Source of the DNA: a virus
Reading direction: 5' to 3' (one strand)
UHGV virus genome: UHGV-1364187
Length of the DNA stretch: 64,000 nucleotides
Both the position numbers and the translations under genes were made by a program. Below, in pieces: positions 1 to 64,000 of this stretch (positions are counted from its first letter, which is position 1; each line of letters starts with the position of its first letter). The notes beneath the pieces were generated by a model that did no database searches, was not told where the DNA came from, and saw only the letters and a program-made list of their open reading frames with translations.

Positions 1-2
1 TG

Positions 3-470
3 GATGCTATTGAAATGGAATTTGTTCCAATCACAGATAAATATTGTGTAACAATCAAAAATCCATCTTTATATGATCAACTAATTGAACCAACTTTCTT
101 AAGAGAGAAATATAGAAAAGAAAACGAAGAAAAGATTGCAATCATTTCATACATTGATACAATATATAGAATTGATGCTGCAAATCAAACACTTATTCCA
201 GTTGATTATAGTCTTAAAACTGAAGATAGTACAAAGATTATCAGAAATAAATACAGACTATATATGCAATTCTTAAATTCATTAAATTCAGATCAATTTA
301 CATACTTAACAAGCATCATTAATAAAGTAGTAAATGATCAAACTATATGTGAATTTATTATTCCAGAACATACATGTGAAAAATGTAAAACTAAGATTGA
401 ACCTAAAGAATCATCTGCATTAAAATTACTTTTTACACGTCACCAGTTAGCAGCCCTAGCGACTATCTAA
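3..470 (+). CDS. hypothetical protein; open at the 5' window edge, ATG at 15
   Basis: ORF in frame from window start to TAA at 468-470; contains a CEKCK motif; no recognisable domain. Confidence 0.4.
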   Translation, partial: DAIEMEFVPITDKYCVTIKNPSLYDQLIEPTFLREKYRKENEEKIAIISYIDTIYRIDAANQTLIPVDYSLKTEDSTKIIRNKYRLYMQFLNSLNSDQFTYLTSIINKVVNDQTICEFIIPEHTCEKCKTKIEPKESSALKLLFTRHQLAALATI

Positions 471-523
471 AGCTTTGTTATAACGTGTCTTCTAATTTAA
501 ATAGAGGAAAAACTTTATCATAT

Positions 524-727
524 ATGGAGGCAAGAAACTTACCTATTGGTGAGTTATCTTACCTCAATATGATTTTGTTCCAACAAAATAAATTAGAAGA
601 GGAAAGAGAAAAAGAACGTAAAAAACAAGCTGCTAAGAAAAATCAAAGAGGAAATAAACAACCTCAACAACAGCCAACTGGTGTTCCTGTAAGAGTAGTA
701 GAAGAAATGATAGATGAATTGACATAG
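524..727 (+). CDS. small basic hypothetical protein
   Basis: ORF 485..727; ATG at 524 preceded by AGAGGAAA; K/Q-rich low complexity; start uncertain. Confidence 0.3.
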   Translation: MEARNLPIGELSYLNMILFQQNKLEEEREKERKKQAAKKNQRGNKQPQQQPTGVPVRVVEEMIDELT

Positions 728-741
728 AGGAGGTGAAATCT

Positions 742-1035
742 TTGGATGTTTTACAATATAATACACCATGTATGAAAACCGTATTAAATGAATACTTTGA
801 GGAATTAATGATAGTAAACTCTATTATATATAAATCGTATACTATATTAGATACATATATAGACAATAAAGATGATAAATTATCGGTTAAATTAGATTTT
901 GTATCTGAAGAAGATTGTTCATATATGTATCAATTAGTAAAGAATGTAAATATTATTAGATATAATAATACATTTAATATAGTTGGATTTATGATGTCTC
1001 CGACTAGTATTATGATAGCTATACATAAGATTTAA
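742..1035 (+). CDS. hypothetical protein
   Basis: ORF 733..1035; AGAGGAGG RBS at 726-733 favours the TTG at 742 (in frame) over the GTG at 733. Confidence 0.4.
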   Translation: MDVLQYNTPCMKTVLNEYFEELMIVNSIIYKSYTILDTYIDNKDDKLSVKLDFVSEEDCSYMYQLVKNVNIIRYNNTFNIVGFMMSPTSIMIAIHKI

Positions 1036-1054
1036 GATTAGGATGACCTAATCT
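1035..1054 (+). terminator. stem-loop AGATTAGG-atga-CCTAATCT overlapping the stop of the upstream gene
   Basis: perfect 8-bp inverted repeat; weak T tract after it. Confidence 0.4.
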
Positions 1055-1105
1055 TAAATCTTCAACATGTATGTAAATATAACTCATAGAAGGGAGAGTA
1101 ATATA

Positions 1106-2611
1106 ATGAACTATAAGCGTTTAAAAATAGAATTATTAGATCCAGATAGATTGGTAAAAGTTAACAATTTACCAGAGATATCAGATCCAATATTCTTTAA
1201 GAGAGATAATATTCCTACTGAAAAAGGTTTATTGTCTAATGAGTTATTTGGTAATACTATATACGAAAGAGCTAATATATTTGCGTATATAGATCTTGGT
1301 GATTATTTTATTAATCCATTGATATTTAAAACTCTATGTAAACTAAATGCTAAGTTTAAAGATGCTGTTCATGGAACAAAATACTTTAAAATAATAGATG
1401 GTGATTTAGTAGAAGATATGAATGGTGATACTGGATTGGTTTGGCTTAAAGAAAACTTTTCTAAAATTAAATTTAAGAAAACTACATCTGAAAAAAGAGA
1501 TGTGAATATCGAATTTATAGAAAAGAATAGAAATCTAGTATTTATGAACAAACTAATAGTATTACCTCCATATTATAGAGACGTTGATACATCTAATGGT
1601 AGAACTAGTGTAGGTGGAGTAAATAAGATATATAATCTTATATTATTATCTGTAAGATCATTAAAAGAAACACAAGATTATGGATTAAATATATCTGATT
1701 CTATTAGAGGAAGAATACAGGATCAAATTATTGGTGTGTATAACTTCTTTACTAAGGGAGATGATATGACAACAGGTATTGTTTCAGAAAGTGCTGGTTT
1801 ATCTAAGAAAATGGGATTAGTTCGTAGAGCATTATATGCTAAAACTGCTGACTATGGAGATAGACTTATTATATCTTCTGCTGATATCAATTATGATAGA
1901 ATAGATGATATGATTGTAGATTTAGACCATTGCGGTCTTCCATTATCAGCATGTCTGTCTAATATGTTCGGCTTTATAATGTTCAATGTAAAACGTTTCT
2001 TTGAAAATGAATTTTCTTCTCCAAAATATCCATATATAGATAAGAATGGGGAATTAAATTATGTAACAGTAAAGGATCCAAACTTAGCATTTTCAGATGA
2101 AGTTATTAAACATGAATTGGAAAGATTCATTAAGGGATATTCTAATCGTTTTATACCTATAGAAGTTCCGAATGAAGAAGGAAAGAAAATCTATATGAGA
2201 TTTAAAGGACGTAATAAAGTATTAACTAATGAAGATGATATGGATGATAAAACTGGTATTATTAATCGTAGATTAACATGGTGTGATGTTTTTTATATGG
2301 CTGCTGTTGAGTCTGCTAAAGATAAACATGCACTTTTAACACGTTATCCACTAAATGACTATTTTGGTCAAGTGCCAAATAAGATACATGTGTTATCTAC
2401 TATTAAGACAGAAAAAGTAATACTAGATGGACAAATATATCCATACTATCCATATATAAGAGAAGAAATGATTGGGACAGATACTTCTAATATGTTTATA
2501 GATACACTTCAAATATCAAATCTTTTATTAAAGGGACTAGAAGGTGACTTTAAAATAACCCATTGGAGTCATCTCTGTTGTTATAAACAACTAAAACAAA
2601 AACCTCTTTAA
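1106..2611 (+). CDS. multisubunit RNA polymerase beta-prime homolog, N-terminal fragment (exon 1; 3' end reads into a group I intron)
   Basis: RBS GAAGGGAGAG then ATG at 1106. GLLSNELFGNTIYERANIFAYIDLGDYFINPLIFKTL matches the beta-prime GLFCxxIFGP...GHIELAxPxxHIWF region. KLIVLPPYYRDVD matches the LPVLPPDLRP region. GLVRRALYAKTADYGDRLIIS...DLDHCGLPLSA matches the [26 protein letters not shown]...LHQCGLPKKMA region. No N-terminal zinc finger. The last ~15 codons (HWSHLCCYKQLKQKPL) are probably intron-encoded read-through. Confidence 0.75.
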   Translation: MNYKRLKIELLDPDRLVKVNNLPEISDPIFFKRDNIPTEKGLLSNELFGNTIYERANIFAYIDLGDYFINPLIFKTLCKLNAKFKDAVHGTKYFKIIDGDLVEDMNGDTGLVWLKENFSKIKFKKTTSEKRDVNIEFIEKNRNLVFMNKLIVLPPYYRDVDTSNGRTSVGGVNKIYNLILLSVRSLKETQDYGLNISDSIRGRIQDQIIGVYNFFTKGDDMTTGIVSESAGLSKKMGLVRRALYAKTADYGDRLIISSADINYDRIDDMIVDLDHCGLPLSACLSNMFGFIMFNVKRFFENEFSSPKYPYIDKNGELNYVTVKDPNLAFSDEVIKHELERFIKGYSNRFIPIEVPNEEGKKIYMRFKGRNKVLTNEDDMDDKTGIINRRLTWCDVFYMAAVESAKDKHALLTRYPLNDYFGQVPNKIHVLSTIKTEKVILDGQIYPYYPYIREEMIGTDTSNMFIDTLQISNLLLKGLEGDFKITHWSHLCCYKQLKQKPL

Positions 2612-3990
2612 CTGCTGGAAACTCCTTAGAGCTAAATAAACTACAACGTAATCTGTAAAGATAAGCGTGAATGTTTGAAAATTATTTAGATTGGACAATC
2701 AGCAGCCAAGTTATCAATTATAATTTAACAATAAATGAAATTATATAAGTGATAGTAATACATATTACTATACTAAAATATATAAGGAGGTATTGTTATG
2801 AATGATAATTTCATAGTACCAGCATTTATTGTTAAAGAAAAAAGTAAGAGAAGAATTTATGGAACATCTTTTACAAAAAGAACAAGAACTTATATTTTAT
2901 GGCTACACTATATTTGAATATCCAGAAGAATGGAGACCTATAGAATGCTTTGATATTAAAAAAGGATTATACTTAATATCTAATTATGGTCGTGTGTATA
3001 GTATGCAACACAATGTGAATTATCGGTTTTACCTAATGATGGTTACAGACAAGTTGTATTACAAACAAAAGACAATAAAAGAAAGACATATTCCATACAT
3101 AGATTAGTTATATATACATTCATTCCAAAAACTGATGAAGATATAATAAATCAAAGAGATTATATTAATCATAAGAATCTTCATAGAGATTGTAATTTCA
3201 CATGGAATCTTGAATATGTAACACCTAATGAGAATACTATACACGCTATAATTAATAATGCCATTGGTGAAGATTATTCTTATGAATATAGTGGAAATTG
3301 GAGTAAAGGTGAAAGAACATTCGGTGAAAATAACGGAATGTCAGAGTGGACAGAAGAACAAGTTCATATTATATGTCAAGCATTACAAGATGGGAAAATC
3401 TACAAAAGATGCATTAACTTTAGCTGGAATTCCTGTAACTGATAACGCTATTTATAATGTAAGTCATATTGTTCAAGGTAAAAGGTGGAAGTATATTTCT
3501 AGTCAGTATAATATTCAACAGAAATGGAAGATAACTGATAAATCCGATTTTGTAATTCCAGTATGTGAATTGTTAGAGAAAGGTTATAGTCCATCTGAAA
3601 TTTATGAATTACTTCCAGATATTCTTGGTAAAAGAGATAATGTATTACCGTTTATACGAGGTATTAAAAGACGTAAATATTATACTAATATTAGTAAGAA
3701 TTATAATTGGTAAAAGGTTCAACGACTATCGAAAAGACATGTGCAAACATGGAACTTAGTAGAGTACACTTTATATAAAGTGGAAATGGGAGGCTTCTCT
3801 ATAAAGAGATGAAGATATAGTCTATCCGATATAGAAATATATCGCTATACTTATACGGATATTATAAATATTTCGTTATTTATAAAAATGATAGTCGTAT
3901 AAGTATTAAATTCCGAAGATGGGGACCAACTTTCGAGTAAAGTAGCGTATACGCTTGAAGCTAATGATGAGCTTGATAAGTATATGAATT
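2556..3990 (+). mobile_element. group I self-splicing intron carrying a degenerate HNH homing-endonuclease ORF; boundaries approximate
   Basis: 5' block TAACTGCTGGAAACTCCTTAGAGCT...AATCAGCAGCCAAGTT (CTGCTG/CAGCAG pairing) and 3' core GTTCAACGACTATCGAAAAGACATGT...ACATGGAACT.AGTAGAGTACAC...AGTGGAAATGG...GATATAGTCT (P7-like GACTAT/ATAGTC) are shared with the second intron at 37.4-37.8 kb. The HEG ORF sits in a peripheral loop between the two blocks. Confidence 0.7.
2799..3713 (+). pseudogene. HNH/NUMOD4 homing endonuclease gene, interrupted by at least three frameshifts
   Basis: Frame A 2799-: MNDNFIVPAFIVKEKSKRR. Frame B 2829..3107: PEEWRPIECF...YLISNYGRVYS (NUMOD4-like). Frame C ~3026..3440: GYRQVVLQTKDNKRKTYSIHRLVIYTFIPKTDEDIINQRDYINHKNLHRDCNFTWNLEYVTPNEN (HNH motif). 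Frame D 3258..3713: GKSTKDALTLAGIPVTDNAIYNVSHIVQGKRWKY (C-terminal HTH typical of HNH HEGs). The shifts coincide with the A6 run at ~2836, the T4 run at ~3027 and the A4 run at ~3408. Confidence 0.7.
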
Positions 3991-4114
3991 CTAACTCATA
4001 TTATATCGACATGGGTGGAAATTGTATTCGTACAACGACCAACGAAGCAATTCAAGCTATATACTCTTTAACAAAAGTTGTAGATAAATCGAAATTAACA
4101 GATCCAATATTCTA
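3957..4114 (+). CDS. putative short 3' exon of the RNAP beta-prime N-fragment gene (LEANDELDKYMNSNSYYIDMGGNCIR...DPIF*)
   Basis: Open frame immediately after the intron 3' core, ending at TAA ~4112-4114 and followed by a strong terminator. The exact 3' splice site is not determined. Confidence 0.3.
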
Positions 4115-4126
4115 AAATATAATAAT

Positions 4127-4160
4127 AGATTACACTATTTTTAGTGTAATCTATTTTTTA
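4127..4160 (+). terminator. rho-independent terminator AGATTACACTA-ttttt-TAGTGTAATCT then TTTTTTA
   Basis: 11-bp perfect stem plus T tract right after the 4114 stop. Confidence 0.75.
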
Positions 4161-4206
4161 ATTATATATTATACATATGAATATAATATTAAAAGGAGAG
4201 ATGTAT

Positions 4207-4380
4207 TATGGAAAAAGGAATTAAAGCATTAGGATTAGATATCCTTTTAAATGATAAAGATCAGAGAGTAAGAAGAAAAGTAGCAAGACATGGATATGGT
4301 TTAGATATCCTTGTTAAAGATGAAGATTATGATGTAAGAGCGGAAGCAGTTAAACAATTAAAATTAAGAAACAAATAATA
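4207..4380 (+). CDS. small leucine-rich-repeat-variant (LRV)-like repeat protein, 57 aa
   Basis: RBS AAAAGGAGAG. Internal duplication GLDILLNDKDQRVRRKVARHG / GLDILVKDEDYDVRAEAVKQL resembles the LRV/HEAT-like xxDxDxxVRxxAA repeat. Confidence 0.45.
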
Positions 4381-4399
4381 TTTAAGGAGAGTGTTTAGT

Positions 4400-4882
4400 A
4401 TGGAAAAAGATATTGTATTTATAGTTGAAGATTCTCAAAAGATTGATAATTATTTAACACTAATGTTTAACAAAATACCAGAATTTGTAGAAGAAAGAAA
4501 AAGAGACATATTAGAGAAAAATGGTATCGAATATGATGATATTAACGATTACTATATTACACCTCTAGGATATAAAAATTCAGAATGTAAAAGTATTCAA
4601 GAGATGTTTAAACATATAATGTTACCTATATTTATATATTATGATATTAAAAATAACCATGTTATATCATATAACTCTATATCTAGTTATATATCAAATG
4701 AACTCGAAAGAATTCCTATGGTAATATATGATAAACATTACAATGAAATATTAACAGTGTATAATATTAAAGAATATTATACATTTTTAGAACAGTATAA
4801 ATTATTCATCTTAAATTTATTTAGTGATGAATATTATGATATTACTATGGCGTTGACAAAACTAATGAATAAATGGGAGTAA
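4400..4882 (+). CDS. hypothetical protein
   Basis: ORF 4391..4882; the ATG at 4400 is properly spaced from AAGGAGAG; no recognisable domain. Confidence 0.5.
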   Translation: MEKDIVFIVEDSQKIDNYLTLMFNKIPEFVEERKRDILEKNGIEYDDINDYYITPLGYKNSECKSIQEMFKHIMLPIFIYYDIKNNHVISYNSISSYISNELERIPMVIYDKHYNEILTVYNIKEYYTFLEQYKLFILNLFSDEYYDITMALTKLMNKWE

Positions 4883-4972
4883 TAATAGATAGTATTGGAG
4901 ATGTGATATTTAACATATATAGGTATATATTGAATAAAATTAAAATATATTATATAACAAAGGAGAATTAAT

Positions 4973-5404
4973 ATGAAAAGTAAAGTATACTACAAATGTT
5001 CAGAATTAGTAAACAATGACGAAATTGATATGTTTGTTAAACAAGTATATCTAGCATTTTATAATGATGCTAGATATAAGAATTTAGTTGATGAATATGG
5101 AAGAAGATTCGATATTAAGAGGCCTCATATATATTTCCATAATATGTCAACCACTACAATGATAAGAAGTATTGTACTTTATCTTATAAATAAAGTACAT
5201 AAAGAATATTTATCTGTAGATTATGTTGTGTATTATGCTATATCTGTAATAGAACAAAAGTTAGTTAAGTTCTCTGTATTAGATAATATTATTGCACAAC
5301 AACTTTTACTATTAAAACCTGGAAGTGAACTTATTGATGTTATCTTATCACGAAATGCTATCGGTGAAGATGATGATAAAATCTTCTTTTGTAAAAGTAA
5401 ATAA
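4973..5404 (+). CDS. hypothetical protein
   Basis: ORF with RBS AAAGGAGAATTAAT ATG. Confidence 0.5.
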   Translation: MKSKVYYKCSELVNNDEIDMFVKQVYLAFYNDARYKNLVDEYGRRFDIKRPHIYFHNMSTTTMIRSIVLYLINKVHKEYLSVDYVVYYAISVIEQKLVKFSVLDNIIAQQLLLLKPGSELIDVILSRNAIGEDDDKIFFCKSK

Positions 5405-5442
5405 TCTCAATTATATATTATAACTATGAATAATATACATTG
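5405..5442 (+). promoter_or_regulatory. plus-strand copy of the conserved phage promoter motif TCAATTATATATTATAACTATGAATAATATA
   Basis: matches the consensus TTCAATTATATATTATATAAATGAATAATAATATT found upstream of many minus-strand genes, here in the opposite orientation; no protein gene follows. Confidence 0.5.
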
Positions 5443-5651
5443 ATTATATTATTGGAGCGTTATAATATTTGATTGGGAGACGATAATATGGTGACAAGAA
5501 TAAGGAATAGTATATCGTAATTGTACGGATGTCAAGACGTGTTATATTTAACTAGAAAGGGGGATTCGTACCATGCCAGACGATTACGAAACATACGGAA
5601 CAGAGTATTAAATAGTATTAATCCCAAAAAACATTAAAAACTGTTTTTTAT

Positions 5652-5692
5652 AAACACTAGATAGATTGGTAGCTATCTAGTGTTTATTTTTT
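5652..5692. terminator. terminator AAACACTAGATAG-loop-CTATCTAGTGTTT then ATTTTTT, between convergent transcription units
   Basis: 13-bp perfect stem; T tract on the plus side, A-rich on the other. Confidence 0.7.
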
Positions 5693-5693
5693 A

Positions 5694-6248
5694 TTATTTT
5701 CTGTGTTGTCTTCTTGTGTTTACATTTATTTGAGGTTTAACTGCTTCTTTTACTGGTACTTCAGTAGTGGTTTCTTCTACTTTAGTTTCTTCAGCAGTTA
5801 CTACTTCTTCTGCTGGAGCTAAATCATCAACTTTGGTTTCTTCTTTTACTGGAACTTCAGTAGTGGTTTCTTCTACTTTAGTTTCTTCTTTAGCTTCATT
5901 AATTGATTCTTTTACTAATTCTTCTGTAGATTTAACTTCTACAGCTTCATTCTTAATTTCTCCTTTAGCTTGTTTAACAGCTTCTTCAACAGCTTTTTCT
6001 AATTGAGGTTTGAATCCTAATTTTGTAGGATCAACAACAATTTTTCCACCATTGTCTTTATTATAATTAGTAAAGTTTAGTCTTACAATATCTCCATTTG
6101 GTAAGATTTCATCTACAGTAGCTCCTCCGACTAAACATCTGTAAATTTGATCTTCAGTCATTTGTCTATTTGAAAATTTACCAATTAATGGAGTAATATC
6201 TACACCATGTACTGGTGTGTTTGCTTTTACATTAACTTTTTTCATCAT
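5694..6248 (-). CDS. repeat-containing protein with conserved N-terminal domain and C-terminal (K)VEETTTEVPVKE tandem repeats; possibly virion-associated
   Basis: ORF; GC content above the local background; a ~95-nt unit is repeated at 5759-5795 and 5854-5890. Confidence 0.55.
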   Translation of the reverse strand: MMKKVNVKANTPVHGVDITPLIGKFSNRQMTEDQIYRCLVGGATVDEILPNGDIVRLNFTNYNKDNGGKIVVDPTKLGFKPQLEKAVEEAVKQAKGEIKNEAVEVKSTEELVKESINEAKEETKVEETTTEVPVKEETKVDDLAPAEEVVTAEETKVEETTTEVPVKEAVKPQINVNTRRQHRK

Positions 6249-6451
6249 TACACCCCTAACTGTCTATCGATTTCATCATCTTCATAATCATCTGGAAATA
6301 CACCATCTTCATCACAATCTAAAGTAGCAGATTCATTAATAGATGTTTGTGTATCAATTGGAACAGAACTAAATACTCTGTCTAAAACAGACTCTAATAA
6401 TGTTTCATTTTCAGATTGTTCTGAAATCATCTCATTAAATGTTTTGTACAT
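6248..6451 (-). CDS. small acidic hypothetical protein
   Basis: ORF; its stop overlaps the downstream start. Confidence 0.45.
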   Translation of the reverse strand: MYKTFNEMISEQSENETLLESVLDRVFSSVPIDTQTSINESATLDCDEDGVFPDDYEDDEIDRQLGV

Positions 6452-6453
6452 TG

Positions 6454-7671
6454 TTATTTCCTCCTTTTAGTCATTTTTACTATTTTGTTAGCATTATAAT
6501 TAAGTATATAGATTACTATAGGAATCAAATAGTATAATCTTTTATTTTTTGAGAATACAACTTCTTCTAATGTCTCTATATCAGCTTTGGTTATAGTTTT
6601 ATTATTCATGTAGTTTATAATTATATTCTCTAAGTGATCTGGCATATCTAATGGTTCGTCATCTACTATAGCTTCTATAAGTTTTACATCTATAGTTTCT
6701 ATTGTTGTATAACAAGCCAATACAAATTCATCTTTTTGAATATAATGTGGTCTATAATATGATTCTTGCCTCATACTCAATATAGAATTTATCTGATTTA
6801 TATTATCAAGATAAGCATTATAATAACAATCTTCTAGTTTATTTTTGTCTTTATCTTCTATATGCCTAAAGAATGTTTTATCATACTCTAATGAGAATGT
6901 TGGTTCTAGATACATTTGTTGAGTATAACAAGAAAAGTTCTTATCATATGATAATATCTTATTTCTTATTAAGAACTCATTTAATGCAGGATCATAGACA
7001 AATTGTTCATTATATTGTAATATGAAAGATTCTACTCTAGTATTAAAAAATAAATCTATATAATATTCAATAAGCTTAGAAATTAATACATCTATAGCAG
7101 TTAAAAAATCAAAATCGGTTTTTTCTATATATGCGTTATATTCTGTACCGATATTATTTATTACCATTTCATATTCACCGACTATCTTGTCTAATACACC
7201 ATCTGGGTTATTTCTAGTATAAGAATATGAAATAGAGTAAACTGTTTCTACTTCTGGAGTACCGTATTCAACTTTAGTAACTTTGAATAGATATTGATTA
7301 TCATAATGGTTTATAATAAAGTAATCATTTGCTTTTGGAACAAATCCTGGAAGCATAGTACATTCACCTTCTATATCTCCAGATTCCAATCCAAAATCTC
7401 CTAGTTCCATCGATAACGTGAGTTTCTCTAATCCATATAAGATTACATTATTAATCTTCTTGAACTTTATAGGCGAATCTTTACCTCTATCAGAATAAGC
7501 TTTAAGATTACCTTCATCTAATGTAGATAATTCTTCTGATTGAGATAAATATGTAACTATAGTTTTACCTTTATCTAATAATGGATAATATGGATTATTA
7601 TGCATATTTTTAAATCCATCTGTAAGTTTATCTACAGTATTTTGTATATTCATATTGACAAACTTTCCCAT
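6454..7671 (-). CDS. hypothetical protein (405 aa) with C-terminal hydrophobic helix
   Basis: ORF preceded by AAGGAGG; no recognisable motif. Confidence 0.5.
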   Translation of the reverse strand: MGKFVNMNIQNTVDKLTDGFKNMHNNPYYPLLDKGKTIVTYLSQSEELSTLDEGNLKAYSDRGKDSPIKFKKINNVILYGLEKLTLSMELGDFGLESGDIEGECTMLPGFVPKANDYFIINHYDNQYLFKVTKVEYGTPEVETVYSISYSYTRNNPDGVLDKIVGEYEMVINNIGTEYNAYIEKTDFDFLTAIDVLISKLIEYYIDLFFNTRVESFILQYNEQFVYDPALNEFLIRNKILSYDKNFSCYTQQMYLEPTFSLEYDKTFFRHIEDKDKNKLEDCYYNAYLDNINQINSILSMRQESYYRPHYIQKDEFVLACYTTIETIDVKLIEAIVDDEPLDMPDHLENIIINYMNNKTITKADIETLEEVVFSKNKRLYYLIPIVIYILNYNANKIVKMTKRRK

Positions 7672-7721
7672 AATAAAACCTCCTTAATATATTAATTTTA
7701 ATAAGATTATATAGATGTAGA

Positions 7722-7768
7722 CAAAAAATAAATCTAGTAAAGGTGCCCGAATACCTTTACTAGATTTA
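7722..7768 (-). terminator. terminator AATCTAGTAAAGGT-gcccgaat-ACCTTTACTAGATT
   Basis: 14-bp stem flanked by A/T tracts. Confidence 0.6.
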
Positions 7769-7875
7769 TTATATATATGCAGTAGTTTTAATAAACATTT
7801 GTAGTTTTTGATTATAATACTATAAGATGCTCAATATACTTGAGCACTATATAAATACGACAATCTGTTGTAGTT

Positions 7876-8022
7876 TTATTTCTTTATAGCACTTTCTTTT
7901 ATTTCCCATTTGATATTTGATGTTGCACTGTATCCTATACATAATGATGTAACATAAACTGTTACAGATACAAATACTATTAGTATTGCGAACATTATAT
8001 TCTTTTTGTTGCTTGTTTTCAT
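7876..8022 (-). CDS. small membrane protein (48 aa, MKTSNKKNIMFAILIVFVSVTVYV...)
   Basis: short ORF below the ORF-track cut-off with RBS GAAGAGG and one transmembrane helix. Confidence 0.35.
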   Translation of the reverse strand: MKTSNKKNIMFAILIVFVSVTVYVTSLCIGYSATSNIKWEIKESAIKK

Positions 8023-8043
8023 TTTAAAATAAACCTCTTCTCT

Positions 8044-9066
8044 TTATAGTTGTATAAAAGTGTCAATAATTCTATCTGGGCTTACGCCATAATCTTTTTC
8101 TCCGATACAATTATTAGTGTGCAGATATGTTGGAATTCCAAAAACCTGCAATACTTGTGATAGTTGTATAAATTGTGCGATATCTACTTCACTATCACGA
8201 TATATGTGAACTTCACAATAGAACATATTAAGTTTAATTAATTGGTCTATTAGTGAAAGATAATTTTTATTCTGTAATGCATAGTATATACCTGGTTCTC
8301 TATTACGAAGATTTAAATATACCGATAATATATCAAAAGGACCTTCTGCCAAGCACACTAGCGTTCTTTTAGATGTATTTAAATATACCTGAGTAGGTAT
8401 AATATAATATGAATCATCCATATCATCATTGAATATTTTGTAGTTTACATATCTCTTATCTACATATTTAGAGACTTTCCCTTCTCTAAGATTTCTCATA
8501 TTTATAGCACCATTATGTCCAGCTATAAAACCAATAAATGAAGAGTTTAACTCATCCATTACCATTGGATATCTAGTATATTCTTTTATGTTATTATAAT
8601 TCAATAGATCATATAGATTTAAAACTATTTTAAGATTTATAATATCATTATAAGTAAGTTGAGTTCCTAAGCGTTTATTTATAAAAGCAAGTTTAAGTTC
8701 ACTCATCTTACTATCTGATATATACCCGTTCTGAATTGTATATATTCTTTGATTATTCTTATTTACTCTTGGTTTATATTTTGATTCTTTATACCCTTTG
8801 TTTAATTCTAATGCTAATTCAGAATCAAATATACCAATTGAATTTAAAAATTGAGTTGTGACTATTCCGCTATTAGGACATCTTTTACAATGGTACATCG
8901 GAATACCATTATTCATTCCTATATATAAATGTGTTGAATGATCGTCACAATTATTACATCTCATACATACTTCATTACCACCAGAACATGGTCTGGCTGA
9001 AGAAATATTTTCTAATAGCAAGCTTTTAAGATGTTCCCATATGTCTATATCTGCCATATTATTCAC
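8044..9066 (-). CDS. DNA primase (zinc-ribbon plus TOPRIM)
   Basis: Zinc ribbon: CSGGNEVCMRCNNCDDHSTH...HCKRCPNSG. TOPRIM: LAEGPFDILSVY with the E, plus YRDSEVD with the DxD. Confidence 0.7.
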   Translation of the reverse strand: MNNMADIDIWEHLKSLLLENISSARPCSGGNEVCMRCNNCDDHSTHLYIGMNNGIPMYHCKRCPNSGIVTTQFLNSIGIFDSELALELNKGYKESKYKPRVNKNNQRIYTIQNGYISDSKMSELKLAFINKRLGTQLTYNDIINLKIVLNLYDLLNYNNIKEYTRYPMVMDELNSSFIGFIAGHNGAINMRNLREGKVSKYVDKRYVNYKIFNDDMDDSYYIIPTQVYLNTSKRTLVCLAEGPFDILSVYLNLRNREPGIYYALQNKNYLSLIDQLIKLNMFYCEVHIYRDSEVDIAQFIQLSQVLQVFGIPTYLHTNNCIGEKDYGVSPDRIIDTFIQL

Positions 9067-9120
9067 CTCCTTATCTCACTATTATAATATATAATTATTA
9101 TATTGTTTACTATGAAATAA

Positions 9121-9150
9121 AAAATAAAAGAGAGTATATACTCTCTTTTA
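9121..9150. terminator. terminator AAAGAGAGTATATACTCTCTTTT
   Basis: palindromic stem with the AAAAAATAAAAG / T-tract architecture typical of this genome. Confidence 0.65.
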
Positions 9151-9738
9151 TTAAGCTAAAGTTAATCTTACAACAGTTGGTGCACAATCTGTCCCATCTG
9201 AATTATAGAATTGGACCATTCTTGTTTTATTCATAATGATTCCTTTCATATATACTCTTGACATTTCATTATTAGTATAATCTTTTACAATCTCATAAGG
9301 ACACCCTTTAGATTTACATTTAGATACTTCTTTATTTATAAGACTATTAATTGTATATCTGTTTAAAGATTTACCATTATAGATACAATCTTGAAATTCT
9401 ACCATTACAATTTTGTCTGTGTAGAAGTATTTAATCATATATACAAAATCACCATTTGAATTGTAACAATTCATGAATGCTGTATCATTGTAATAAGAAA
9501 AGTCTACATAATCACATTGGTTCAATAATCTATATGCAATATCATACTTATCCATTCTTCCATTTGCAAATTCGTTCATAAGTGTATATACATCTTTTCT
9601 TTGATATTTATCATAATCAACTACTAGATTATGATTTCTTTCAAATGCTTCCGCATTATAATCAGAATAAGCAAATGTTTGTACACCACCTGATACTAAA
9701 GTTAAAGCTAAAGTTAAAGCTGCAAATAATTTTTTCAT
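9151..9738 (-). CDS. secreted or exported protein with N-terminal signal peptide, function unknown
   Basis: MKKLFAALTLALTLVSGGVQTFA signal-like N-terminus; Cys-rich. Confidence 0.5.
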   Translation of the reverse strand: MKKLFAALTLALTLVSGGVQTFAYSDYNAEAFERNHNLVVDYDKYQRKDVYTLMNEFANGRMDKYDIAYRLLNQCDYVDFSYYNDTAFMNCYNSNGDFVYMIKYFYTDKIVMVEFQDCIYNGKSLNRYTINSLINKEVSKCKSKGCPYEIVKDYTNNEMSRVYMKGIIMNKTRMVQFYNSDGTDCAPTVVRLTLA

Positions 9739-9770
9739 AATAGATCACTCCTTAAATTTTTATTATATAT

Positions 9771-9800
9771 TATTCACTTAAATAATATATAATTGAAATT
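9771..9800 (-). promoter_or_regulatory. conserved promoter motif (minus orientation) upstream of the 9738 gene
   Basis: reverse complement reads TTTCAATTATATATTATTTAAGTGAATAATATA. Confidence 0.5.
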
Positions 9801-9815
9801 TAAAAGTTTTACAAA

Positions 9816-10340
9816 CTATAACTCTACAATTTGTTGCATATCTGCAATTCTTAATAGAAATCTTATCATGAAAATATTATAATCATTCAGTTCTTTGTTA
9901 AATATAACCTCTATCGGTTCATCTTCATTATCTAATTCTATACTGAGACCTAATATATCATTTGGATTTATATATAATATTTCTTCATTTCTACCTAATA
10001 TGGTAGTGATGCATTCAATATGTGGAGATTTGTCTAATATATACATATCTCCAAATTCATTAGCAAAGACACACAATGCACAAATTGCAGCAATCCGTAT
10101 AATAAATAGATTATCTTCACATTCTATTGAATCATCATTGAATAATGGGAATATTAACATTTTCTCTGTTCTAAATACGTTATATGAAAAAGCTGCCATT
10201 TGTGCAAGTATAAATTCAGCATCAATACCGTTTAATTTTACATGATATACATCTGGTAGTTTTAGCATCATATTAGCATCGAAAATATTATATGTGTAAA
10301 AGTTCATTATATTATCTTTTAAAGGTTTAACTAATTTCAT
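9816..10340 (-). CDS. hypothetical protein
   Basis: ORF. Confidence 0.45.
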   Translation of the reverse strand: MKLVKPLKDNIMNFYTYNIFDANMMLKLPDVYHVKLNGIDAEFILAQMAAFSYNVFRTEKMLIFPLFNDDSIECEDNLFIIRIAAICALCVFANEFGDMYILDKSPHIECITTILGRNEEILYINPNDILGLSIELDNEDEPIEVIFNKELNDYNIFMIRFLLRIADMQQIVEL

Positions 10341-10390
10341 AATTTGATCAACTCCATTCCTTTTAAAATACTAATATAGAGATTCTTTCT

Positions 10391-12016
10391 CTATATTAGT
10401 AATAAATATATTAATACTTCTTCCATAATAATAGAAGGTATGTTTTCTACAATAGTCCCATTGAGTTCTGGATCATCATAATCTACAATCTTAAAAGTAC
10501 TTACTGATAAAGTTGCAATGAAAGATAGAATATCTTCTACAAATCTATCATGTTCTTTTCTAGATTGAGAATATCTCATTTTCATCTCTTTCTCTATATT
10601 AGGGTCATAATACATATTGCTATCAACTCCAACAATATCATTCATTGAGAATACGTTAGATAGACCTACATATTTCTCTATTACATATTTAAAGTAGATT
10701 GAGTTAGATAGTTCTGTATATTCTTTTTTATTGATATTCTTCTTCCTAATAAGCTTAACAACATTACCACTTATTATATATGGTAATATTCTTAAGTTAT
10801 GGCCTTCTAATAATCTCTTAGCAGCTATTACTAGTTTGATATATTCTTCTATATTATCAAGAGATTTGATACTCATTGGATCTCCAAAATACTTCATGAA
10901 TAGATTGAATACTAATTCTTTTTGAAATTTATTGATCTTTCCTCCGAACTCTTTATAATAGAAATTTATTTCGTCTTGTTCAAAAGGACCATATAACATT
11001 TCTATTTGCTTCATTGTATATGAGCAGTTTACATCATTTTGCAATAACAATGATTCATCATTACGAATTAATAAACTCTCATATTTATCAAACTCACTAT
11101 TATTATCTTCATCTCTGTTAGATAATGATAAAGGAATGAAACTGTATTCCCATGTAATACCAGTAATTTGAAATCCATTGTTGTTATTGATAGAACCAAA
11201 GTTCAAACTAACAATGTTCTTATTATATACATACTTAGGTAATACATTTAAGAGAATATTATCTATACATGATAATGCATGTGTAGTAACGTTTTTACTT
11301 CTGATATCTTGTTGATCCCACAATCCAGTATCACGCTTATATGAAGTATTAACATTTGTAATTGCTGTTTCATATAACTTATTGTATAGATCAACATCAC
11401 TGTACAATTCGATATTCAATAATATATCACATATTGTAAGAATAAAGTTATTGTCATCTTCTGAAGATCTCATATACATAAAATGACATGCTAATGGAAT
11501 GATCATATTCATTAACATACTAATTCTCATTAACAGTTTAGCATGTCTATTAGTATAACAAATAGCTGAATTGTTATTCTTATATACTAAGTCTATTATA
11601 TAATTATCATCGTTCATATTCTTAACTTTCCATAGAATAGTAGGAGATAATATATATCTTTGTATATCAGCTAAAAAATTGTCTTTGGTATAAGAAGCTT
11701 CATAATCGATAAGATATTTTATTTTAGAATAAATCATAAATAACTCTTTATCTTGATCATAGAACTTCTCGAAATAGTTTAAATAATGACACATATGCTC
11801 TTTCATCTCTTGAGTTGCATAGCATCGTTTGGACGTTAGAATAAAATAATCTATAGATCGTTTATCTTCATCATCTAATCCATAGAAATCGAAAATAGGA
11901 GCAACAAATGCTCCTTTACAATGTGTGAATAACATATCATCCTCATTAGGAATCCAATCATCCACTTTAGGATTGTTATAAGATCTCTCTTCTGATATTG
12001 TTGCTGGTACTATCAT
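10391..12016 (-). CDS. hypothetical protein (541 aa) starting with the terminal tag MIVPATISEERS
   Basis: RBS AAGGAGG-10 nt-ATG; N-terminal IVPATI plus charged module. Confidence 0.55.
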   Translation of the reverse strand: MIVPATISEERSYNNPKVDDWIPNEDDMLFTHCKGAFVAPIFDFYGLDDEDKRSIDYFILTSKRCYATQEMKEHMCHYLNYFEKFYDQDKELFMIYSKIKYLIDYEASYTKDNFLADIQRYILSPTILWKVKNMNDDNYIIDLVYKNNNSAICYTNRHAKLLMRISMLMNMIIPLACHFMYMRSSEDDNNFILTICDILLNIELYSDVDLYNKLYETAITNVNTSYKRDTGLWDQQDIRSKNVTTHALSCIDNILLNVLPKYVYNKNIVSLNFGSINNNNGFQITGITWEYSFIPLSLSNRDEDNNSEFDKYESLLIRNDESLLLQNDVNCSYTMKQIEMLYGPFEQDEINFYYKEFGGKINKFQKELVFNLFMKYFGDPMSIKSLDNIEEYIKLVIAAKRLLEGHNLRILPYIISGNVVKLIRKKNINKKEYTELSNSIYFKYVIEKYVGLSNVFSMNDIVGVDSNMYYDPNIEKEMKMRYSQSRKEHDRFVEDILSFIATLSVSTFKIVDYDDPELNGTIVENIPSIIMEEVLIYLLLI

Positions 12017-12043
12017 TTTATAAAACCTCCTTGTAGTATTATT

Positions 12044-12072
12044 TACTTCATATATATAATATATGATTTATT
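12044..12072 (-). promoter_or_regulatory. conserved promoter motif upstream of the 12016 gene
   Basis: reverse complement reads AAATAAATCATATATTATATATATGAAGT. Confidence 0.4.
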
Positions 12073-12826
12073 TCTTTTTTACTACCGTACTTGTTCGAGA
12101 TTTATTAGTAGTTTTTGTTTTAGTAACAGATTTAACTGGTTGTTTTACATTACTCTGTTTATCAATAACATTGTCTTTAACTGGACGTTTTTCAACTTTA
12201 TTTCTTTTAGCTCTCTTTTCAGCTTCTATTCTTTTTCCTTGTTCTTGTCTAGCCAAGATTTTAGTATCTGCGTCTTCTATAGATGCAACAAATAATTTCT
12301 TATTGAATGGTTTAACATAAATTTCAAATACATTCTTTTGGAATAAACCTTTTGAATTCATAATAAGATATAAAAAGAATAATGATTTTACATATCCTAC
12401 ATTACTTCCAGCATTTCTTTCTTTAGCTACAGTATTTAAGAATGTCTTAGGCATCTTTGGTTTAAGCATATCTATAAACATATTATGTTTCTTAAATGCA
12501 TGAGCAAAAGTGAAACAGAATGATGGATCATTAGAATAAAATCTTACATCATAATCTCTTAAATCTTTTTTCATTGAAGTAAATGGATTAATTGTACTAA
12601 ATTCCACCACAGTATCATAGTAAAATTTTGGAACAACCTCACTTGGTATTCTAATATGTACAATATAATCATTACCATTCATATATAAATTATAAGTTAT
12701 TTTACCAGCTTCTCTCAACATAATCAGATCTAATTTTTTCTTATACATATCTCTATACATTTGCATATTTGAAAAAACTGAATTCTTTTTTCCCATAGGG
12801 TTTTTGATATAATCATCAAATGTCAT
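12068..12826 (-). CDS. hypothetical protein with lysine-rich C-terminal tail
   Basis: ORF. Confidence 0.45.
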   Translation of the reverse strand: MTFDDYIKNPMGKKNSVFSNMQMYRDMYKKKLDLIMLREAGKITYNLYMNGNDYIVHIRIPSEVVPKFYYDTVVEFSTINPFTSMKKDLRDYDVRFYSNDPSFCFTFAHAFKKHNMFIDMLKPKMPKTFLNTVAKERNAGSNVGYVKSLFFLYLIMNSKGLFQKNVFEIYVKPFNKKLFVASIEDADTKILARQEQGKRIEAEKRAKRNKVEKRPVKDNVIDKQSNVKQPVKSVTKTKTTNKSRTSTVVKKK

Positions 12827-12879
12827 ATGATATCCCTCCTAAACTTATTAAGTATAAGTTATTTAGATAGTAAAATGTA

Positions 12880-12918
12880 AAAAATAGATAGTGAAAATTA
12901 ATCCACTATCTATTTTTA
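12880..12918 (-). terminator. terminator AATAGATAGTG-loop-CACTATCTATT
   Basis: 11-bp stem downstream of the chaperonin gene. Confidence 0.6.
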
Positions 12919-12919
12919 T

Positions 12920-14617
12920 TTACATGTATTTATTCTCTGCAGTATTTCTACAGATAAATTGATTTGATGTATAAATCAATGTAAGAATTTTAGCAATAGC
13001 ATCTAATACTGCACAATCTGATTCAATAGATGCAATAATATCTTTATTAAATTCTTTCTTTACGACATCGTATACTACAGTTCCTTTTTGTTCAATGATA
13101 TTATTAATAATCCCATCAGAATCTGTAATATTCGAATTTGAATATAAGATTTTAATAAGATTTCTATATGATCTATTGATAATATTCTTTATAGTATCTT
13201 TATGATAATCATTAGAATAATCAATTACATATGATGCGTATAATCCTTCAACATTAGATGCCATACCATAACCATGTTCATCAGCAGATCTAATATTAAG
13301 AACAGCATCTTCTACTAAATCTCTTACAGAATCTCTATCAGCAGCACTAATACCACCAATATGAAATTCTACTAAATTTCCTTTAAGAGATTGAATTCTA
13401 CGTTTCATCTCACCAATTTCATGAGCATTTGCTCCTTGTTCTTTTCGTTTCTTTAATTCTGTCTCTAAATAGTTTAAGTGAACATTGAATGTTTTTGAAT
13501 AGTCTCCATTTTCATCTCTCATTTCTTTTGGATTGACAAATTTGGATTTATCAGCATCACATTCAAATACTTCACATGTACCGTAGAAATCTTTTGAAAT
13601 ATTATCTAATGTTGGAGCTAATCCCTTTTTAACCATTTCTTCATAGATCTTCTTATCAATAGATTTCTGAATAGGTTTTGCTCCAATCATTTTAATGATA
13701 TCCATATATTGTTCTGTTTGTGTAATATTCGTAACTACACATAATGGAAGTCTACTCTCTGATGATTGTTGAGAGAACATTCCAATGATATTGTCTATGT
13801 AATTACTCATATCCCTAGAAATACTTGGTACCAAGATTACAGTTGGTACAATCATATCTGGTTTATTTTCATTGATAGCTGTAACAATATTATCATAGAT
13901 AATCTTATCAAAGAATTGAGCTTGTTCTAATGTATTGATAGGATCAATAAATGCATAGATTCTTGGTTTAGGAATAATACATTTATTCTTAGATGTATTT
14001 ACAAATGATGGGTCCATATATCCACATTGTAAATTCATACCGTTATATTCTTTTAAAGCTGTTACTCCATTAGAAGATACAGCTACGTCGATGAATACAC
14101 CTGAACCAAATTTAGCATAAATATCTCTTAATGTTTCAGCAATTCTTACGTTTCCATTAGTAGATACCATTGCAATTTTATATACAGCATCTAAATCTAA
14201 TTCTTTAGATCTAGTTTTAATTTGTTTAATAATATCATTAACTACACTTTGGAATTGTCTCATAACTTCAAAAGGTGTTAAATCTTTAGATATAGAGCTT
14301 TTTAACAATTCTTCAAAGATAAGATGTGAAAGTAAAATAGCTGATGTTGTTCCATCTCCAACTTCTTTTACTACAGATCTTGTAATTTCATAGATATCTT
14401 CTTTAGTCGAACTTTCAATATCTCCTATAACTTCAATTTTACTCAAAATAGACTTACCGTCTTTTGTATATCTTGTAAGAGTTTGAGTACCTCCACTGAT
14501 TGTAGTGTTAGATCCATCAGGACCAAAAGATAACTTTAAACAATCTGCTAAGAATTTTAAAGTTTCTAATCTAACCTCTACTAATTTTTTACCTGATACT
14601 ACATTTGATCTAATCAT
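12920..14617 (-). CDS. GroEL/Cpn60-family chaperonin
   Basis: LADCLKLSFGPDGSNTTI...TKDGKSILSKIEV...VKEVGDGTTSAILLSHLI aligns to the GroEL segment LADAVKVTLGPKGRNVVL...TKDGVSVAREIEL...AGDGTTTATVLA (GDGTT ATP-binding motif). Confidence 0.75.
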   Translation of the reverse strand: MIRSNVVSGKKLVEVRLETLKFLADCLKLSFGPDGSNTTISGGTQTLTRYTKDGKSILSKIEVIGDIESSTKEDIYEITRSVVKEVGDGTTSAILLSHLIFEELLKSSISKDLTPFEVMRQFQSVVNDIIKQIKTRSKELDLDAVYKIAMVSTNGNVRIAETLRDIYAKFGSGVFIDVAVSSNGVTALKEYNGMNLQCGYMDPSFVNTSKNKCIIPKPRIYAFIDPINTLEQAQFFDKIIYDNIVTAINENKPDMIVPTVILVPSISRDMSNYIDNIIGMFSQQSSESRLPLCVVTNITQTEQYMDIIKMIGAKPIQKSIDKKIYEEMVKKGLAPTLDNISKDFYGTCEVFECDADKSKFVNPKEMRDENGDYSKTFNVHLNYLETELKKRKEQGANAHEIGEMKRRIQSLKGNLVEFHIGGISAADRDSVRDLVEDAVLNIRSADEHGYGMASNVEGLYASYVIDYSNDYHKDTIKNIINRSYRNLIKILYSNSNITDSDGIINNIIEQKGTVVYDVVKKEFNKDIIASIESDCAVLDAIAKILTLIYTSNQFICRNTAENKYM

Positions 14618-14630
14618 TTTAAATCCTCCT

Positions 14631-15231
14631 TTAAGTAAATAGGTTAATAAGTTTTAAATTAATCTTATCAGCAACAAATAATGCTAATTCTTCTGGAAGA
14701 AGTACTTTGTCACCAATGATATTAAGATTATATCTAACCATTGCCATATAAACAGCATTTCCAATATATCTACGTGGATTAGAATACAATCTAAATGGTG
14801 TATGTACAAAGAAAGTATCAAATTGTTCTTTCTCTACTTCATTATCTAGTATTGTATTATATCCAAATAGCTCTTTAATAATTTGTTCTTCTGTTTGTGT
14901 TTTACAACAAATAGTTAGTTCTATCATACTTTGATGTTGTGCAGCGTTTACAACATTAAAAATATTATCATTCGCTATAAGATTACTTGTAATGATATCA
15001 TTATATTTCACTATTAGATCTTTCTTTCTATTTTCCAATTGTTCATCTGTTTCGTTTGGATAATCTATAGATAGTACATTATATCTAGTTCTATTTTGTA
15101 ATAACTCATATACTTCTTTACATGGTTTTATATCACTAAGATTATTAATATTATGGTTCATATATAATATAGCATAGTCGTAGTTCAATAACATATCAAA
15201 ATCGACTAGTAAAATATCTTTATCGTCCATG
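14631..15231 (-). CDS. hypothetical protein
   Basis: ORF track 14631..15479 trimmed to the ATG at 15231, which removes the overlap with the upstream gene and sits next to a terminator. Confidence 0.4.
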
Positions 15232-15247
15232 TACGTCTCTCCTTTCT

Positions 15248-15285
15248 GATAAAAAATAAAGAGCGATATTAATATCGCTCTTATG
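15248..15285 (-). terminator. terminator AAGAGCGATATTAATATCGCTCTT
   Basis: 12-bp palindrome plus T tract. Confidence 0.65.
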
Positions 15286-15288
15286 TTT

Positions 15289-16071
15289 TTATAATAAACT
15301 TTGTAAATCAGCTTCAACATCATCAGATGATGTATTTTCTGATGAATTGTTTCTTCCTGGATTATCAAAGATACCCCTACCAGAAGAACCATTATGTGGT
15401 TTATTTCCGTATTGTTTCTTTTCAATTCCAAGTTTCTCACAAATAGCTTTACGATCATTATATGCACCATTGTCTGCATATCTGTTTAAATCATTGATGG
15501 AATATGCAATAGCATTAGTAGAAGCTTTAACATATTCTTCTAATGTAATTTTAAACATTTCTAACTCTGCCATACCATAGAATACTTTGTCATATTCTTT
15601 AGTATTTTTATCGAAATTCCTAATGGCATATTTATCACCTACAAACTCATATGCATAAGTATATACAATATCACCATTTTCATCAATCTTTCTTAAAAAC
15701 ATTAATGGTTGAGTAATACCAAATTCTGTACCATTACTAATAGATAATAATGAACCAGAATTATTTACACAACCAACGTTATTATAAGCCATAGGGTCTT
15801 GTAAGAACGTTTCAATTTCTTTGATAAGAATAAGTGCATCCATATGATTAATGTAAATAACACCACTATTATCATAATCATATCTAGCATTATCTGGTGT
15901 AGAATTTTTAAGCATTGGTGAAAATACTAATTTCATCATACCAAATAAATATTTGATTTGATATGTTGAAGGATCTACAGTTGAATTTGGATTGTAGAAC
16001 CTTAATCTTGTAATTGCTTCTCTTGCTTCGATTTTATTATCGTTTTGATTACTTCCATTTCCTAATGCCAT
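15289..16071 (-). CDS. possible ssDNA-binding protein (gp32-like)
   Basis: Start trimmed to the ATG at 16071 preceded by AAGGAGG. Acidic C-terminal tail SSDDVEADLQSLL resembles the gp32 C-terminus. AITRLRFYNPNS loosely matches gp32 AVIRFLPSKND. Weak call. Confidence 0.35.
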   Translation of the reverse strand: MALGNGSNQNDNKIEAREAITRLRFYNPNSTVDPSTYQIKYLFGMMKLVFSPMLKNSTPDNARYDYDNSGVIYINHMDALILIKEIETFLQDPMAYNNVGCVNNSGSLLSISNGTEFGITQPLMFLRKIDENGDIVYTYAYEFVGDKYAIRNFDKNTKEYDKVFYGMAELEMFKITLEEYVKASTNAIAYSINDLNRYADNGAYNDRKAICEKLGIEKKQYGNKPHNGSSGRGIFDNPGRNNSSENTSSDDVEADLQSLL

Positions 16072-16280
16072 TTTATAATTCCTCCTTAAATATCTATAAT
16101 CGATTATTCTGATGTTATCGATTAAGTAGTATTTTAATGTATTCATTATTATGATACATATAACTTGTTTCGTTATAAAAAACTATTGGTGGTACTAACT
16201 GTTCAACTAAATGTCTATGTTCTAATATATGGTATATATTCATGCATTTTAAAAATCATTTTATACCAATTCAATCTATA

Positions 16281-16472
16281 TCACTCCCTTCTTATACGCT
16301 TAATAGGACTCATTAATGTGTATGGTGGCTCATTAACAAACTCCATATTATATAAATTTCCTCTTAATTTAGGGAGATCAAAATTTAATATTGGTGCGTT
16401 TTTAATAGATCGAATCATGATTTTCTTTTCTATTTTTTTAAGTATATTATTTATTCTTTTCATTAACTTCAT
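16281..16472 (-). CDS. small basic hypothetical protein (63 aa)
   Basis: ORF; overlaps the end of an upstream 50-aa ORF. Confidence 0.3.
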   Translation of the reverse strand: MKLMKRINNILKKIEKKIMIRSIKNAPILNFDLPKLRGNLYNMEFVNEPPYTLMSPIKRIRRE

Positions 16473-16599
16473 TATTACTTCTCTCCTCTATTATAATTTT
16501 GCCTTGAATTGGATAATACTTACCTTTAATTGTGTATCTTTCAGATGCACTGATTGCTGGTAGTTTTATTTCTTCTTTCTGTTTTTCTTTATTACTCAT
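16447..16599 (-). CDS. small hypothetical protein (50 aa, MSNKEKQKEEIKLPAISA...)
   Basis: RBS GGAGGAATTATAT ATG; consistent with the minus-strand operon direction. Confidence 0.3.
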   Translation of the reverse strand: MSNKEKQKEEIKLPAISASERYTIKGKYYPIQGKIIIEERSNNEVNEKNK

Positions 16600-16640
16600 A
16601 TATAATTCCTCCTTTTCACATTTATAATATATGATTGTAA

Positions 16641-16680
16641 TTATTATTAATAAGTAGATATAGAAGTAGAATTAAATTCT
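16641..16680 (-). terminator. terminator GATATAGAAGTAGAATT-aa-ATTCTACTTCTATATC
   Basis: 17-bp stem. Confidence 0.6.
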
Positions 16681-16695
16681 ACTTCTATATCGTTT

Positions 16696-17853
16696 TTAAT
16701 ATCTTCTTTGTGTAGTTGGTAGCACTGTCCATAACCCCAGATACTTAGGTTTGTAAGAATCTGATTTAGCTAATGAATCTCTAAGTTCTTCTAATTTAGA
16801 TAATAACATACCCCATCTTTTTATTTCTGATTCTGATAATCCTTTTTCTAATGATAAATAATCAGATACAATATTAATCTTAGAATTAATATCTCTCATG
16901 ATATCCATAGCTTCTATTTCGTTATCAACATTTTTGATCTTGATTTGATATACATAAGTATCGTCTTCTATAGCTTTTAATCCAGATCTTTTCAATCCTC
17001 TAAATACTGATTCTACAATATAATTTAAAGCACTTTCTCTTATATAAGTCTCATTAATTGGTTGTTTAAATGATTTAATAAGACTATCTTTAAGTTCTTT
17101 GTTATCTTGTTTTTCTAATTTGGAACCAGAATATTGATTAATATCATCCATACATCTTGTGATAAACTTTCTTCTTTCGAAGATTTGTTTATATACTGTT
17201 AATGTCCAGAATAATGTATTTAATTTTCCTTGTGGTCTAAACGTACCTCTAGCTTTAAGAATTTTAGTGAATGCTGATTCTAAATCTGGACCATAGCCCA
17301 TCTCTATAGAGAATCTATCAGCTTCAAATTCTTCTTGATCTTTCTGGAATATGGATTGTATTGATTCTATAGTATGTCTAAGTGCATAATCAAATAACTT
17401 GACACATTTATGAACATCTAATGTAGTTGTATTAGTTCTATTTTTAGTTTGATATTCTATAATAGAATCTTTTATAATTTCACTATTAGCTTTATCATTT
17501 TGTGCAATATGTCCAACTTCATGCATAAGAATAGTAGTTAATTCTCTTGCAGTAAATCCGTTCAATTCATCAAATAATTTAGAATCAAATTCTATTACAT
17601 AATTATTTTGTGTATTATTGTTCTCTTTTAATGTAAACGTATTAGCTACAGTAGTAGGAGTTAAGTTCAAGTATACTTTCATACCAAAGAATGCTTTATC
17701 TGTATTAAGAGTATATATAACATCTTTACATATATTATTACCATGATAGAACTTATTGAGTTCTTGTTTAATTAATCCCAATTCGTAAGAACCAGGTTTA
17801 CCTTTAGACAGAATATCAGCAAATATTCTATCAAATATAGTTAAATCATACAT
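16696..17853 (-). CDS. putative zinc metallopeptidase (HExxH)
   Basis: ILMHEVGHIAQND contains the HEVGH motif. Confidence 0.55.
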   Translation of the reverse strand: MYDLTIFDRIFADILSKGKPGSYELGLIKQELNKFYHGNNICKDVIYTLNTDKAFFGMKVYLNLTPTTVANTFTLKENNNTQNNYVIEFDSKLFDELNGFTARELTTILMHEVGHIAQNDKANSEIIKDSIIEYQTKNRTNTTTLDVHKCVKLFDYALRHTIESIQSIFQKDQEEFEADRFSIEMGYGPDLESAFTKILKARGTFRPQGKLNTLFWTLTVYKQIFERRKFITRCMDDINQYSGSKLEKQDNKELKDSLIKSFKQPINETYIRESALNYIVESVFRGLKRSGLKAIEDDTYVYQIKIKNVDNEIEAMDIMRDINSKINIVSDYLSLEKGLSESEIKRWGMLLSKLEELRDSLAKSDSYKPKYLGLWTVLPTTQRRY

Positions 17854-17904
17854 TATAATTCCTCCTTATATGTTCAATTTACGTATTATATATAAGTTGA
17901 CAAT

Positions 17905-17945
17905 AAATAGACATACAACCATTTGTAGTTGTATGTCTATTATAT
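17905..17945 (-). terminator. terminator ATAGACATACAAC-catttgt-AGTTGTATGTCTAT
   Basis: 13-bp stem directly downstream of the capsid-candidate gene. Confidence 0.65.
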
Positions 17946-17951
17946 ATTTTA

Positions 17952-19682
17952 TTAGAATCCTTTACTATTAAGGATTGTAACACGTCCTTGTACTGGTTGA
18001 TATTCATAGAATTTCCAACGATCAAATGCATGAATTGCTGGTAATGTTGGGTTAGCAGCATTTCTAATATCATTTGCAATGTAAAGTTGGTAATCGTATA
18101 CCATGTACATAATTCTGTTTGTTCCTCTTGGTTTAAGAAGGATAATAAGGTCATCTGGATTATTTCCATTTCCTGACCAATGACCTGTATTAAGGTTTTT
18201 ACGAATTTTATCTGTAGAGATGAATTCATATCTACGGTTATCTGTTGTAACAACAGTTTTCTTGAAGTCTAATGCAACTCCACCTTGAGTAGTATTAGAA
18301 CCTGTTGTATATGTGATTGGCATTGTTTTACGAATTAAATCAGTTCTACCAATTACAGTGATATCCACGTTTGGATCGTTCCAAACCTGGATCATGTCTG
18401 TTGCTAATGTATCTAACTGATCCATGAATAAGTCATGTCTCCATTGAACTGGAGAACTAGATAAGTATCCACCTTTTAATGCAAAATCAATAGAATCACT
18501 GAATTTTTGTGATTTATGTAATGTTGCATATGATTTATCAAGTTCTTGTTTGATAGAGTCATCTTTCCAGTTACCCATTACGTCTTTAATCATAGACATA
18601 AGTTTAGTAAGTTGGTTTACTCCATAAAGAGCTTGAACGTCTTTGATTTCTTCTGGAGATACAGGAATGTTAATAGGAATTGATGTACCAATTTCTACTA
18701 AGCTTTCTTCTGTTTTCCATTTTACACTACATGTATTTACTAAGCCATTAGAAGTATCTTTTCTAGCTGTAAGTCTAATAGCTTTAATATTTCCTCCAGT
18801 ACAATGAGCAACTAATTGGTCATTGTATAACATAGCTGATAAGTAATCTCCTACTGGTTCAGCATCTGGATGTTGATCTGCACAAACGTCGTTTGTGATT
18901 TTGATTGTTTCATTAACATAACGTTTTTCACCATCACCATAACCTGGTGTAAAGCCATAATTTACATCAATCCAAACATCTGCAGTAACAGCTGGAGTTA
19001 GAATACTACCCATAGTGTCATATACAGGTGGTGTTGTAATAACAGTTGCTAAGATACCAGAAATATATGATTCAACAGCGATATGATCTTGAGCACCAGC
19101 ACCAATAGCATCAATAAGATTTGTTGTTGCTTGTTCTGGTAAAGTCATTTCGATAGTTTTGAATGGAACTGTTGAATCGAAAGCATCTTTGATAGCACTT
19201 TGTTCATAGAATAAATCAATTTCTTTTCCATCTGGTGTTGTCATGAAACGTTTTTCCATAGTGATAGTAAATTTAGGAGTATTAGCTACACCACGAGAAA
19301 TACCACCATTATCAAATACGTTGTTCATCATGAAATATTTATGCATTGGAAAAGCCATACCAATAACAGGGTTGAAAGTTGCTAAGTTACCAGCAGCTTC
19401 AAGTACACCTTGACGGTCGTTTTCAAATAATTGATTCATGTCTTCTTCATGTTCATTCATAGCAACAGGATCTAATTCTTCTGTTGTAGAATCTTCAACG
19501 AAGAATTCACGTAGAGCACTATAAGCATCTTCCCTTTGACAAATTTTTGCACTTTCTGAAAAGAAATCAACTTGTGATTCATTCATGATATCACCGATTA
19601 CACGTGCAAATTTTTGTGCATATGGTTGTAATGCTGTTGAAGAAAAACTAAATTTGTTATCTTTATTTTTACCAAAGATCAT
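17952..19682 (-). CDS. virion structural protein, possibly the major capsid protein
   Basis: 576 aa. Higher GC and T/G/N/V-rich beta-type composition, strong RBS AAAGGAGGAATTTCAG ATG, own terminator. Sits downstream of a scaffold-like acidic protein gene. No motif-level proof. Confidence 0.4.
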   Translation of the reverse strand: MIFGKNKDNKFSFSSTALQPYAQKFARVIGDIMNESQVDFFSESAKICQREDAYSALREFFVEDSTTEELDPVAMNEHEEDMNQLFENDRQGVLEAAGNLATFNPVIGMAFPMHKYFMMNNVFDNGGISRGVANTPKFTITMEKRFMTTPDGKEIDLFYEQSAIKDAFDSTVPFKTIEMTLPEQATTNLIDAIGAGAQDHIAVESYISGILATVITTPPVYDTMGSILTPAVTADVWIDVNYGFTPGYGDGEKRYVNETIKITNDVCADQHPDAEPVGDYLSAMLYNDQLVAHCTGGNIKAIRLTARKDTSNGLVNTCSVKWKTEESLVEIGTSIPINIPVSPEEIKDVQALYGVNQLTKLMSMIKDVMGNWKDDSIKQELDKSYATLHKSQKFSDSIDFALKGGYLSSSPVQWRHDLFMDQLDTLATDMIQVWNDPNVDITVIGRTDLIRKTMPITYTTGSNTTQGGVALDFKKTVVTTDNRRYEFISTDKIRKNLNTGHWSGNGNNPDDLIILLKPRGTNRIMYMVYDYQLYIANDIRNAANPTLPAIHAFDRWKFYEYQPVQGRVTILNSKGF

Positions 19683-19754
19683 CTGAAATTCCTCCTTTAA
19701 GGGTTTTTACTTATTTCAAGCATTTATTATATAGTTATTTCTGGAAGTTCTAAA

Positions 19755-20471
19755 TCACTGTTTTTTAGGAGCTATTTCTTGAAAAAGTTTTTCTATATCT
19801 TTGAGAATAAGAAGATAAAATTCATATTGTTTTATATTTTGTATATATGAACGTGTTTCATATGTATAATACATATAATGTTCAACTTCATCTTGTGTTT
19901 CTGATAATTTCTTATTTATAAATTCTATAACATTTTGTACTTTTGGTTCTGGTTTTATTCTTTGTAATTTTGTTTTTACATCATCTATTACATCATAAAG
20001 TTTTTTAAAATTTGATTTAAGTTCTTTATTCTTTATTTCCATTTCTTTATCTGACAATTTAAATAAGTTTTTCTCTTTCTCAACTAGTGGATTTGTATTT
20101 GGATCTGATATATTATCATCCATATTTTCATCTCCAGTAGTATCTGTATCTCCACCATCTTCTGGAGGAGTATCACCATCCATAGTATAGTCATCTCCTC
20201 CATCATCAGTAGTGTCATCTGTTGGTTCATCTCTATTATCTTCATTATTAGTCGGTGGTTCTTCATCATCTAAAGTGTAATCATCCCCACCATCATCTGT
20301 AGTAGTGTCATCTGTTGGTTCTTCTTCTGGAGTTTCTTCTGGTTGATCATCTGTATTATCAACACCACCATCTCCAGCATTTAATGTATAATCATTTTCT
20401 GGTTTTTCTTTAGGTGGATTAGTGTTTTTAATAGTATAATCCACCTCATTAATTATTCTTCCAAATATCAT
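19755..20471 (-). CDS. acidic tandem-repeat protein with C-terminal coiled coil (scaffold-like)
   Basis: Repeats EPTDDTTTDDGGDDYTLD x2-3; ~45-nt DNA repeats at ~20196-20240 and 20281-20325. The ORF-track start MCIM trimmed to MIFG. Confidence 0.5.
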   Translation of the reverse strand: MIFGRIINEVDYTIKNTNPPKEKPENDYTLNAGDGGVDNTDDQPEETPEEEPTDDTTTDDGGDDYTLDDEEPPTNNEDNRDEPTDDTTDDGGDDYTMDGDTPPEDGGDTDTTGDENMDDNISDPNTNPLVEKEKNLFKLSDKEMEIKNKELKSNFKKLYDVIDDVKTKLQRIKPEPKVQNVIEFINKKLSETQDEVEHYMYYTYETRSYIQNIKQYEFYLLILKDIEKLFQEIAPKKQ

Positions 20472-22327
20472 AATACACACCCACTTTCATGATATAATCT
20501 AATATTATACTTAATTCTCTTATATTCTTTTTCATATCTAGCTTGTAATCTATATAGTTCTTCTAATGCTTTATCATCACCTTTCATTTCAGCTTGATTG
20601 ATTTTTCTTTCAATAATCTTTTGTTGAACTTTAAGTTCATCTAAGATATATTGTTTTTCTTTAATAGTAGCTTTCTTAGATACAGCATATCCTACTAGTA
20701 TTGTAAGTGCTGTTGCAACAGGAGCAAATAATGCACCAACAGTTCCAGCAGCTGCCAATTTAACCATCTTTGTTAGAGAAGGAGCAACTTTACCTTTAAT
20801 AACATTTTCTCGTTTTTCTAAAGACATTGAACGTTGAAAATCTCTAACAAATATATCAAATCTATTATCAATCTCGGAACATATAGCTTTTTCTTTAGTG
20901 GTAAGTTTGGTCATTGTATTTTTAAGTTTTTCTTTTACAAGTTTTACCGTATTCATTAGATTACCACCCTCGTCTATAAGAGTATTAAGTTTATTTTCAT
21001 TAATCATTGTATGAATTATATTAATATCATCATAATTTTCATTTTCTATAGCTTCACTAATACAAGATAACAATGCAAAGTTTACAACATTAGATTGCTC
21101 TAAGAAATCATCATCCCAATCATCATCAAGTTCATCATCCATATCACTCTTAAGACTATTTTTATAATCTTCTACCTTTTCAATACATACATTTAATTTA
21201 TCTAGATATTTTTTTAGTTCTTCTGTTTCTTTCTTATCTATCTTTTTCTGCACTTTTTTCTTTTCAGATTTAAGAGCATCTAAATATCTATCAGTTTGTT
21301 CTATATCCATATTTTTACTAATTACATATTGAACAAATGCTGATAGAATACCTAATACTGGATGAATATATGCTACACCAAGAGAAGTTATAGTACCAGT
21401 AATGATACCAAATACATGTGGACAATCTTCAACACATTCTTCTAAAGATCTAGCATATACTTTAGTCATTACACCTTTTAAACCATCTACAGATTTTGTA
21501 GATACCTTATAAGCATCACATGAATCTTTAATCTTGTTCTTTTTCTTAAAGATACCATTTGATAATTCTTTCTTTTCTTCAAAAATAGCAAGAACTTCTT
21601 GTTTTGATTCATCTGAATACAAATTCATTTCTGAAATTACATTCATAATTTCAGATTTGTCTAAAGATGAATGATCCACATAATATTCTGATACAGTTTT
21701 TAATATAAGAGATTCATTAACAGCAATCTTTGCACTATTAAATGCAAATAATATAGATTCTAATGTAATATTAAATCTATATAATTCTTTTACATTAGGA
21801 TAGTTTACAAACATAGATTCTGTTATATCTGTAAGTACTTGTTTTCTATATTCATCATTATTGGACATATTAAATTTACAGTTTCTAATAGTTCTATTAA
21901 GATCTAATTTATTATTGATCTTTTCATAGTTTTCATTAATTCTGTTATATAACTTATATTTTTCTAATGTATCTAATAAATCATAGTTTACATCCTCTGC
22001 AGTAGATACTTCTTCTACTAAATTTGATAAACAGTCTTCTGATATTCTATATAGTAATTCTCTATCCATATAGTTTATAATAGTTTTTTGTTCAGTCTCA
22101 TTAAAACTTGAAAGTTTCTGAATTACTTGACATGTAACAGTGTCAGGATTATGTGATATTCCCGTCCAATTTTCTATCACATATTTAATATCATTAACTG
22201 TTTTACAGTCTGTTAGTTTTCTCTTTATATTACTAACACTTTCTGTTATTTGTTTTATAATTGAATATTTCTTATTGTATCTTACTTTCATTAATGATTT
22301 TATACTTATTGTTTTCATAGTATTCAT
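20468..22327 (-). CDS. large coiled-coil protein with two hydrophobic helices (head morphogenesis or membrane protein)
   Basis: 619 aa; hydrophobic stretches GIITGTITSLGVAYIHPVLGILSAFV and LAAAGTVGALFAPVATALTILVGYAV. Confidence 0.45.
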   Translation of the reverse strand: MNTMKTISIKSLMKVRYNKKYSIIKQITESVSNIKRKLTDCKTVNDIKYVIENWTGISHNPDTVTCQVIQKLSSFNETEQKTIINYMDRELLYRISEDCLSNLVEEVSTAEDVNYDLLDTLEKYKLYNRINENYEKINNKLDLNRTIRNCKFNMSNNDEYRKQVLTDITESMFVNYPNVKELYRFNITLESILFAFNSAKIAVNESLILKTVSEYYVDHSSLDKSEIMNVISEMNLYSDESKQEVLAIFEEKKELSNGIFKKKNKIKDSCDAYKVSTKSVDGLKGVMTKVYARSLEECVEDCPHVFGIITGTITSLGVAYIHPVLGILSAFVQYVISKNMDIEQTDRYLDALKSEKKKVQKKIDKKETEELKKYLDKLNVCIEKVEDYKNSLKSDMDDELDDDWDDDFLEQSNVVNFALLSCISEAIENENYDDINIIHTMINENKLNTLIDEGGNLMNTVKLVKEKLKNTMTKLTTKEKAICSEIDNRFDIFVRDFQRSMSLEKRENVIKGKVAPSLTKMVKLAAAGTVGALFAPVATALTILVGYAVSKKATIKEKQYILDELKVQQKIIERKINQAEMKGDDKALEELYRLQARYEKEYKRIKYNIRLYHESGCVL

Positions 22328-22427
22328 TCCTTTCTATACTCATTATTTCAAATTACTATAGTGTTAAACTCATAACCCTATAAGTTAACACATAGGTAAT
22401 TATAAAAAATAAAAGGAGGACATTATA

Positions 22428-23231
22428 ATGGTAAACAATATAGGATATATGATCTGTGAAGTAGCATCTTCAGAAGCTAGAAAACCTGTTATCGTTGATA
22501 GGGTAAACGATCGTGTAGTAATAGAAGCTATTTTACAAGATCTTAATATTAAAAATAGAAATGGCAGATATTATTCAACAGAAGAACTAATACCTCAATT
22601 AACATGTGAAAGAACAATGGAACTTCTTAATGCAAATGGTATTCCTGGTGAAGCTGGTCATCCATTAGCAAAAGATTTAGTACGTCAACAATCTATAGAC
22701 CCAATGAGGGTAAGCCATTATATAACAAAATTATGGCATGATAGAAATGATATTAAAGGTCATGTTAGAGCAGCCAGAGGTCAAGCTGGTGATTTATTTA
22801 ATGATACAGTTCTTGATGGCATTAAAATGGCATTCTCATTAAGAGCACTAGGTACAGTTGTTAATACAAAAAATGGTGCAGAAGTTAAAAATATTAAAGT
22901 AATTACATGGGACTGGGTGTATTATCCATCGCACAAACGTGCATATCAAACTGGTATTGTTACTGAATCATCTATAATGAATGATGAACAAAATGGTGTT
23001 ACTGGATTATTTACACCATTTAATACAAAACAGGTAATAAACTTTATTAAAGAATCATCATGTAATTTCAAAACTATAACAGAATCTTTTGAATTTTTAT
23101 ATAAAGATATTACCATGATAGATCCTAAACATGTACAACTTGTAGCTGATAGTGGTGAAGTTGTAGTTTGTAAACTAGAAGATCATGTAAGTAATGAAAT
23201 TATGTCATATTGTAGAGGATTTAAATACTAA
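22428..23231 (+). CDS. hypothetical protein (possible prohead protease or core protein by position only)
   Basis: ORF with RBS AAAAGGAGGACATTATA ATG; contains GEAGHP. Confidence 0.4.
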   Translation: MVNNIGYMICEVASSEARKPVIVDRVNDRVVIEAILQDLNIKNRNGRYYSTEELIPQLTCERTMELLNANGIPGEAGHPLAKDLVRQQSIDPMRVSHYITKLWHDRNDIKGHVRAARGQAGDLFNDTVLDGIKMAFSLRALGTVVNTKNGAEVKNIKVITWDWVYYPSHKRAYQTGIVTESSIMNDEQNGVTGLFTPFNTKQVINFIKESSCNFKTITESFEFLYKDITMIDPKHVQLVADSGEVVVCKLEDHVSNEIMSYCRGFKY

Positions 23232-23268
23232 AAAATAAAAGATAAGAGTCTATAGACTCTTATCTTTA
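23232..23268. terminator. bidirectional terminator AAGATAAGAGTCTATAGACTCTTATCTT
   Basis: 14-bp palindrome between convergent genes. Confidence 0.7.
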
Positions 23269-24111
23269 TATATAATATAATTCTTTATTGATATAAGTAT
23301 TACTATCATTTGAATATATGTAATATTTATCTGAATGAACAAATCTTAATTGCATCTTTCCATTACTATCATAGATATATTTAAGGTTATCATGATTATC
23401 ATAATAATATGTCTTTTTATCAATATAAGATCTATATTCTATAATTTGTCCTTTAGTATTATATGAGATGAATGTATCACCAATGCCACTATATATACAA
23501 CATAATAATCCATCATCATTATATGAAAATCTATACTTGACATTGTCTATATGCTCTTCTAATACTAAATTTGTATTAGGATTTATTATTTGGAATAGTT
23601 TAGTTGTACCGCTACATAAATCTTCACAATAAACACTATAACATACTAAATCATTATAAGATTTTATTTGTGATTCAAATAGATATGATTTATCTAATAT
23701 GCGTTTATTATATTTAGAATGAACTGTAATTTGAGTTCTTTTATGTCCTAGATTTAATGTCTTCATTATATATAAATGAATATTATTACGATTTGCAACG
23801 TATTCTTTACAATCTTTTATATCTACAAGTCTATAAAAATCTCCATACTTATAGTTTATAATAGCATCTATAATTACAGTATGTTTTGTATATTTGATAT
23901 TTATTTCTACAATAGGTTTTTCAAATTCATCATCTAATAATACAGCTTTAACTGGTTTATTATTACTATATCTTACATTATAATGGATATTATCTTTAAA
24001 TAAAGATTTAAGATTACCATTAGGCATCTTTCTTAAACGATATACTAATTTAGGTCTTCTTTCATTATTATATTTATAAATCTTTCTGTCTCTTAAAGCT
24101 AAATCTTTCAT
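23266..24111 (-). CDS. hypothetical protein with YD-repeat-like segments
   Basis: YIDKKTYYYDNHDNLKYIYDSNGKM. The ORF-track start MFIMK was trimmed by 9 nt to the ATG with proper SD spacing. Confidence 0.5.
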   Translation of the reverse strand: MKDLALRDRKIYKYNNERRPKLVYRLRKMPNGNLKSLFKDNIHYNVRYSNNKPVKAVLLDDEFEKPIVEINIKYTKHTVIIDAIINYKYGDFYRLVDIKDCKEYVANRNNIHLYIMKTLNLGHKRTQITVHSKYNKRILDKSYLFESQIKSYNDLVCYSVYCEDLCSGTTKLFQIINPNTNLVLEEHIDNVKYRFSYNDDGLLCCIYSGIGDTFISYNTKGQIIEYRSYIDKKTYYYDNHDNLKYIYDSNGKMQLRFVHSDKYYIYSNDSNTYINKELYYI

Positions 24112-24140
24112 TATGAACATCTCCTTTAATATTTATCATA

Positions 24141-24168
24141 TTCACTATAATAATATATAGTTGAAATT
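24141..24168 (-). promoter_or_regulatory. conserved promoter motif upstream of the 24111 gene
   Basis: reverse complement reads AATTTCAACTATATATTATTATAGTGAA. Confidence 0.5.
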
Positions 24169-24222
24169 CATTTTGCTTAGTAAAAACACTATAATAATTA
24201 AAAAATAAAGGAGTGTGATAAT

Positions 24223-24990
24223 ATGTTTACTAACTCTATGTCTAGACTATTAAATAAAGTTGCTCTTATGTTAGAAGTTGGATATATAGAACAATTCTTT
24301 CCAGATGAAATTAAAAGAGACAAATGGGTAGAAGTTGTAACTGGTACTAGCTTATTAGATTTTTCTAAATATGTACCAAATGAAGTTCCATATCAAGTTC
24401 ATACTAGTACTATGGATAAAGATGGTTGGTATTATATTGATGAATCATTTATTCCTGGAAACGTAAAAATTCTTGGAATACGAGATTTGGATTTCGAAAT
24501 GTTATCTAGAGATTCTACATCCATTGTAGGTTCATCATATTATGGTGTATATGACACACAAAGTATATATAGTTTTACAGATGTAATGGATGTTCAAATG
24601 TTAGCTGATACTAATAGTATATTTAATAATGGTATATATGTAGAATTTAAAGAACCTAATAGAATTAGACTTAAAACATCTACTAGGGATTTTATTAAAT
24701 ATCCAGCACCAACTTTTCCTATTACTATTTACTTATCTCATGCAGAGAATCTTCTTACTATATCTCCTACTAAGATGGAACTATTAGAAGAATTATCCGC
24801 TTGTGATATAGCAAAATTCTTATATGCAACACTTAAGTATTTTGATCATTTTGAAACTTCATTTGGTAATGTAGAATTAAAACTTGAGACAATAGAAGAA
24901 TACAAGAATAAAAGAGATGAGGTTATGCAAAAATTAAAAGATGGATTTATTTCTGCTGGCGGATCATACCCATTATTTATGACAGTATAA
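24223..24990 (+). CDS. hypothetical protein
   Basis: ORF with RBS AAAGGAGTGTGATAAT ATG. Confidence 0.5.
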   Translation: MFTNSMSRLLNKVALMLEVGYIEQFFPDEIKRDKWVEVVTGTSLLDFSKYVPNEVPYQVHTSTMDKDGWYYIDESFIPGNVKILGIRDLDFEMLSRDSTSIVGSSYYGVYDTQSIYSFTDVMDVQMLADTNSIFNNGIYVEFKEPNRIRLKTSTRDFIKYPAPTFPITIYLSHAENLLTISPTKMELLEELSACDIAKFLYATLKYFDHFETSFGNVELKLETIEEYKNKRDEVMQKLKDGFISAGGSYPLFMTV

Positions 24991-25028
24991 AAAATAAAGA
25001 AGAGTACTAATACTCTTCTTTATTATCT
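24991..25028. terminator. terminator AAGAAGAGTACTAATACTCTTCTT
   Basis: palindrome with A/T tracts. Confidence 0.65.
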
Positions 25029-25029
25029 T

Positions 25030-25723
25030 TTATTCTTTTGGTTCTATTGTTGCTGGAACAATCAGTTGTTTAATCTCATTTACACTTTTATTGAGTTGAT
25101 TTTCCAGATTATCAATTCTAATATTCATTCCACATATAGCATTCATAATCTTTTGTTGATTACTTATAACAGATGGTATAAATATATCATTTAATAATTT
25201 ACCAATATTATATAACTGGTTAAGATTATCAATATCATACGAATTACCATTTATATCCATCATTGTTGTAAATGGATAATATTGAGTATTATCTGTAAAA
25301 GTATCTTTAACTTTATCTATTTCGTATATTGGATTATTCATTTGGAAATTTGGATCATGATTTTGATCTGTATATGTACCATTCATATAGATAGATGGTA
25401 ATAATTCATAAGAAATCCAATTCTTAAATTCTTCAGCGAATGGCATTTTAGAACTATAAATTAAATTGAATACATCTGGTAGTTTAATAAAATTTGTAGA
25501 ACGCTCTCTATTCATTGAATCTATTACCTGTTGTTTTGACAGGTAATCGCAATGTGCCTTTAATGCAAGAACGACTCTTTGGATGATAACCTAAAATATC
25601 TAACACATCATTAGCACAGAATAACGTATCCATCTGGTTACCACTCTCTGCTGGGATAATTCTTACACTTCCTAAATTGTTGAAAATAAACTCTTGTACT
25701 TTATTCATTTTTGATTCCTCCAT
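25030..25723 (-). pseudogene. Bro-N domain protein split into two ORFs (25723..25508 and 25515..25030); C-terminal tag QLIVPATIEPKE
   Basis: Both halves are paralogous to the 47344..46736 Bro-N protein. At the junction, AATAGA-ttcaatg-AATAGA looks like a 13-nt duplication that shifts the frame and creates a new ATG. Confidence 0.55.
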
Positions 25724-25760
25724 TTATTTTAAATTTTTTATTTTAAAATAGAATATTCTA

Positions 25761-25785
25761 TTCACTATAATAATATATAACTAAG
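25761..25785 (-). promoter_or_regulatory. conserved promoter motif upstream of the Bro-N gene
   Basis: reverse complement reads CTTAGTTATATATTATTATAGTGAA. Confidence 0.45.
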
Positions 25786-26083
25786 ATTTATATTAAAATA
25801 AAGACTAAGAGATTAAAATTCTCTTAGTCTTTATTATACTTTTTAGATTGCTCGTTTACAGGTTTTCTTTGTTTTGTTTTTCTTTTTGTTCTAAATGTAT
25901 CTTGTTCTTTAGCGTCGAAATCTTCCCATTCTTTAATAGCTGTTTCTAAGTTCATATTTTTCATTTTAATTTATCCTCTCTATGTAAAGTTTTATTCAAC
26001 TGTAACAAGACATTCATTAATAACTTCTTCAGCATACATATAAATTCCTCCCTCAAAATTAATAATACATAATTGTTAGCATG

Positions 26084-26860
26084 TTAATCAAAGAAACCTT
26101 TCTTAAGTTGACGTCTTTTGTTACCTTCTAGCTTATCAATATCAGGTTCTTGATTTTCATATATTTTATTTTGATCATTAGGTTGCCACATATTTGTACC
26201 GAATGGTGGTCTTCCGAAATATGCCATTAATGTACTAGCGGCATTGTACATATCTATAGATCCAATTAAATAATATAATTCCATAAATGAATCCATATTC
26301 ACTTCAAAACTATTTCCATTATTGATTGTAAATACAACACCAGAAACCATTTCTCCTTTATTATCCATTACACATGGATGTATTATTATATAATTACCTT
26401 GATTTAATCCTTTTATTATTAATTCATGTTGACCGAATATAACCATTTTATTATCTCTCGTACCATAAATTCCTGGTATATATTTACCGTCAACAATATC
26501 ACCCATAAACCAATGATATATTATTTCAAATTGACTTCGTATATATAATATATCACATGCCCGTATCATAATAAAATCTTTATTACCAAATTCATCTTGT
26601 CTAGAAGACTCAATAGATAAATAATATGTCATATGTCTTCTAATAGTATTTCCTGCAAATACATTACTATATTTTCTAGTTTCATATCTATATTCTGTAT
26701 GAAATGGCATCTTTTTACCATCATTACTCATATTTGATAATGAAACATTGAATCTTAATAAATAACTACATTTAGATGTCTTACTATATCCTAACCACAT
26801 TAAATCATCTGTTATTTTTTCATAATCATCATGTACAAATACAGCTGGAATTTCAGCCAT
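26084..26860 (-). CDS. hypothetical protein
   Basis: ORF. Confidence 0.45.
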   Translation of the reverse strand: MAEIPAVFVHDDYEKITDDLMWLGYSKTSKCSYLLRFNVSLSNMSNDGKKMPFHTEYRYETRKYSNVFAGNTIRRHMTYYLSIESSRQDEFGNKDFIMIRACDILYIRSQFEIIYHWFMGDIVDGKYIPGIYGTRDNKMVIFGQHELIIKGLNQGNYIIIHPCVMDNKGEMVSGVVFTINNGNSFEVNMDSFMELYYLIGSIDMYNAASTLMAYFGRPPFGTNMWQPNDQNKIYENQEPDIDKLEGNKRRQLKKGFFD

Positions 26861-26904
26861 AACAATTCCTCCCTTAAGTATTACAATTAGTACAAAGTTA
26901 AGCT

Positions 26905-26940
26905 AAAAATAAAAGTCTACTTTTTAGTAGACTTTTATAA
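26905..26940. terminator. terminator AAAAGTCTACTTTTTAGTAGACTTTT
   Basis: palindrome. Confidence 0.6.
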
Positions 26941-26950
26941 TTTGTAAATT

Positions 26951-27772
26951 CTAATAACCATACACATCATAGTATGGTTGTTGATATTGTTGATTTAATG
27001 CTTGTTGTTGCATTAATACTTGTTCCTCATATGTTGCTTGTTCTTCTTGTTGTTTAATGATTTCTTGTGATTGAATAAATACATTCTCTTCACATTGATG
27101 ATCACTAGCTTCTACTTCTGGACTAATAATTTGCATTGGAGAATCATCAATAACTTCGACAGTAATACCATTACCATCTTCAAACAATGATGAACATAAT
27201 GTTTGTTCTCCAGTTTGTACTGCTTGAATTGCATCTTGTGGGTTTTCATATACATATTCTTTAAGTAAATCTTCTTTTGTTAATACTTTAGCAGCCTCTT
27301 TATGTTCTTTAGGTTGTTCTTCTACTTTTCCTTCAATAAGTTCTCCCCATTCTTTAATAGGTTTATCATTTGTAATTCCATTGATTAATCTTTCAAAATC
27401 ATATTTTAAATTTACAGATTGATTTAACATTTCAACATTAACAATCTTACCGTCTTTTGATACTGATAATTTTAAATCATTATCTCCATATTTAACTGAT
27501 ACTACACCATTATTTAATGAAATATTTTTATCTTTGTTTCTATTCTTTAATTCATTACAAAGAACAAATCCATATGATTCATTAATAGCAAAGTTTCTAA
27601 AACTTCTATAGCCTGATACAACTGCTGTTGTTAAATCTGCTAATAAAGAATTTCCTTTAATTGTAGCTGCACTTGTTGTAATTTGTACTTCGTGTGAAAC
27701 TTTACCTGCAATTATGCAAGCACCTTCACAAGTATCATTTACTACTTTCATTACATTGTCTAATAATTTCAT
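26951..27772 (-). CDS. hypothetical protein with Q-rich C-terminus
   Basis: The MFIMK artefact trimmed to MKLLDN. Confidence 0.45.
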   Translation of the reverse strand: MKLLDNVMKVVNDTCEGACIIAGKVSHEVQITTSAATIKGNSLLADLTTAVVSGYRSFRNFAINESYGFVLCNELKNRNKDKNISLNNGVVSVKYGDNDLKLSVSKDGKIVNVEMLNQSVNLKYDFERLINGITNDKPIKEWGELIEGKVEEQPKEHKEAAKVLTKEDLLKEYVYENPQDAIQAVQTGEQTLCSSLFEDGNGITVEVIDDSPMQIISPEVEASDHQCEENVFIQSQEIIKQQEEQATYEEQVLMQQQALNQQYQQPYYDVYGY

Positions 27773-27810
27773 TATAAACATCTCCTTTGAATATATTATG
27801 TATTGTTTAT

Positions 27811-27837
27811 TTCATATATATAATATATAATTGAAAA
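27811..27837 (-). promoter_or_regulatory. conserved promoter motif upstream of the 27772 gene
   Basis: reverse complement reads CAATTATATATTATATATATGAAATAA. Confidence 0.5.
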
Positions 27838-27859
27838 TTGAAACTATGACAAAAATATG

Positions 27860-29428
27860 TCATAGTTTCTTTATTATAAATGCTGGTACTATATAAGCAG
27901 GTTTAATCATACATCCATTATATATTCCACTATTATCTATAAATGCTGGTATTTGTAAATTCTTTTTAGGAGTAAGTTCTTTAGATTTTGTTACTAATGT
28001 AAAATCATCTAAAGTTATTACATTATAGCTCTTAGCATATGTTTTAAATATATCTTTTTTACTATTAAAGAAATCTCTACATGATTTAAATCCTATATCT
28101 ACTATATCTATATATTTTGTATTATTGCCTCTTGTTCTACCTAAAGTTTGTCTCGCTAATACTTCTGATCTAAAAGGTTCGGCTAACATAATTGTCATTT
28201 GTAATCCTCGTATATCAGTTGCAGCTCCACAACTTTTAGTAGTACTAAGAATAATATCACATTGTAATTGGTCTTCTTTATTACCTTGAACTTTGGAATG
28301 ATATTTTCCAACACTCAGATTAGGATATTCATTTAATATCCAATTATATACATAGTCTATAGCATCTATAGTGGCTAAATATATAAGTGTCTTTCCATGT
28401 TTCATGGCTATATTAATTACTATTCTGAGCATATGAATGAAATTCTGTTGTTTACATACATAATTGGCATAATTTACAGAACTAAATCCTTTTCTAGTTC
28501 TGCAATTTTGTATATCTCTTGCTGTAGGTCTAGAATTATATTTAATTGCTATATAATCGGTATGTGGATCATTATCTCCATCAAACAAATCTATAGATGG
28601 GACATTTTTAAAGTAATAATTATATATTACATTCTCATCTCTACTACTTCTTGCTGGAGTAGCTGTAATATAGAATGTCTTATAAGTATTTGTATAGAAA
28701 TCTATTTTACAAATATTATCGAAGTTTAAATGTGCTTCATCATAAAATTTAAGTCCTATCTTCATAAATTTAAACAATTCTGTTATCTTATCCCATCCAT
28801 TCTTTTCACCATACGATCTTAATGTTGCATGTGTAGCCAATATATATTTATATTGAGATATATCTTTTTGTAATAACCTTACTATGGAACCAGAACCCTC
28901 TATAATATATATTTCATCAGATGATGTATTTGTATATTCCATTATACAATTTTTCCACTGTTCTATCCATCCACTAGAATTCATTATAAATATACTTCTC
29001 ATCTTATATAAAGTGGTAACAGCTATAGAGCAATATGTTTTACCTTTACCAGTATTAAGATTTAATGCAAGTTGAGAATACTTCTTTGTGAAATCATATT
29101 CCTTTACACCATACATAAATGCTATAGCTCTTTTTTGTATATCATCTCTTGGCATATATTTCATTTTAGATGGTTCTATATGATCATATTTATCTACATT
29201 TCTATCTATAGATGCATATGATTGAAACATATTTTCTAACATTGGAACATCTATTCCTCTTGGTAATATAAGCTGTTGAGTATCTTCTTTGTATTCCATT
29301 CCTTTAAAATATGAAGAGAATGTAATGTCATTCCAGAGACTGAACATATACTCAAGTTGTGGCATATCACAAAGTGTATATTTATTTATAACTATACTTG
29401 ATTGTCTTAATTGTATCTTGCTAGACAT
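27860..29428 (-). CDS. SF2 DEAH-box DNA helicase; C-terminal tag AYIVPAFIIKKL
   Basis: Walker A LNTGKGKT; motif II FYDEAH; motif III ITATPAR; motif VI QTLGRTRG. Confidence 0.75.
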   Translation of the reverse strand: MSSKIQLRQSSIVINKYTLCDMPQLEYMFSLWNDITFSSYFKGMEYKEDTQQLILPRGIDVPMLENMFQSYASIDRNVDKYDHIEPSKMKYMPRDDIQKRAIAFMYGVKEYDFTKKYSQLALNLNTGKGKTYCSIAVTTLYKMRSIFIMNSSGWIEQWKNCIMEYTNTSSDEIYIIEGSGSIVRLLQKDISQYKYILATHATLRSYGEKNGWDKITELFKFMKIGLKFYDEAHLNFDNICKIDFYTNTYKTFYITATPARSSRDENVIYNYYFKNVPSIDLFDGDNDPHTDYIAIKYNSRPTARDIQNCRTRKGFSSVNYANYVCKQQNFIHMLRIVINIAMKHGKTLIYLATIDAIDYVYNWILNEYPNLSVGKYHSKVQGNKEDQLQCDIILSTTKSCGAATDIRGLQMTIMLAEPFRSEVLARQTLGRTRGNNTKYIDIVDIGFKSCRDFFNSKKDIFKTYAKSYNVITLDDFTLVTKSKELTPKKNLQIPAFIDNSGIYNGCMIKPAYIVPAFIIKKL

Positions 29429-29465
29429 ATATAAACACCTCCGTTTTTATTTATCTGTTATAAAA

Positions 29466-29506
29466 TATATAAAAAATAAAAAGAAGAGAGTAGTACTCTC
29501 TTCTTT
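29466..29506. terminator. terminator AAGAAGAGAGTAGTACTCTCTTCTT
   Basis: palindrome plus T tracts. Confidence 0.65.
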
Positions 29507-29507
29507 T

Positions 29508-30452
29508 TTAGTATAAGTTATCAAGTAAATAATCATATAGTATACTTAATATAATTGGTTTTATATAATCTTTAATACTTCCACATTCAAATAATGATTC
29601 GTCATAATTTGAGTTTATACATCTGCAATACATTGTAGCAACAATTCTATTAATACATTTGTATATATGTTCAACAAGATCATTAATACTATTAATATAC
29701 ATATTATCATGTAAATTAGTTTCGATTTTAATACCATATGAGTTATCTACTGTTGTGAATGATATAAAATTAAGTTTTGAACCATTATTATATAATGGTT
29801 CAAATATAATTATAGGATATAGTGATGTATCGAATAATAATGAAGAGAACATAATATCTAATTCTCTCTTATAACAATCATTCATATAATTAAAGAAATC
29901 ATATATATTGAATGTAGTCAATACACCATTACATATATTATTGTCTATATATTGTATAATTACGGATCTAATAAAATTTGTTCTTGAATCTAAATAATAA
30001 TCTGCAAACATATTCGCATCAATTTCATAGTCTATATTTTCATAATTATCTCTATAATTTTTATCATCTATTCCAGTTATTTCATATTTATTATTTTCCA
30101 TTTGCCATATATGTCTGCATTCATGTGCTAATGTATGAGCTAATCCTCTAATAAATATATGCATATTAAATCTTCTATGAAAATATATAATATTATTCAC
30201 AAAACAATCTATATTATATCTATCTTCATCTTCACTTGTTAGCATTCCTAATAAACCACCATTACTCATTTGTAACCCTTCATCATATAAAATGTATATA
30301 CATATAGGCTTCTTTGTTATATTCAATTCCGCAGTTAGATCATCTATAAATATCATACATAAGTCATATATTATTTTCTTTCTATCTGTAATAACGTTTG
30401 TAACTTGTATATTTTTATCAAATGTTGCTGGAATAACTGGCATTCTATCCAT
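29508..30452 (-). CDS. putative HExxH metallopeptidase; N-terminus MDRMPVIPATFDKN
   Basis: GLAHTLAHECRHIWQ contains HECRH; N-terminal terminal-tag module. Confidence 0.5.
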   Translation of the reverse strand: MDRMPVIPATFDKNIQVTNVITDRKKIIYDLCMIFIDDLTAELNITKKPICIYILYDEGLQMSNGGLLGMLTSEDEDRYNIDCFVNNIIYFHRRFNMHIFIRGLAHTLAHECRHIWQMENNKYEITGIDDKNYRDNYENIDYEIDANMFADYYLDSRTNFIRSVIIQYIDNNICNGVLTTFNIYDFFNYMNDCYKRELDIMFSSLLFDTSLYPIIIFEPLYNNGSKLNFISFTTVDNSYGIKIETNLHDNMYINSINDLVEHIYKCINRIVATMYCRCINSNYDESLFECGSIKDYIKPIILSILYDYLLDNLY

Positions 30453-30457
30453 AATCT

Positions 30458-31450
30458 CTATCTCCTATCTGTAATATAACGATCAAATAATATATATAAT
30501 TCTCTTGTAAATGATACTATAAACGAATCTATGGATTGTAATAAAGCTACACATACAAATGAATCATCTTTACTAATTCCCTCATCGTATATAATTTCAG
30601 ATGCTATATCTATAATAGATGAAACAAATAATGATTTAGTATAGCTTATAATAGACTCTAAATCATAATTTATCTTGATATTACAATTGAATTTTATAAC
30701 GCATGTATCTCTATTTAAATTATAGTCTATTATATAATAGACATCGTTCTGATCTTCCAAATACCAATTTTGATAAGATATCATTGTGTCTATATTCATT
30801 TCATCAAGTATAGATTGAATGTAATATGAATTATTAGAGACATAATATATCCAATGTATTAAATCGAACTCTGGTATATTGTTATATACACTATTTATTA
30901 TAACACAATGGATTAGTCTATATATGATACCATCTAAATATAGTTTATTGATTATCTGATTTGTATAACTTTCTATATCAGCATTATATTCATCATCTTC
31001 TATAATATCATAACCATCTACATATTCACAACAAGTCCATCCATATCCGAATATATTTGTAAATTGATATATAGACCTCATTATCTTTATAAATGATGGA
31101 AGTATTTTGATAAGATATTCTTCTACAGATAACATACTATATTTATTATCTATACTATACATATTTATATATATTCTGAATGTGTCTTTCATATTAAAGT
31201 CTGATGGATATTCTATATCCATTTCATATTCATTGCTAGAATACACAAACTCCAACACAATTCTATCAGCTACATCGCTTAAATCTAGATCATATTCTAA
31301 TATAGGTTTTATCCTATATAGAAAGTCTCTCAATATACGAGTTCTATCTTGATATATTGTTGCTGGTGATATTAGTTTTTTATGTTCTTTGTGTATTTCT
31401 GCTGGTACTATTAAATTATATTCTTTACATATCTCTGCTGGTATAATCAT
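30458..31450 (-). CDS. hypothetical protein with three tandem N-terminal tag repeats
   Basis: N-terminus MIIPAEICKEYNL-IVPAEIHKEHKKL-ISPATIYQDRTRIL. Confidence 0.55.
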   Translation of the reverse strand: MIIPAEICKEYNLIVPAEIHKEHKKLISPATIYQDRTRILRDFLYRIKPILEYDLDLSDVADRIVLEFVYSSNEYEMDIEYPSDFNMKDTFRIYINMYSIDNKYSMLSVEEYLIKILPSFIKIMRSIYQFTNIFGYGWTCCEYVDGYDIIEDDEYNADIESYTNQIINKLYLDGIIYRLIHCVIINSVYNNIPEFDLIHWIYYVSNNSYYIQSILDEMNIDTMISYQNWYLEDQNDVYYIIDYNLNRDTCVIKFNCNIKINYDLESIISYTKSLFVSSIIDIASEIIYDEGISKDDSFVCVALLQSIDSFIVSFTRELYILFDRYITDRR

Positions 31451-31456
31451 ATATAA

Positions 31457-31481
31457 TCCTCCTTTTTAAAAGAGATGAAGA
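31457..31481 (-). terminator. intergenic hairpin AGAGATGAAGA-loop-TCTTCATCTCT between the beta-prime C-fragment gene and the next gene
   Basis: 11-bp stem. Confidence 0.55.
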
Positions 31482-33551
31482 TTATTCTTCATCTCTTTTT
31501 ACTATCGTTGCTGGAACTACCATATCATTATTATATTTAACTTCTGTAGAATAATCCCCAGGAGCATTAATAAAATCATAATAGTTAACCATAAAGAATA
31601 AATCCATAAAACTTGGAGATCTCTTCTTAAATGTTGCTGCTGTATAAATAGCTCTCTTAGTTCTTTCATATGATAATGAGATAGCTACACTAGGATGATT
31701 ATTCAATGCTTTACTTAATGTCAAGATTGTATATCTGTTATTGTTAGGAATAGACCAATCTGGTTTTTCTAAGATTTCATCAGATTCAAGTCCAAGTCTA
31801 ATTTGATTTGCTATAATAACTTCACAGTGTATAGCATCTGTCTTTACATCACCCTCAATACATGTTTCAACAAATGTTTGGATTAATGAATCTATAGTAT
31901 GTTTAGATGTAACTTCGCTCTTATTGATAAGATTAGTTAATCTCTTAAGAGTATCAGCAAGACCATTATTTCTAATCTGCATCATAAATATATTCATTTC
32001 ATTAATCTCATCAAATGGTATTGTAACAATACCATCAACATCAGTATATTTATCTATCATAGCAGATAGTTCTGGTGTAAAGTAAATATCATCATCATCT
32101 TCTGTTGACAATGAGAATAAGTTTCCTTCTTCATCTCTAACTTTAATCTCACATACAGATTGATTATACTCATAGTTTTCATATTCATTTTCAATATGAA
32201 TTTCACTATCAATAATCAATAAAGTGTCTTTTATCTCTATATCATCTCTAATAGATATAAGATTTCCATCTAATATAAAGAAGTCACCAAATTGTTTAAC
32301 CCATTTAAGTTCTTTAATTTTCGCTTCTAATAGATGCTTTGCTGATAAAAGTTTTTGAGTCAATTCTGATGATAATAATTCAGCTGCAATCTTACCAATA
32401 TTGATATCCCTATTAGTGTATGCAACATCCCCATAACATTTATAACAAATACCATTACCTTCTGAAAATGATTTACATTTAGCAGGAGATCTAAAGTAAA
32501 CAGTTTTACCAATAAGATCCATTTCCATTCCTGTTATCATAAACTCTTGTCCATCTGGATAGAATCTATAATATCTAGAGATATATTTCTTCAGCATTTC
32601 ATAACTAGTAATAGTTATCTTAACGAAATTTCTTGTACCACAATCATAATTTGGATCTTCATTAAGCTCTGTATCTTGATTATTTAAACCTAATAAACGT
32701 GCTAAATGCCCACTATCAGATACATTAGTCTTAGATAATAATTGTGCAGTACGACCACTATATTCCTCAATAGTGTGTTCTGTAGCATTACTTAATCCAC
32801 CAACAATATAGTTTGAATTAATAATCTTACTAAAGATCCCACCAACTCCATTTGGTTTAGCACCACCAGCTACAGCAAACTCTCTATGCTGTTTCTTATT
32901 AATAGCTTCTCTAGCTTTAAATGAATCTTTATAACAATGATCTTCTGAATTTTTAATAATATCAACAAGTTCATCATTAAGTTGATTTGCTATATTATTA
33001 ACTTCATTTATAGGATATCCAGATAAATCACAATGCATAATATCGTATGCTCTCGGGTTTTCATTCATAAGATCTCTATAATCTTTAAGATTAGCAGTAT
33101 TAGCCAAGAACATACTAAATTCATCTATAGATTTGAATTGATATTCGATATCATCTATGATATTATTTAACCTAATATTATCCATATCTTTTCTATATGG
33201 AATAATAAGATAATTATTGATAAAGTCTGCTATCATGTCAGCTACAAAATCATCTTCAAATACTAGATGTTTTGGTTCGATATGATTTCCTGTCATAACT
33301 ACAAGTTTCCATAATGCTATATTAGTATAACTATCTGGTATTGACAAATCAACATCTGTACCATCGTCAAACACATAAGTGATAAAGTTGGACATTACTT
33401 GATCACTATTAATTCCATCTCTTAATACATTTAAGAGAGAGTTAAAGTAATAATCTACATTATCAGATGTAATATCTTTTGTGTAGATTATTGTTTTCTC
33501 GCCTCTTGTAAAACTTACAAAAGGACCATAGTTTTCTGGATAATCAAACAT
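31482..33551 (-). CDS. multisubunit RNA polymerase beta-prime homolog, C-terminal fragment; C-terminal tag [14 protein letters not shown]
   Basis: [53 protein letters not shown] aligns to the beta-prime trigger-loop region SPLTC..[63 protein letters not shown] aligns to [22 protein letters not shown] (region F). Confidence 0.7.
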   Translation of the reverse strand: [689 protein letters not shown]

Positions 33552-33600
33552 TAATATCCCTCCTATTTTTCTTAATATATTAAAGTTAATTCTTGTGTAA

Positions 33601-33633
33601 CTTTCAAATATATAATATATGATTTCATTTCAT
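33601..33633 (-). promoter_or_regulatory. conserved promoter motif upstream of the beta-prime C-fragment gene
   Basis: reverse complement reads ATGAAATGAAATCATATATTATATATTTGAAAG. Confidence 0.4.
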
Positions 33634-33660
33634 ATTACTAAGAAAAAATAAAAGAACGGA

Positions 33661-33876
33661 TTACTCTGTTCTTTTATATTCTAAATCAAATACATCCATA
33701 ATAGTATCTAGATTTATACCTATAGATGATAATTTTTCTAATATATATTTCCGATATTCCATTTTAGTCTTTTCATGTATACACTTAACTCTAGAATACT
33801 TTGTGTATAATTTATCATTGTTTCTAGCAGCCATTCTAATACATATAGATTTTAATATATCATCACTTAAATTCAT
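33661..33876 (-). CDS. small hypothetical protein
   Basis: ORF. Confidence 0.4.
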   Translation of the reverse strand: MNLSDDILKSICIRMAARNNDKLYTKYSRVKCIHEKTKMEYRKYILEKLSSIGINLDTIMDVFDLEYKRTE

Positions 33877-33899
33877 AATTAATCATCCCCCTTTTAATA

Positions 33900-34366
33900 A
33901 TTATTAAAATCTACACCATATACTTTTTCTATTACTGTAAGTAGTTCAATATACTCATTTTCAGTAATAGGTTTACCATTGTGTGCAAATTGTTCAGTTT
34001 TTCCTCTATTTTTATAATACACAATACCATAATGATCTGTAATGATTTCCTCAATATCATCTATTATAGTAATTGTAATATATATTTTTTTTGATCACCA
34101 ACTCTTGTAGATGAAAATACTATTAATGTATAATCTTTAGGTACGCCTTTATTGTCATCTATTTCGCAACCACAACTAGAAATACTATCATGTAAATCTA
34201 GATCTTCATCATATATAAAGTTTCTAATGAGTGACACATCACCACCATTCCAATTTTCTGGATTCCACGATCTGTCTTCATTAAACGCTCTAACTGGTTT
34301 AGATGCAAATCTTGGATTTGCACAATTTTCCTTATATAATTTTACAAATAATTCATGATTTACCAT
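33900..34366 (-). pseudogene. hypothetical gene interrupted at a T8/A8 run (~34087-34094); ORF 34366..34064 continues in another frame to 33900
   Basis: The two contiguous ORF segments are joined only by a 1-nt shift inside the homopolymer. Confidence 0.4.
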
Positions 34367-34393
34367 AACTTAAACATCTCCTTTATTATTCTT

Positions 34394-34425
34394 TTATTCA
34401 ATAGTATAATATAATAATTGAAAAT
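34394..34425 (-). promoter_or_regulatory. conserved promoter motif plus AAAGGAGATGTTTAAGTT leader upstream of the 34366 gene
   Basis: reverse complement reads ATTTTCAATTATTATATTATACTATTGAATAA. Confidence 0.45.
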
Positions 34426-34463
34426 AATATTGGATAGAGTATAAAAACTCTATCCAATATTAA

Positions 34464-34916
34464 TTATGCTTTTTTAAGAGGTGCAATTGTTACTCTTCTT
34501 CTGAATGCATTTGGTACTTCTTTAATGTATTCTTTTTGAGCTTTTACCGCAGCTCTTGATGCTAAAGTACCATACTTAGCTTCCATTTTTTCTTCAAGAG
34601 ATTTTTCTTTCTCTTTATGTTTCTTCCATTGTTTCCATAATGGGTCATTCTTTTGTTGTGCTAAATAGATAGCAGCAGATTTTGTACGTCTTGATAAATC
34701 ATCAAGTTTTGAAAGAACTACTACAGAGTTAGCTTCTGTAATAATACCTTTATCGAACATTGCTTTAGCTACATCTGATTCTAAGAATTGCTCAAATTCT
34801 TCTTTAATAGGCATAGCCATAGCTAGTTCTTCCCATACCATAGCCTCTTTAATTGCTTTTTCATTATCTTCCTCTGTTTGAATTCTTGTATGTTCAAATA
34901 ATGCATCACCAAACAT
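34464..34916 (-). CDS. hypothetical protein
   Basis: ORF. Confidence 0.45.
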   Translation of the reverse strand: MFGDALFEHTRIQTEEDNEKAIKEAMVWEELAMAMPIKEEFEQFLESDVAKAMFDKGIITEANSVVVLSKLDDLSRRTKSAAIYLAQQKNDPLWKQWKKHKEKEKSLEEKMEAKYGTLASRAAVKAQKEYIKEVPNAFRRRVTIAPLKKA

Positions 34917-35108
34917 ATTAATTCCTCCTTAATTAGACTATATTGATTTATTTAAATGTTTTCATATATAAACTAATAAAGAGACAATTATGACAAAAAA
35001 TAAAAGGTAGTAGACTATATATCTACTACCTTTTATTATTTAAAGTTCTATCTTTAATACTATCTATAACTTATTATTTTTCATATAAAATACACTCATT
35101 TTTTTTAA

Positions 35109-35735
35109 TTATAATTCTTCTACTGATTCTCTTCCATCATTATTTATAATATTGTATGGTTCTTTAACATTTACAATTATTAAATCTGAACAACTTGTGT
35201 CTGCTTTACTACCTAATTCTTCTACTACTCTTATTAAATTTTCATCATCTCTTTTTATATCTTCAAAATTAAAGTCTATTTTTTCGCATAATTTAACATC
35301 TTCGATTTCTTCATCATAATAAGTATTAGTAAAGAATATACTATCTGAATTAATACGATATGATATGCTCAAAAATAATTCTGTAACTAATTTAGCTTTA
35401 TTGTCATCTATAGTCTTAAAATATGCGTATACATCTGAATTTGTTCTAAGTTTTAGATATTCAATACATGCTAACACACTTAAATCAAACCTACCAAAAC
35501 AATCATTAATTACTATTTGTTTCGTATTTTCTTTATCACTATCATGTTTATAATAAGAATATAATTCATCTGAATATATCATCTCATTACCACGATAATA
35601 TTGTTTTTCAATACTAACTTCAGCTTCTTGTTCAAAGTATTCTTCCAATTCTTCATTTTTATGTCCTAAGAATAAAACTACTTTTTCTAATAAACCACTT
35701 TTTTCATTGAATCTTTCATCTAATACTTTAATCAT
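35109..35735 (-). CDS. hypothetical protein
   Basis: ORF directly behind a conserved leader cassette. Confidence 0.5.
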   Translation of the reverse strand: MIKVLDERFNEKSGLLEKVVLFLGHKNEELEEYFEQEAEVSIEKQYYRGNEMIYSDELYSYYKHDSDKENTKQIVINDCFGRFDLSVLACIEYLKLRTNSDVYAYFKTIDDNKAKLVTELFLSISYRINSDSIFFTNTYYDEEIEDVKLCEKIDFNFEDIKRDDENLIRVVEELGSKADTSCSDLIIVNVKEPYNIINNDGRESVEEL

Positions 35736-35764
35736 AATTAAACATCTCCTTTAGATATAATATT

Positions 35765-35797
35765 ATTATTCATTTATATAATATATAATTGAAATAA
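35765..35797 (-). promoter_or_regulatory. conserved promoter motif TTTCAATTATATATTATATAAATGAATAATAATATT
   Basis: perfect consensus copy. Confidence 0.55.
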
Positions 35798-35805
35798 TGC
35801 TTTTT

Positions 35806-36195
35806 TTACAAATCTTGTTTAAAATATACATATTCTATACCATCATCATCTGTTCTGACTATATAATCACTACCATCAGGAATTTCAACTACTCTAAATT
35901 TATCACTTTCATATTCTTCCACAATAGATATAAATAATTCATCTGTTCTGTTATAATCTGTAATAGCATTTATACTTATATAATTTGTTTCTAATATATC
36001 GTTACATACATAGAATGTATACTCTATACATATCATATTTTTTACATCATTAAGTTTACATTTTTCGTTTCTATTAAAGAGTACATTTTTAGAGTATATT
36101 TCTATACTCTCTGTATTATACTTACGTCTTAAGTACTCATATACAGTCTTCACTCTAAGAATGTTGTTTAATTGATTTGATAAAATTACTTTCAT
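35806..36195 (-). CDS. hypothetical protein
   Basis: the MFIMK artefact trimmed to MKVILSN. Confidence 0.45.
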   Translation of the reverse strand: MKVILSNQLNNILRVKTVYEYLRRKYNTESIEIYSKNVLFNRNEKCKLNDVKNMICIEYTFYVCNDILETNYISINAITDYNRTDELFISIVEEYESDKFRVVEIPDGSDYIVRTDDDGIEYVYFKQDL

Positions 36196-36225
36196 TATAA
36201 ACATCTCCTTTTAATATTATATTCA

Positions 36226-36252
36226 TTTATATAATATATAATTATAATATTT
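36226..36252 (-). promoter_or_regulatory. conserved promoter motif AATTATATATTATATAAATGAATATAATATT
   Basis: consensus copy. Confidence 0.55.
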
Positions 36253-36326
36253 ATCAATTTCAATAATATTTGAAAGTATAAATTGTCTCTAACTTATCTA
36301 TAATGATTAAATAAGGAGGAATTAGG

Positions 36327-37373
36327 ATGGTCTTAGAAGAAAATTTAAATGATATGGAAGTTATCAAAAGATACAAGCAATTTTTTAAGGAGATGATTTG
36401 GTTTAATAAACCAAACATATCTGAGCAAGAATTAGAAGATGTAATGAATTGGTCAATACAGAAGAGAATCAAAAATTCATCATTAGAATTATATGATTCT
36501 TATAAGGAAAAACGAGCAGATTCATCAGTATTAGAATGGCTAGAATACTTCTATGCTAATGAACCAATTATAACTCCCAATGGGGTTATGTTTAAAAAAC
36601 ATAATGAAGAGCTTAATCCTGTGAATAAAATGATACAGGGATTCTTAAAAACACGTGCTAAATACAAAAAAGAAATGTTTAAATATCCTAAAGGATCTCG
36701 TGAATTTGAAAAATATAACCTACTTCAACTTCTCTCCAAGATTGATGCTAATAGTATATATGGTTGTTTAGGTAATTGGAGTGCTGTATATTATAACGTA
36801 AATGTTGCTAGTTCAGTTACAGCATGTGGTAAATCTTCTATTTCAGCAGCAGGTTTAGCATTTGAACAGTTCTTAGCAAATAACGTTAAATTTAGAAAGT
36901 TAGACGAAGTTATAGTATTTATTAATCATATCATTAAAGAAAAACCAAATAGAAAATTCAATGATAAAGATATTCTAGATAGAGATATTACAGTAGAAGA
37001 ATGTTTTATAAAAGTAATGTCTACATGTGGTCATGGTTATACTCCTTCTATGGAAGATTGTGAAATCATATGGGATATTATTAGTAAACTTAACAGTGAA
37101 GATCTTAATAGAATATACTATAAGAATAATCTATTAGAATTCTTTGACAATAAAGTAATGACTAATATGGTTATAGAAGTATTAAAGAGACTCAATAAAC
37201 CTTGGATGGATCCGAATAAAGTTCCAAAAGAAATTGAACTTGAAATGGATACAATGTGGGATTTAGTAAGTGAATATGTATTTTATAAATATCAAATCAT
37301 TGATAGACAAGATAGATTAGAGTTTCTTCCAAGAAAAATTACATGTATTATAGACACCGACTCTTTTGCATAA
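36327..37373 (+). CDS. family-B DNA polymerase, C-terminal (palm/thumb) part, exon 1
   Basis: Motif B QLLSKIDANSIYGCLGN (KxxxNSxYG) followed by ASSVTACGKSSI. Motif C TCIIDTDSFA (DTDS) lies at the very end of the ORF. No motif A (DxxSLYPS) and no exonuclease domain, so the N-terminal half must be encoded elsewhere. Confidence 0.75.
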   Translation: MVLEENLNDMEVIKRYKQFFKEMIWFNKPNISEQELEDVMNWSIQKRIKNSSLELYDSYKEKRADSSVLEWLEYFYANEPIITPNGVMFKKHNEELNPVNKMIQGFLKTRAKYKKEMFKYPKGSREFEKYNLLQLLSKIDANSIYGCLGNWSAVYYNVNVASSVTACGKSSISAAGLAFEQFLANNVKFRKLDEVIVFINHIIKEKPNRKFNDKDILDRDITVEECFIKVMSTCGHGYTPSMEDCEIIWDIISKLNSEDLNRIYYKNNLLEFFDNKVMTNMVIEVLKRLNKPWMDPNKVPKEIELEMDTMWDLVSEYVFYKYQIIDRQDRLEFLPRKITCIIDTDSFA

Positions 37374-37778
37374 TAAACTGTTTTATTATGTAAATAGGAG
37401 CATTATATAGTAATATATAATGAAAACCCTTTTAATTGCTGGGAAGCCTTAAAGCTCACCTGCCTATATTTTAATGAATATAGGAACGAAAGTAGAAACA
37501 AGTGGTGAGATAGTATATGGTGTAAACCTAAGTACTGCAAACAATGGGTAATCAGCAGCGAAGTTTCTTATAAAGTTATAAGAAGAACGTTCAACGACTA
37601 TCGAAAAGACATGTTTATATAAACATGGAACTGAGTAGAGTACACTCAAGTGAGTGGAAATGGAGGGGGTCTTATTTTATATAAGATCATGATATAGTCT
37701 GCTCACTATGGAAACATAGTGAAGTTCATAAGAGAACTGCATAGAATTAACGACTCTATGTGAACATAAAGGAATATT
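37368..37778 (+). mobile_element. ORF-less group I intron inserted immediately after the PolB DTDS codons; boundaries approximate
   Basis: TTAATTGCTGGGAAGCCTTAAAGCT...AATCAGCAGCGAAGTT and GTTCAACGACTATCGAAAAGACATGT...ACATGGAACTGAGTAGAGTACAC...AGTGGAAATGGAGGGGG...GATATAGTCTGCTC match the intron in the beta-prime gene block for block (P7-like GACTAT/ATAGTC). A P9-like hairpin CACTATGgaaaCATAGTG follows. Confidence 0.75.
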
Positions 37779-38849
37779 TTGAACTTAGATTTTTGGTATA
37801 GATTTATCAAAGATAAAGTAATCGGTATTGATATGAAAATTAAACATGAAATGTATGACATTGCAGAAATCATTAAAGCTGATGAATTTGGTGATAGAGA
37901 AATGATGAAGCCTGCAGAGATAGTAGATATCGAAGATGATTATGATTTCTATGAAGATGAAACAGTAGAAATGGAAAGATTAATCAATCCTGCAAAATTA
38001 GTACCAAATGACTCATTAAGATATTCTATAATAAATATTATAGCATACTTATGTGGTAATATGATTAATGAAGAGATGGTATTATACACAAAACAGAACA
38101 ATTCTTATAGTCCTGATAGACCATGTAGTCTTATTATGAAGAATGAATTCTTATTTAAAAGAGTTTTATTGACAAATGTAAAGAAAAGCTACGCTAGCAT
38201 CATAGAGGTTCAGGAAGGAAATATAGTACCATCTTCCAGTTCATTGGACGTGAAAGGATTACAAATTAGAAAATCAACACTACCAAAAAGAACAAGAGAT
38301 CAATTACAAAGTATATTATATGAAGATATACTAAACTCTGGAGATAATCTCGATCAAAGATGCATACTCAAAGATATTATATTATTAGAAAAACAAATTT
38401 ATAAATCACTTACATCTGGTAGTAAAGAATACTTTAGACCAGCACAAGTTAAAGCTATGGGATCATATGAAAATCCACTAAGAATTTCTGGATTTAAGGG
38501 ATGTGTTGTATGGAATGAGTTAACAGATCTTAATACAGAAAAACATGATCTTAATATTAGAAATGCTGTTGATATTATCAAAGTAGTTTTAAATGCAAAA
38601 ACTGTCGATAAATTAAAAGATTTTCCTGATGTATATGAGAGAGCTGTGAAGCTATTAAACGATCCATCATTTGCAGGGGGAATTAATGGTATATCTGTAC
38701 CATTAGGAGTAGAAACACCAGAGTGGTTATATCAAATTATCGATTATAATACAATTATTAATGATAATTTATCAGTAATGCCATTAGAAAGTGTAGATAT
38801 AATTATTGGAAATTCCAATATAAACTATTCAAATATGGTGCAAATGTAA
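37779..38849 (+). CDS. family-B DNA polymerase, exon 2 (thumb)
   Basis: Open frame resumes right after the intron core. The ORF-track TTG at 37779 is not a real start. Exact 3' splice site not determined. Confidence 0.6.
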   Translation: MNLDFWYRFIKDKVIGIDMKIKHEMYDIAEIIKADEFGDREMMKPAEIVDIEDDYDFYEDETVEMERLINPAKLVPNDSLRYSIINIIAYLCGNMINEEMVLYTKQNNSYSPDRPCSLIMKNEFLFKRVLLTNVKKSYASIIEVQEGNIVPSSSSLDVKGLQIRKSTLPKRTRDQLQSILYEDILNSGDNLDQRCILKDIILLEKQIYKSLTSGSKEYFRPAQVKAMGSYENPLRISGFKGCVVWNELTDLNTEKHDLNIRNAVDIIKVVLNAKTVDKLKDFPDVYERAVKLLNDPSFAGGINGISVPLGVETPEWLYQIIDYNTIINDNLSVMPLESVDIIIGNSNINYSNMVQM

Positions 38850-38850
38850 A

Positions 38851-38886
38851 AAAATAAAAGAAGAGTCAATTAAGACTCTTCTTTTA
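38851..38886. terminator. bidirectional terminator AAGAAGAGTCaattaaGACTCTTCTT
   Basis: 10-bp stem with A6TAAA / T4ATT flanks. Confidence 0.7.
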
Positions 38887-39469
38887 TTATTGTTGCTGGA
38901 ATAATTAATTTATTGTATCTCATCTCTGCATGTGTGCCATACTCATCATATGGAAGATTATTATCAACTCCAGCAAAGTTTAAAAACTCGTTAGAATCTA
39001 CTAAATTATTATTGCTTATAATATTTCCTATAGATTCTAATGATCCATCTAATTGATTTTTATCAATTTCTAATGTATTAGTAATTCCTTTATCACTATC
39101 ACCCCATTGAACATGATATTCATATGGAGCATCCGATATTGGATTACCATATAAATCACATTGTCTAACTTGACATAATCTCATATCAACTCCAACTGTA
39201 GGTCTCATAATTCCATCATAATTATAAAAACAATTAGTTTGAGTATAAAAATGTACAACACAATCATTTGATATATCTGTGTTTATGTAGTTAGATTTAA
39301 TATAGTCTATAATCCATTGTGTAGTGTTACTATCGTTTCTATATACAAAATCGTTTCTAAACATAATTTCATCATAGAATTCGCTTGTATCTGGATTTAG
39401 GTTACAGTCATCAGATACAATAAGACAATTAGTCTCATAGTTTAATAATACATATAAATTTTTTAACAT
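38870..39469 (-). CDS. hypothetical protein; C-terminal tag KLIIPATIIKEES
   Basis: The ORF-track GTG start lies inside the RBS AAAAGGTGG; trimmed to the ATG at 39469. Confidence 0.5.
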   Translation of the reverse strand: MLKNLYVLLNYETNCLIVSDDCNLNPDTSEFYDEIMFRNDFVYRNDSNTTQWIIDYIKSNYINTDISNDCVVHFYTQTNCFYNYDGIMRPTVGVDMRLCQVRQCDLYGNPISDAPYEYHVQWGDSDKGITNTLEIDKNQLDGSLESIGNIISNNNLVDSNEFLNFAGVDNNLPYDEYGTHAEMRYNKLIIPATIIKEES

Positions 39470-39498
39470 AACACATTCCACCTTTTCATAATATTATT

Positions 39499-39528
39499 TT
39501 ACACATATATAATATATAATCTAAAATG
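39499..39528 (-). promoter_or_regulatory. conserved promoter motif upstream of the 39469 gene
   Basis: reverse complement reads CATTTTAGATTATATATTATATATGTGTAA. Confidence 0.45.
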
Positions 39529-39685
39529 ATTTTACTTAAAAAATAAGTATAGAATTTATAGTTCTATACTTACGAATTGTATACATATCTTGTCAATCTA
39601 TTATAGATAGACAAGATATGCTTTTTCTCCATTTTGTTGTTTACTCTCATATTTTTATCTCCTTTATTTTAGCTTAAAATTATGT

Positions 39686-40015
39686 TTATCTTATTGTACG
39701 TCTCATGTCAAATTCAATGTCAAATAATTTTGAATCTACTTTATTCAATTCATTAATAGCATTATGCAATAGTTGTTGTTCTGATTCTGTTAAAGATTCT
39801 GTTGATCTAACTTTAGATTGCAATAAAGATATTGCATTATCTAAGTATTCTTTTTTATTGCATAATTTTTTGTATTTGACTTCTAATGAATCTTCTTCCA
39901 TTATATCACATCCTTCTTTATCACGATAATATAAGAAACAAATCTCAGTAAGAGATTTGTTTGCTTTCTTTAATAATTCTTTTTGTTCTTTATTTAATTT
40001 CATCATATCTATCAT
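39686..40015 (-). CDS. small coiled-coil protein
   Basis: ORF. Confidence 0.4.
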   Translation of the reverse strand: MIDMMKLNKEQKELLKKANKSLTEICFLYYRDKEGCDIMEEDSLEVKYKKLCNKKEYLDNAISLLQSKVRSTESLTESEQQLLHNAINELNKVDSKLFDIEFDMRRTIR

Positions 40016-40035
40016 TCTCCTTTTAATTTATAATA

Positions 40036-40242
40036 TTATTTTATTTCTTCTGTAAGTTTTTTAATCTCATCAAGGCATTCTTCCATTTGACATAATAATT
40101 TGTCTAACTCGTCATGTAATATGTGTTTATTCTTATTTGTATTTTCCATCATACTATATATCTTATAATGTTTAGAATATATTTCATCCATCTTGTTATA
40201 ATATAACATTAGCCCTTCAATACGTTTCATCTTTTGTTCCAT
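40036..40242 (-). CDS. small coiled-coil protein
   Basis: ORF. Confidence 0.4.
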   Translation of the reverse strand: MEQKMKRIEGLMLYYNKMDEIYSKHYKIYSMMENTNKNKHILHDELDKLLCQMEECLDEIKKLTEEIK

Positions 40243-40288
40243 AATAAACCCCCTAAAATATATAATTGATGTTTTATAAATTGATGTA

Positions 40289-40528
40289 TTATCTATCTGA
40301 TCTAACTCTAATTACTTCACATAAACTGAGAAAATAATTCTCAGTCATAGAATATAAATATCTTGTAAAAGCTATCCTATTAGAGATAGCTTTTATTAAT
40401 ACCTTGTCTATGATAGATAATCCATCATGACTTTTTAATGTATACAGTACTAATGATAATCTTTCTATTGATCTTGCTAAACTTCTTAATACCATTCCTA
40501 TAACGTTTCTATATACTTTTAATACCAT
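40289..40528 (-). CDS. small hypothetical protein
   Basis: ORF. Confidence 0.35.
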   Translation of the reverse strand: MVLKVYRNVIGMVLRSLARSIERLSLVLYTLKSHDGLSIIDKVLIKAISNRIAFTRYLYSMTENYFLSLCEVIRVRSDR

Positions 40529-40557
40529 AATAAAACAACTCCTTTAAATTTAATATT

Positions 40558-40809
40558 TTAAGCAACTTGATTTACAAGTTGCTCTAATCTTCTGTTAAGT
40601 TTTTGTACTTCTTCCATAGTTCTATCTATATTAGACATAACTCTATCAAGAGCTTCTATTAATACTAACTTTGTTTTTGCATCTTTGTATTTATCTAACT
40701 CACAAGTATACTTATGATAATTGATTTCATAAGTATCTAATAGTTTATCATACTCCATAAGTTGAGTATTAATTTTTAGCACTTCTTCTTTTAATTCGTA
40801 ATTTTTCAT
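40558..40809 (-). CDS. small coiled-coil protein
   Basis: ORF. Confidence 0.4.
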   Translation of the reverse strand: MKNYELKEEVLKINTQLMEYDKLLDTYEINYHKYTCELDKYKDAKTKLVLIEALDRVMSNIDRTMEEVQKLNRRLEQLVNQVA

Positions 40810-40828
40810 ACCAATTCCTCCATACCTT

Positions 40829-41020
40829 TTAATTTAAATTATTCTTAATCATATCACATTCGTCAATCATATCTTGAACTAATGATTTTACAATCTCTAA
40901 TACTGATTTTTTATCGTCAATATTATCTACTACAATTAGTGTATGTAATGATTCTTGTAATACTTCAATCTGATCGTTAAATAAAACTTCTACTTCTTCT
41001 CTTAATTCTTTCTTTTCCAT
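40829..41020 (-). CDS. small coiled-coil protein (MEKKELREEV family)
   Basis: shares the leader AAAGGAGTTGTTTAGTT ATG and an MxKKEL N-terminus with the disrupted gene at ~48.9 kb. Confidence 0.4.
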   Translation of the reverse strand: MEKKELREEVEVLFNDQIEVLQESLHTLIVVDNIDDKKSVLEIVKSLVQDMIDECDMIKNNLN

Positions 41021-41074
41021 AACTAAACAACTCCTTTAAATTTTTAGTAACATAGACTATTTACAATCATCTAT

Positions 41075-41107
41075 ATTCACCTTAATAATATATAAGTGAA
41101 ATATGAG
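41075..41107 (-). promoter_or_regulatory. variant promoter motif CTTATATATTATTAAGGTGAATATAGA
   Basis: same architecture as the copy at 48955-48986. Confidence 0.45.
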
Positions 41108-41122
41108 ACTTTTACAAAAAAA

Positions 41123-41160
41123 ATAAAAGAAGAGTCCAAATGGACTCTTCTTTATTTACT
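41123..41160. terminator. terminator AAGAAGAGTCCAAATGGACTCTTCTT
   Basis: palindrome. Confidence 0.65.
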
Positions 41161-41598
41161 TTCTATTCTATAAGTTGTATCGTATGGTGTACTATACGAG
41201 TTAACTTTAAATCCCAATTTCTCTAATCTTTTTATTTCAGCATTAGAAAAATTATATTGATATGAAGACACTTCTATTGAGATACAATCTTTTGAAATGC
41301 TAGCAAGAAGTTTTTCAACGTTATTAGGTTCTCTTGCAGATTTATAATCATCTGCTTTACATTCTCTTTCAATATCTATATTATACTTAGAATAGAAATT
41401 TTCATGATCTAATATTGGTTCGAGATTATCAAGTACAATCCAGTGTTCTTTACTCCAATTATCAGTCTGGGTTAAACAAAATGCACGAGCTTCTATTCTA
41501 TCAGATTTGATTTCTGCATCTAATATTATATACAAGTTATCATCGTATCTGTATATATTAAATGGTTCATTTTTGAAGTCTTCTAATTTCATTTCCAA
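41152..41598 (-). CDS. hypothetical protein
   Basis: ORF. Confidence 0.45.
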   Translation of the reverse strand: MEMKLEDFKNEPFNIYRYDDNLYIILDAEIKSDRIEARAFCLTQTDNWSKEHWIVLDNLEPILDHENFYSKYNIDIERECKADDYKSAREPNNVEKLLASISKDCISIEVSSYQYNFSNAEIKRLEKLGFKVNSYSTPYDTTYRIESK

Positions 41599-41689
41599 TA
41601 TTTCTCTTTGTCTTTCTTGTATTTCTTTTTATAATTGATTATATCTTTCTTTATCCATCTTAAATTCTCTCCTTTTATTATATAATTAT

Positions 41690-42697
41690 TTAAATTGCTA
41701 CTGAAGCTTTAATAGCATCACCACATTTATATCCATTAATCTTAATATCTTCTAGTTTAATATTTCTAATATCTTCGCCTAATAGATCTTTAGTAAATTC
41801 AATCTTAGGTAAGTCGTATAATTCTCTAGATAGATATTCTTTTGCCTGATCAATATGATTTTGGTAAATATGTGTATCGCCAAAATTATATGTCATTGTT
41901 CCAACTTGTAATCCACTAATAGCACCCATCATATGTAAAAAGATTCCATATTCTGCTAAATCAAATGGAACCCCTAGAATACTGTCAGCACTACGTTGAT
42001 TTACAATCATATGTAATTTATCATTGATTACTAAAAACTGGATAGAAAATACACAAGGTGGTAAATCTACATAAGGAACACTAGCAGTATTCCATGAATT
42101 AAGAATAATTCTTCTTGAATCTGATTTACTCTTAATAAGTTTTTGTGTAATATCTAATTGGTCTACAATGTTCACAACGACTTCTTGTTCTTGAGTATTC
42201 ATATTATTCATTTCTACATGTTTATTATACTTCCAAGCATTACCATAGATATCTTCATATACTGTAAGTTCTCTAGATGTAATTTCATCATTAAGAATCT
42301 TTTGTTCAAAGATATCGAGTTGTTCTCTATATAGTTTAGCAAATTCTTCATCCTTATCTTTTAATACAGTCCAATTGTCTGGGAATACTGGTCCTGTATA
42401 TTTTTCATTTTCTGGGCATTTTCCCTCAATATATCTTTTAAATTTCCATTCTGTCCAGATATGTACATTTTGCTCTAATAATGTCTTTAAGTTTTGTTCT
42501 CCATTAATGAACCATAAAAGTTCTTTAATAGCTGTTCTATAAGCAGTTCTTTTTCCAGTAACAATAGGAACACTACCATCTGATAAATCAAATTTCATAC
42601 TATAACCAGGAATACGGATAGTTCCTACTCCAGTTCGGTCTGTGCTAACTTCACCTGTTTCTAAAATAGTTTTAATCATTTCTTTATATTGTTTCAT
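41690..42697 (-). CDS. thyA: thymidylate synthase family enzyme (ThyA-like; a dCMP or dUMP hydroxymethylase cannot be excluded)
   Basis: MKQYKEMIKTILETGEVSTDRTGVGTIRIPGYSMKFDL...VTGKRTAYRTAIKELLWFINGEQN and DLPPCVFSIQFLV...NQRSADSILGVPFDLAEYGIFLHMM...GDTHIYQNH align with the ThyA signature including the catalytic Cys (PPC). Confidence 0.75.
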   Translation of the reverse strand: MKQYKEMIKTILETGEVSTDRTGVGTIRIPGYSMKFDLSDGSVPIVTGKRTAYRTAIKELLWFINGEQNLKTLLEQNVHIWTEWKFKRYIEGKCPENEKYTGPVFPDNWTVLKDKDEEFAKLYREQLDIFEQKILNDEITSRELTVYEDIYGNAWKYNKHVEMNNMNTQEQEVVVNIVDQLDITQKLIKSKSDSRRIILNSWNTASVPYVDLPPCVFSIQFLVINDKLHMIVNQRSADSILGVPFDLAEYGIFLHMMGAISGLQVGTMTYNFGDTHIYQNHIDQAKEYLSRELYDLPKIEFTKDLLGEDIRNIKLEDIKINGYKCGDAIKASVAI

Positions 42698-42739
42698 AAC
42701 TATTAACCTCTCTTTTCTAATGTAATTATATATAAGTTT

Positions 42740-42790
42740 ATGGGTGGTTAAAAAAATAAAAAAAAGAAGAGGATTAATCCTCTTCTATAA
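42740..42790. terminator. terminator AGAAGAGGATTAATCCTCTTCT
   Basis: palindrome after A tracts. Confidence 0.6.
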
Positions 42791-42794
42791 ATTG

Positions 42795-43382
42795 TTATAT
42801 GATATGTTCAGCTGCTTCGATGACTTCACGTCTATTGCATGTGGTAGCATTAATACGTTGTTCTATGTGAATAATATTATCATCAGTACAAGCAGAAATA
42901 TTTAAAGTATTAAACTCAGTATTTAATCTAATAAGTAAATCTTTTATTGTGAAATTCTGTTTCAATGGTTTATTGATATCAATATCAATAAGCATATATC
43001 TATCTTCATCACCATAATATCTAGTTGTTACATGATATCTAGATTTTATGTCAATATTCTTAGACTCTTTATTGTTTATACAATTTGATAATTTTTCATA
43101 TAGGTCAGAAACATCTAAACAATACTGACTACGTGCTCTAATATAATCTATAGTATTTGTTAAAAATTTAGCTTCTTTTTTAGTTATCTTGATATAATAT
43201 TCAGTATTTTCATCTTCAAATTCTTTAAGTTCTTTTTTGATGAATTCTTCATTTAGAATGATATAATTAATAGAACCTTTATATTCTATATATAGAACAT
43301 TTAGTTTTATACAATCAACAAGTTCATGTGTTATATGTGTATCTGTATCAAATTGTATAGTCTCTTCATAAGACATTTTCAA
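42795..43382 (-). CDS. hypothetical protein
   Basis: ORF with TTG start. A 28-codon upstream ORF (MRKFVDKEKMEVLKEKLTKMGN...) in another frame abuts it. Confidence 0.4.
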   Translation of the reverse strand: MKMSYEETIQFDTDTHITHELVDCIKLNVLYIEYKGSINYIILNEEFIKKELKEFEDENTEYYIKITKKEAKFLTNTIDYIRARSQYCLDVSDLYEKLSNCINNKESKNIDIKSRYHVTTRYYGDEDRYMLIDIDINKPLKQNFTIKDLLIRLNTEFNTLNISACTDDNIIHIEQRINATTCNRREVIEAAEHII

Positions 43383-43494
43383 TTCATTAACTATATAATC
43401 ATATAGTACAGATTTCCCATTTTAGTTAATTTCTCTTTTAATACTTCCATTTTCTCTTTATCTACAAATTTTCTCATTATAATCTCTCCTTTTT

Positions 43495-44532
43495 TTACAT
43501 ATGTTTTAATTGATTTAATACTTCTGCTTGAATATCTGATGGGGTTGCTGGTAATGATAATTTTGGTAAAATATCTTCTGGTTTAGCTTCAAGTTTCTCA
43601 ATTAGCTCAATAGCATATTCTCTTTCTAGTAAAGGAACTTCAACTTTAAGATCAAATCTACCACTTCTAGTAACAGCATCGTCTACTCTATCTATATAAT
43701 TTGTTGTTGCTATAAATATTACATCGTTAATAGATGCAATACCATCTAGTACATTAAGTATATCACCAATAACATTCATTGTTTCTTTATTATCATCTGT
43801 AATTGATTCGTCACGTCTACCAACGTAACAATCAATATCTTCTAATACAATTACACATTTTTCTATAGAACCCATATTTCTCAAGTTACTAATTGTTATT
43901 GGTGTTGTTATAACTACTGAGTATTCTAAATAATTAGCAATTGCTTGGATTAATGATGTCTTTCCACCTCCTTTAGGACCATATAAAACTATACCACCTT
44001 TATATGAAATATTGTGTCTACGATAATAATCTTTATTAGAGATCCACATATCTAAATAATCTTTATTTTTTTCTTTACTTGGAGTTACAATATCGTCAAA
44101 TGTCTTAGTTGGTAAATCTAATAAACCATTAAACTCAGTGCTTTTAATTTTACCTTTTCTACACCCAACAGTTATATTATCCTGGATCTCTTTCATATAT
44201 TTTCTAGAATTAATACCAGTTAGTTTACACTTTAAAGCTGACATTGTATCTTTATTATTATTACACATTATTTCACACACTTCAAATTCCATTCTGGTAA
44301 ATTTATATACATTGAAAGAATATTTACCATCTGGTAAGAAGTAAGTTTTTCCATTATCACATGTACATTTAAGAGTATCAAATTTATGAGTATTTTTAAA
44401 TATCCAATCGTATGTAAAATTAAATCCATATCTACTTGCAAGTTTACAGAACTCAATAGTGTATCTATCATTTACTTTCTTGTAAACAATCTTTCCTAAA
44501 CTTACTGTAGCTGCTGTAGCTAAAGATACCAT
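43495..44532 (-). CDS. AAA+ ATPase (classic clade); start probably at 44562 with a 1-nt shift in an A7 run
   Basis: Walker A GIVLYGPKGGGKTSL; Walker B VIVLEDIDC; second region of homology TTNYIDRVDDAVTRSGRFD. The conserved leader AAGGAGATGTTTTTTATT ATG at 44562 opens a 32-codon frame (MKYNMLKSMKKRNYGIFSYSSYSKFRKDCLQESK) that reads into the AAA+ frame only if one A of GAAAAAAAG is skipped. Confidence 0.7.
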   Translation of the reverse strand: MVSLATAATVSLGKIVYKKVNDRYTIEFCKLASRYGFNFTYDWIFKNTHKFDTLKCTCDNGKTYFLPDGKYSFNVYKFTRMEFEVCEIMCNNNKDTMSALKCKLTGINSRKYMKEIQDNITVGCRKGKIKSTEFNGLLDLPTKTFDDIVTPSKEKNKDYLDMWISNKDYYRRHNISYKGGIVLYGPKGGGKTSLIQAIANYLEYSVVITTPITISNLRNMGSIEKCVIVLEDIDCYVGRRDESITDDNKETMNVIGDILNVLDGIASINDVIFIATTNYIDRVDDAVTRSGRFDLKVEVPLLEREYAIELIEKLEAKPEDILPKLSLPATPSDIQAEVLNQLKHM

Positions 44533-44603
44533 AATTTCTTTTTTTCATTGATTTTAACATATTATATTTCATAATAAAAAACATCTCCTTTAATATTATT
44601 ATT

Positions 44604-44630
44604 CAATTATATAATATATAATTAAAACTA
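44604..44630 (-). promoter_or_regulatory. conserved promoter motif TTTAATTATATATTATATAATTGAATAATAATATT
   Basis: consensus copy. Confidence 0.55.
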
Positions 44631-44640
44631 TTTTACTACA

Positions 44641-44680
44641 AAAAAATAAAGACTAAGAGATAATACTCTTAGTCTTTATA
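44641..44680. terminator. terminator AAGACTAAGAGATAATACTCTTAGTCTT
   Basis: palindrome. Confidence 0.65.
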
Positions 44681-44682
44681 TA

Positions 44683-45570
44683 TTAAGCTATGTTTAAAGA
44701 ATCGGTACAAACCTTTCTAAAATCATCACTATATATCAATCTATCCCAAGGTCTTACAAAGAACATTACGTTATGATAGTGTTTACATAGATAAGATAAT
44801 TTTTCTAATCTTTGATTATCATTGAGTTCATTAGTATTACTCCAAGAATGATAATATGTATCATGTGACTCAAAGAACCTTACTGATCCTCTATCCATAT
44901 TAGCGTACTCATCAACTAATACTTTACACTGTTTTGTATATTTATTAAGTAAATATGTAGGGCAATTTAGACATTCTCCATATATAAACTTATCTTTATA
45001 TCTAGAGAATACATTATACCATATATTACATCCCTCTTCTGGTAATGCATAATGTTTACACATATCTAGTCTAAATCCATCACATCCTAGACTAAATAAT
45101 TCATCTAAGAATGGAACATAGACTTTTTCTTGTAGTTCTGTACTTTTATAATCTAATCTTGGCATTCCCCAACACCCGTTTATTATATCAAATCTATTAT
45201 CTGGATTGGTATAATCTTGTGTTATTATATACTTTAACAATTCTTTATCTACATCTTGATGTGGTTCTAGTTTTCCATTATCATTTCCAGCAACATGTCT
45301 CATTACTACATCTGGAAATACAAATATATCATATTTATGTGATTCTTTACATAAATCTCTTAAATCATCTTTAGTTCCTAGTCTATTTCCTATATTAAAA
45401 TTTAGTATTTGATATAGCTTCCACCATTCTTTATCGGCATTGTATTCATTTATACTTTTACATTCTGTAACTGGTGAAGTTTGTATAGCGTCAACTCCTT
45501 GATATTTAAAGAATTCTATATTTTCAGTAACATTGGTAAGTCTCCAGTTGAAAGTGTTTAAAATAATCAT
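44683..45570 (-). CDS. GH13 alpha-amylase-family glycoside hydrolase, minimal catalytic domain
   Basis: Region I GVDAIQTSPV. Region II GCDGFRLDMCKH (GFRLDxxKH nucleophile Asp). Region III FIYGECLN (Glu). Region IV FFESHDT (FxxNHD). GTG start inside the RBS trimmed to the ATG at 45570. Confidence 0.6.
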   Translation of the reverse strand: MIILNTFNWRLTNVTENIEFFKYQGVDAIQTSPVTECKSINEYNADKEWWKLYQILNFNIGNRLGTKDDLRDLCKESHKYDIFVFPDVVMRHVAGNDNGKLEPHQDVDKELLKYIITQDYTNPDNRFDIINGCWGMPRLDYKSTELQEKVYVPFLDELFSLGCDGFRLDMCKHYALPEEGCNIWYNVFSRYKDKFIYGECLNCPTYLLNKYTKQCKVLVDEYANMDRGSVRFFESHDTYYHSWSNTNELNDNQRLEKLSYLCKHYHNVMFFVRPWDRLIYSDDFRKVCTDSLNIA

Positions 45571-45635
45571 AATAAGCACCTCCTATAATTACCAATTTTT
45601 TACATTTATGTTAACTTACATTCTATACTTGAAAA

Positions 45636-45666
45636 ATAAAAGAGTACACATGTACTCTTTTATTAT
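45636..45666. terminator. terminator AAGAGTACACATGTACTCTT
   Basis: palindrome. Confidence 0.6.
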
Positions 45667-45669
45667 AAC

Positions 45670-46623
45670 TTACTTTTTACACATCATAATAATATGTTGT
45701 ATTAAATATTTATTAGTAATATCTACATTATACATTTTTATAGATATAATACAACAATCACCAACATTAATGGTTTCAGAAGAAAGCTTATATCCCAATA
45801 AACTAAGTACCTGTAAAAGTTTTTGTACATTAACTTTGCTATTATCTACAGTAAATTGGTATACATCTTCTACTATATTTGAACTCTTTTCATAATTCTC
45901 TACAAGTTTAACTATATATTCTTCATTAATCTCATAAGTATATGTAGATTTATTATATAAAACATCATATAGAATATTATTTTTATCAAATGTAATATTA
46001 TATAATATAATATTATTAGTATTACCATATAAATATACACTATTCATTACAATAACAACATTTATATCATCACTCTTATCATATCGTTCTAATAGATCTT
46101 TTGTAACAAGTTTATTTATAATGAAATTTTGACCATATTTTTCAATATACTGAATATATTTCTTATGAATGTCTTGCATATGATACATATAGTCAATAAT
46201 ATCATCAATCTTTCCTATGTACATTAAACCTTTGTCTGTTATAATATGTAAATTATTATCAATATGTGTAAGACATTCACTTTCCATATCAATATTGGTT
46301 GCACTTTGCATATTATTTCTGATAAGATAATTATATATAACAGATTTAATATCACTAAATTTCATAATCCAATTAAACTTAAGATCATTCATTACATACT
46401 CATCATTAAGTTTGAATTTATCGCAACCTACTCTAGTAATTAGCTTAGTATCAATAATACCATAAGTTAAACATTCTGAGATAAATCCATTATGCTCATC
46501 ATTTTTATATTCTTCTCCAAATTGAAATTGTTTAATAAAGTTAATAAATATATCATTATATTTTTCTTCTTTCATTTTCTTTACTAAAACTTGCATCTTT
46601 TCTTGATTTGTGAATTCTTTCAT
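45670..46623 (-). CDS. hypothetical protein
   Basis: the MFIMK artefact trimmed to MKEFTNQ. Confidence 0.45.
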   Translation of the reverse strand: MKEFTNQEKMQVLVKKMKEEKYNDIFINFIKQFQFGEEYKNDEHNGFISECLTYGIIDTKLITRVGCDKFKLNDEYVMNDLKFNWIMKFSDIKSVIYNYLIRNNMQSATNIDMESECLTHIDNNLHIITDKGLMYIGKIDDIIDYMYHMQDIHKKYIQYIEKYGQNFIINKLVTKDLLERYDKSDDINVVIVMNSVYLYGNTNNIILYNITFDKNNILYDVLYNKSTYTYEINEEYIVKLVENYEKSSNIVEDVYQFTVDNSKVNVQKLLQVLSLLGYKLSSETINVGDCCIISIKMYNVDITNKYLIQHIIMMCKK

Positions 46624-46735
46624 TATAAACATCTCCTTTAAAATTTACATTATTATTTATTATTAACAGATTTTCTGTTAATGATATTTATATCTTTCTT
46701 CTTTCGGAACAAGTATTGCTGGAACAACCATATGT

Positions 46736-47344
46736 TTACCATCTACATATTTTTGAACTATTAAGAAGTTGTTGTTGCATTTGCTGTATTTGATTGTTTA
46801 CATTTTGTTCCAAATTAGTTATTCTATTGTCGATATGATCACAAACATTTCCTAACATACTAGACACTACTCTAGTTATATCATATGTAAGCTGTTGTGA
46901 ATTAAAATGGAATTTAGTTTCACCTAAATCATCTTTGATATACGTTTCATTCATATTACCATATATCGCTTCCATTATATTTTCAGCATCAACTACAGGA
47001 TTAGATACATGATAATTTGGATTATGTTGATTTGATGTATATTGTCCAGTGTGATAAATATCTATAAGAACTTCATGTGTAACCCAATTAAAGAACTCTG
47101 TAGCTTTTGGCATTCTAGAACTTTTCACTAAATCCAATAGACCTGATAAAGAAACAAATGTCATATTATTTCGTCTTCCTAAAGAATCGACGCTACTCCA
47201 AATCGACGTATCGTCCTTTTTACAATGTTTACGTATTGCATCATTTGTCCTTGAATATCCTAAAATCTCACATACATCTCTACCACAATATAATACATCT
47301 TGTTCGTTTCCTCCTTCTGGTATAATAAATTCTAACATTTCCAA
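46736..47344 (-). CDS. Bro-N domain protein; a second frame continues to a C-terminal tag (VQKYVDGKHMVVPAILVPKEER)
   Basis: N-terminus MEMLEFIIPEGGNEQDVLYCGRDVCEILGY... is Bro-N-like and paralogous to 25723..25030. The tag that ends its paralog is present here only in another frame downstream of the annotated stop (46690-46760). Confidence 0.6.
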   Translation of the reverse strand: MEMLEFIIPEGGNEQDVLYCGRDVCEILGYSRTNDAIRKHCKKDDTSIWSSVDSLGRRNNMTFVSLSGLLDLVKSSRMPKATEFFNWVTHEVLIDIYHTGQYTSNQHNPNYHVSNPVVDAENIMEAIYGNMNETYIKDDLGETKFHFNSQQLTYDITRVVSSMLGNVCDHIDNRITNLEQNVNNQIQQMQQQLLNSSKICRW

Positions 47345-47445
47345 ATGTTCATTGTAATAATTCTTGAACTACATTGTTTTTATCTTGTTCCATAATATTA
47401 TCCTCCATAATGTTTAAAATTTATAGTGAATATAGATCATTCTAT

Positions 47446-47476
47446 ATTCACTATAATAATATATAATTGTAAATCG
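47446..47476 (-). promoter_or_regulatory. conserved promoter motif upstream of the Bro-N gene
   Basis: reverse complement reads CGATTTACAATTATATATTATTATAGTGAAT, same variant as at 25761 and 24141. Confidence 0.5.
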
Positions 47477-47488
47477 TTTTACTATATT

Positions 47489-47740
47489 CTATTTATAATT
47501 GAAACTAAAGACATAAGCATTATAATATCTTAATTTATACACCTCATCAATTTCAATCTCCTCATCTCCTAGAAGATATGTTCCTCTTTTTGGTGCATGT
47601 GTTCGGTTATCTTCAAACCAATCACACATAACCATAATCATTAACTTTCCATCATATTCAACAAACATACCTTTTGTCATGCTTGTTGATTTTTCTTTCT
47701 CTTTGTTCTTATTTGTTTTAAAATAAGATATCCATTCCAT
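47489..47740 (-). CDS. small hypothetical protein; may be the tail of a frameshifted larger gene extending to ~47850
   Basis: Upstream segments MEINEQLRGYGTIYI and DNDIDYCMGYFRGYVSYRLNYKWNGY... lie in other frames. Confidence 0.3.
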   Translation of the reverse strand: MEWISYFKTNKNKEKEKSTSMTKGMFVEYDGKLMIMVMCDWFEDNRTHAPKRGTYLLGDEEIEIDEVYKLRYYNAYVFSFNYK

Positions 47741-47856
47741 TTATAATTTAATCTGTATGAAACGTATCCTCTAAAATATCCCATACAATAATCTATATCA
47801 TTGTCAGATATAGATGGTACCATACCCCCTTAATTGTTCATTAATTTCCATAATTA

Positions 47857-48222
47857 TTATCTCCTTTCATAATCTATAATTAATATAACAAATTTACCTT
47901 CATATGATGATAGTTCTTTTAGTATATCATGTCCACCTATATTGAACTTTCTATCTGTATATAAATAATCAGATGTTTCTGACCAATTTATATTATATTG
48001 TGTATCTAATGTACCATTTATACTATTACATATAAGATTTTGTGCTTCTTCTAGTGTACACTCTTTATCTGATATAAAGTATTTAACAGAAGATTCACAA
48101 TGAACTATACCGTAGTCATTTGTTATTTCTTCTAAAAGATTTAGATCATCAATATATAAATCATATTCTAAATCTTCTGCTTCTATTAATTTGATAAATC
48201 CACTAATTACTAAAGTTCTCAT
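47857..48222 (-). CDS. hypothetical protein
   Basis: ORF. Confidence 0.4.
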   Translation of the reverse strand: MRTLVISGFIKLIEAEDLEYDLYIDDLNLLEEITNDYGIVHCESSVKYFISDKECTLEEAQNLICNSINGTLDTQYNINWSETSDYLYTDRKFNIGGHDILKELSSYEGKFVILIIDYERR

Positions 48223-48336
48223 TTTTTATTTACCCACTTTCATATTTCTTTATGTTTTCTTAGACACTCTATATTTATCAAATATTATATAGTAATAATT
48301 GATATCTTTAACTTAGTATAAATACCATGTTAAAAA

Positions 48337-48372
48337 AATAAATACTAGAGATTTTACTCTCTAGTATTTATA
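48337..48372. terminator. terminator AAATACTAGAGATTTTACTCTCTAGTATTT
   Basis: palindrome. Confidence 0.6.
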
Positions 48373-48954
48373 TTATCATTTATGCATTTTAGATTAATGA
48401 TTTATCTTTAATCTTCATCATTTGAATAAGTATCTATATAATATTCATCTTCTATAGAACTTGTATGAACAGTTTCCGTATTTAGTACTTTATCTACTAA
48501 TCTTATACTAATTTTACTAATAGCTTCACTTATTTTCTTAGATACATAATATGTAACTGCTACATATCAAACTAATTTTACTACAAATTTATATCCAGTC
48601 ATAACTTTTTCCATATTAAACTTTTTCATATCTTATCTCTCCTTTTTTATTATTTACTACTCTTCGATTTGTTCTTCTGATTCTCTTTTTAATACACTTT
48701 TAATTTTAGATGATATTTTTGTAAAAACTTTCTTAATAAAATCTACACCACTTGTCATCATAACGAATATACTAAGTACGAATGCTGCACCTATCACTGC
48801 ACCAACAATAATCTCTCCAACTACTGTGAAGATGTCCTTATCAATTTTCTTTGTCTAAAGCTTTCTTGTAATCATTTGCAAATTGTACTAACTCTTTTTT
48901 CATAACTAAACAACTCATTTTAATTTTTAATAACATAGACTAATTGTAATCTAT

Positions 48955-48986
48955 ATTCATATTGATAATATATAACTAAAATTTTG
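48955..48986 (-). promoter_or_regulatory. variant promoter motif TTAGTTATATATTATCAATATGAATATAGATTACAATTAGTCTATGTTA
   Basis: near-identical to the copy at 41075-41107, including the downstream TAGTCTATGTTA and the AAAGGAGTTGTTTAGTTATG leader. Confidence 0.45.
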
Positions 48987-48994
48987 AATATTTA

Positions 48995-49030
48995 CAAAAA
49001 ATAAAGAAGAGTCTAATGACTCTTCTTTTA
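48995..49030. terminator. terminator AAGAAGAGTCTAATGACTCTTCTT
   Basis: palindrome. Confidence 0.65.
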
Positions 49031-49050
49031 TTATTTATTTTATATCTTTA

Positions 49051-49782
49051 CTATTTTTCTCCATATGGATATTCTTCATTAGATATTTCTTTTATAACTT
49101 TATAAAGCATATCTTGAAAATATCTCCATTCCATACACACATCTCTCTTACTATATGCGGAAGAACATTTTCCCTCATGTGGAACTAAATATTTTCCTCC
49201 AGAAGGTCTTTCTTCAAATGTAAATCTACATTTATCATCTACTAAGTTAGCACATTTACCTCCCCATGATGCTGTAATATAATTATCATCATTATCGTTT
49301 CTACTTCTTAGATAATAAACTTTGTCTAATTCATCTTTCTCACAATCAACATCCCCTTCCCAATAATCTAATGTAACTAGACCTTTCTTTAATAATTCCA
49401 ATATTCCATTAACACTAAAATCTTGTACATCATATGGGGATAACTCACATCCCATACAATTACAACAATTTCCTTTACATTCAGAGCATAGAGAGCAATC
49501 TTCATTGTTCTCTATGTATAAAAAGTTTATTACTTTATTAATACGTGTATATAAACCATATATACCTTTTCTTAATTTACCGAAGAATGCTTTTACGTTA
49601 TCCTCTGTTTTGACATGGTCTAATTCTTTAAGTTTTGTGTTATAATTGATAAGTCTTTCTTGTAGTTTGTAGATATGATTTCTTAATAAACCAGATCTAA
49701 TATCTGAAACAAAAGACATATCAATTGTTTCTGGGTGCTCTAATAGTTCTGATATTTTTGATTTTAATTCATTCTTATTCAT
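49051..49782 (-). CDS. Cys-rich hypothetical protein
   Basis: CSLCSECKGNCCNCMGCE cluster. Confidence 0.45.
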   Translation of the reverse strand: MNKNELKSKISELLEHPETIDMSFVSDIRSGLLRNHIYKLQERLINYNTKLKELDHVKTEDNVKAFFGKLRKGIYGLYTRINKVINFLYIENNEDCSLCSECKGNCCNCMGCELSPYDVQDFSVNGILELLKKGLVTLDYWEGDVDCEKDELDKVYYLRSRNDNDDNYITASWGGKCANLVDDKCRFTFEERPSGGKYLVPHEGKCSSAYSKRDVCMEWRYFQDMLYKVIKEISNEEYPYGEK

Positions 49783-50405
49783 TAATTAATCCCCTTTTCT
49801 TTAACAGTTTTTCTTTCTCTATCTAGAATCTTTTGTAAAGATTCTATTGCCGTATCATGTTGAATTTTGAATGATAGAGTATAATCTTTCTCTATATAAT
49901 TATCTAGATAATATATAGTCTTTTCAAGTATATCAAGTATATCATTACATTTGATATTATCATTCATATATCTCATACTAATCATAGCTTGTAATATGTC
50001 TAATACCATAAAATACAATGCAAATCTAGTATATCCATATTTTTTGTAATTATTTATATATAATTTAATAATGATAGTATTGTTTGTTGATTTTTGATCT
50101 ATTGAATGCACATAATATGTAATACTATCATCATTATACAAATCTTCTAATTTACCTATACAATACTCATATGTATTATTTATATCATTTTGTAATATAT
50201 TGCTTATACATATGATAGGTTCCATTGGACATTTAGAATATTTTACCATAGAATCTCTATATTTACTTAGAAATTCTGTAGTAGTGTTAAAGAATTCTAC
50301 AGAATCTTTAATTTTAAATTGATCAGTGTTTATTGGAAATTCTAGATCGATCTTATAAAAATACTTATATTTTAGAGTATCTATTAACTTGTTTAAGAAT
50401 TTCAT
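49782..50405 (-). CDS. hypothetical protein
   Basis: ORF with RBS AGGAGGTATGTAGT ATG. Confidence 0.45.
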   Translation of the reverse strand: MKFLNKLIDTLKYKYFYKIDLEFPINTDQFKIKDSVEFFNTTTEFLSKYRDSMVKYSKCPMEPIICISNILQNDINNTYEYCIGKLEDLYNDDSITYYVHSIDQKSTNNTIIIKLYINNYKKYGYTRFALYFMVLDILQAMISMRYMNDNIKCNDILDILEKTIYYLDNYIEKDYTLSFKIQHDTAIESLQKILDRERKTVKEKGIN

Positions 50406-50479
50406 ACTACATACCTCCTAAGAATGGTACATTACTATCTTTTAGCTTTAATGTAAATTCTGTAATGAGATAATGATCT

Positions 50480-50755
50480 TTATCTTTTGCAACATGTTTT
50501 TTTTGGAATATATTTGTATAATATATTATCGTCATCAAGATAATCTAACGTGTTTGACATTAAATTATATCTATCATTTCCTACTGGTTCTTTTGTGATA
50601 GCTATAATAGGTCTATAATATTTATTCTTTGTGTATGCATAAACATTTTCAATTTCTGTTTCTACAAATTCGATACACTTATTAATAAATCCTTCCTTAT
50701 CTTTAATACTTTTTAAATCTTTAATAATTTGCATTGTTAATTCTTTGTTTTCCAT
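50480..50755 (-). CDS. small hypothetical protein (MENKELTMQ...)
   Basis: starts behind a conserved leader; the ORF-track N-terminal extension is removed. Confidence 0.4.
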   Translation of the reverse strand: MENKELTMQIIKDLKSIKDKEGFINKCIEFVETEIENVYAYTKNKYYRPIIAITKEPVGNDRYNLMSNTLDYLDDDNILYKYIPKKTCCKR

Positions 50756-50784
50756 AATAAAACATCTCCTTCTAATAATATTAT

Positions 50785-50812
50785 TCACTTATATAATATA
50801 TAATTAAATTTT
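50785..50812 (-). promoter_or_regulatory. conserved promoter motif AAATTTAATTATATATTATATAAGTGAATAATATT
   Basis: consensus copy. Confidence 0.55.
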
Positions 50813-50885
50813 TTTTTAATCATATATTATTGTAGTGACTATATTAAAGTTTTATTAAACTTCTAACAAGAAAGTAAGGGGCTTT

Positions 50886-50935
50886 TAAAGGCGTTGACCA
50901 AGAACCCTTAAAAGGTAGATAAGGGAAGAACAAAG
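50886..50935 (+). promoter_or_regulatory. candidate sigma-A-like promoter (TTGACC ...16 nt... TAGATA) in a GC-richer divergent intergenic region
   Basis: CGTTGACCAAGAACCCTTAAAAGGTAGATAAGG; the -10 element is weak; would drive the plus-strand block starting at 50981. Confidence 0.25.
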
Positions 50936-50980
50936 ATAAGACTTTAATACAAATACAGATATATAAAAGGAGATAATAAC

Positions 50981-51586
50981 ATGATTAAAAAATTCAAACA
51001 GCAATTACAATTTATGAAGTTAACAAAATTTCTACGTTCCAAAGACATATCAATCTCTAAAAATTCAAATAATGAATATACACTTAAAGATGATACAATT
51101 GTCTTTGGGACATTTACTAAACAACAATTAATGAACGAATTTTACAAAACAATGACAGATTTAAATATGAATAAATCTTTAACCAAAAATATTTCAATAA
51201 CAAATGTATACTTTTATAAACATCTTGAAGTTTTCTTAAAGATATTTAAGTTTGAAATATTATATTCATTATCAGAATCTTCATCAATTCACAAAGCTTA
51301 TTATAATGATGAAGAAATAACTTTTACACAACTTAATGATTGTGTTGGGATATGTAGTAAAGATAGTAAAATAATTGTATTATATAAATACAATGATGAT
51401 AATGGATTTGAACCATATATGTCTGAAGATAATATAATTCCACAACAGGTTAGTAATCTTACGAAATATTATATAAATCAGATTATTATTAGAACATTGA
51501 TAAATACTCTTAAAGAAAATGGTATTGCTATTTATAGCAATACTACATTATTCAAATACAATAATAAAATTATAGAGTTACAATAA
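50981..51586 (+). CDS. hypothetical protein
   Basis: ORF with RBS AAAAGGAGATAATAAC ATG. Confidence 0.5.
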   Translation: MIKKFKQQLQFMKLTKFLRSKDISISKNSNNEYTLKDDTIVFGTFTKQQLMNEFYKTMTDLNMNKSLTKNISITNVYFYKHLEVFLKIFKFEILYSLSESSSIHKAYYNDEEITFTQLNDCVGICSKDSKIIVLYKYNDDNGFEPYMSEDNIIPQQVSNLTKYYINQIIIRTLINTLKENGIAIYSNTTLFKYNNKIIELQ

Positions 51587-51626
51587 ACGTAACTCTATAA
51601 TAAATTTTAAAAGGAGGAAAAAGTTT

Positions 51627-52262
51627 ATGAATAAACCAGGTTTAAAAGATATTATCGATTATATTAAAAGTAGTGGTATTACTGAATGTGAAAGTACAGA
51701 TTGTGGTGATTGCCCATTCAATGTGCATTCACCAGAATCGAAAGAATTTATTGGAAATCCAAACATTTGTGTACTTCTTAATGAAGTAGCAAAGACTACA
51801 GAATCAAAAGAAACTATTATTGAATATACTGATAAATCATTACTTACTCATATCAATGGGGAAGAATGTTTATTAGTTCCAGTTGGAACTGATGGTCTCA
51901 TAGATTCACATTTATGGAGAATTATTGGAATACTATTTGAAGAAGAATATTCAATTGTAAGAAAAGGAATAGATGAAGGTACTTTTGTTTTAGGAAGTTT
52001 TGCTAAATATGATAAGACATATAGATGTGAAAATTTCACATTATGTTTTATAGTAGTAAAAGATAAATCTATGTATAACGATAGTGGTACAACTAATCGT
52101 AGTGATGTATTAGAAAATGCATTATATAATGTAAGAAAATCTATACATTCTACTAAATTTTTAATCCCATATGACATCGGATGTAGATTAGATTTTGAAA
52201 CAGTGTTAACGATAATAAACGAACAACTACATGGTTGTACTGTTATCATTGATAATAAATAA
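51627..52262 (+). CDS. macro-domain protein with N-terminal Cys cluster
   Basis: ECLLVPVGTDGLIDSHLWRIIG...FTLCFIVV...STKFLIPYDIGCRLDFE follow the macro-domain pattern; N-terminus CESTDCGDCPF. Confidence 0.5.
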   Translation: MNKPGLKDIIDYIKSSGITECESTDCGDCPFNVHSPESKEFIGNPNICVLLNEVAKTTESKETIIEYTDKSLLTHINGEECLLVPVGTDGLIDSHLWRIIGILFEEEYSIVRKGIDEGTFVLGSFAKYDKTYRCENFTLCFIVVKDKSMYNDSGTTNRSDVLENALYNVRKSIHSTKFLIPYDIGCRLDFETVLTIINEQLHGCTVIIDNK

Positions 52263-52283
52263 AATGAAAGGTAGGTAATTAGT

Positions 52284-52763
52284 ATGATCACAGAAGTTAA
52301 AGGAAATATTTTCAATTTTATCAAAGAAGGAGATTATTTAATTCAGCAAGTAAATACAGAAGGAGTAATGAGAAGAGGAATAGCTAAACAAATTAAAGAA
52401 TTATTTCCAGATGTAAATGAAAGATATGAAACATTTGTTAGATTTTCTAACAAGTTTAATCTGTTAGGAGCATGTCAAACATTAGACACAAAATATAAAG
52501 GTGTAAATCTTAATATATGCAATTGTTTTGCACAAGATTTACATACTTATTATGATGGACATTTAACAAATTATGAAGCTTTAGAACAATCATTGAAAAT
52601 TGCATTATGGAGTTCTAGAAGCACAACAAGATTTTTACTTCCAAAGAATATTGGATGTGGAATTGGTGGAGGAGATTGGAAAGTAGTATATAATATTATT
52701 GAAAGAGTATTTGTTAATAGAGAAGTTCTTATTGTAGATTATGACGGTTCAGAACTTATATAA
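52284..52763 (+). CDS. macro-domain (ADP-ribose binding or processing) protein
   Basis: VKGNIFNF...DYLIQQVNTEGVMRRGIAKQI...LLPKNIGCGIGGGDW matches the macro-domain pattern. Confidence 0.6.
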   Translation: MITEVKGNIFNFIKEGDYLIQQVNTEGVMRRGIAKQIKELFPDVNERYETFVRFSNKFNLLGACQTLDTKYKGVNLNICNCFAQDLHTYYDGHLTNYEALEQSLKIALWSSRSTTRFLLPKNIGCGIGGGDWKVVYNIIERVFVNREVLIVDYDGSELI

Positions 52764-52809
52764 TTAAAACTTATTAGGAGATGATTAACCAATAAGGAGG
52801 AATTTATTA

Positions 52810-52956
52810 TGAGAAGTAAAGAAGAGATTCAAAAGAATATACATGATGCACATGTTGCATATAAGAAAGTAAGAAAAGATTTATTAAATAGTGTGTCTAT
52901 CACGTATAATAGTACAACTGGAGACACATCTTGTTATGTTTCAAGTATAGAATAGT
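52810..52956 (+). CDS. small hypothetical protein (49 aa)
   Basis: RBS AAGGAGG then ATG; below the ORF-track size cut-off. Confidence 0.3.
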
Positions 52957-53356
52957 AACCTTATTTCATACAGTAAATACAGTTGATGAAGCTGTGGAAA
53001 TGTATAATAGAATTTATGAGATTTGTAAAGACGAAACATACTATATTGATTATTTACAATTTGCAGCATTTAAAATAGTTACAACTGGTGAAATTGATGT
53101 ATCTGTATTATTGCATCATATGTATAATGATGCTAGATATACATTACGTTCAGAAATATATGGCTCTGAGGAATATGAATCATATGTGATTATTAATACA
53201 GGGGAATATGTATATTATAGCGATAAATATGGATATGGGCTTAGAAATAAATATGGAAATCCATATAGTAATGTGTATACTAACTTAAATTCTATCAATG
53301 CAATGCACATATTCAATATATTTAATATGCAGACATATGAAGGTGAGAATTTATGA
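52931..53356 (+). CDS. hypothetical protein
   Basis: ORF. Confidence 0.4.
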   Translation: MLCFKYRIVTLFHTVNTVDEAVEMYNRIYEICKDETYYIDYLQFAAFKIVTTGEIDVSVLLHHMYNDARYTLRSEIYGSEEYESYVIINTGEYVYYSDKYGYGLRNKYGNPYSNVYTNLNSINAMHIFNIFNMQTYEGENL

Positions 53357-53709
53357 TAAAACGACTCATAGAATGGATAGTAAAACGATTCAAATATGCC
53401 AACAAAGTAGACCTTATTAAAGGTCTACTTGATGGTATAGATGATGAAGATATAAACAATATTTATAAAGTCTTAGACGGAAGACTCAATCCTGTATTAG
53501 TATCAGATAAGAATTGTAGTTATAAAACTATATCCTTATCTGATACTATAAATAATACGATTCTTATTATCATTCAAGATAATAAGATTATTGCATTTAG
53601 TGAATTCCATATTACTTTTAGTAATGGTTGGAGAACATATGCTATTATTAATGGTCAAGAACAAGAAATTGTTGAAGATGACCATACTAAAATATATCTA
53701 TTAATGTAA
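53353..53709 (+). CDS. hypothetical protein
   Basis: ORF; ATGA overlap with the upstream gene. Confidence 0.45.
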   Translation: MIKRLIEWIVKRFKYANKVDLIKGLLDGIDDEDINNIYKVLDGRLNPVLVSDKNCSYKTISLSDTINNTILIIIQDNKIIAFSEFHITFSNGWRTYAIINGQEQEIVEDDHTKIYLLM

Positions 53710-53721
53710 AGGAGTTGTTAT

Positions 53722-54099
53722 ATGGATAGAGAAGATATAAGTAAAGTATTAGAATATTGCTCTAATAATTACAATAAAATCAAAAAAGTTCCATTATATA
53801 TAAGAAGTGGCAGCTTTTTAGAATTAGATGATAAAAAAATCTATATATGTAATGTGTGTAAAAATGATTTAGAGAACATGTCATCTGCATTATCAAAATA
53901 TCATCTCTCAATATATGGAGAATTTAAAGGTGATTTAAGATATAACTATATCGTAATTTCTAACAGATTTAATATACTTAAGATGAAAATTAGTAATCTT
54001 ATAATTAATCTAATATTCATACTTATAATTCTAATAATACTCGGTGTATTTCTAGCACCAGATATTATAAGATATATATTTATTATAAAACACTTATAA
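53722..54099 (+). CDS. small protein with C-terminal transmembrane anchor
   Basis: C-terminus LIINLIFILIILIILGVFLAPDIIRYIFIIK. Confidence 0.45.
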   Translation: MDREDISKVLEYCSNNYNKIKKVPLYIRSGSFLELDDKKIYICNVCKNDLENMSSALSKYHLSIYGEFKGDLRYNYIVISNRFNILKMKISNLIINLIFILIILIILGVFLAPDIIRYIFIIKHL

Positions 54100-54116
54100 A
54101 AAAGGAGAGATTGATT

Positions 54117-54545
54117 ATGAAAACAAACAAAGAATATATGGAAATGGCTATTAAAGCTTCACAAAATAGTAACGATGAACACACTAAAGTCGGATGTATT
54201 ATTGTATCAAAAGAAGGATATATTGTATCTAGAGGTCATAATCGTATCATTAAAGATACACTACCAAAAGGTAGAGATGGAGAATGGTTAAATACAAAAT
54301 ATCCATATGTACTTCATAGTGAAATCGATGCTTTAAATAAAGTTTATCATAGAAATTTATTAGAATGTGCAAGTATTTACGTGACACTATTCCCATGTAA
54401 TAATTGTATGCTTGCTTTAGCAAATGCTGGGATTAAGAAAGTGTATTATATGTGTGATAAATATGCAGATAAAGACTTTACAATTGCAGCTAAGATTATT
54501 GCTAAAGAATGCGGTATAGAATTAGAACAAGTGGAGGTGGAATGA
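54117..54545 (+). CDS. dCMP deaminase
   Basis: HSEIDAL (H-x-E) and PCNNCMLAL (PCxxC) zinc-binding motifs of the CMP/dCMP deaminase family; ATG at 54117 after AAAAGGAGAG. Confidence 0.75.
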   Translation: MKTNKEYMEMAIKASQNSNDEHTKVGCIIVSKEGYIVSRGHNRIIKDTLPKGRDGEWLNTKYPYVLHSEIDALNKVYHRNLLECASIYVTLFPCNNCMLALANAGIKKVYYMCDKYADKDFTIAAKIIAKECGIELEQVEVE

Positions 54546-54887
54546 ATGAATTCACCACATCAATCAAATTTGAAAAGATTTATTAGTTTAACAAAACAAT
54601 TGTACATCAATGATGGTTCTATTGATATCCTTATTAATCCAGATCTTTATTCAGAAAGATATGGTATGGCATGCAGATTTCTTAAGAATGATTATCATTA
54701 TATAAAAGATACACTTGAACAAGAAAAGATTAAGATCATTGAATGTAAAGATGGATTGTTTAGAGTAGTTGATAATAGGACTTATAAGATTAAGAAAGCA
54801 TTTAAATGTGTGAGTATATCTTTATTGTCTATACTTATAATTATATTGATTGTATTACAGTTTCATATTTTAGATATATTCATTTAA
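54546..54887 (+). CDS. small protein with C-terminal transmembrane anchor
   Basis: C-terminus SISLLSILIIILIVLQFHIL. Confidence 0.45.
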   Translation: MNSPHQSNLKRFISLTKQLYINDGSIDILINPDLYSERYGMACRFLKNDYHYIKDTLEQEKIKIIECKDGLFRVVDNRTYKIKKAFKCVSISLLSILIIILIVLQFHILDIFI

Positions 54888-54899
54888 GGAGGTATATTA

Positions 54900-55160
54900 A
54901 TGGATAAATACAAAACTATTATTGACGATATTATTATGGGAATGGATGGTAATAATCATATTTATTATGATTGTACAGTAGAAATGGAAGATGATGAATT
55001 CTTTAAAGAATTACAATTAAGACTACATAATGAGGGATTTGTAATTTCAAGAAACAAAAAGATAGGTGTATGTTTTGTAACACGTAGAACTACATTATTT
55101 GATTGGTTTTTAATATTGATAATAATAATTCTAATAGCGTATATAGCATTACATATGTAA
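54900..55160 (+). CDS. small protein with C-terminal transmembrane anchor
   Basis: C-terminus LFDWFLILIIIILIAYIALHM. Confidence 0.45.
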   Translation: MDKYKTIIDDIIMGMDGNNHIYYDCTVEMEDDEFFKELQLRLHNEGFVISRNKKIGVCFVTRRTTLFDWFLILIIIILIAYIALHM

Positions 55161-55192
55161 AGAGAGACTATAAGTCTCTCTTTATTTTTTGC
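55161..55192 (+). terminator. terminator AAGAGAGACTATAAGTCTCTCTTTATTTTTT
   Basis: stem plus T tract. Confidence 0.7.
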
Positions 55193-55265
55193 GATTATAC
55201 GTAAATGGAAGAATTATTAATGTTAACTTCTATGTAATAATTTACATAGAAAGGAGACGTAGAAA

Positions 55266-57422
55266 ATGGTTCAACAACAATTTACGTATCAACAGAAAGT
55301 ATACTATGATACTTCTACAACTAATGCATCATTTATACGGATGCATTATTATTTAAAACAATCTGGTAGAACAAATAATATGTTTATGCTGTCTATATTT
55401 GATCCAGATCTTATAGGTATTAATCCTAGAGATCCAAGATTAAATAAGATTATGAAACTTAAAATTTTTAAAGAAGTTAAAGTAAATTTCTGGTATTTCA
55501 TAAGAGAAGTTATTAGGATACCTGACCAAGGTGGTGCTATAGGTAGCGGTAAACAATATGAACTTCATCGTGGAAATATGGCTATGAACTTTGGATTTAT
55601 ACTTAACTGGTGTATGTTTGTAGAGTTTCCTCGACAGAATGGTAAAACGATTAGTGCTGTATGTTGGTATTTGTGGTTATTTAATTTCGGAACAACTAAC
55701 TCTGAAATTATGTTTATTAATAAATCATTCTCTGACTCTAAACTTAACCTTGAACGTCTTAAAGATATTAGAGAAGCACTTCCTGATTATCTAAGAATGG
55801 ATCAACCTATTAGAGATAGAGACGGTAAGCTTATTAAACCAGTATCTAGGGTAGAAACATTAGAGCATATTACTAATGGTAATAAAATTAAAACTCTTGC
55901 ATCAGCAACAAGTGAATCTGTTGCTAATACTAGAGGACGTGGATGTACTCAACCTTGTCAATGGTATGATGAACATGCATTCATACCTCATGTTGATTTA
56001 GTATATAAATCAGCTACGCCTGCATACAAAACAGCATCTCAAAATGCTCGTACTAATGGTAAAAACTATGGTATTCTTATTACAACAACACCTGGTGATT
56101 TGACAACTAAATCTGGTAAAGCATCTAATGCTGTTAGATTAGCAGCTACTCCATTTAATGAGAAATTCTACGATTTACCATTAAATGAATTACAAGAGAT
56201 TATTTCAAGAAATACAGATTCTCCATTTGTATATATTAGATACACATATCAACAACTTGGTAGAGGAGAAGATTGGTTTAGAGAAATTTGTATTCTTATG
56301 CAAAAAGACTGGAGTGCTATTAGACGTGAAGTATTACTTGAATGGTCTACTGCATCTGATAATTCTCCATTTACAAAAGAAGATTTAAATAAAGTAAAAC
56401 AATGGATAGTTCAAGAACCTATTCATACTATGATGATTAGAGGATTCTTTGTAAATATTTATTCTCAAATGGATCCAAGTGTATCCATGTTCCAATATCC
56501 ACCATTAATAGGTGTCGATGTATCTGGTGGATATCAACGAGATTCATCTGCTATTACTATAGTAGATTCAAAAGATACAAAAGTAGTAGGAGATTTAAAT
56601 TATAACTATATTAAACAAGACGATTTAGCTGCAGTTATATATGATCTAGTTACGCTTTATATGCCAACTGCAATTGTAAACATTGAACGAAATGGTGGAT
56701 TTGGTGCTTCTGTATTATCTAAACTTGTAAAAACTAAGATTAAACGAAATTTATATTATGAGATTAAAGATAGAGTAATAGAAGAACGTGTAGTTAATGG
56801 ATCTGTAAATAAAATTAAAAAGAAAGTGAAATGTTATGGATTCGATAATACTAAGAATAGTCGTAATAGATTGATGGATATTCTTAGAAACAGAATGGAT
56901 AATCATAAAGATAAGTTTATATCTCCTATTATATATAGAGAACTGGAAGGACTTATTGTAACAAAAGATGGAAGAATAGATCACTCTACAGAAACTCATG
57001 ATGACCAAGTATTTTCTTATCTATTAGCACTATATATGTGGTATGATGGTAAGAGTATGAAAGAAACTTGGGGATTAGACAAGAGAGAATTATTAACAGA
57101 TGAAGAAAGTGATGAAGTTATTAATGATATTAGTGAAAAAGAATATAATATCATGAAAGAACTAGGTCTAGTTGATAATGAAGTTGTTAAATCTCAATTG
57201 GATAAACTCGATAAGTCTATAACATATGAACAATATAGACAGAAAGAATATGAAGAAGATCAAAAAGCTTTACAACAACTCATTAGAACAAATCCAAGAG
57301 CATTACAAGAATATGCAAGATTAAATGCATTAGATCCAGAAGAATTAAAGATACAAACTAATACTGGAGTATTTGTTGTGCCAGCATCTGTATATGATAT
57401 GAGTCATATAGATGATGAATAA
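55266..57422 (+). CDS. terminase large subunit (T4 gp17-like)
   Basis: Walker A FPRQNGKT (compare T4 SRQLGKT). Nuclease-domain IGVDVSGGYQRDSSAITIV. C-terminal HDDQVFSYLLALYMW. Confidence 0.8.
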   Translation: MVQQQFTYQQKVYYDTSTTNASFIRMHYYLKQSGRTNNMFMLSIFDPDLIGINPRDPRLNKIMKLKIFKEVKVNFWYFIREVIRIPDQGGAIGSGKQYELHRGNMAMNFGFILNWCMFVEFPRQNGKTISAVCWYLWLFNFGTTNSEIMFINKSFSDSKLNLERLKDIREALPDYLRMDQPIRDRDGKLIKPVSRVETLEHITNGNKIKTLASATSESVANTRGRGCTQPCQWYDEHAFIPHVDLVYKSATPAYKTASQNARTNGKNYGILITTTPGDLTTKSGKASNAVRLAATPFNEKFYDLPLNELQEIISRNTDSPFVYIRYTYQQLGRGEDWFREICILMQKDWSAIRREVLLEWSTASDNSPFTKEDLNKVKQWIVQEPIHTMMIRGFFVNIYSQMDPSVSMFQYPPLIGVDVSGGYQRDSSAITIVDSKDTKVVGDLNYNYIKQDDLAAVIYDLVTLYMPTAIVNIERNGGFGASVLSKLVKTKIKRNLYYEIKDRVIEERVVNGSVNKIKKKVKCYGFDNTKNSRNRLMDILRNRMDNHKDKFISPIIYRELEGLIVTKDGRIDHSTETHDDQVFSYLLALYMWYDGKSMKETWGLDKRELLTDEESDEVINDISEKEYNIMKELGLVDNEVVKSQLDKLDKSITYEQYRQKEYEEDQKALQQLIRTNPRALQEYARLNALDPEELKIQTNTGVFVVPASVYDMSHIDDE

Positions 57423-57455
57423 AAGACTAGCTAAGCTAGTCTTTTATTTTTACGT
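57423..57455 (+). terminator. terminator AAAGACTAGCTAAGCTAGTCTTTTATTTTT
   Basis: palindrome plus T tract. Confidence 0.7.
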
Positions 57456-57511
57456 TTTTAATACATATAGAACTTATACATAATCAAATTATAAAATATG
57501 GAGGGATTTTT

Positions 57512-58144
57512 ATGAAAGAATATATATATGGTAATACATGGAAAGAATTAGAGATGATGTTACCAAAAAATGAAAGTTATTATATCATGTTGTATTATAT
57601 GAAGCATCATAAGAATTATAGTATATACATTATGAATGATAATATAGAAGCTCATATATCATATAATAAAGAAGATACAATATATGATAATGCTAAGATT
57701 TTGATGTGGATATGTGATTTATTTAATATAAAATCTATAGGTATATTTGATGAAGATAAGAGTAATCTTGAAAAATTTATAAATGATCTTAATGACAACA
57801 CAAGAAAACTTATATATAAGACTGAAGAAAGTTTTAATATAAATTTCAAGAAAGAAACATTTGTTCATTATTCTATTAGTAAAGATAGTAGTTTTTCTAA
57901 CTATGAGAATACTGTTGATTATATATACAGTAAATTGAAATCGGAATGTAAAGATACAGAACCAAAACATAATCTTGATTTGAAAACGATTCTTAACAAT
58001 CCAACATTAGTTGACACATTATGTGATGAAGATAAAGAAAATATTGTTGATGAAATCTTATGTAATGCTAAATATTTAGCTTACTGGATAGAAGAATCAC
58101 ATCCTATATTAGAAGAAGTTATAGAAAAACTTAAGGAGGATTAG
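57512..58144 (+). CDS. hypothetical protein
   Basis: ORF with RBS ATGGAGGG. Confidence 0.5.
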   Translation: MKEYIYGNTWKELEMMLPKNESYYIMLYYMKHHKNYSIYIMNDNIEAHISYNKEDTIYDNAKILMWICDLFNIKSIGIFDEDKSNLEKFINDLNDNTRKLIYKTEESFNINFKKETFVHYSISKDSSFSNYENTVDYIYSKLKSECKDTEPKHNLDLKTILNNPTLVDTLCDEDKENIVDEILCNAKYLAYWIEESHPILEEVIEKLKED

Positions 58145-58146
58145 TT

Positions 58147-59229
58147 ATGAAATATGATATGGATTATATGAAGATTAGAAAACTATTAGAAGAAGGAAAG
58201 AAATATATATTTTCTATCACATACAATAAAACAGACTATAGTTGTACTATATTAGGAATGGATAAAAGTGTAGTTGTATCTTTCATTAATGAATCATTTA
58301 AATATGGTGTAACCAAGATGCTTACCGAATGTAAACAGTATATAAGACTTATAGTACTTAATCCAAGTGAATATTCATTAGCTTTATATAAAGCTATTAA
58401 TGAGATGAGTACATTAAAAGATCTTCTTGTATCTGATTCTATTATGGAATCAGTATACGGTAGTTTAGTTATAGATAGAATATCATTAACTAAAAAAGAT
58501 TTAGAATACACTAAAGAAAAATCTATAAACAAAGATTATATATCTTATAAAGAGTTATCAGAAAAGAGTAAAAAAGGGTATAAATACTATGACACTAATA
58601 CTGATGATAAATTGTCAAATAATTTTAAATCTAAAGGTGTTTTAAATTATGAATTACATCAAGTCATTTATGATAAAACACTATTAGAAACATATGACTT
58701 AGAAAGATCTATAGAAGAGTGTAAAAAGAATGTATTTTATTTCTTTAAACGTGTTCTTAAACATGACCTAACGGAATATGAAGTATTACTATTATTTTTA
58801 TATTCATTAGACTTTTCAATTACTGTACATGAATATGATAACATGATATCACGAGATATAAATAATCTAATATCAAATCTTATGATATATGATCATTTAT
58901 TTGGAAATAATAATTTATATGGAATATCATATTCAAATCTAACCGACAATTGTGTAAGTATTATACCTACTATATCAAAATATGTAAAAGATATTAGCAA
59001 ACTCAAAGAGTATATTTCAAAGTATACTTTGAAATATGAATGGCATAATTATACGGCTAAATTAAAATTTGATCAATCTATGAAAATAGAGAAATATATT
59101 ATGAATCATCACCTTGTTAAGAATAAATGTATGAAGTATAAGATTGAACAATTATATGGACTATTTGATGTTCCATATGATGAAATATTAAAACTATTTC
59201 CTAATAAGGAAATCTATATAACAATATAG
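58147..59229 (+). CDS. hypothetical protein
   Basis: ORF with RBS AAGGAGGA. Confidence 0.5.
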   Translation: MKYDMDYMKIRKLLEEGKKYIFSITYNKTDYSCTILGMDKSVVVSFINESFKYGVTKMLTECKQYIRLIVLNPSEYSLALYKAINEMSTLKDLLVSDSIMESVYGSLVIDRISLTKKDLEYTKEKSINKDYISYKELSEKSKKGYKYYDTNTDDKLSNNFKSKGVLNYELHQVIYDKTLLETYDLERSIEECKKNVFYFFKRVLKHDLTEYEVLLLFLYSLDFSITVHEYDNMISRDINNLISNLMIYDHLFGNNNLYGISYSNLTDNCVSIIPTISKYVKDISKLKEYISKYTLKYEWHNYTAKLKFDQSMKIEKYIMNHHLVKNKCMKYKIEQLYGLFDVPYDEILKLFPNKEIYITI

Positions 59230-59258
59230 AAGAGGTATATTACCTCTTCTATTTATTT
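59225..59258 (+). terminator. terminator AGAAGAGGTATATTACCTCTTCTATTTATTTTTT
   Basis: stem plus T tract. Confidence 0.65.
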
Positions 59259-59313
59259 TTTATCTTATCCTTAACTTAATTATAATTGAAAACTTATAAA
59301 GGAGGAATATATA

Positions 59314-60063
59314 ATGTCATTTGCAACTCAAAATATGAGTAATTATACTATTCATCAAGAAAATGAAGCATTAAAAGTTGTATCTCATTTGAATGAGATG
59401 TCAATTATTGATATTGTAAAACAAGATTTTATGCAAAGATATGATTTTAGTTTAGTATTACCTATTAATAATTTGCCTTCTATTATTGAACAAACTTTCA
59501 AACAAACAGAAGATACTTATCCAGAAAGTGTTCAAGATTTAGAAAATAGAAAAAATGAATTGTATAGAGTGATATTAGATAATGTTGCTCAATTATGTAA
59601 TGTAGTATTTGATGAAGTTGATGATTCATCATTATATTCATTTACATATTACGCTTATGATTTTCTTATTAGTAACTTCAAACCATATCTTATTTCTTTC
59701 TTTACTAATTTTATCATAAAAGAAAAGAATAATATCTATATTAATATGAACTTATCTATGTATAAGAAAGAAAAGAACTCTTCTACTAAATATGGAAAAT
59801 CTATGTATACTAATACTAAATTAGCTATCATTTCGGCTTATTTAGATTTGGTAATAAACAATATGAGTACATTTGATATTGATTTGGAAACTATACTGTC
59901 TAATGTATATCCAAACAATTCGATCATTACATTATTAGGAAATATACATCCTATTAATAATTTTTACACAGATAATTATATTTCATTAGTGAATACTCCA
60001 TTATTAAGACAATCTATTGTATCTAATATTAGATTTGCCTTACATAATGCTGCTATTAACTAA
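59314..60063 (+). CDS. hypothetical protein
   Basis: ORF with RBS AAAGGAGGAATATATA ATG. Confidence 0.5.
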   Translation: MSFATQNMSNYTIHQENEALKVVSHLNEMSIIDIVKQDFMQRYDFSLVLPINNLPSIIEQTFKQTEDTYPESVQDLENRKNELYRVILDNVAQLCNVVFDEVDDSSLYSFTYYAYDFLISNFKPYLISFFTNFIIKEKNNIYINMNLSMYKKEKNSSTKYGKSMYTNTKLAIISAYLDLVINNMSTFDIDLETILSNVYPNNSIITLLGNIHPINNFYTDNYISLVNTPLLRQSIVSNIRFALHNAAIN

Positions 60064-60083
60064 CTTTTTAGGAGGACATTAAT

Positions 60084-61331
60084 ATGAATGAAGAATTATT
60101 AAAAATGAGAGAAGAAATAGATAAATTACCAGAAGAAGAAAAAATCAAAAAAATAGCAGATAGTATTGGAATGAAAATGGATGATCAAGATATTCAACAT
60201 GCTAAAATGACAGATGAGCAACTAGATGCTATATGTAATGTATTAGCAGATAATAAACCAGAAGTATTAAATGATAGAATGGATTTTGAATCAGAAGAGT
60301 ATAAAGAATATGTAAAACAATTACAATCTTCAGAGCAAAAAGAACATTTAGCTACAGTAGCTGTTAATCCTATTAATGGCGGTGCATTAGTATTAGCTAC
60401 TCATGATGAAGATGAAATAGGATACATAGATAAACCAACAGAAGAAATTGATTTGGTAAAAATATTCGATAAAGAAAAAGAAGAAATTACATTTGATCTA
60501 TGTAAAGAAACATTCGTTAATATCTACGGCATTACAGATAAAGAAGAACAAAAAGTCTTATTTGATGCTATTATGGATGTAGATAATGTAAAATTCGATG
60601 ATCTCCCATCCAAAATCAAAGGTATGGTTATGGGAGCTATTCAAGGTCAAGAAATTGATAATAAAATTATTGACGAATTTACAAAATATCTATTAAACAA
60701 TATGAAAACCGATATTGTCGCTAACAAAGCTGCAACTGTTGATCTTGATAAAGAGATTTCTAAATATAAATCTGAATCTAACAAAATTATGTCAGAAGCA
60801 TTAGAACATAATAGAACTGTATTAGAAAAAGAGCTTTCAAAAATTGCAGATAAAGCTGAACAAGAGGGATTAAAGAAAAAAGCTGCACAATTAAGAAGAT
60901 GCATTAAAGGTTTTGTTGACTCTTATACTTTTGAACCATTATTTAGAGATTGGAAAACATTAAAGATTAAAGGTAAAAGAGTTTCTATTAAAAAGTATCT
61001 AGAAGCGGAATTACCTAACTATAGACAACATATTATGAAATTTGATAATAGATATAGACAAAGTAATAAAAACATTCATAGTTCTGGACTTATTTTACAT
61101 ACATTAAAGAGATGCCTACCAAATGAGTCAGAGCAGGATCTTAAGAAATTTGTAATTTTATTTTGTATGTATTCTTCATTACTAGACGTAAATAAATATG
61201 AAGATCATATTTTCATGTATTATACAATTCATGATATTATTTCTCTTGATGCTATTCCAGATAAATCTATTGGATTGTCAAGAGAGATCTTAGAGAATAT
61301 TAAGAAAGTTATAGATGAAGTTATTAAATAG
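60084..61331 (+). CDS. acidic coiled-coil protein (virion morphogenesis candidate)
   Basis: ORF with RBS TAGGAGGACATTAAT ATG. Confidence 0.5.
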   Translation: MNEELLKMREEIDKLPEEEKIKKIADSIGMKMDDQDIQHAKMTDEQLDAICNVLADNKPEVLNDRMDFESEEYKEYVKQLQSSEQKEHLATVAVNPINGGALVLATHDEDEIGYIDKPTEEIDLVKIFDKEKEEITFDLCKETFVNIYGITDKEEQKVLFDAIMDVDNVKFDDLPSKIKGMVMGAIQGQEIDNKIIDEFTKYLLNNMKTDIVANKAATVDLDKEISKYKSESNKIMSEALEHNRTVLEKELSKIADKAEQEGLKKKAAQLRRCIKGFVDSYTFEPLFRDWKTLKIKGKRVSIKKYLEAELPNYRQHIMKFDNRYRQSNKNIHSSGLILHTLKRCLPNESEQDLKKFVILFCMYSSLLDVNKYEDHIFMYYTIHDIISLDAIPDKSIGLSREILENIKKVIDEVIK

Positions 61332-61370
61332 AAAAAGAAGAGAATCTTAAATGATTCTCTTCTTTTTAAT
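61332..61370 (+). terminator. terminator AAGAAGAGAATCTTAAATGATTCTCTTCTTTTT
   Basis: stem plus T tract. Confidence 0.7.
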
Positions 61371-61415
61371 TTCTTTAACTACAATGTAATAGATTAAAAC
61401 GAAAGGACTGATAAA

Positions 61416-62138
61416 ATGGGAATGCCTAGTTTTTTAAAGAAAGAAGGACATAGTATAATTTATAATGGTAAAGGAACATTAGTTTTCTTTATACCAACAT
61501 TCTTTTTTTCTAAAGGATATGCTGAATCTATAGGAGAAAATATTAGTTTATTTGGTGTATTTGATTATGCAATATATGATGAAAAAGGTAATATATCTAA
61601 ATCACTTACTAATTTTAAACTACCTACTGTTTTCTTAACAAGACCAAGTAATATGGAAACAAAAAAAGATGTAAAACTTACAAAAAACACTAAACCTCAA
61701 GATTATAGACTTCTTAAATATAAACAAGGAGATTTAGTATTTGTATCTTGTAAACTTCCACAATCTATTGACAATGCTGAAATGTTATTTAAAATGATGA
61801 TTACTGCTGATATGCCTAATACTATTCCATATGATAAGATACATGACTATTGGGAATTGTCTATGGCATTAAATGGAACTAAGTATGGTATATCACAACA
61901 AATATTTGGAATATTTTCATCAGAAGTATTTAGAAAGATTGATGATAAAACTATTCCATTTAGATTATCTGGAGAAAAAGATATGACTAGATATCAAATG
62001 ATTTCTATTAAGATGATACCTAATTTAGTAACACCATTTACAGCATTTATAAGTGAAAACTGGGATGAATCTATGGTATATGCTAGTATGAATAATAATA
62101 AGAAAGAAATCCCTCTAGAGAAAATCATGATGATGTAG
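61416..62138 (+). CDS. hypothetical protein
   Basis: ORF. Confidence 0.5.
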   Translation: MGMPSFLKKEGHSIIYNGKGTLVFFIPTFFFSKGYAESIGENISLFGVFDYAIYDEKGNISKSLTNFKLPTVFLTRPSNMETKKDVKLTKNTKPQDYRLLKYKQGDLVFVSCKLPQSIDNAEMLFKMMITADMPNTIPYDKIHDYWELSMALNGTKYGISQQIFGIFSSEVFRKIDDKTIPFRLSGEKDMTRYQMISIKMIPNLVTPFTAFISENWDESMVYASMNNNKKEIPLEKIMMM

Positions 62139-62201
62139 TTCTTGTTTTCCTAACATGTAAATAATTAGAGCAAGACTCTATCAATAAAGGAGGAATCAAT
62201 T

Positions 62202-64000
62202 ATGGCTAAAATAGCTCCAAAGACTACATTTAGCTGGACCAATAATTCTCAGATTTCTACTATGACATCTGTATCAGAAGACGCACCAATTATTCTTGTT
62301 GCATCTACATCTGATAAAGGTACTGAAGATCTGAAACTTGTTAGCGGTTCAGCGTTCTTCAAAGAATATGTATCAGATAAGAAATCTATGTATACACGAC
62401 ACGGTCAACCATTACTTCAAGCAGCTGCTGTTGCTGAAGCTGGTGGAAAAATTTTATTCAAACGTATTGTTGCAGAAGATTCTAAATTGGCTAATGCCAT
62501 TGTAAGTGTTAAAGCTACAAAAGTTCCAGATACTCCTGGTCAGAATCCTGGAGATCCTTCAATTCCACCAGCACCTGGAACACCTCATGTAACTTTAAAA
62601 ATTCAAGTTGATACATTAACAGATGCTACTACAATGAATGAAGTAAAAGCTCATGCTGCTACTTTAGAATCAACAGCATCTGATAATGAGAAAACTTATC
62701 CTTTATTTGTATTCTGTGATACAGGTAGAGGTGCATCAGACAAGAGATTTAGAATTACACCAGATTATTCATCTGCTAGAGAATTAACTTTCATGAGATA
62801 TTCTTTCACAGTATTAGAAGGTACAACAAAACTTGAAGAAATGCAATTCTCTTTAGATCCAAATATTGAATATAATGGTGAAAATTTCGGATTAAATTCA
62901 GTTGTTAGAACAAATAGTACCCAACTTAAAGCTTATGTATATGAAGACAACATTGAAGCTTTAGCTGAATATGTAGCTCAAATTTTAGATACAGATAAAG
63001 ACACAATGCTGTTAACAGATATCTTAGGAGGTACTTCTCGTAATGGTATCGCTAATCCAGAGATTGAAATTGATGTTGATTCTATTAACCTTAATAATAC
63101 TCTAGGTGTAAGCTTACTTAGTGGAGATAATGGATCTTTCACAGATAAACCTATTCTTAATGGTGGTGATCCATACACAGAAGCATTAGTTGATGTATTT
63201 GCAAAAGAAGAAGATAATGAATTATTTGATGTTGATAAATATCAAATTGATGCTGTATTCGATGCTAATTATCCAGATGAAGTTAAGAAAGCTATCGAGG
63301 AATTAGCAGTTTACCGTACAGACTTTATGTTCTTTAGAGATCTTGGATTCGTATATACATATGACCAAATTAAAGCAAAAGCAGATCAAGTAACACCAAC
63401 TTACTTTGTTGCTATGTATCATAACTCATATGATATTATCGATCCGTATACAAAGAAACAAATTCCTGTTACTGTAACTTATTCATTAGCTAAACTATTT
63501 ATAAATCACTTTACAAGTGGTAAAGCTAATCCATTTGAAGGTATCAGATATAATATTATTTTATCTGATGCTATTGAAGGAACAGTAAATTATTTACCAA
63601 GAAAACTTAAATCTTCTGATCAAAAACAAGCTTTGGTTGATATTAATGTAAACTATGCTTCATATTACGGAGATACATTCGTAATTGAAACTCAATTCAC
63701 AGCAGATTTACAATATACTCAACTGTCTTGGTTAAACAATGTTATCTTAGTACAAGAAATTGTAAAAATGCTTAGAGAATACTGTCCAAGAACCAGATAT
63801 ACATTTATTGATGGTGATGGTAATGGTGATACACAAGCATTTGATAACTATAAGAAGAGTGTTGAAGAAAGACTCAATGAGTACAAAGGAAACTTCACAT
63901 CACTCGAATTCGAATGGCAATATGACGAAACACAAGTACAAAATAAAATCTTCTATGCAACTATTAAGTTTGCATTCAGAAACTTCATTGAGAGCGAACA
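62202..64000 (+). CDS. virion structural protein, tail-sheath-like (3' partial; open to the window end)
   Basis: RBS AAAGGAGGAATCAATT ATG. Not in the ORF track because no stop falls within the window. GC above the local background. N-terminus APKTTFSWTNNSQISTMTSVSEDAPIILVASTSDKGTEDLKLVSGSAFFKEYV resembles sheath-protein N-termini. Long beta-rich sequence. Confidence 0.45.
   Translation, partial: MAKIAPKTTFSWTNNSQISTMTSVSEDAPIILVASTSDKGTEDLKLVSGSAFFKEYVSDKKSMYTRHGQPLLQAAAVAEAGGKILFKRIVAEDSKLANAIVSVKATKVPDTPGQNPGDPSIPPAPGTPHVTLKIQVDTLTDATTMNEVKAHAATLESTASDNEKTYPLFVFCDTGRGASDKRFRITPDYSSARELTFMRYSFTVLEGTTKLEEMQFSLDPNIEYNGENFGLNSVVRTNSTQLKAYVYEDNIEALAEYVAQILDTDKDTMLLTDILGGTSRNGIANPEIEIDVDSINLNNTLGVSLLSGDNGSFTDKPILNGGDPYTEALVDVFAKEEDNELFDVDKYQIDAVFDANYPDEVKKAIEELAVYRTDFMFFRDLGFVYTYDQIKAKADQVTPTYFVAMYHNSYDIIDPYTKKQIPVTVTYSLAKLFINHFTSGKANPFEGIRYNIILSDAIEGTVNYLPRKLKSSDQKQALVDINVNYASYYGDTFVIETQFTADLQYTQLSWLNNVILVQEIVKMLREYCPRTRYTFIDGDGNGDTQAFDNYKKSVEERLNEYKGNFTSLEFEWQYDETQVQNKIFYATIKFAFRNFIESE

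What the first reader, a model, noticed from the sequence alone, without database searches (positions are those of the whole stretch)
27860..33551. Four consecutive genes all carry the same short terminal peptide module (I/V/L)(I/V)PA(T/E/F)I followed by a charged stretch
Seen directly:
- The RNAP beta-prime C-fragment ends ...[14 protein letters not shown].
- The next gene starts MIIPAEICKEYNL-IVPAEIHKEHKKL-ISPATIYQDRTR, three tandem copies.
- The next gene, an HExxH peptidase, starts MDRMPVIPATFDKN.
- The DEAH helicase ends ...AYIVPAFIIKKL*.

The same module also sits at the extreme ends of other, unrelated proteins. See the separate finding on the dispersed copies.

The Pro-Ala pair is always the codons CCA GCA. 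The Ile, Val and Thr codons vary synonymously (ATA/ATT, GTA/GTT, ACA/ACG) and the flanking residues vary. That points to selection on the peptide, not on a DNA site.

The module always sits at the very N- or C-terminus and can be triplicated. This fits a short linear docking or tagging motif recognised by a common partner.

Candidate partners encoded in the window are:
- the AAA+ ATPase at 43.5-44.5 kb (terminal degron or adaptor-type recognition);
- the GroEL-like chaperonin;
- the tag-bearing HExxH peptidase itself (tag removal);
- a clamp- or hub-type factor, analogous to the terminal clamp-binding motifs of T4 replication and transcription proteins;
- a virion or compartment targeting and processing signal.

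I do not recognise this motif from described systems.
Basis: partly seen in the sequence, partly recalled or inferred. Interest (0 to 1): 0.88.

Follow-up and report, generated by a model that had tools for sequence, protein, structure and literature searches.

The report
Genome-specific docking tag on phage replication proteins
An uncultured group of giant bacterial viruses puts the same six-residue peptide tag on the flexible ends or loops of its DNA-copying and gene-reading enzymes. The spelling of the tag changes in step on all of them from one virus to the next, which points to a shared, still unidentified docking partner.

Summary
The motif [ILVM][ILVS]PA.[ILFV] occurs 10 times in window proteins (0.37 expected), always within 45 residues of an end. 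Carriers in the window and its relatives are:
- two non-virion RNA polymerase subunits;
- an SF2 helicase;
- a PUR/Whirly-fold SSB-like protein;
- PolB, as two copies in an internal loop;
- a DnaB-like helicase (in one relative);
- homing endonucleases and Bro-N proteins;
- the fast-evolving g33/g34 family.

Across about 90 related metagenomic loci the orthologues keep a tag at the same place, but each lineage has its own "dialect": xPVTF, RGIxYD, INPFIH, xGMxY, LFxKIE, CPIYYL. Unrelated proteins of one genome share that dialect (permutation p <= 2e-4; controls and TerL show nothing). Synonymous codons vary freely, and the "invariant CCA GCA" is ordinary codon-pair bias. The tags lie on predicted disordered extensions that cultured relatives such as AR9 lack.

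Best reading: a short linear docking motif co-evolving with one phage-encoded receptor that gathers the replication and late-transcription machinery. It works like clamp-binding or RPA-binding motifs but matches none of their consensus sequences. The receptor was not identified. GroEL, the AAA+ ATPase, the HExxH protein and virion targeting fit poorly. This is a new variant of a known kind, with no cultured model.

The parts
31482..33551 (-). Non-virion RNA polymerase beta-prime C-half (orthologue of AR9 gp154). The C-terminal tag VVPATI lies at 31503-31520, followed by VKRDEE*.
   Evidence: PHROG 3015 hit at 2e-47. AR9 synteny polB/g153/g154/g156. 120 orthologues keep a tail motif. The AF2 tail 663-689 has pLDDT below 50.
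30458..31450 (-). g34, a degenerate (HExxH-less) paralogue of g33. It has three tandem N-terminal tags: IIPAEI 31430-31447, IVPAEI 31394-31411 and ISPATI 31355-31372.
   Evidence: The L086 orthologue (37% identity) keeps three copies, LIQPARII/KIIPAIIS/MIMPATII. Alignment A4.
29508..30452 (-). g33, an HE(C)RH-motif protein. Its peptidase status rests on the motif only. N-terminal tag VIPATF at 30420-30437.
   Evidence: HE[CYF]RH is conserved in 4 of 4 g33-type paralogues, all of them N-tagged. No Pfam family passes its cut-off.
27860..29428 (-). SF2 DEAH helicase (orthologue of AR9 gp156) with three C-terminal copies: QIPAFI 27938-27955, IKPAYI 27890-27907 and IVPAFI 27875-27892.
   Evidence: ResIII hit at 5.5e-11 and PHROG 16. 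59 orthologues were examined. Their tails match the beta-prime tail of the same genome.
26084..26860 (-). g30, a PUR/Whirly (PC4-like) fold SSB-like protein. N-terminal tag EIPAVF at 26837-26854, directly before the conserved DYEKITDD. Invariant C-terminal FF tip.
10391..12016 (-). Orthologue of AR9 gp226, the promoter-specificity subunit of the non-virion RNAP. N-terminal tag MIVPATI at 11996-12013.
   Evidence: The synteny GroEL/g227/gp226/primase is preserved.
37854..37922 (+). Two internal copies in an acidic loop of PolB about 40 residues after DTDS: YDIAEII (37854-37874, lacking Pro) and MKPAEI (37905-37922).
   Evidence: Alignment A1. The same loop carries the local dialect in L001, L002, L023 and L063. 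AR9 PolB lacks the loop.
25030..25515 (-). Bro-N domain protein (frameshifted together with g29). C-terminal tag IVPATI at 25045-25062.
38870..39469 (-). g44, a 199-aa protein of unknown function. C-terminal tag IIPATI at 38888-38905. Its tail IIKEES* is encoded by the 5' arm of a terminator hairpin (38853-38888).
2798..3713 (+). Decayed or frameshifted NUMOD4/HNH homing endonuclease. It has a strong Shine-Dalgarno sequence and the N-terminal tag MNDNFIVPAFIVKEK (tag at 2813-2830). It probably lies inside a group I intron of the RNAP beta gene.
   Evidence: NUMOD4 hit at 2.8e-7. Sub-threshold intron halves at 2613-2751 and 3710-3844. HNH_3 homologues in L001 and L065 carry their own genome's dialect.
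46711..46728 (-). Tag VVPAIL(VPKEE) lying one frameshift beyond the stop of the Bro-N protein g56 (46736-47338).

Best explanation
The module is a short linear docking motif with generic form phi-x-[P/G]-phi-x-[Y/F/I] followed by acidic residues. In this genome it reads (I/V)(I/V)PA(T/E/F)I. It is displayed in 1-3 copies, spaced 9-13 residues apart, on disordered N- or C-terminal extensions or on an internal loop.

Its carriers are the phage's replication and late-transcription proteins, plus DNA-targeting accessory and selfish proteins:
- PolB;
- the SF2 helicase;
- a DnaB-like helicase;
- the PUR-fold SSB-like protein;
- two subunits of the non-virion RNAP;
- homing endonucleases;
- Bro-N proteins;
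- the g33/g34 family.

All copies in one genome bind the same phage-encoded receptor or hub. As the receptor's groove drifted between lineages, every tag in that genome had to follow, which produced genome-specific dialects.

The likely outcome is that these proteins are recruited and concentrated at replicating phage DNA. This is functionally analogous to clamp-binding (PIP or T4 gp45) or RPA/SSB-interaction motif networks.

Shown: the motif, its positional bias, peptide-level selection, within-genome co-variation, the client list, the disordered context, and its absence from cultured relatives.

Inferred: that there is a single common receptor, that it is phage-encoded, and that it acts at DNA.
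For: - Enrichment and terminal bias.
- The orthologous beta-prime tails of 117 distinct relatives carry the generic motif in 51% of cases, against 7% of control windows. It sits 1-10 residues from the end and is followed by 44% D/E.
- Each dialect regex hits only its own genome: window 10, L001 8, L002 7, L003 3, off-diagonal 0-1.
- Same-genome tails of unrelated proteins match better than cross-genome pairs. Beta-prime against helicase scores 19.2 against 15.0; g30 against helicase 17.6 against 13.8; g30 against beta-prime 15.3 against 13.1. All have permutation p <= 2e-4, and the negative controls give p = 0.55-0.64.
- Synonymous codons vary among copies. In L086 two unrelated proteins share the tail MIVPAIIVNK, with 86% DNA identity in the tag against 30-38% in the flanks.
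- Tags survive while protein bodies diverge to 25-37% identity.
- Clients are DNA-transaction proteins. No structural protein in the window is tagged.
- The tags lie in regions of low pLDDT.
- AR9, BpSp, LPJP1, phiR1-37 and Machias orthologues lack the tails, and AR9 PolB lacks the loop.
- Homing endonucleases carry the dialect of their resident genome.
Against:
- The window covers only 64 of 256 kb, so the client list is incomplete.
- The automated census outside the beta-prime and helicase proteins was weak (0.77 against 0.12 hits per genome). Several dialect assignments rest on visual inspection.
- About half of the beta-prime tails do not fit the generic regex.
- Primase and the RNAP beta subunit in the window are untagged.
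- The co-variation permutation does not model phylogeny. However, relatedness among genomes should inflate cross-genome scores, which makes the test conservative.
Confidence: 0.72

Rival explanations
1. The tag is a targeting or import signal, a linear 'zip code'. It directs DNA-acting proteins into a phage-built replication compartment or condensate. The co-evolving receptor is an importer or scaffold rather than a DNA-bound hub.
For: - The client list is what a DNA compartment would need to admit, including selfish homing endonucleases that must reach phage DNA.
- Tags work at either end or in loops and are multiplied, like nuclear localisation signals.
- A Cdc48/Bcs1-like AAA ATPase is encoded in the window.
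Against: - No shell, chimallin or tubulin gene was seen in the window, although only 25% of the genome was examined.
- The published chimallivirus import work was seen here only as titles and abstracts. These describe protein import factors and name no linear signal, and that group is distant from this one.
- Primase and RNAP beta are untagged.
- The AAA ATPase occurs in many unrelated jumbo phages.
Confidence: 0.15
2. The tag is a degron or unfoldase-recognition signal. It is read by the phage AAA+ ATPase g53 or by host Clp/Lon proteases, for timed turnover or remodelling of the replication and transcription proteins.
For: - Placement at the N- or C-terminus on disordered tails is typical of degrons.
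- g53 is a classic-clade AAA protein.
Against: - Host protease recognition sites are conserved, whereas the dialects diverge rapidly.
- g53 homologues exist in many jumbo phages outside this clade.
- Conserved triple copies on an essential helicase and internal copies in PolB are hard to reconcile with destabilisation.
Confidence: 0.06
3. The module reflects a nucleic-acid signal at gene boundaries, such as a promoter, terminator, processing site or recombination site, and the peptide is a by-product.
For: - Copies cluster at gene ends.
- CCAGCA recurs.
- Several C-terminal charged tails overlap hairpins.
Against: - Every copy that lies in or next to a gene is in that gene's orientation, and all but two are in its reading frame. 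The two exceptions are separated from their gene by one frameshift.
- Synonymous codons vary freely in all genomes.
- CCAGCA is equally common in non-motif Pro-Ala pairs (Fisher p = 0.68).
- N-terminal and internal copies lie downstream of start codons.
- Dialects are conserved as peptides across genomes with different GC content (26-41%).
Confidence: 0.02
4. The tags bind a host factor, such as the host beta-clamp, SSB, or FtsZ partners. The window's IPAFI resembles the FtsZ C-terminal peptide DIPAFLR (a resemblance recalled from memory).
For: - Many phage and plasmid proteins hijack host hubs (general knowledge).
- The hydrophobic-plus-acidic character of the motif suits such grooves.
Against: - Dialects differ radically between related phages: xGMxY, INPFIH, LFxKIE, CPIYYL. 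Host hub grooves, by contrast, are highly conserved.
- No dialect matches QL[SD]LF or the PIP box.
Confidence: 0.05

Closest known systems
Sliding-clamp binding motifs: T4 gp45-binding C-termini of gp43, gp33 and gp55; the bacterial QL[SD]LF motif; the PIP box (recalled from memory, not read here)
   Same: - A short hydrophobic motif, often with acidic flanks, at the extreme termini or in loops of many replication, repair and transcription proteins.
- It can be repeated.
- One hub has many clients, including RNA-polymerase-associated specificity factors. T4 gp55 and gp33 correspond here to the gp226-like and beta-prime subunits.
   Different: - The consensus is unrelated: there is no Gln, and the centre is Pro or Gly.
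- No clamp gene was detected in the window. This PolB group is reported to lack a classical clamp (PMC7824862).
- The motif is re-spelled in every lineage and used at N-termini as often as at C-termini.
RPA/SSB interaction networks: RPA70N- and RPA32C-binding motifs; the SSB C-terminal tip DDDIPF; the acidic tails of T7 gp2.5 and gp4 (recalled from memory)
   Same: - Acidic-hydrophobic peptides on disordered tails link helicase, polymerase and SSB.
- An SSB-like protein (g30, PUR fold, with a disordered linker and a conserved aromatic tip) is part of the network.
   Different: - Here the peptide is on the partners and also on the SSB-like protein's N-terminus. It is not simply the SSB's own C-terminal tip.
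- The receptor surface is unknown.
Protein import into the chimallivirus phage nucleus (PicA/Imp factors)
   Same: Selective handling of the same functional class of proteins: polymerases, helicases, RNAP and homing endonucleases.
   Different: - The two papers found, seen as title and abstract only, describe import factors rather than a linear peptide signal.
- This clade is AR9-like, not chimallivirus.
- No shell gene was seen here.

Membership tests
Clamp-binding motif (bacterial CBM, PIP box, T4 gp45-binding) | Consensus QL[SD]LF, Qxx[LIM]xx[FY][FY], or the T4-type LDFLF-like C-terminus | tested here: not met
   None of the dialects fits (IVPATI, xPVTF, RGIIYD, INPFIH, xGMxY, LFxKIE, CPIYYL). 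The consensus sequences are recalled from general knowledge.
Clamp-binding motif (bacterial CBM, PIP box, T4 gp45-binding) | A sliding clamp (and loader) is encoded or available as the receptor | tested here: inconclusive
   No clamp family was hit among about 50 window proteins scanned with PHROGs or Pfam. g53 is Cdc48/Bcs1-like, not RFC-like. The literature says this PolB group lacks a classical clamp. Three quarters of the genome were not examined.
Clamp-binding motif (bacterial CBM, PIP box, T4 gp45-binding) | Displayed on the termini or loops of several replication and transcription proteins of one genome | tested here: met
   PolB loop, helicase C-terminus, DnaB-like C-terminus, nvRNAP beta-prime C-terminus, and gp226-like N-terminus.
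Short linear motif (SLiM) in a disordered region | 3-10 residues, in a disordered segment, conserved in position while the flanks diverge | tested here: met
   pLDDT is below 50 for the g30 N-terminus and the beta-prime tail. The tags are kept in proteins only 25-37% identical.
Short linear motif (SLiM) in a disordered region | Binds a defined globular partner | not testable with these tools
   Multimer prediction and binding assays were not available.
SSB C-terminal tip / T7-type acidic tail | An acidic tail ending in an aromatic residue at the very C-terminus of the SSB or helicase | tested here: not met
   Half of the copies are N-terminal or internal, and most are followed by further residues. 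The tagless AR9 g161 does have such a tip..DDKDGGINF*.
Capsid-targeting or prohead-protease-processed signal | Carried by proteins that are packaged into the virion | tested here: not met
   By orthology the carriers are non-virion RNAP subunits, PolB, helicases and endonucleases. Structural proteins in the window are untagged.
DNA/RNA sequence motif | Nucleotide conservation exceeding what the peptide requires | tested here: not met
   Synonymous codons vary. CCAGCA occurs in 11/14 motif pairs against 9/14 non-motif pairs.

The most novel reading that the evidence does not exclude
The tag is a linear, transferable address label that a non-chimallivirus jumbo-phage clade uses to admit proteins to a self-made replication compartment or condensate. 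It would be the first peptide 'localisation signal' of a bacterial virus. Its importer or scaffold co-evolves with it so quickly that each lineage has a private code, which would also exclude proteins of competing phages and host nucleases.
Probability: 0.15. Interest if true: 0.92.

Novelty: new variant of a known kind. Interest (0 to 1): 0.7.

Why it matters
- **A missing organiser.** AR9/phiKZ-type jumbo phages replicate with a divergent PolB and no recognisable sliding clamp, and it is not known how their replisome and their own RNA polymerase are organised. In one large uncultured clade from metagenomes (some IMG/VR sample ids look like Human Microbiome Project samples, which was not verified), a shared and co-evolving peptide tag marks which proteins belong to that machinery. 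It implies an unidentified organising receptor.
- **A handle for experiments.** The tag is a ready-made bait for finding the hub. It can also be used to predict new members of the machinery in metagenomes, for example the g33/g34 family and tagged orphans. It might serve as a portable recruitment tag.
- **Natural co-evolution data.** The dialects are a natural data set for locating the binding groove.
- **Mobile genes need it too.** Homing endonucleases carry the dialect of their resident genome, which suggests that access to phage DNA depends on the tag. This bears on competition between co-infecting phages.

Tried and rejected
1. **DNA-level signal.** Rejected by the codon analysis.
2. **TerL as a client.** Its C-terminus VVPASVYD belongs to a TerL-specific conserved element, phi-P-x-x-phi-[FY]-x-x-[FY]-Y. 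It does not co-vary with the dialects (p = 0.54 and 0.90).
3. **'Split' DNA polymerase with a tagged N-terminus on the second half.** Rejected. The gap is a group I intron (Rfam 81.6 bits), so the tags are internal.
4. **Two tag-only mini-ORFs as free peptides.** They are better explained as frameshifted termini of an HNH/NUMOD4 gene and a Bro-N gene.
5. **g30 as a clade-specific hub.** The argument was withdrawn after Foldseek and an HMM showed that AR9 g161 is a tagless homologue.
6. **Family 23, a small protein between the helicase and pol, as the hub.** It is absent from the window.
7. **GroEL, AAA+ g53 or HExxH g33 as the universal partner.** Their distributions do not match the tag system.
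8. **Automated k-mer census of clients.** It was too crude and gave mostly PolB-loop hits.
9. **Walking the source contig.** Only 6.6 kb could be added.
10. **Literature searches.** No description of such a motif was found.
11. **The afdb50 fold library** was unavailable.


Full report
**What the window is.** It is a 26%-GC stretch covering positions 6605-70604 of a 256,505-bp metagenomic contig. It belongs to a jumbo phage with its own multisubunit RNA polymerases. It also encodes a divergent PolB, a GroEL-like chaperonin, a primase, ThyA, a major capsid protein, a prohead protease and TerL. The nearest cultured phages are only about 27% identical in the beta-prime fragment: AR9/PBS1, BpSp, Listeria LPJP1, phiR1-37 and the Staphylococcus S6/Machias type. 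Metagenomes hold hundreds of closer relatives. Synteny with AR9 (polB - g153 - g154 - g155 - g156, and GroEL - g227 - gp226 - primase) identifies three carriers:
- The beta-prime fragment in the finding is the C-half of the NON-virion RNAP.
- The DEAH helicase is the gp156 orthologue.
- A further tag carrier (10391-12016) is the gp226-type promoter-specificity subunit.

**The observation.**
- A six-frame search for [ILVMS][ILVMS]PA.[IFVL] gives 15 hits. Ten lie in real genes, and all ten are within 45 residues of an end. Two lie one frameshift away from a gene end.
- Composition predicts 0.37 hits in the 18,420-residue proteome. The maximum in 2000 shuffles was 4. The terminal bias has p = 4e-5.
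- Other carriers in the window are g30 (N-terminus), the Bro-N protein g28 (C-terminus), g44 (C-terminus) and the gp226-like subunit (N-terminus). The helicase has three copies, not one.

**Peptide or DNA?** CCAGCA is found in 11 of 14 motif Pro-Ala pairs, but also in 9 of 14 non-motif Pro-Ala pairs in the window's genes (Fisher p = 0.68). It is therefore a codon-pair preference of this genome. In eight other genomes the tag copies use freely varying synonymous codons. In L086 two unrelated proteins end in the same MIVPAIIVNK. The tag DNA is 86% identical, with only synonymous differences inside the shared peptide MIVPAIIVNK, while the flanks are at random level. Selection is on the peptide.

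**The decisive result: dialects.**
- Orthologues of the beta-prime fragment keep a C-terminal element, but its spelling changes by lineage: MIVPAIIVNKDED, LIIPAKIAKP, VVCPVTFKTED, LINPMTFSKE, IINPFIHIDDEEE, ELIKGIIYDKEEE, LKPLFVKVDK, EPMIFFEDP and others.
- Within each genome the same spelling recurs on unrelated proteins:

| Genome | beta-prime | Helicase | Other carriers |
|---|---|---|---|
| L001 | VVCPVTF | YPVTF..VPVAF..SPVKF | g30 orthologue LIEPVSF; HNH protein MINPITFYDNFINPITF; PolB INPVTF..EAVTF |
| L002 | IRGIIYD | KGVSYYD..VRGVTYQ..IRGVTYDD | PolB INGVSY..YRGVYYD |
| L003 | INPFIHI | INPFIHL twice | - |
| L023 | IKGMMY | three xGMxY copies | g30 MEQGMTY; PolB VKGMEY..IRGMVY |

  L034 ([KR]xLFxKI[ED]), L029 (IFMKRD), L063 ([KR]PFx[FI]), L067 (CPI[YE][YF]L) and others behave in the same way.
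- Each dialect regex hits only its own genome.
- Over 23-35 distinct genomes, same-genome tails of non-homologous proteins score higher than cross-genome pairs (permutation p <= 2e-4 for three protein pairs). Two negative controls and TerL show nothing.
- The generic form is phi-x-[P/G]-phi-x-[Y/F/I]. It is present in 60 of 117 distinct beta-prime tails against 7% of control windows (Fisher p = 4e-34). It usually lies 1-10 residues from the end and is followed by 44% Asp/Glu, against 15% background.

**Clients.**
- Non-virion RNAP, on two subunits.
- The SF2 helicase, with 1-3 copies at a period of 9-13 residues.
- PolB.
- A divergent DnaB-like helicase in L067 (PF20307).
- The g30 family.
- NUMOD4/HNH_3 homing endonucleases (window, L001, L065).
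- Bro-N proteins.
- The g33/g34 family.

PolB is not split. Positions 37377-37721 are a group I intron (Rfam 81.6 bits). The mature enzyme carries two dialect copies in an acidic loop about 40 residues after DTDS, and AR9 PolB lacks that loop entirely.

g30 folds as a two-repeat beta-beta-beta-beta-alpha (PC4-like/PUR/Whirly) domain, which is a single-stranded nucleic-acid-binding fold (review PMC7549692). It has a disordered linker and an invariant FF tip. AR9 g161 is a tagless homologue that ends in an SSB-like ..DDKDGGINF.

g33 and g34 are remote paralogues. HE[CYF]RH is conserved in the g33 type and lost in g34. In the closest relatives the family is expanded in tandem, and every member keeps 1-3 N-terminal tags although the bodies are only 25-37% identical. 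No Pfam peptidase family passes its threshold.

No structural protein in the window is tagged, and neither are primase, RNAP beta, ThyA or GroEL.

**Context of the tags.** AF2 models place the g30 N-terminus (residues 1-14) and the beta-prime tail (663-689) in regions with pLDDT below 50 and no secondary structure. Cultured relatives (AR9, BpSp, LPJP1, phiR1-37, Machias) end their helicase and beta-prime proteins at the conserved core, without the extensions. The tag system is therefore an innovation of the uncultured clade, laid over an AR9-like apparatus.

**Mechanism.** The simplest explanation for a disordered, multiplied, position-flexible hexapeptide is a short linear motif that docks onto one receptor. 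That receptor would be evolving, and therefore most probably phage-encoded. The motif changes in concert on a dozen unrelated DNA-transaction proteins. The client list resembles that of a sliding clamp or an RPA-type hub, including the RNA polymerase specificity subunit, as with T4 gp55 and gp33. No dialect matches a known clamp-binding consensus, and this polymerase group is reported to lack a classical clamp (PMC7824862). Hence it works like a hub-docking motif but is not a member of a known motif family. A compartment or condensate address label is the main rival (0.15). The degron, host-factor and nucleic-acid readings are weak.

- GroEL is also present in tagless AR9.
- The AAA+ ATPase is Cdc48-D2/Bcs1-like and widespread in unrelated jumbo phages.
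- The HExxH protein is restricted to the closest relatives and is itself a client.
- Virion targeting conflicts with the non-virion identity of the clients.

The receptor remains unidentified. g30 stays a possible hub by analogy with RPA, but the evidence fits a client equally well.

**Limits.**
- Only a quarter of the genome was visible.
- No multimer modelling was possible.
- Several dialects were assigned by eye.
- The automated census was crude.
- The permutation test ignores phylogeny, although this bias is conservative.
- Orthology-based functional labels are inferences.

Noticed in passing
window 37377-37721 (+): A group I intron (Rfam RF00028, 81.6 bits) interrupts the PolB gene right after the DTDS motif. 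The two 'polymerase genes' (36327-37373 and about 37770-38849) are therefore exons of one enzyme. In L001 the homologous intron carries an HNH_3 endonuclease ORF.
   Followed up: yes
window 2613-3844 (+): Two sub-threshold group I intron matches (2613-2751 at 25 bits, 3710-3844 at 28 bits) flank a frameshifted NUMOD4/HNH endonuclease just after the RNAP beta ORF (1067-2611). This is probably a second ORF-bearing intron, which would mean the RNAP beta gene continues downstream.
   Followed up: partly
window 57375-57422 (+); L003, L009, L015, L018 TerL C-termini: The large terminase ends in its own conserved element, phi-P-x-x-phi-[FY]-x-x-[FY]-Y (YRIPDSVFTSFYD, VQLPTNLFTDFY, YQLPDNIYTNFY; VVPASVYDMSH in the window). 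It resembles the tag but does not co-vary with the dialects. It may be a portal- or partner-docking tail.
   Followed up: partly
window 38853-38888, 31466-31500, 27840-27869, 29478-29508, 24993-25024 (-): Terminator-like hairpins are enriched (15 against 2.2 expected in 24.9-39.6 kb). In several genes the last codons plus the stop codon form the purine-rich 5' arm and loop, so the terminal Lys/Glu/Asp residues are dual-coded.
   Followed up: partly
window 25508-25723 with 25030-25515; 46700-46800; 2830-2860; 3107-3258: Several accessory or mobile genes (two Bro-N genes and the HNH endonuclease) are broken by single frameshifts, often in A-runs. These could be genuine decay, programmed frameshifts or assembly errors. 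Core genes appear intact.
   Followed up: no
window 26084-26100 (-) and alignment A3: The PUR-fold SSB-like g30 family has an invariant Phe-Phe two to six residues from its C-terminus (..KKGFFD*, ..KSFFEQIDEL*) after a disordered linker. This is a second, dialect-independent terminal motif. The AR9 homologue instead ends ..DDKDGGINF*.
   Followed up: partly
window 61416-61460 (+); L002 17877, L003 17251: The virion protein encoded just upstream of the tail sheath starts with a conserved M..MP[SAG][FY][LI][KT][KR] element (MGMPSFLKKEG, MVPAYITKKND, MANTDMPGFLKRDG). It looks tag-like but does not follow the genome dialects.
   Followed up: no
window 41690-42697 (-): A canonical thymidylate synthase is present. 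Unlike its distant relatives AR9 and PBS1, this phage probably does not replace thymine with uracil.
   Followed up: no
window 4208-4378 (+); L086 4047-6401 and 14138-14374: A repeat-containing gene family (MxKGIKALGxxxxxxxxxxxMIYEMNKEY.., DUF7666 with faint HEAT matches) occurs in several paralogous copies scattered in the close relative L086. Only a 56-aa remnant is present in the window.
   Followed up: no
L092 4707-5078 (+) (source contig, 1.5 kb upstream of the window): A 123-aa ORF has ..NNFEMPAVLKDDD at residues 9-21. It is a probable additional N-terminal tag carrier of unknown function.
   Followed up: no

Follow-up and report, generated by a model that had tools for sequence, protein, structure and literature searches.

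The window analysed here, 64,000 nucleotides long, spans bases 6605-70604 of a 256,505-bp ENA metagenome contig with a GC content of ~26%. At positions 35736-35800 the minus strand reads ttcaattatatattatataaatgaataataatattatatctaaaggagatgtttaattATG, a cassette whose presence had been described correctly in the original prediction. It combines a predicted early promoter with a 36-nt 5'UTR containing AAAGGAGATGTTT (35736..35794; predicted +1 G at 35771) and precedes the ATG at 35735 of a 208-aa gene assigned to phrog_16527. A near-identical cassette with a 29-nt leader (36196..36247, minus strand; +1 G 36224) precedes the gene starting at 36195. The two genes (35806-36195 and 35109-35735) are paralogues, both belonging to phrog_16527.

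The RNA polymerase genes and the phage of origin

The window encodes homologues of two AR9 proteins on its minus strand: g154, the beta' C-terminal subunit of the non-virion RNA polymerase (nvRNAP; 31482..33551, 689 aa), and g226, the nvRNAP promoter-specificity subunit (10391..12016, 541 aa). [quoted passage not shown] Its match in the AR9-like phage Goe21 corresponds, via a coordinate offset, to the AR9 virion-polymerase gene g145. A primase gene lies downstream of the g226 homologue, with two genes between them. The window codes also for a major capsid protein, a GroEL-like chaperonin, a prohead protease, terminase, tail sheath and a thymidylate-synthase homologue, and its family-B DNA polymerase gene is split by a group I intron. 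No tRNAs were found in the window, and none of 50,697 phage records matched in a near-identity DNA search with 10 kb. The nvRNAP beta'-C, g226-like and vRNAP beta'-N homologues, together with the gene content of the window, identify the source by its sequence as an uncultured jumbo phage of the AR9/phiKZ type, predicted to have two multisubunit RNA polymerases.

Predicted promoters and the genes that they precede

Copies of the promoter motif were collected by searching for TATATATTAT with at most one mismatch, followed by N6-G. Inspection of the hits led to 19 sites with an exact [T/C]ATATATTAT, which is invariant in their alignment. A G is positioned exactly 6 nt after the element in 19/19 sites, and its role as transcription start is predicted from the sequence. 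Columns that were not used for site selection are conserved as well, with A in 18/19 sites at -19, A in 16/19 at -18, T in 18/19 at -17, T in 19/19 at -1, and A in 18/19 and 17/19 sites in columns +1 and +2, respectively. The window consensus is tttCAAT[T/C]ATATATTAT-N4-[G/A]T-G-AA or, written out, tttCAATTATATATTATwwaaGTGAA.

A scan of the window with a weight matrix spanning -23 to +4, which had been proposed originally as a means of defining the regulon, gave 19 strong sites (score of at least 20) with scores of 20-35. All 19 are intergenic, the intergenic share of the window being 11.4%, and 0.43 hits are expected in Markov-1 random sequence at a score of at least 12, a lower threshold than the 20 used to define strong sites. 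With one additional degenerate copy, there are 17 minus-strand and 3 plus-strand copies. The strong sites are divided into 16 on the minus strand and 3 on the plus strand, the latter with predicted starts at 4179, 5428 and 50837. Every copy is intergenic and oriented toward its downstream gene. The predicted starts are separated from the start codons by 18-58 nt, except for 144 nt at one site (50837). The associated AAAGGAGATGTTT sequence (at most one mismatch) occurs 10 times, on the minus strand only, compared to 0.23 occurrences expected.

The highest matrix score, 34.5, belongs to the predicted promoter with a 37-nt leader at 9739..9798 (minus strand; +1 G 9775), which precedes a 195-aa gene starting at ATG 9738. 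Also on the minus strand, the DNA primase gene (ATG 9057) is preceded by a copy with a 20-nt leader (9058..9100; +1 G 9077). Three further minus-strand copies have the form CATATATTAT. One of them (12017..12072; +1 G 12049, 33-nt leader) precedes the g226-like specificity-subunit gene, and another (16600..16640; +1 G 16617) has an 18-nt leader whose Shine-Dalgarno (SD) sequence starts at +5, ahead of a small ORF at ATG 16599. The third (33552..33628; +1 G 33605, 54-nt leader) precedes the nvRNAP beta'-C gene, and its segment also has a late-like AACT-N6-TA with a start of its own at 33576.

Other minus-strand copies with leaders of similar length are found before ATG 24111 (24112..24166; +1 G 24143, 32-nt leader), before ATG 27772, where the promoter follows a terminator hairpin (27773..27836; +1 G 27813, 41-nt leader), before the 199-aa gene at ATG 39469 (39470..39525; +1 G 39502, 33-nt leader) and before a 66-aa gene at ATG 25708 that is followed by a Bro-N gene at 25030-25515 (25709..25786; +1 G 25763, 55-nt leader). 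A copy with a 32-nt leader at 44573..44627 (minus strand; +1 G 44604) serves the AAA+ ATPase gene. The promoter predicted there is indeed present, but the true gene start is ATG 44572 and not 44562, the frame being then broken at an A7 run near 44545. At 50756..50809 (minus strand; +1 G 50786) a 31-nt leader precedes a 91-aa gene with ATG 50755, and a divergent plus-strand copy (50814..50980; +1 G 50837) has a 144-nt structured leader ahead of a gene at 50981.

Three minus-strand leaders open with a hairpin at their 5' terminus. The 55-nt leader at 48904..48981 (+1 G 48958) ends at ATG 48903 of a 20-aa ORF with the translation-initiation region TGAGTTGTTTAGTT, and the 58-nt leader at 41021..41101 (+1 G 41078; ATG 41020) carries AAAGGAGTTGTTTAGTT. 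The hairpin of the third, at 47394..47472 (+1 G 47449), has 9 bp. The transcript from this promoter would run through a 14-codon upstream ORF at 47393 and then the Bro-N/Ant gene (46736-47344). The copy assigned in the original prediction to the gene start at 47344 therefore exists, but its predicted start site lies 105 nt from that start codon, which is behind the upstream ORF. Likewise, the copy before ATG 34366 exists (34367..34422, minus strand; +1 G 34399, leader with AAAGGAGATGTTT) but is degenerate: it retains the TATATTAT core and has 2 mismatches further upstream. A terminator hairpin immediately precedes it.

The remaining plus-strand copies are found at 4156..4207 (+1 G 4179), with a 29-nt leader (AAAGGAGAGATG) before a 56-aa gene at ATG 4208, and at 5405..5690 (+1 G 5428), where the predicted early promoter would drive a structured region of ~260 nt with two terminator hairpins at its end. 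No long ORF was found in this ~260-nt region and no Rfam family matched it. Two minus-strand segments have the leader sequence with no promoter: AAAGGAGATGTTTATA at 46624..46641, ahead of ATG 46623 in an internal gene of the 47449 operon, and AAAGGAGTTGTTTTATT at 40529..40545, ahead of ATG 40528 in an internal gene of the 41078 operon. The leader-only copy before 46623 and the plus-strand copy at 5405-5442 agree with the original prediction. All sites that it listed exist, and four were missed (plus-strand 4179 and 50837; minus-strand 16617 and 9077).

The genes bearing the motif include the g154 and g226 homologues, primase, AAA+ ATPase, Bro-N and many small ORFs. The motif was not found in the window before the genes for the major capsid protein, protease, terminase, sheath and vRNAP beta'-N, nor before those for DNA polymerase and thymidylate synthase. 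The assignment of AAA+ and Bro-N genes to this group was right, but that of the DNA polymerase gene was not. Absence of the motif from the plus-strand structural block, as claimed, holds for terminase and sheath, but does not amount to a strand rule: the minus-strand capsid/chaperonin block lacks it too, and the plus strand has three copies of its own. The distribution of the motif follows gene class and not strand.

A different motif, AAC[A/T]-N6-TA(at), is found 18-45 nt upstream of 22/77 genes compared to 4.3 expected (controls 5-9; p = 1.6e-10). Among them are the genes coding for capsid, protease, terminase, DNA polymerase and thymidylate synthase. By itself this late-like pattern is barely enriched in intergenic DNA (42/265 hits), only its positional enrichment at 18-45 nt being significant. 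[quoted passage not shown]

Leader sequences and start codons

The original prediction saw a conserved transcribed leader behind the promoter. The sequence is a predicted 5'UTR, but its stereotyped form AAAGGAGWTGTTT is present on ~60% of the promoters only. The shared translation-initiation region reads AAAGGAG[A/T]TGTTT-N3-6-ATG, compared to AAGGAGGAAtt-ATG for the usual ribosome-binding site of the phage, and the usual counterpart of the AAAGGAGATGTTT region is AAGGAGGAATT. The AAAGGAG[A/T]TGTT flavour (or GGAGAGATG) is found at 9/15 promoter-proximal genes versus 3/62 others (Fisher p = 5e-6). Most leaders are predicted to be unstructured; those of 48958, 47449 and 41078 open with the 5'-terminal hairpin GAAUAUAGA...UCUAU. 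Over 56 nt, first codons included, the 41078 leader matches that of 48958 with 88% identity.

The distance of this sequence from the predicted start site varies from +16 to +44, which makes the leader flavour a feature of the start codon rather than of the promoter. The flavour recurs in relatives with 57-76% beta' identity and is absent from the 117 promoters of other IMG/VR phages (0/117), showing that it is lineage-specific. The variable distance and the absence from those 117 promoters also led to rejection of the leader as a part of the promoter. Our reading is that early transcripts preferentially use this translation-initiation region for their first gene and that duplication accounts for part of its spread.

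The ATG within GGAGATG is in frame at 36204, 27781, 24120 and 46632, 9 nt before a second ATG, and ORFs opened at the first of these codons begin with MFIMK. The four cases were identified correctly in the original prediction, which considered the downstream ATG (36195, 27772, 24111 and 46623) to be the likely real start. The upstream ATG was rejected as a start codon: its frame is not conserved, several copies have TTG instead and it abuts GGAG without a spacer. Public gene calls on the contig already use the downstream ATG for 3/4 of the MFIMK genes (129, 273 and 281 aa). MFIMK is an artefact that arises only when ORFs are read naively. This systematic start-codon trap and the homopolymer frameshift in the AAA+ gene are now flagged for annotation.

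Candidate mechanism and competing explanations

The motif copies are best explained as early promoters of an AR9-like jumbo phage, probably read by an RNA polymerase carried in the virion, a reading to which we give a probability of roughly 85%. It builds on the motif with its statistics and orientation, on its identity to mapped AR9 promoters, on its conservation and on the gene content of the window; homology points to vRNAP recognition, the start-site position and the timing. According to this model, a multisubunit vRNAP would be injected along with the phage DNA and would recognise AAT[T/C]ATATATTAT at about -19 to -7, with a T-rich TTTCA upstream. Transcription would begin at the invariant G, 6 nt past the element, in the context T(-1) G(+1) A A. 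The G of TGAA is designated as the start because the sites match AR9 promoters with their 6-nt spacing to G. A start 10-40 nt downstream of the motif cassette had been anticipated; the predicted start is instead inside the cassette, 6 nt after TATATTAT, so that the "leader" (GAATAA to ATG) would be the whole 5'UTR.

The 5'UTR would be 18-58 nt long, A/U-rich and mostly unstructured, and would bear the SD. Each transcript is expected to span one to few early genes and to end at intrinsic-type hairpin terminators, whose T-tails would often run into the following promoter. Terminator-like hairpins number 23 in the window compared to 2.7 expected, and several adjoin the T-rich upstream edge of a promoter. 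The proposal that the cassettes form one temporal promoter class of a phiKZ/AR9-type RNA polymerase of the phage is supported by the RNA polymerase genes, by the match to AR9 promoters and by the presence of the motif before the same genes.

Many phages drive their early genes from strong host promoters. The consensus could be read as a sigma-A (sigma-70 type) promoter, with TTCAAT as -35 box and, after 17 nt, AATAAT as extended -10 box with TG just upstream, the AT-rich spacer being UP-like. This is very unlikely. The invariant positions -16 to -7 would sit in the spacer, which is normally not conserved, and conservation is weak in the hexamer that would serve as -10 box (+1 to +6), with T in 13/19 sites at +3, A in 15/19 at +4 and about half at +5 and +6. 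With a start ~13 nt downstream, transcripts of promoters 16617 and 9077, where the SD begins at +5 and +7, respectively, would lose their ribosome-binding site. Sigma-70-like sites are not enriched in the window (163 versus 190.7 in shuffles). The weak -10, the conserved spacer, starts past the SD and this lack of enrichment all set the sites apart from the bacterial sigma-70/sigma-A promoter class. Moreover, transcription from the same motif in AR9 depends neither on host RNA polymerase nor on new protein synthesis (PMC5312081), and the motif is kept in phages of 21-41% GC, so presumably in varied hosts. It is highly improbable that the cassettes arose chiefly by duplication or gene conversion, as mobile modules like those of T4 whose identity reflects recent copying and not selection at each position. 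Copying would account for the near-identical cassettes of the paralogues 35806-36195 and 35109-35735, for the likeness of the 41078 and 48958 leaders and for the lineage-specific leader flavour missing from the 117 other promoters. It explains why some copies are alike, but not what they do. Orthologues with as little as 42% protein identity still have the promoter core at the corresponding position, the core is also conserved in AR9, and for most copies similarity ends at the cassette edges. Duplication does not conflict with the promoter explanation but complements it.

The least probable of these explanations takes the motif for a 25-bp imperfect palindrome, TTCAATTATATA-T-TATATAAnTGAA, that would act as operator of a dimeric regulator or as an N4-like DNA hairpin or cruciform, and not as a linear promoter. 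The sites do form 8.05/12 complementary pairs compared to 4.4 +/- 1.6 for AT-rich 25-mers, weak mirror-image matrix hits are found on the opposite strand, and the consensus of N1M2 and OBP has the TTTCA...TGWA arrangement too. However, all sites face their downstream gene in the same way, no opposite-strand score exceeds 15 compared to 20-35 for the sites themselves, and the invariant core TATATATTAT lacks self-complementarity. DNA hairpins are predicted with a mean energy of only -1.2 kcal/mol and 4/19 sites have no structure, unlike the 5-7 bp stem and 3-nt loop of N4-type hairpin promoters. Working AR9 promoters are less symmetric (6.6/12 pairs) than the window sites. A doubtful variant leaves the promoter in place and holds that AAAGGAG[A/T]TGTTT-N3-6-ATG may be a dedicated cis-element beyond a ribosome-binding site, and that the TTCA...TGAA dyad could reflect recognition of symmetric or melted DNA. 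The former could be bound by a factor of the phage or the host that sets the timing of translation of the first transcripts or enhances it, or could be a module spread by gene conversion. The latter would bear on the recognition mode of a sigma-less virion RNA polymerase, the dyad being common to OBP and N1M2.

Conservation of the motif and comparison with known promoter systems

Among the candidates scored, 969 beta' homologues have an E-value of 1e-20 or better. A single-protein search of IMG/VR with beta' gave no confirmed relative, and relatives were reached via the protein database and exact-protein contig look-ups. The motif precedes the beta' orthologue and other genes in contigs whose beta' is 76%, 64% and 57% identical. 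It persists at 45% and 42% beta' identity, for example as TATATACTAT-N6-G before beta', and a relative genome with 41% GC has tttcaatTATATATTATagatatGaat elsewhere in its sequence. The exact 20-base pattern TTCAATTATATATTAT-N5-TGAA is found at more than 112 IMG/VR loci with GC contents of 21% to 40%, mostly in contigs of 200-290 kb, several of which hold more than one copy. The AR9-type promoter and its flanks (TTTCA and T-G-A-A) are thus conserved across a very large metagenomic clade, over 21-41% GC and down to ~27% beta' identity. Such breadth makes an analysis of promoter/polymerase co-variation feasible. The analysis also maps the early regulon in one part of this uncultured jumbo phage of 256 kb, with 20 predicted start sites, operon boundaries and corrected start codons.

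The closest known system is that of AR9/PBS1. Its early consensus, AAATATATATTAT-(6N)-G(+1), was established by dRNA-seq and primer extension (Lavysh et al. 2017, PMC5312081). Neither host RNA polymerase nor newly made protein is needed for early transcription in AR9, which has been ascribed to the virion polymerase injected by the phage (PMC5312081), while the late promoter AACA-(6N)-TA/G is read by g226 (PMC5312081, PMC7598289). The window motif agrees with the early consensus at 12/13 positions and has the identical 6-nt spacing to the invariant G. The core and this spacing are common to the window sites and the 23 promoters annotated in the AR9 record, of which that of g001 reads ttcAATTATATATTAT. 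As with their homologues in the window, g154 and g226 each have an early promoter in AR9, the g154 leader being ~54 nt long in both phages. Both phages also have a second, AACA-N6-TA-like promoter class before virion genes, and the beta'-C and primase genes with their two motifs resemble the continuously expressed genes of AR9. Both genomes are ~250 kb long with ~27% GC and have group I introns, in the DNA polymerase gene here and in several other genes in AR9.

The two phages differ in a number of details. Position -17 is A in AR9 and T in the window, and the T at -1 and AA at +1/+2, near-invariant in the window, are variable in AR9. The late-like motif is mostly AACT here and not AACA. DNA polymerase, an early-class function in AR9, has no early motif in the window, and the primase gene adjacent to g226 in AR9 is separated from its homologue here by the two intervening genes. 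A thymidylate-synthase homologue is encoded here, suggesting that the phage DNA may not contain dU. The best protein matches to cultured phages are only ~25-35% identical.

An AT-rich element of ~10 nt near -10 was reported upstream of early operons in every jumbo phage that encodes RNA polymerases (PMC7598289). In the later papers searched, promoter recognition is described for nvRNAP only. The Staphylococcus (S. aureus) jumbo phage MarsHill has TATATTAT, identical to the window core, upstream of 29 genes. The consensus published for Pseudomonas phage OBP and Klebsiella phage N1M2, TTTCARRYAKATATTATYWAAGTGWA, fits that of the window position by position, including TTTCA and GTGWA. MarsHill, OBP, N1M2, 201phi2-1 and phiKZ (TATATTAC) share with the window the ATATTAT core, the upstream TTTCA, the downstream GTG(W)A and their spacings. 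These phages differ in their hosts and in details of -18 to -15, several are nucleus-forming Chimalliviridae, and their motifs are mostly predictions without mapped start sites. The consensus that the original prediction had read from the sequence alone had already been published for AR9, MarsHill, OBP and N1M2.

The PeSL cassettes of phage T4 combine an early promoter with a stem-loop; their promoters are of the host sigma-70 type, and what defines them is the part that they play in recombination between genomes. The window cassettes are likewise short repeated promoter modules between early genes in which terminator hairpin, promoter and leader form one unit. Some of their copies are clearly duplicated, and the duplicated leaders and paralogous neighbours give partial hints of a T4-like role. 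The window motif is a clear new example of the known AR9-type early-promoter class and not a new kind of element, to which it adds two modestly new points only, the lineage-specific leader and the breadth of conservation.

Predicted products of the early promoters

Three early leaders on the minus strand, which extend from the predicted start sites 48958, 47449 and 41078 (48958-48904, 47449-47394 and 41078-41021), have a 5'-terminal stem-loop of the form GAAUAUAGA...UCUAU(AUUC), with whole-leader folds of about -10 to -11 kcal/mol. A related contig (L010) has leaders that resemble them. These stem-loops may stabilise the early mRNAs at their 5' ends.

The plus-strand early-type promoter with its predicted start site at 5428 precedes a region of about 260 nt (5428-5690) in which no ORF exceeds 38 aa. 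The region features an RNA fold z-score of -4.0, a GC content higher than that of the flanking sequence and two terminator hairpins at its end, while an Rfam search of it gave no significant match (best E = 0.57). It also holds two mini-ORFs, MVTRIRNSIS and MPDDYETYGTEY, each preceded by a Shine-Dalgarno sequence. The transcript is a candidate early non-coding RNA or else codes for the two mini-ORFs.

The same early promoter is found in another jumbo-phage contig, L042 (IMGVR_UViG_3300031555_003590), with a tRNA-gene-like start (gggcctttagctcagccggttagag) about 55 nt downstream. The genes driven by early promoters of the AR9-like class may thus include tRNA genes.

A terminal peptide shared by early proteins

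At least seven early proteins, all encoded on the minus strand (31482-33551, 10391-12016, 30458-31450, 29508-30452, 38870-39469, 25030-25515 and 46736-47344), carry at their extreme amino or carboxyl terminus the motif [ILMV][IV][IV]PA[TEI]I with charged residues after it. It ends the beta'-C protein homologous to AR9 g154 (31482-33551; ...MVVPATIVKRDEE before the stop codon) and a Bro-N protein (...LIVPATIEPKE before the stop codon), and it opens the homologue of the AR9 non-virion RNA polymerase (nvRNAP) specificity subunit g226 (10391-12016; MIVPATISEE). A similar hydrophobic-Pro-hydrophobic motif with an acidic tail is kept in many beta'-C homologues across the clade. The terminal PA[TEI]I peptide may be a docking motif.

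Interrupted and irregular genes

The family-B DNA polymerase gene is split into two parts (36327-37373 and 37779-38849) by a group I intron on the plus strand (37377-37721; Rfam RF00028, 81.6 bits). The AAA+ ATPase gene starts at an ATG (44572, minus strand) behind a canonical leader and its frame is broken within 44532-44572, at a run of seven A; dropping one A makes it colinear with the orthologue in contig L007 (MRIHSTLKSIKKEIMISLSTAATV). Either an assembly indel or slippage accounts for this break. ORFs 14631-15479 and 15289-16146 lie on the same strand and overlap by about 190 nt, and the promoter with its predicted start site at 16617 is followed only by short ORFs (16447-16599 and 16281-16472), the plus-strand ORF that faces them being probably spurious. 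The segments 14631-16146 and 16165-16599 could represent a frameshift or pseudogene region.

A second, late-promoter-like motif and the DNA base

Of the 77 start codons in the window, 22 are preceded at a distance of 18-45 nt by a further conserved motif, (tt)AAC[T/A]-N6-TA(at), where 4.3 would be expected (about 22 sites, positions 22354-62163). Examples of its predicted starts are 55236, 57482, 59284, 61388, 51602, 36302, 22398 and 24196 on the plus strand, and 42727, 19725, 17887 and 12849 on the minus strand. The genes behind it include those for capsid, terminase, protease, DNA polymerase and thymidylate synthase. The last of these, a thymidylate-synthase family gene (41690-42697, minus strand; 335 aa; phrog_160, E = 1e-84), suggests that the phage DNA may hold T or a modified T, unlike the dU-containing DNA of AR9 and PBS1, a distinction that would matter for the reading of its AAC-type late promoters. 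The motif is similar to the AR9 late promoter AACA-N6-TA/G, used by the nvRNAP with g226, but its fourth base is mostly T where AR9 has A.

Follow-up and report, generated by a model that had tools for sequence, protein, structure and literature searches.

The window analysed here, the whole 64,000-nucleotide stretch of UHGV virus genome UHGV-1364187, derives from an uncultured gut jumbo phage. Its plus strand carries a divergent family B DNA polymerase gene (PolB, catalytic subunit), which is interrupted by a group I intron. Exon 1 (36327..37364, +) encodes 346 aa, with motif B (SKIDANSIYG) inside and the DTDS of motif C at its end, and is preceded by its own strong ribosome-binding site (AAGGAGG). 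Exon 2 (37773..38849, +) encodes 358 aa plus the stop codon and begins with NILNLDFWY. Between the two lies the 408-nt intron (37365..37772, +), which was delimited by an Rfam match, intronless homologues, covariation and an MFE fold. A terminator-like hairpin (38853..38888, +) is found downstream of exon 2. It is the sole one in the region and no terminator was found between the PolB exons, so exon 1, the intron and exon 2 would form one transcription unit. The spliced product would be a 704-aa protein reading ...IIDTDS-NILNLDFWY.... A first-pass annotation of the window had described an ORF at 36327-37373 with motif B (SKIDANSIYGCLGN) and the end ...TCIIDTDSFA-stop, which is borne out by the sequence and the ORF list. 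It also had the reading frame resume at 37779-38849. A second ORF in the same orientation does end at 38849, but the frame is open from 37770 and exon 2 begins with AAT at 37773, the TTG at 37779 being merely the start position chosen by the ORF finder.

Both family B motifs, motif B (KxxxNSxYG) and motif C (DTDS), can be read directly from the gene, and the spliced protein matched the Pfam families PF20286 (divergent family B polymerase; 135.5 bits) and PF00136 (52.4 bits), both above the cut-off. These matches and the junction DTDS|N agree with the earlier view that a family B polymerase is interrupted immediately after its DTDS codons. No 3'-5' exonuclease domain was found among the Pfam matches of the spliced polypeptide at E ≤ 0.01, as is expected for a split polymerase of the phiKZ/AR9 type, AR9 g152 being annotated as a 'catalytic subunit'. 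In alignments, the start of exon 1 coincides with the starts of AR9 g152 and PALS_2 gp195. With 26-32% identity, the spliced protein matched proteins annotated 'DNA polymerase catalytic subunit' in AR9, PBS1, Staphylococcus jumbo phages and phiR1-37. The hosts of cultured relatives (25-35% amino-acid identity) are Bacillus, Staphylococcus and Listeria, and also Fusobacterium and Yersinia; the Gram-positive host proposed at first is therefore not established for this contig, which comes from a gut metagenome.

The exon 1 protein is 100% identical to a protein cluster found on six contigs, the longest of which (256.5 kb; k119_250412) is from a gut metagenome (ENA ERZ27229639), and a 7-kb part of this contig surrounding the polymerase gene is contained in the window without any difference. 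The intron is spanned by four independent metagenome assemblies with zero mismatches, and the allele is also present in ERZ2661206, ERZ2662666 and ERZ949711. A megablast search of phage genomes with the locus returned only a 45-nt core match, located in the intron region of Staphylococcus phage CF5, and an exact-match scan of IMG/VR with a 34-mer from the PolB intron returned no match. The main practical value of these results lies in annotation: the ORFs 36327-37373 and 37779-38849 should be annotated together as one 704-aa polymerase with the coordinates 36327..37364,37773..38849, and the RNAP beta' gene of the window should likewise be joined as 1106..2551,3918..4115.

Splice junction and fold of the PolB intron

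The intron had previously been placed at 37368-37778, which is off by 3 nt at the start and by 6 nt at the end. The last codon of exon 1 is the serine codon TCT ending at 37364; the F and A codons and the TAA TAA that follow it are intron sequence. The uninterrupted proteins AR9 g152 and PALS_2 read DTDS-NF(L/V)xLDP and that of phiR1-37 reads DTDS-TFLYIRP at this position, where in the window DTDS is followed by NILNLDFWY. Because uninterrupted homologues (AR9, PALS_2 and 54 of 57 IMG/VR relatives) run colinear, the junction is fixed at DTDS|NILNLDF, and it is unable to slide because the adjoining bases differ. P1 (37361..37400, +) is formed by the exon bases CUCU (37361-37364) and the internal guide GGAG (37397-37400), includes the 5' splice-site wobble U37364·G37397 and has a 13-bp extension hairpin at 37365-37394. 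The last intron base, as read from the sequence, is the terminal guanosine (omega-G; 37772, +), which directly precedes AAT at 37773. To our knowledge, a terminal G at the 3' end of group I introns is universal. P10, which was read by eye, is weak, with approximately 4 bp located 3 nt off the junction. The intron begins with TTT GCA TAA TAA, so that translation of unspliced RNA would halt two codons into the intron and give only a 348-aa fragment. The GC content of the intron is 32.8%, compared to 26.6% for the window.

The Rfam model RF00028 (Intron_gpI) matched positions 37377-37721 on the plus strand over the full model (1-253) with 81.6 bits (E = 3.3e-19), compared to a gathering score of 50 bits, and this was the single match above gathering threshold in the whole 64-kb window. 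When Rfam was run over the whole window in E-value mode, the intron was not listed and only weak sRNA-like chance matches were returned, which we take as a filter artefact. The conserved group I core recognised in the first-pass annotation is supported by the Rfam score, the helices and covariation. The P7 pairing GACTAT/ATAGTC had also been identified correctly: its 5' strand GACUAU (37596..37601, +), which holds the G-C pair of the guanosine-binding site, pairs with its 3' strand AUAGUC (37694..37699, +), and both strands are invariant in 35 related introns. The description of the intron as ORF-less stands as well, as there is no plus-strand ORF of 40 aa or more inside 37365-37772.

The unconstrained MFE fold of a 428-nt precursor (z = -6.07) contained P1, P2, P3, P4, P5 with a three-way extension, P6, P7.1, P7.2, P8, P9, P9.1 and P9.2, that is, all helices except the P7 pseudoknot, and separate folding of each domain gave the expected helix. 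P6 (37564..37585, +) is a closed 9-bp hairpin with a 4-nt loop. P7.1 and P7.2 (37610..37656, +; strands 37610-37616/37621-37627 and 37643-37647/37652-37656), which fold alone and covary, are located between the P7 5' strand and the P3 3' strand. Such peripheral hairpins are typical of subgroup IA phage introns. By its P7.1/P7.2, and with only the generic Rfam model matched, the PolB intron appears to be a phage-type intron of subgroup IA type; its blastn similarity to Twort-like, Kayvirus and AR9/PBS1 introns is, for the subgroup, a lead only.

Covariation was evaluated for four introns, which were the PolB and RNAP introns of the window and those of the same-site relatives L070 (Logan SRR13243519 contig) and L043 (IMGVR_UViG_3300028602_000174), all with endonuclease inserts removed. 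The structure was specified by hand and included 73 pairs in 13 helices (P1-P5a and P7-P9.2), P6 being left out as misaligned. Paired cells accounted for 95.4%, 30 of the 73 pairs were changed on both sides, and none of 500 shuffles was as good; slid controls reached only 35-47% pairing. P7 is invariant and hence uninformative for covariation, and when 35 intron 3' halves were aligned with plain MAFFT, which was not structure-aware, RNAalifold recovered the invariant P7 only.

We infer that the PolB intron is spliced, and 37365-37772 is very probably an active, ORF-less, phage-type group I self-splicing intron whose excision would be needed for the 704-aa polymerase. In the proposed mechanism, exon 1, the intron and exon 2 would be co-transcribed and the intron would fold as P1-P9.2. 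Free guanosine would then attack after U37364, the base that forms the U·G wobble with the internal guide; the end of exon 1 thereby released would attack after the terminal G37772; and joining of the exons would produce the mRNA for the 704-aa polymerase. It is extremely improbable that the intervening sequence is instead an inactive relic, with two polypeptides being made, one ending with DTDSFA and the other starting from TTG 37779. The Shine-Dalgarno-like AAAGGA found 6 nt upstream of this TTG is compatible with separate translation of exon 2, but the TTG is not kept in the same-site relatives, where the corresponding sequences are AAT ATT TTA AAC (L070) and AAT GTA GTT (L043). In this polymerase family the N-terminal/exonuclease part is already separate, as the annotation of AR9 g152 indicates; a break here, however, would sit within the beta-hairpin of motif C, at a point across which the 54 uninterrupted IMG/VR relatives are continuous. 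Moreover, the core helices are all intact and covarying, and the Rfam score is far over threshold, all of which argues against an inactive relic.

Occupancy of the DTDS site in related phages

We identified 57 IMG/VR loci with the polymerase (36-56% identity), 54 of which are continuous across DTDS; 38 of the loci are single uninterrupted tblastn matches over residues ~5-704. The three loci interrupted in DTDS are L043, L062 and L056. The insertion in L043 is at the identical site (DTDS|N), is 1208 nt long and contains an intact 266-aa HNH ORF, and those in L062 (DTD|S; 324 nt; Rfam 88 bits) and L056 (D|TDS; 410 nt) contain no ORF. The DTDS|N site is also occupied in L070, whose polymerase is 69% identical to that of the window and whose intron of 1272 nt has an intact 268-aa HNH_3/NUMOD4 ORF. 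The site is thus polymorphic, being empty in the 54 continuous loci and occupied in L043 and L070. In addition, at least 9 of 42 homologue protein clusters end 3-14 aa after DTDS, which shows a wide occupancy of the site. In gut-phage metagenomes, gene callers truncate at DTDS the polymerase of at least nine clusters. That the intron belongs to a mobile (homing) lineage, as had been suggested, is supported by a site that has an HNH-bearing intron in relatives and is vacant in most others.

The L070 and L043 introns are like the window copy in site, architecture and P1 pairing (CUCU/GGAG in all three) and unlike it in carrying the HNH_3/NUMOD4 ORF. In both of them, as in the RNAP intron of the window, the P6 loop holds the endonuclease ORF of roughly 0.8-1 kb, whereas P6 of the window PolB intron is closed and no homing endonuclease ORF is present. 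Compared with the window PolB intron, the L070 ribozyme is 75% identical over its whole length, and the identity rises to 82% for the 3' half and to 85% for the P9 tail. The window PolB intron is the ORF-less form of an intron that carries a P6-loop HNH/NUMOD4 endonuclease in related phages. Given that it encodes no endonuclease, it would be incapable of moving by itself, and it may be either a degenerate mobile element or reliant on an endonuclease supplied in trans.

The order of events that produced the two forms can be read in two ways. The P6 of the window intron is a clean hairpin with no ORF remnant, and many family members are ORF-less, such as the Machias mini-introns, L056 and L062; both observations are consistent with an ancestral ORF-less state and a later invasion of the L070 and L043 introns by endonuclease genes, which is a real, if somewhat doubtful, possibility. 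In the three endonuclease-carrying introns, however, the last codons of the ORF (Y-N-W-stop, TATAATTGGTAA) form the P6 3' strand, and the P6 3' strand of the window intron opens with the same UUAUAA. Because the ORF end forms this strand and the window shares UUAUAA, the common sequence suggests that the window intron may have descended from an ORF-bearing form by loss of the ORF.

Further interrupted sites are found in the polymerase gene of relatives at motif B, at MKNE|F and at query residues 507-511, and the gene carries up to five introns in some of them; the family members collected here include about 30 introns of PolB genes, besides those of RNAP genes. In L062, there are five matches to the family core (P7 strand) in and just upstream of the gene, 4 of which are above the Rfam threshold. 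We regard it as an evenly balanced question whether one ribozyme lineage has been re-targeted among staggered positions within the nine bases encoding TDS, namely D|TDS (L056 and Machias), DTD|S (L062) and DTDS|N (the window, L043 and L070). Guide-exon pairing was read by eye at each of the staggered DTDS sites and was tool-checked at DTDS|N only. If such re-targeting is true, the window copy would be a snapshot of continuing site-hopping and of endonuclease gain and loss, and the phage clade would offer a natural setting in which to study the acquisition of new insertion sites by group I introns.

Introns in the same gene family of known phages

The interruption is more commonplace than the first-pass annotation supposed, as the annotation of Staphylococcus phage Machias already includes introns in the same gene, and phiR1-37 evidently has one too. 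Published work on MarsHill-like phages and AR9 describes introns in DNA polymerase and RNAP genes (Korn et al., bioRxiv 10.1101/2020.12.14.422802). Machias, MarsHill and Madawaska have the same gene family as the window (AR9 g152-like divergent PolB) with one intron inside the DTDS codons, and their introns share the intron sequence family of the window (TTAATTGCTG.GA / AATCAGCA / GTTCAACGACTA / GATATAGTCT). Two mini-introns of 174-179 nt, at D|TDS and MKNE|F, are found in Machias, where the CDS has three exons (GenBank MW349128). Unlike the window intron, Machias intron 1 is located 9 nt upstream, at D|TDS, is a 179-nt mini-intron that scores below the Rfam threshold, and is without the P5 extension, P7.1/P7.2 and P9.1/P9.2. 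In Yersinia phage phiR1-37, the same polymerase gene (PolB; g167/g164) has a group I intron of the same family (Rfam 63.4 bits), which is inserted at MKSE|F, ~120 codons downstream of the window site and at the site shared with Machias intron 2.

Bacillus phages SPO1, SP82 and Bastille have DNA polymerase group I introns that encode I-HmuI, I-HmuII and I-BasI. Like the window intron, these are phage IA-type introns in a conserved polymerase motif, and theirs are mobilised by HNH nicking endonucleases; in contrast to the window, the polymerases belong to family A and the introns carry their own endonuclease. In a distant blastn search, introns resembling this one turned up in 715 phage records; AR9 and PBS1-type phages had 12-16 such places in each genome. 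Gut Jug phages are reported to have about 18 group I introns per genome. The PolB intron is an unexceptional representative of a family whose presence in polymerase genes of related phages has been described before. It is a further example of the known pattern of selfish introns in catalytic motifs of phage replication and transcription genes and raises no new question; the staggered DTDS sites and an RNAP intron that appears to end with A are the only points that may interest intron specialists.

The RNAP-gene intron and its relation to the PolB intron

The RNAP beta'-N gene of the window consists of exon 1 (1106-2551, +), which ends with GDF, and exon 2 (3918-4115, +), which starts with DGDQ. 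The group I intron between them (2552..3917, +) is inside the catalytic loop at GDF|DGD, and its last base appears to be A. Intronless RNAP relatives with 73-78% identity read exactly LKGLEGDFDGDQLSSK. The intron contains a decayed HNH/NUMOD4 homing-endonuclease gene (2826..3713, +), whose three pieces are in frames 2, 1 and 2, equivalent to two frameshifts, and are 67-75% identical to an intact 301-aa ORF of L073. The gene has one intron in the window, not two as the mention of a second RNAP intron had implied, and searches of the window for further introns by blastn with the intron and by a P7-strand regular expression found the RNAP copy only. A 373-nt gap at 7671-8044 was considered as an intron and rejected, as it contains a small ORF and a hairpin with a T-run. 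The introns of AR9 g145 (virion RNAP beta'-N) and the RNAP intron of PhiPA3 gp210, for which the endonuclease has also been described, are precedents for the window RNAP intron (PMC11620839). The second AR9 g145 intron interrupts the same catalytic loop; its site, GDYD|GD, is 3 nt further downstream than GDF|DGD of the window. This intron has the 3' tail motif found in the window PolB intron and a canonical terminal G.

Scanning IMG/VR for the RNAP gene with a single protein yielded no relatives. An alignment-based scan did find them, with a bias towards intronless loci as one of its patterns spans the junction. Of the two metagenome scans aimed at the RNAP 3' junction, one gave no match, and all three matches of the other were due to chance and located in unrelated genes.

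The RNAP intron had been considered a sister copy of the PolB intron. It is indeed a related group I intron inside GDF|DGD of RNAP beta', but with the endonuclease insert removed the two are only 65% identical overall, with 81% for P7-P8 and 49% for the P9 tail. Nor is the 5' block of the PolB intron almost identical to that of the RNAP intron, as had been claimed: the 25-mer TTAATTGCTGGGAAGCCTTAAAGCT occurs only once in the window even when up to 3 mismatches are allowed, and the sole part of the block that recurs is the 16-mer AATCAGCAGCGAAGTT, at 2697-2712 with 15/16 positions identical. Both 5' blocks are the conserved P3-P4/P4' core that is common to the whole intron family. It is very unlikely that either intron is a recent intra-genomic copy of the other. 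The two are in one genome, share the family core and have, besides their similar P7-P8 segments, the same P7.1 stem (ACAUGU/ACAUGG). They differ, however, in P2, the P5 extension and P9.x as well as in the P9 tail, and the PolB intron is nearer to its L070 orthologue in overall identity (75%), in the 3' half (82%) and in the P9 tail (85%), which leaves the proposed recent spread within the genome unsupported. In addition, the endonucleases of the PolB and RNAP sites are only 32% identical, and many distant relatives have introns at both sites. As judged from these sequence comparisons, the PolB and RNAP introns are probably members of one old family and not recent copies of each other.

The 3' end of the RNAP intron reads …AAAUUCCGAA|GAUGGGG, with a terminal A where the universal G is expected. 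The junction is fixed by two pairings, P1 (GACUUU/GGAGUC) and a 6-bp P10 (GAUGGG/CCCAUU). L073, the closest relative of this intron, has an intact endonuclease and also a terminal A (…CAUGCAAAA|GACGGC), with a covarying P10 (GACGG/CCGUU). If the nearest upstream G, which is G3915 in the window, were taken as the intron end, the frame would shift by +2 nt in the window and by +5 nt in L073. As a rough estimate, we consider it unlikely that the window and L073 introns truly splice after A. Such splicing, if true, would be of concern to ribozyme specialists; otherwise, the gene is defective or something was missed. The introns at the RNAP site that end with G number seven (L074, L076, L091, which is on the same contig as L164, L098, L121, L166 and L167), and the terminal base is ambiguous in L103 and L104.

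Group I introns in the polymerase gene

Depending on the phage, introns belonging to a single sequence family are inserted at one of three staggered positions in the codons for DTDS of the family-B DNA polymerase (PolB) gene, namely D|TDS, DTD|S, or DTDS|N (the vertical bar marks the insertion site). These introns are located at 37365-37772 in the window, at 2452-2630 in L003 (Staphylococcus phage Machias), and at 5403-5812 and 4601-4924 in the PolB loci of two other relatives, L056 and L062, respectively. At each of the three positions, an internal guide pairing with the local exon can be read from the sequence. In some relatives, four or five group I introns are found within a single PolB gene (i.e., the loci L062 3276-5550, L056, and L047), and in L062 two Rfam matches that are separated by only 18 nt (3439-3694 and 3712-3953) lie shortly upstream of motif B.

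The Machias intron at 2452-2630 and a second one at 2866-3039 are mini group I introns of 174-179 nt, which retain the P3/P4/P7 core and are without the P5 extension, P7.1/P7.2, and P9.x. Because they score under the Rfam gathering score, routine scans would overlook them. When the whole window was searched, an 81.6-bit group I intron match was present in the gathering-mode output of Rfam and absent from the E-value-mode output; this absence is probably a peculiarity of how the tool filters or reports its matches.

The intron in the RNAP beta' gene

At its 3' junction (window 3905-3925), the RNAP beta' intron appears to have A as its final base (…CCGAA|GAUGGGG), in contrast to the universal terminal G. 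The start of exon 2 at GAT 3918 was set by P1, a 6-bp P10, and the intronless homologues, and use of the nearest upstream G as the intron end would shift the reading frame. The RNAP-site intron of the closest relative, L073, likewise terminates in A (~5360-5380), with covariation in P10, while seven other introns at this site terminate in G. Within the window intron, an HNH/NUMOD4 homing-endonuclease pseudogene (2826-3713) runs through frames 2, 1, and 2 because of two frameshifts, whereas the orthologous genes of L073 and a further relative, L074, are intact and encode 300-301 aa.

Gene order and other genes

The phage is a relative of AR9 and S6, which are uracil-DNA phages. The gene order at 31482-38849, consisting of a large minus-strand ORF, small genes, and the PolB catalytic subunit gene, is that of AR9 g154-g153-g152, and this synteny is retained at only ~30% protein identity. 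The minus-strand ORF (31482-33551) likely encodes the RNAP beta' C-terminal subunit, an assignment made from synteny with AR9 alone, since a Pfam search of this ORF returned no match. At 12920-14617 and 41690-42697 (minus strand), Pfam matches show that the phage encodes a chaperonin fragment (GroEL/Cpn60-like) as well as a thymidylate synthase.
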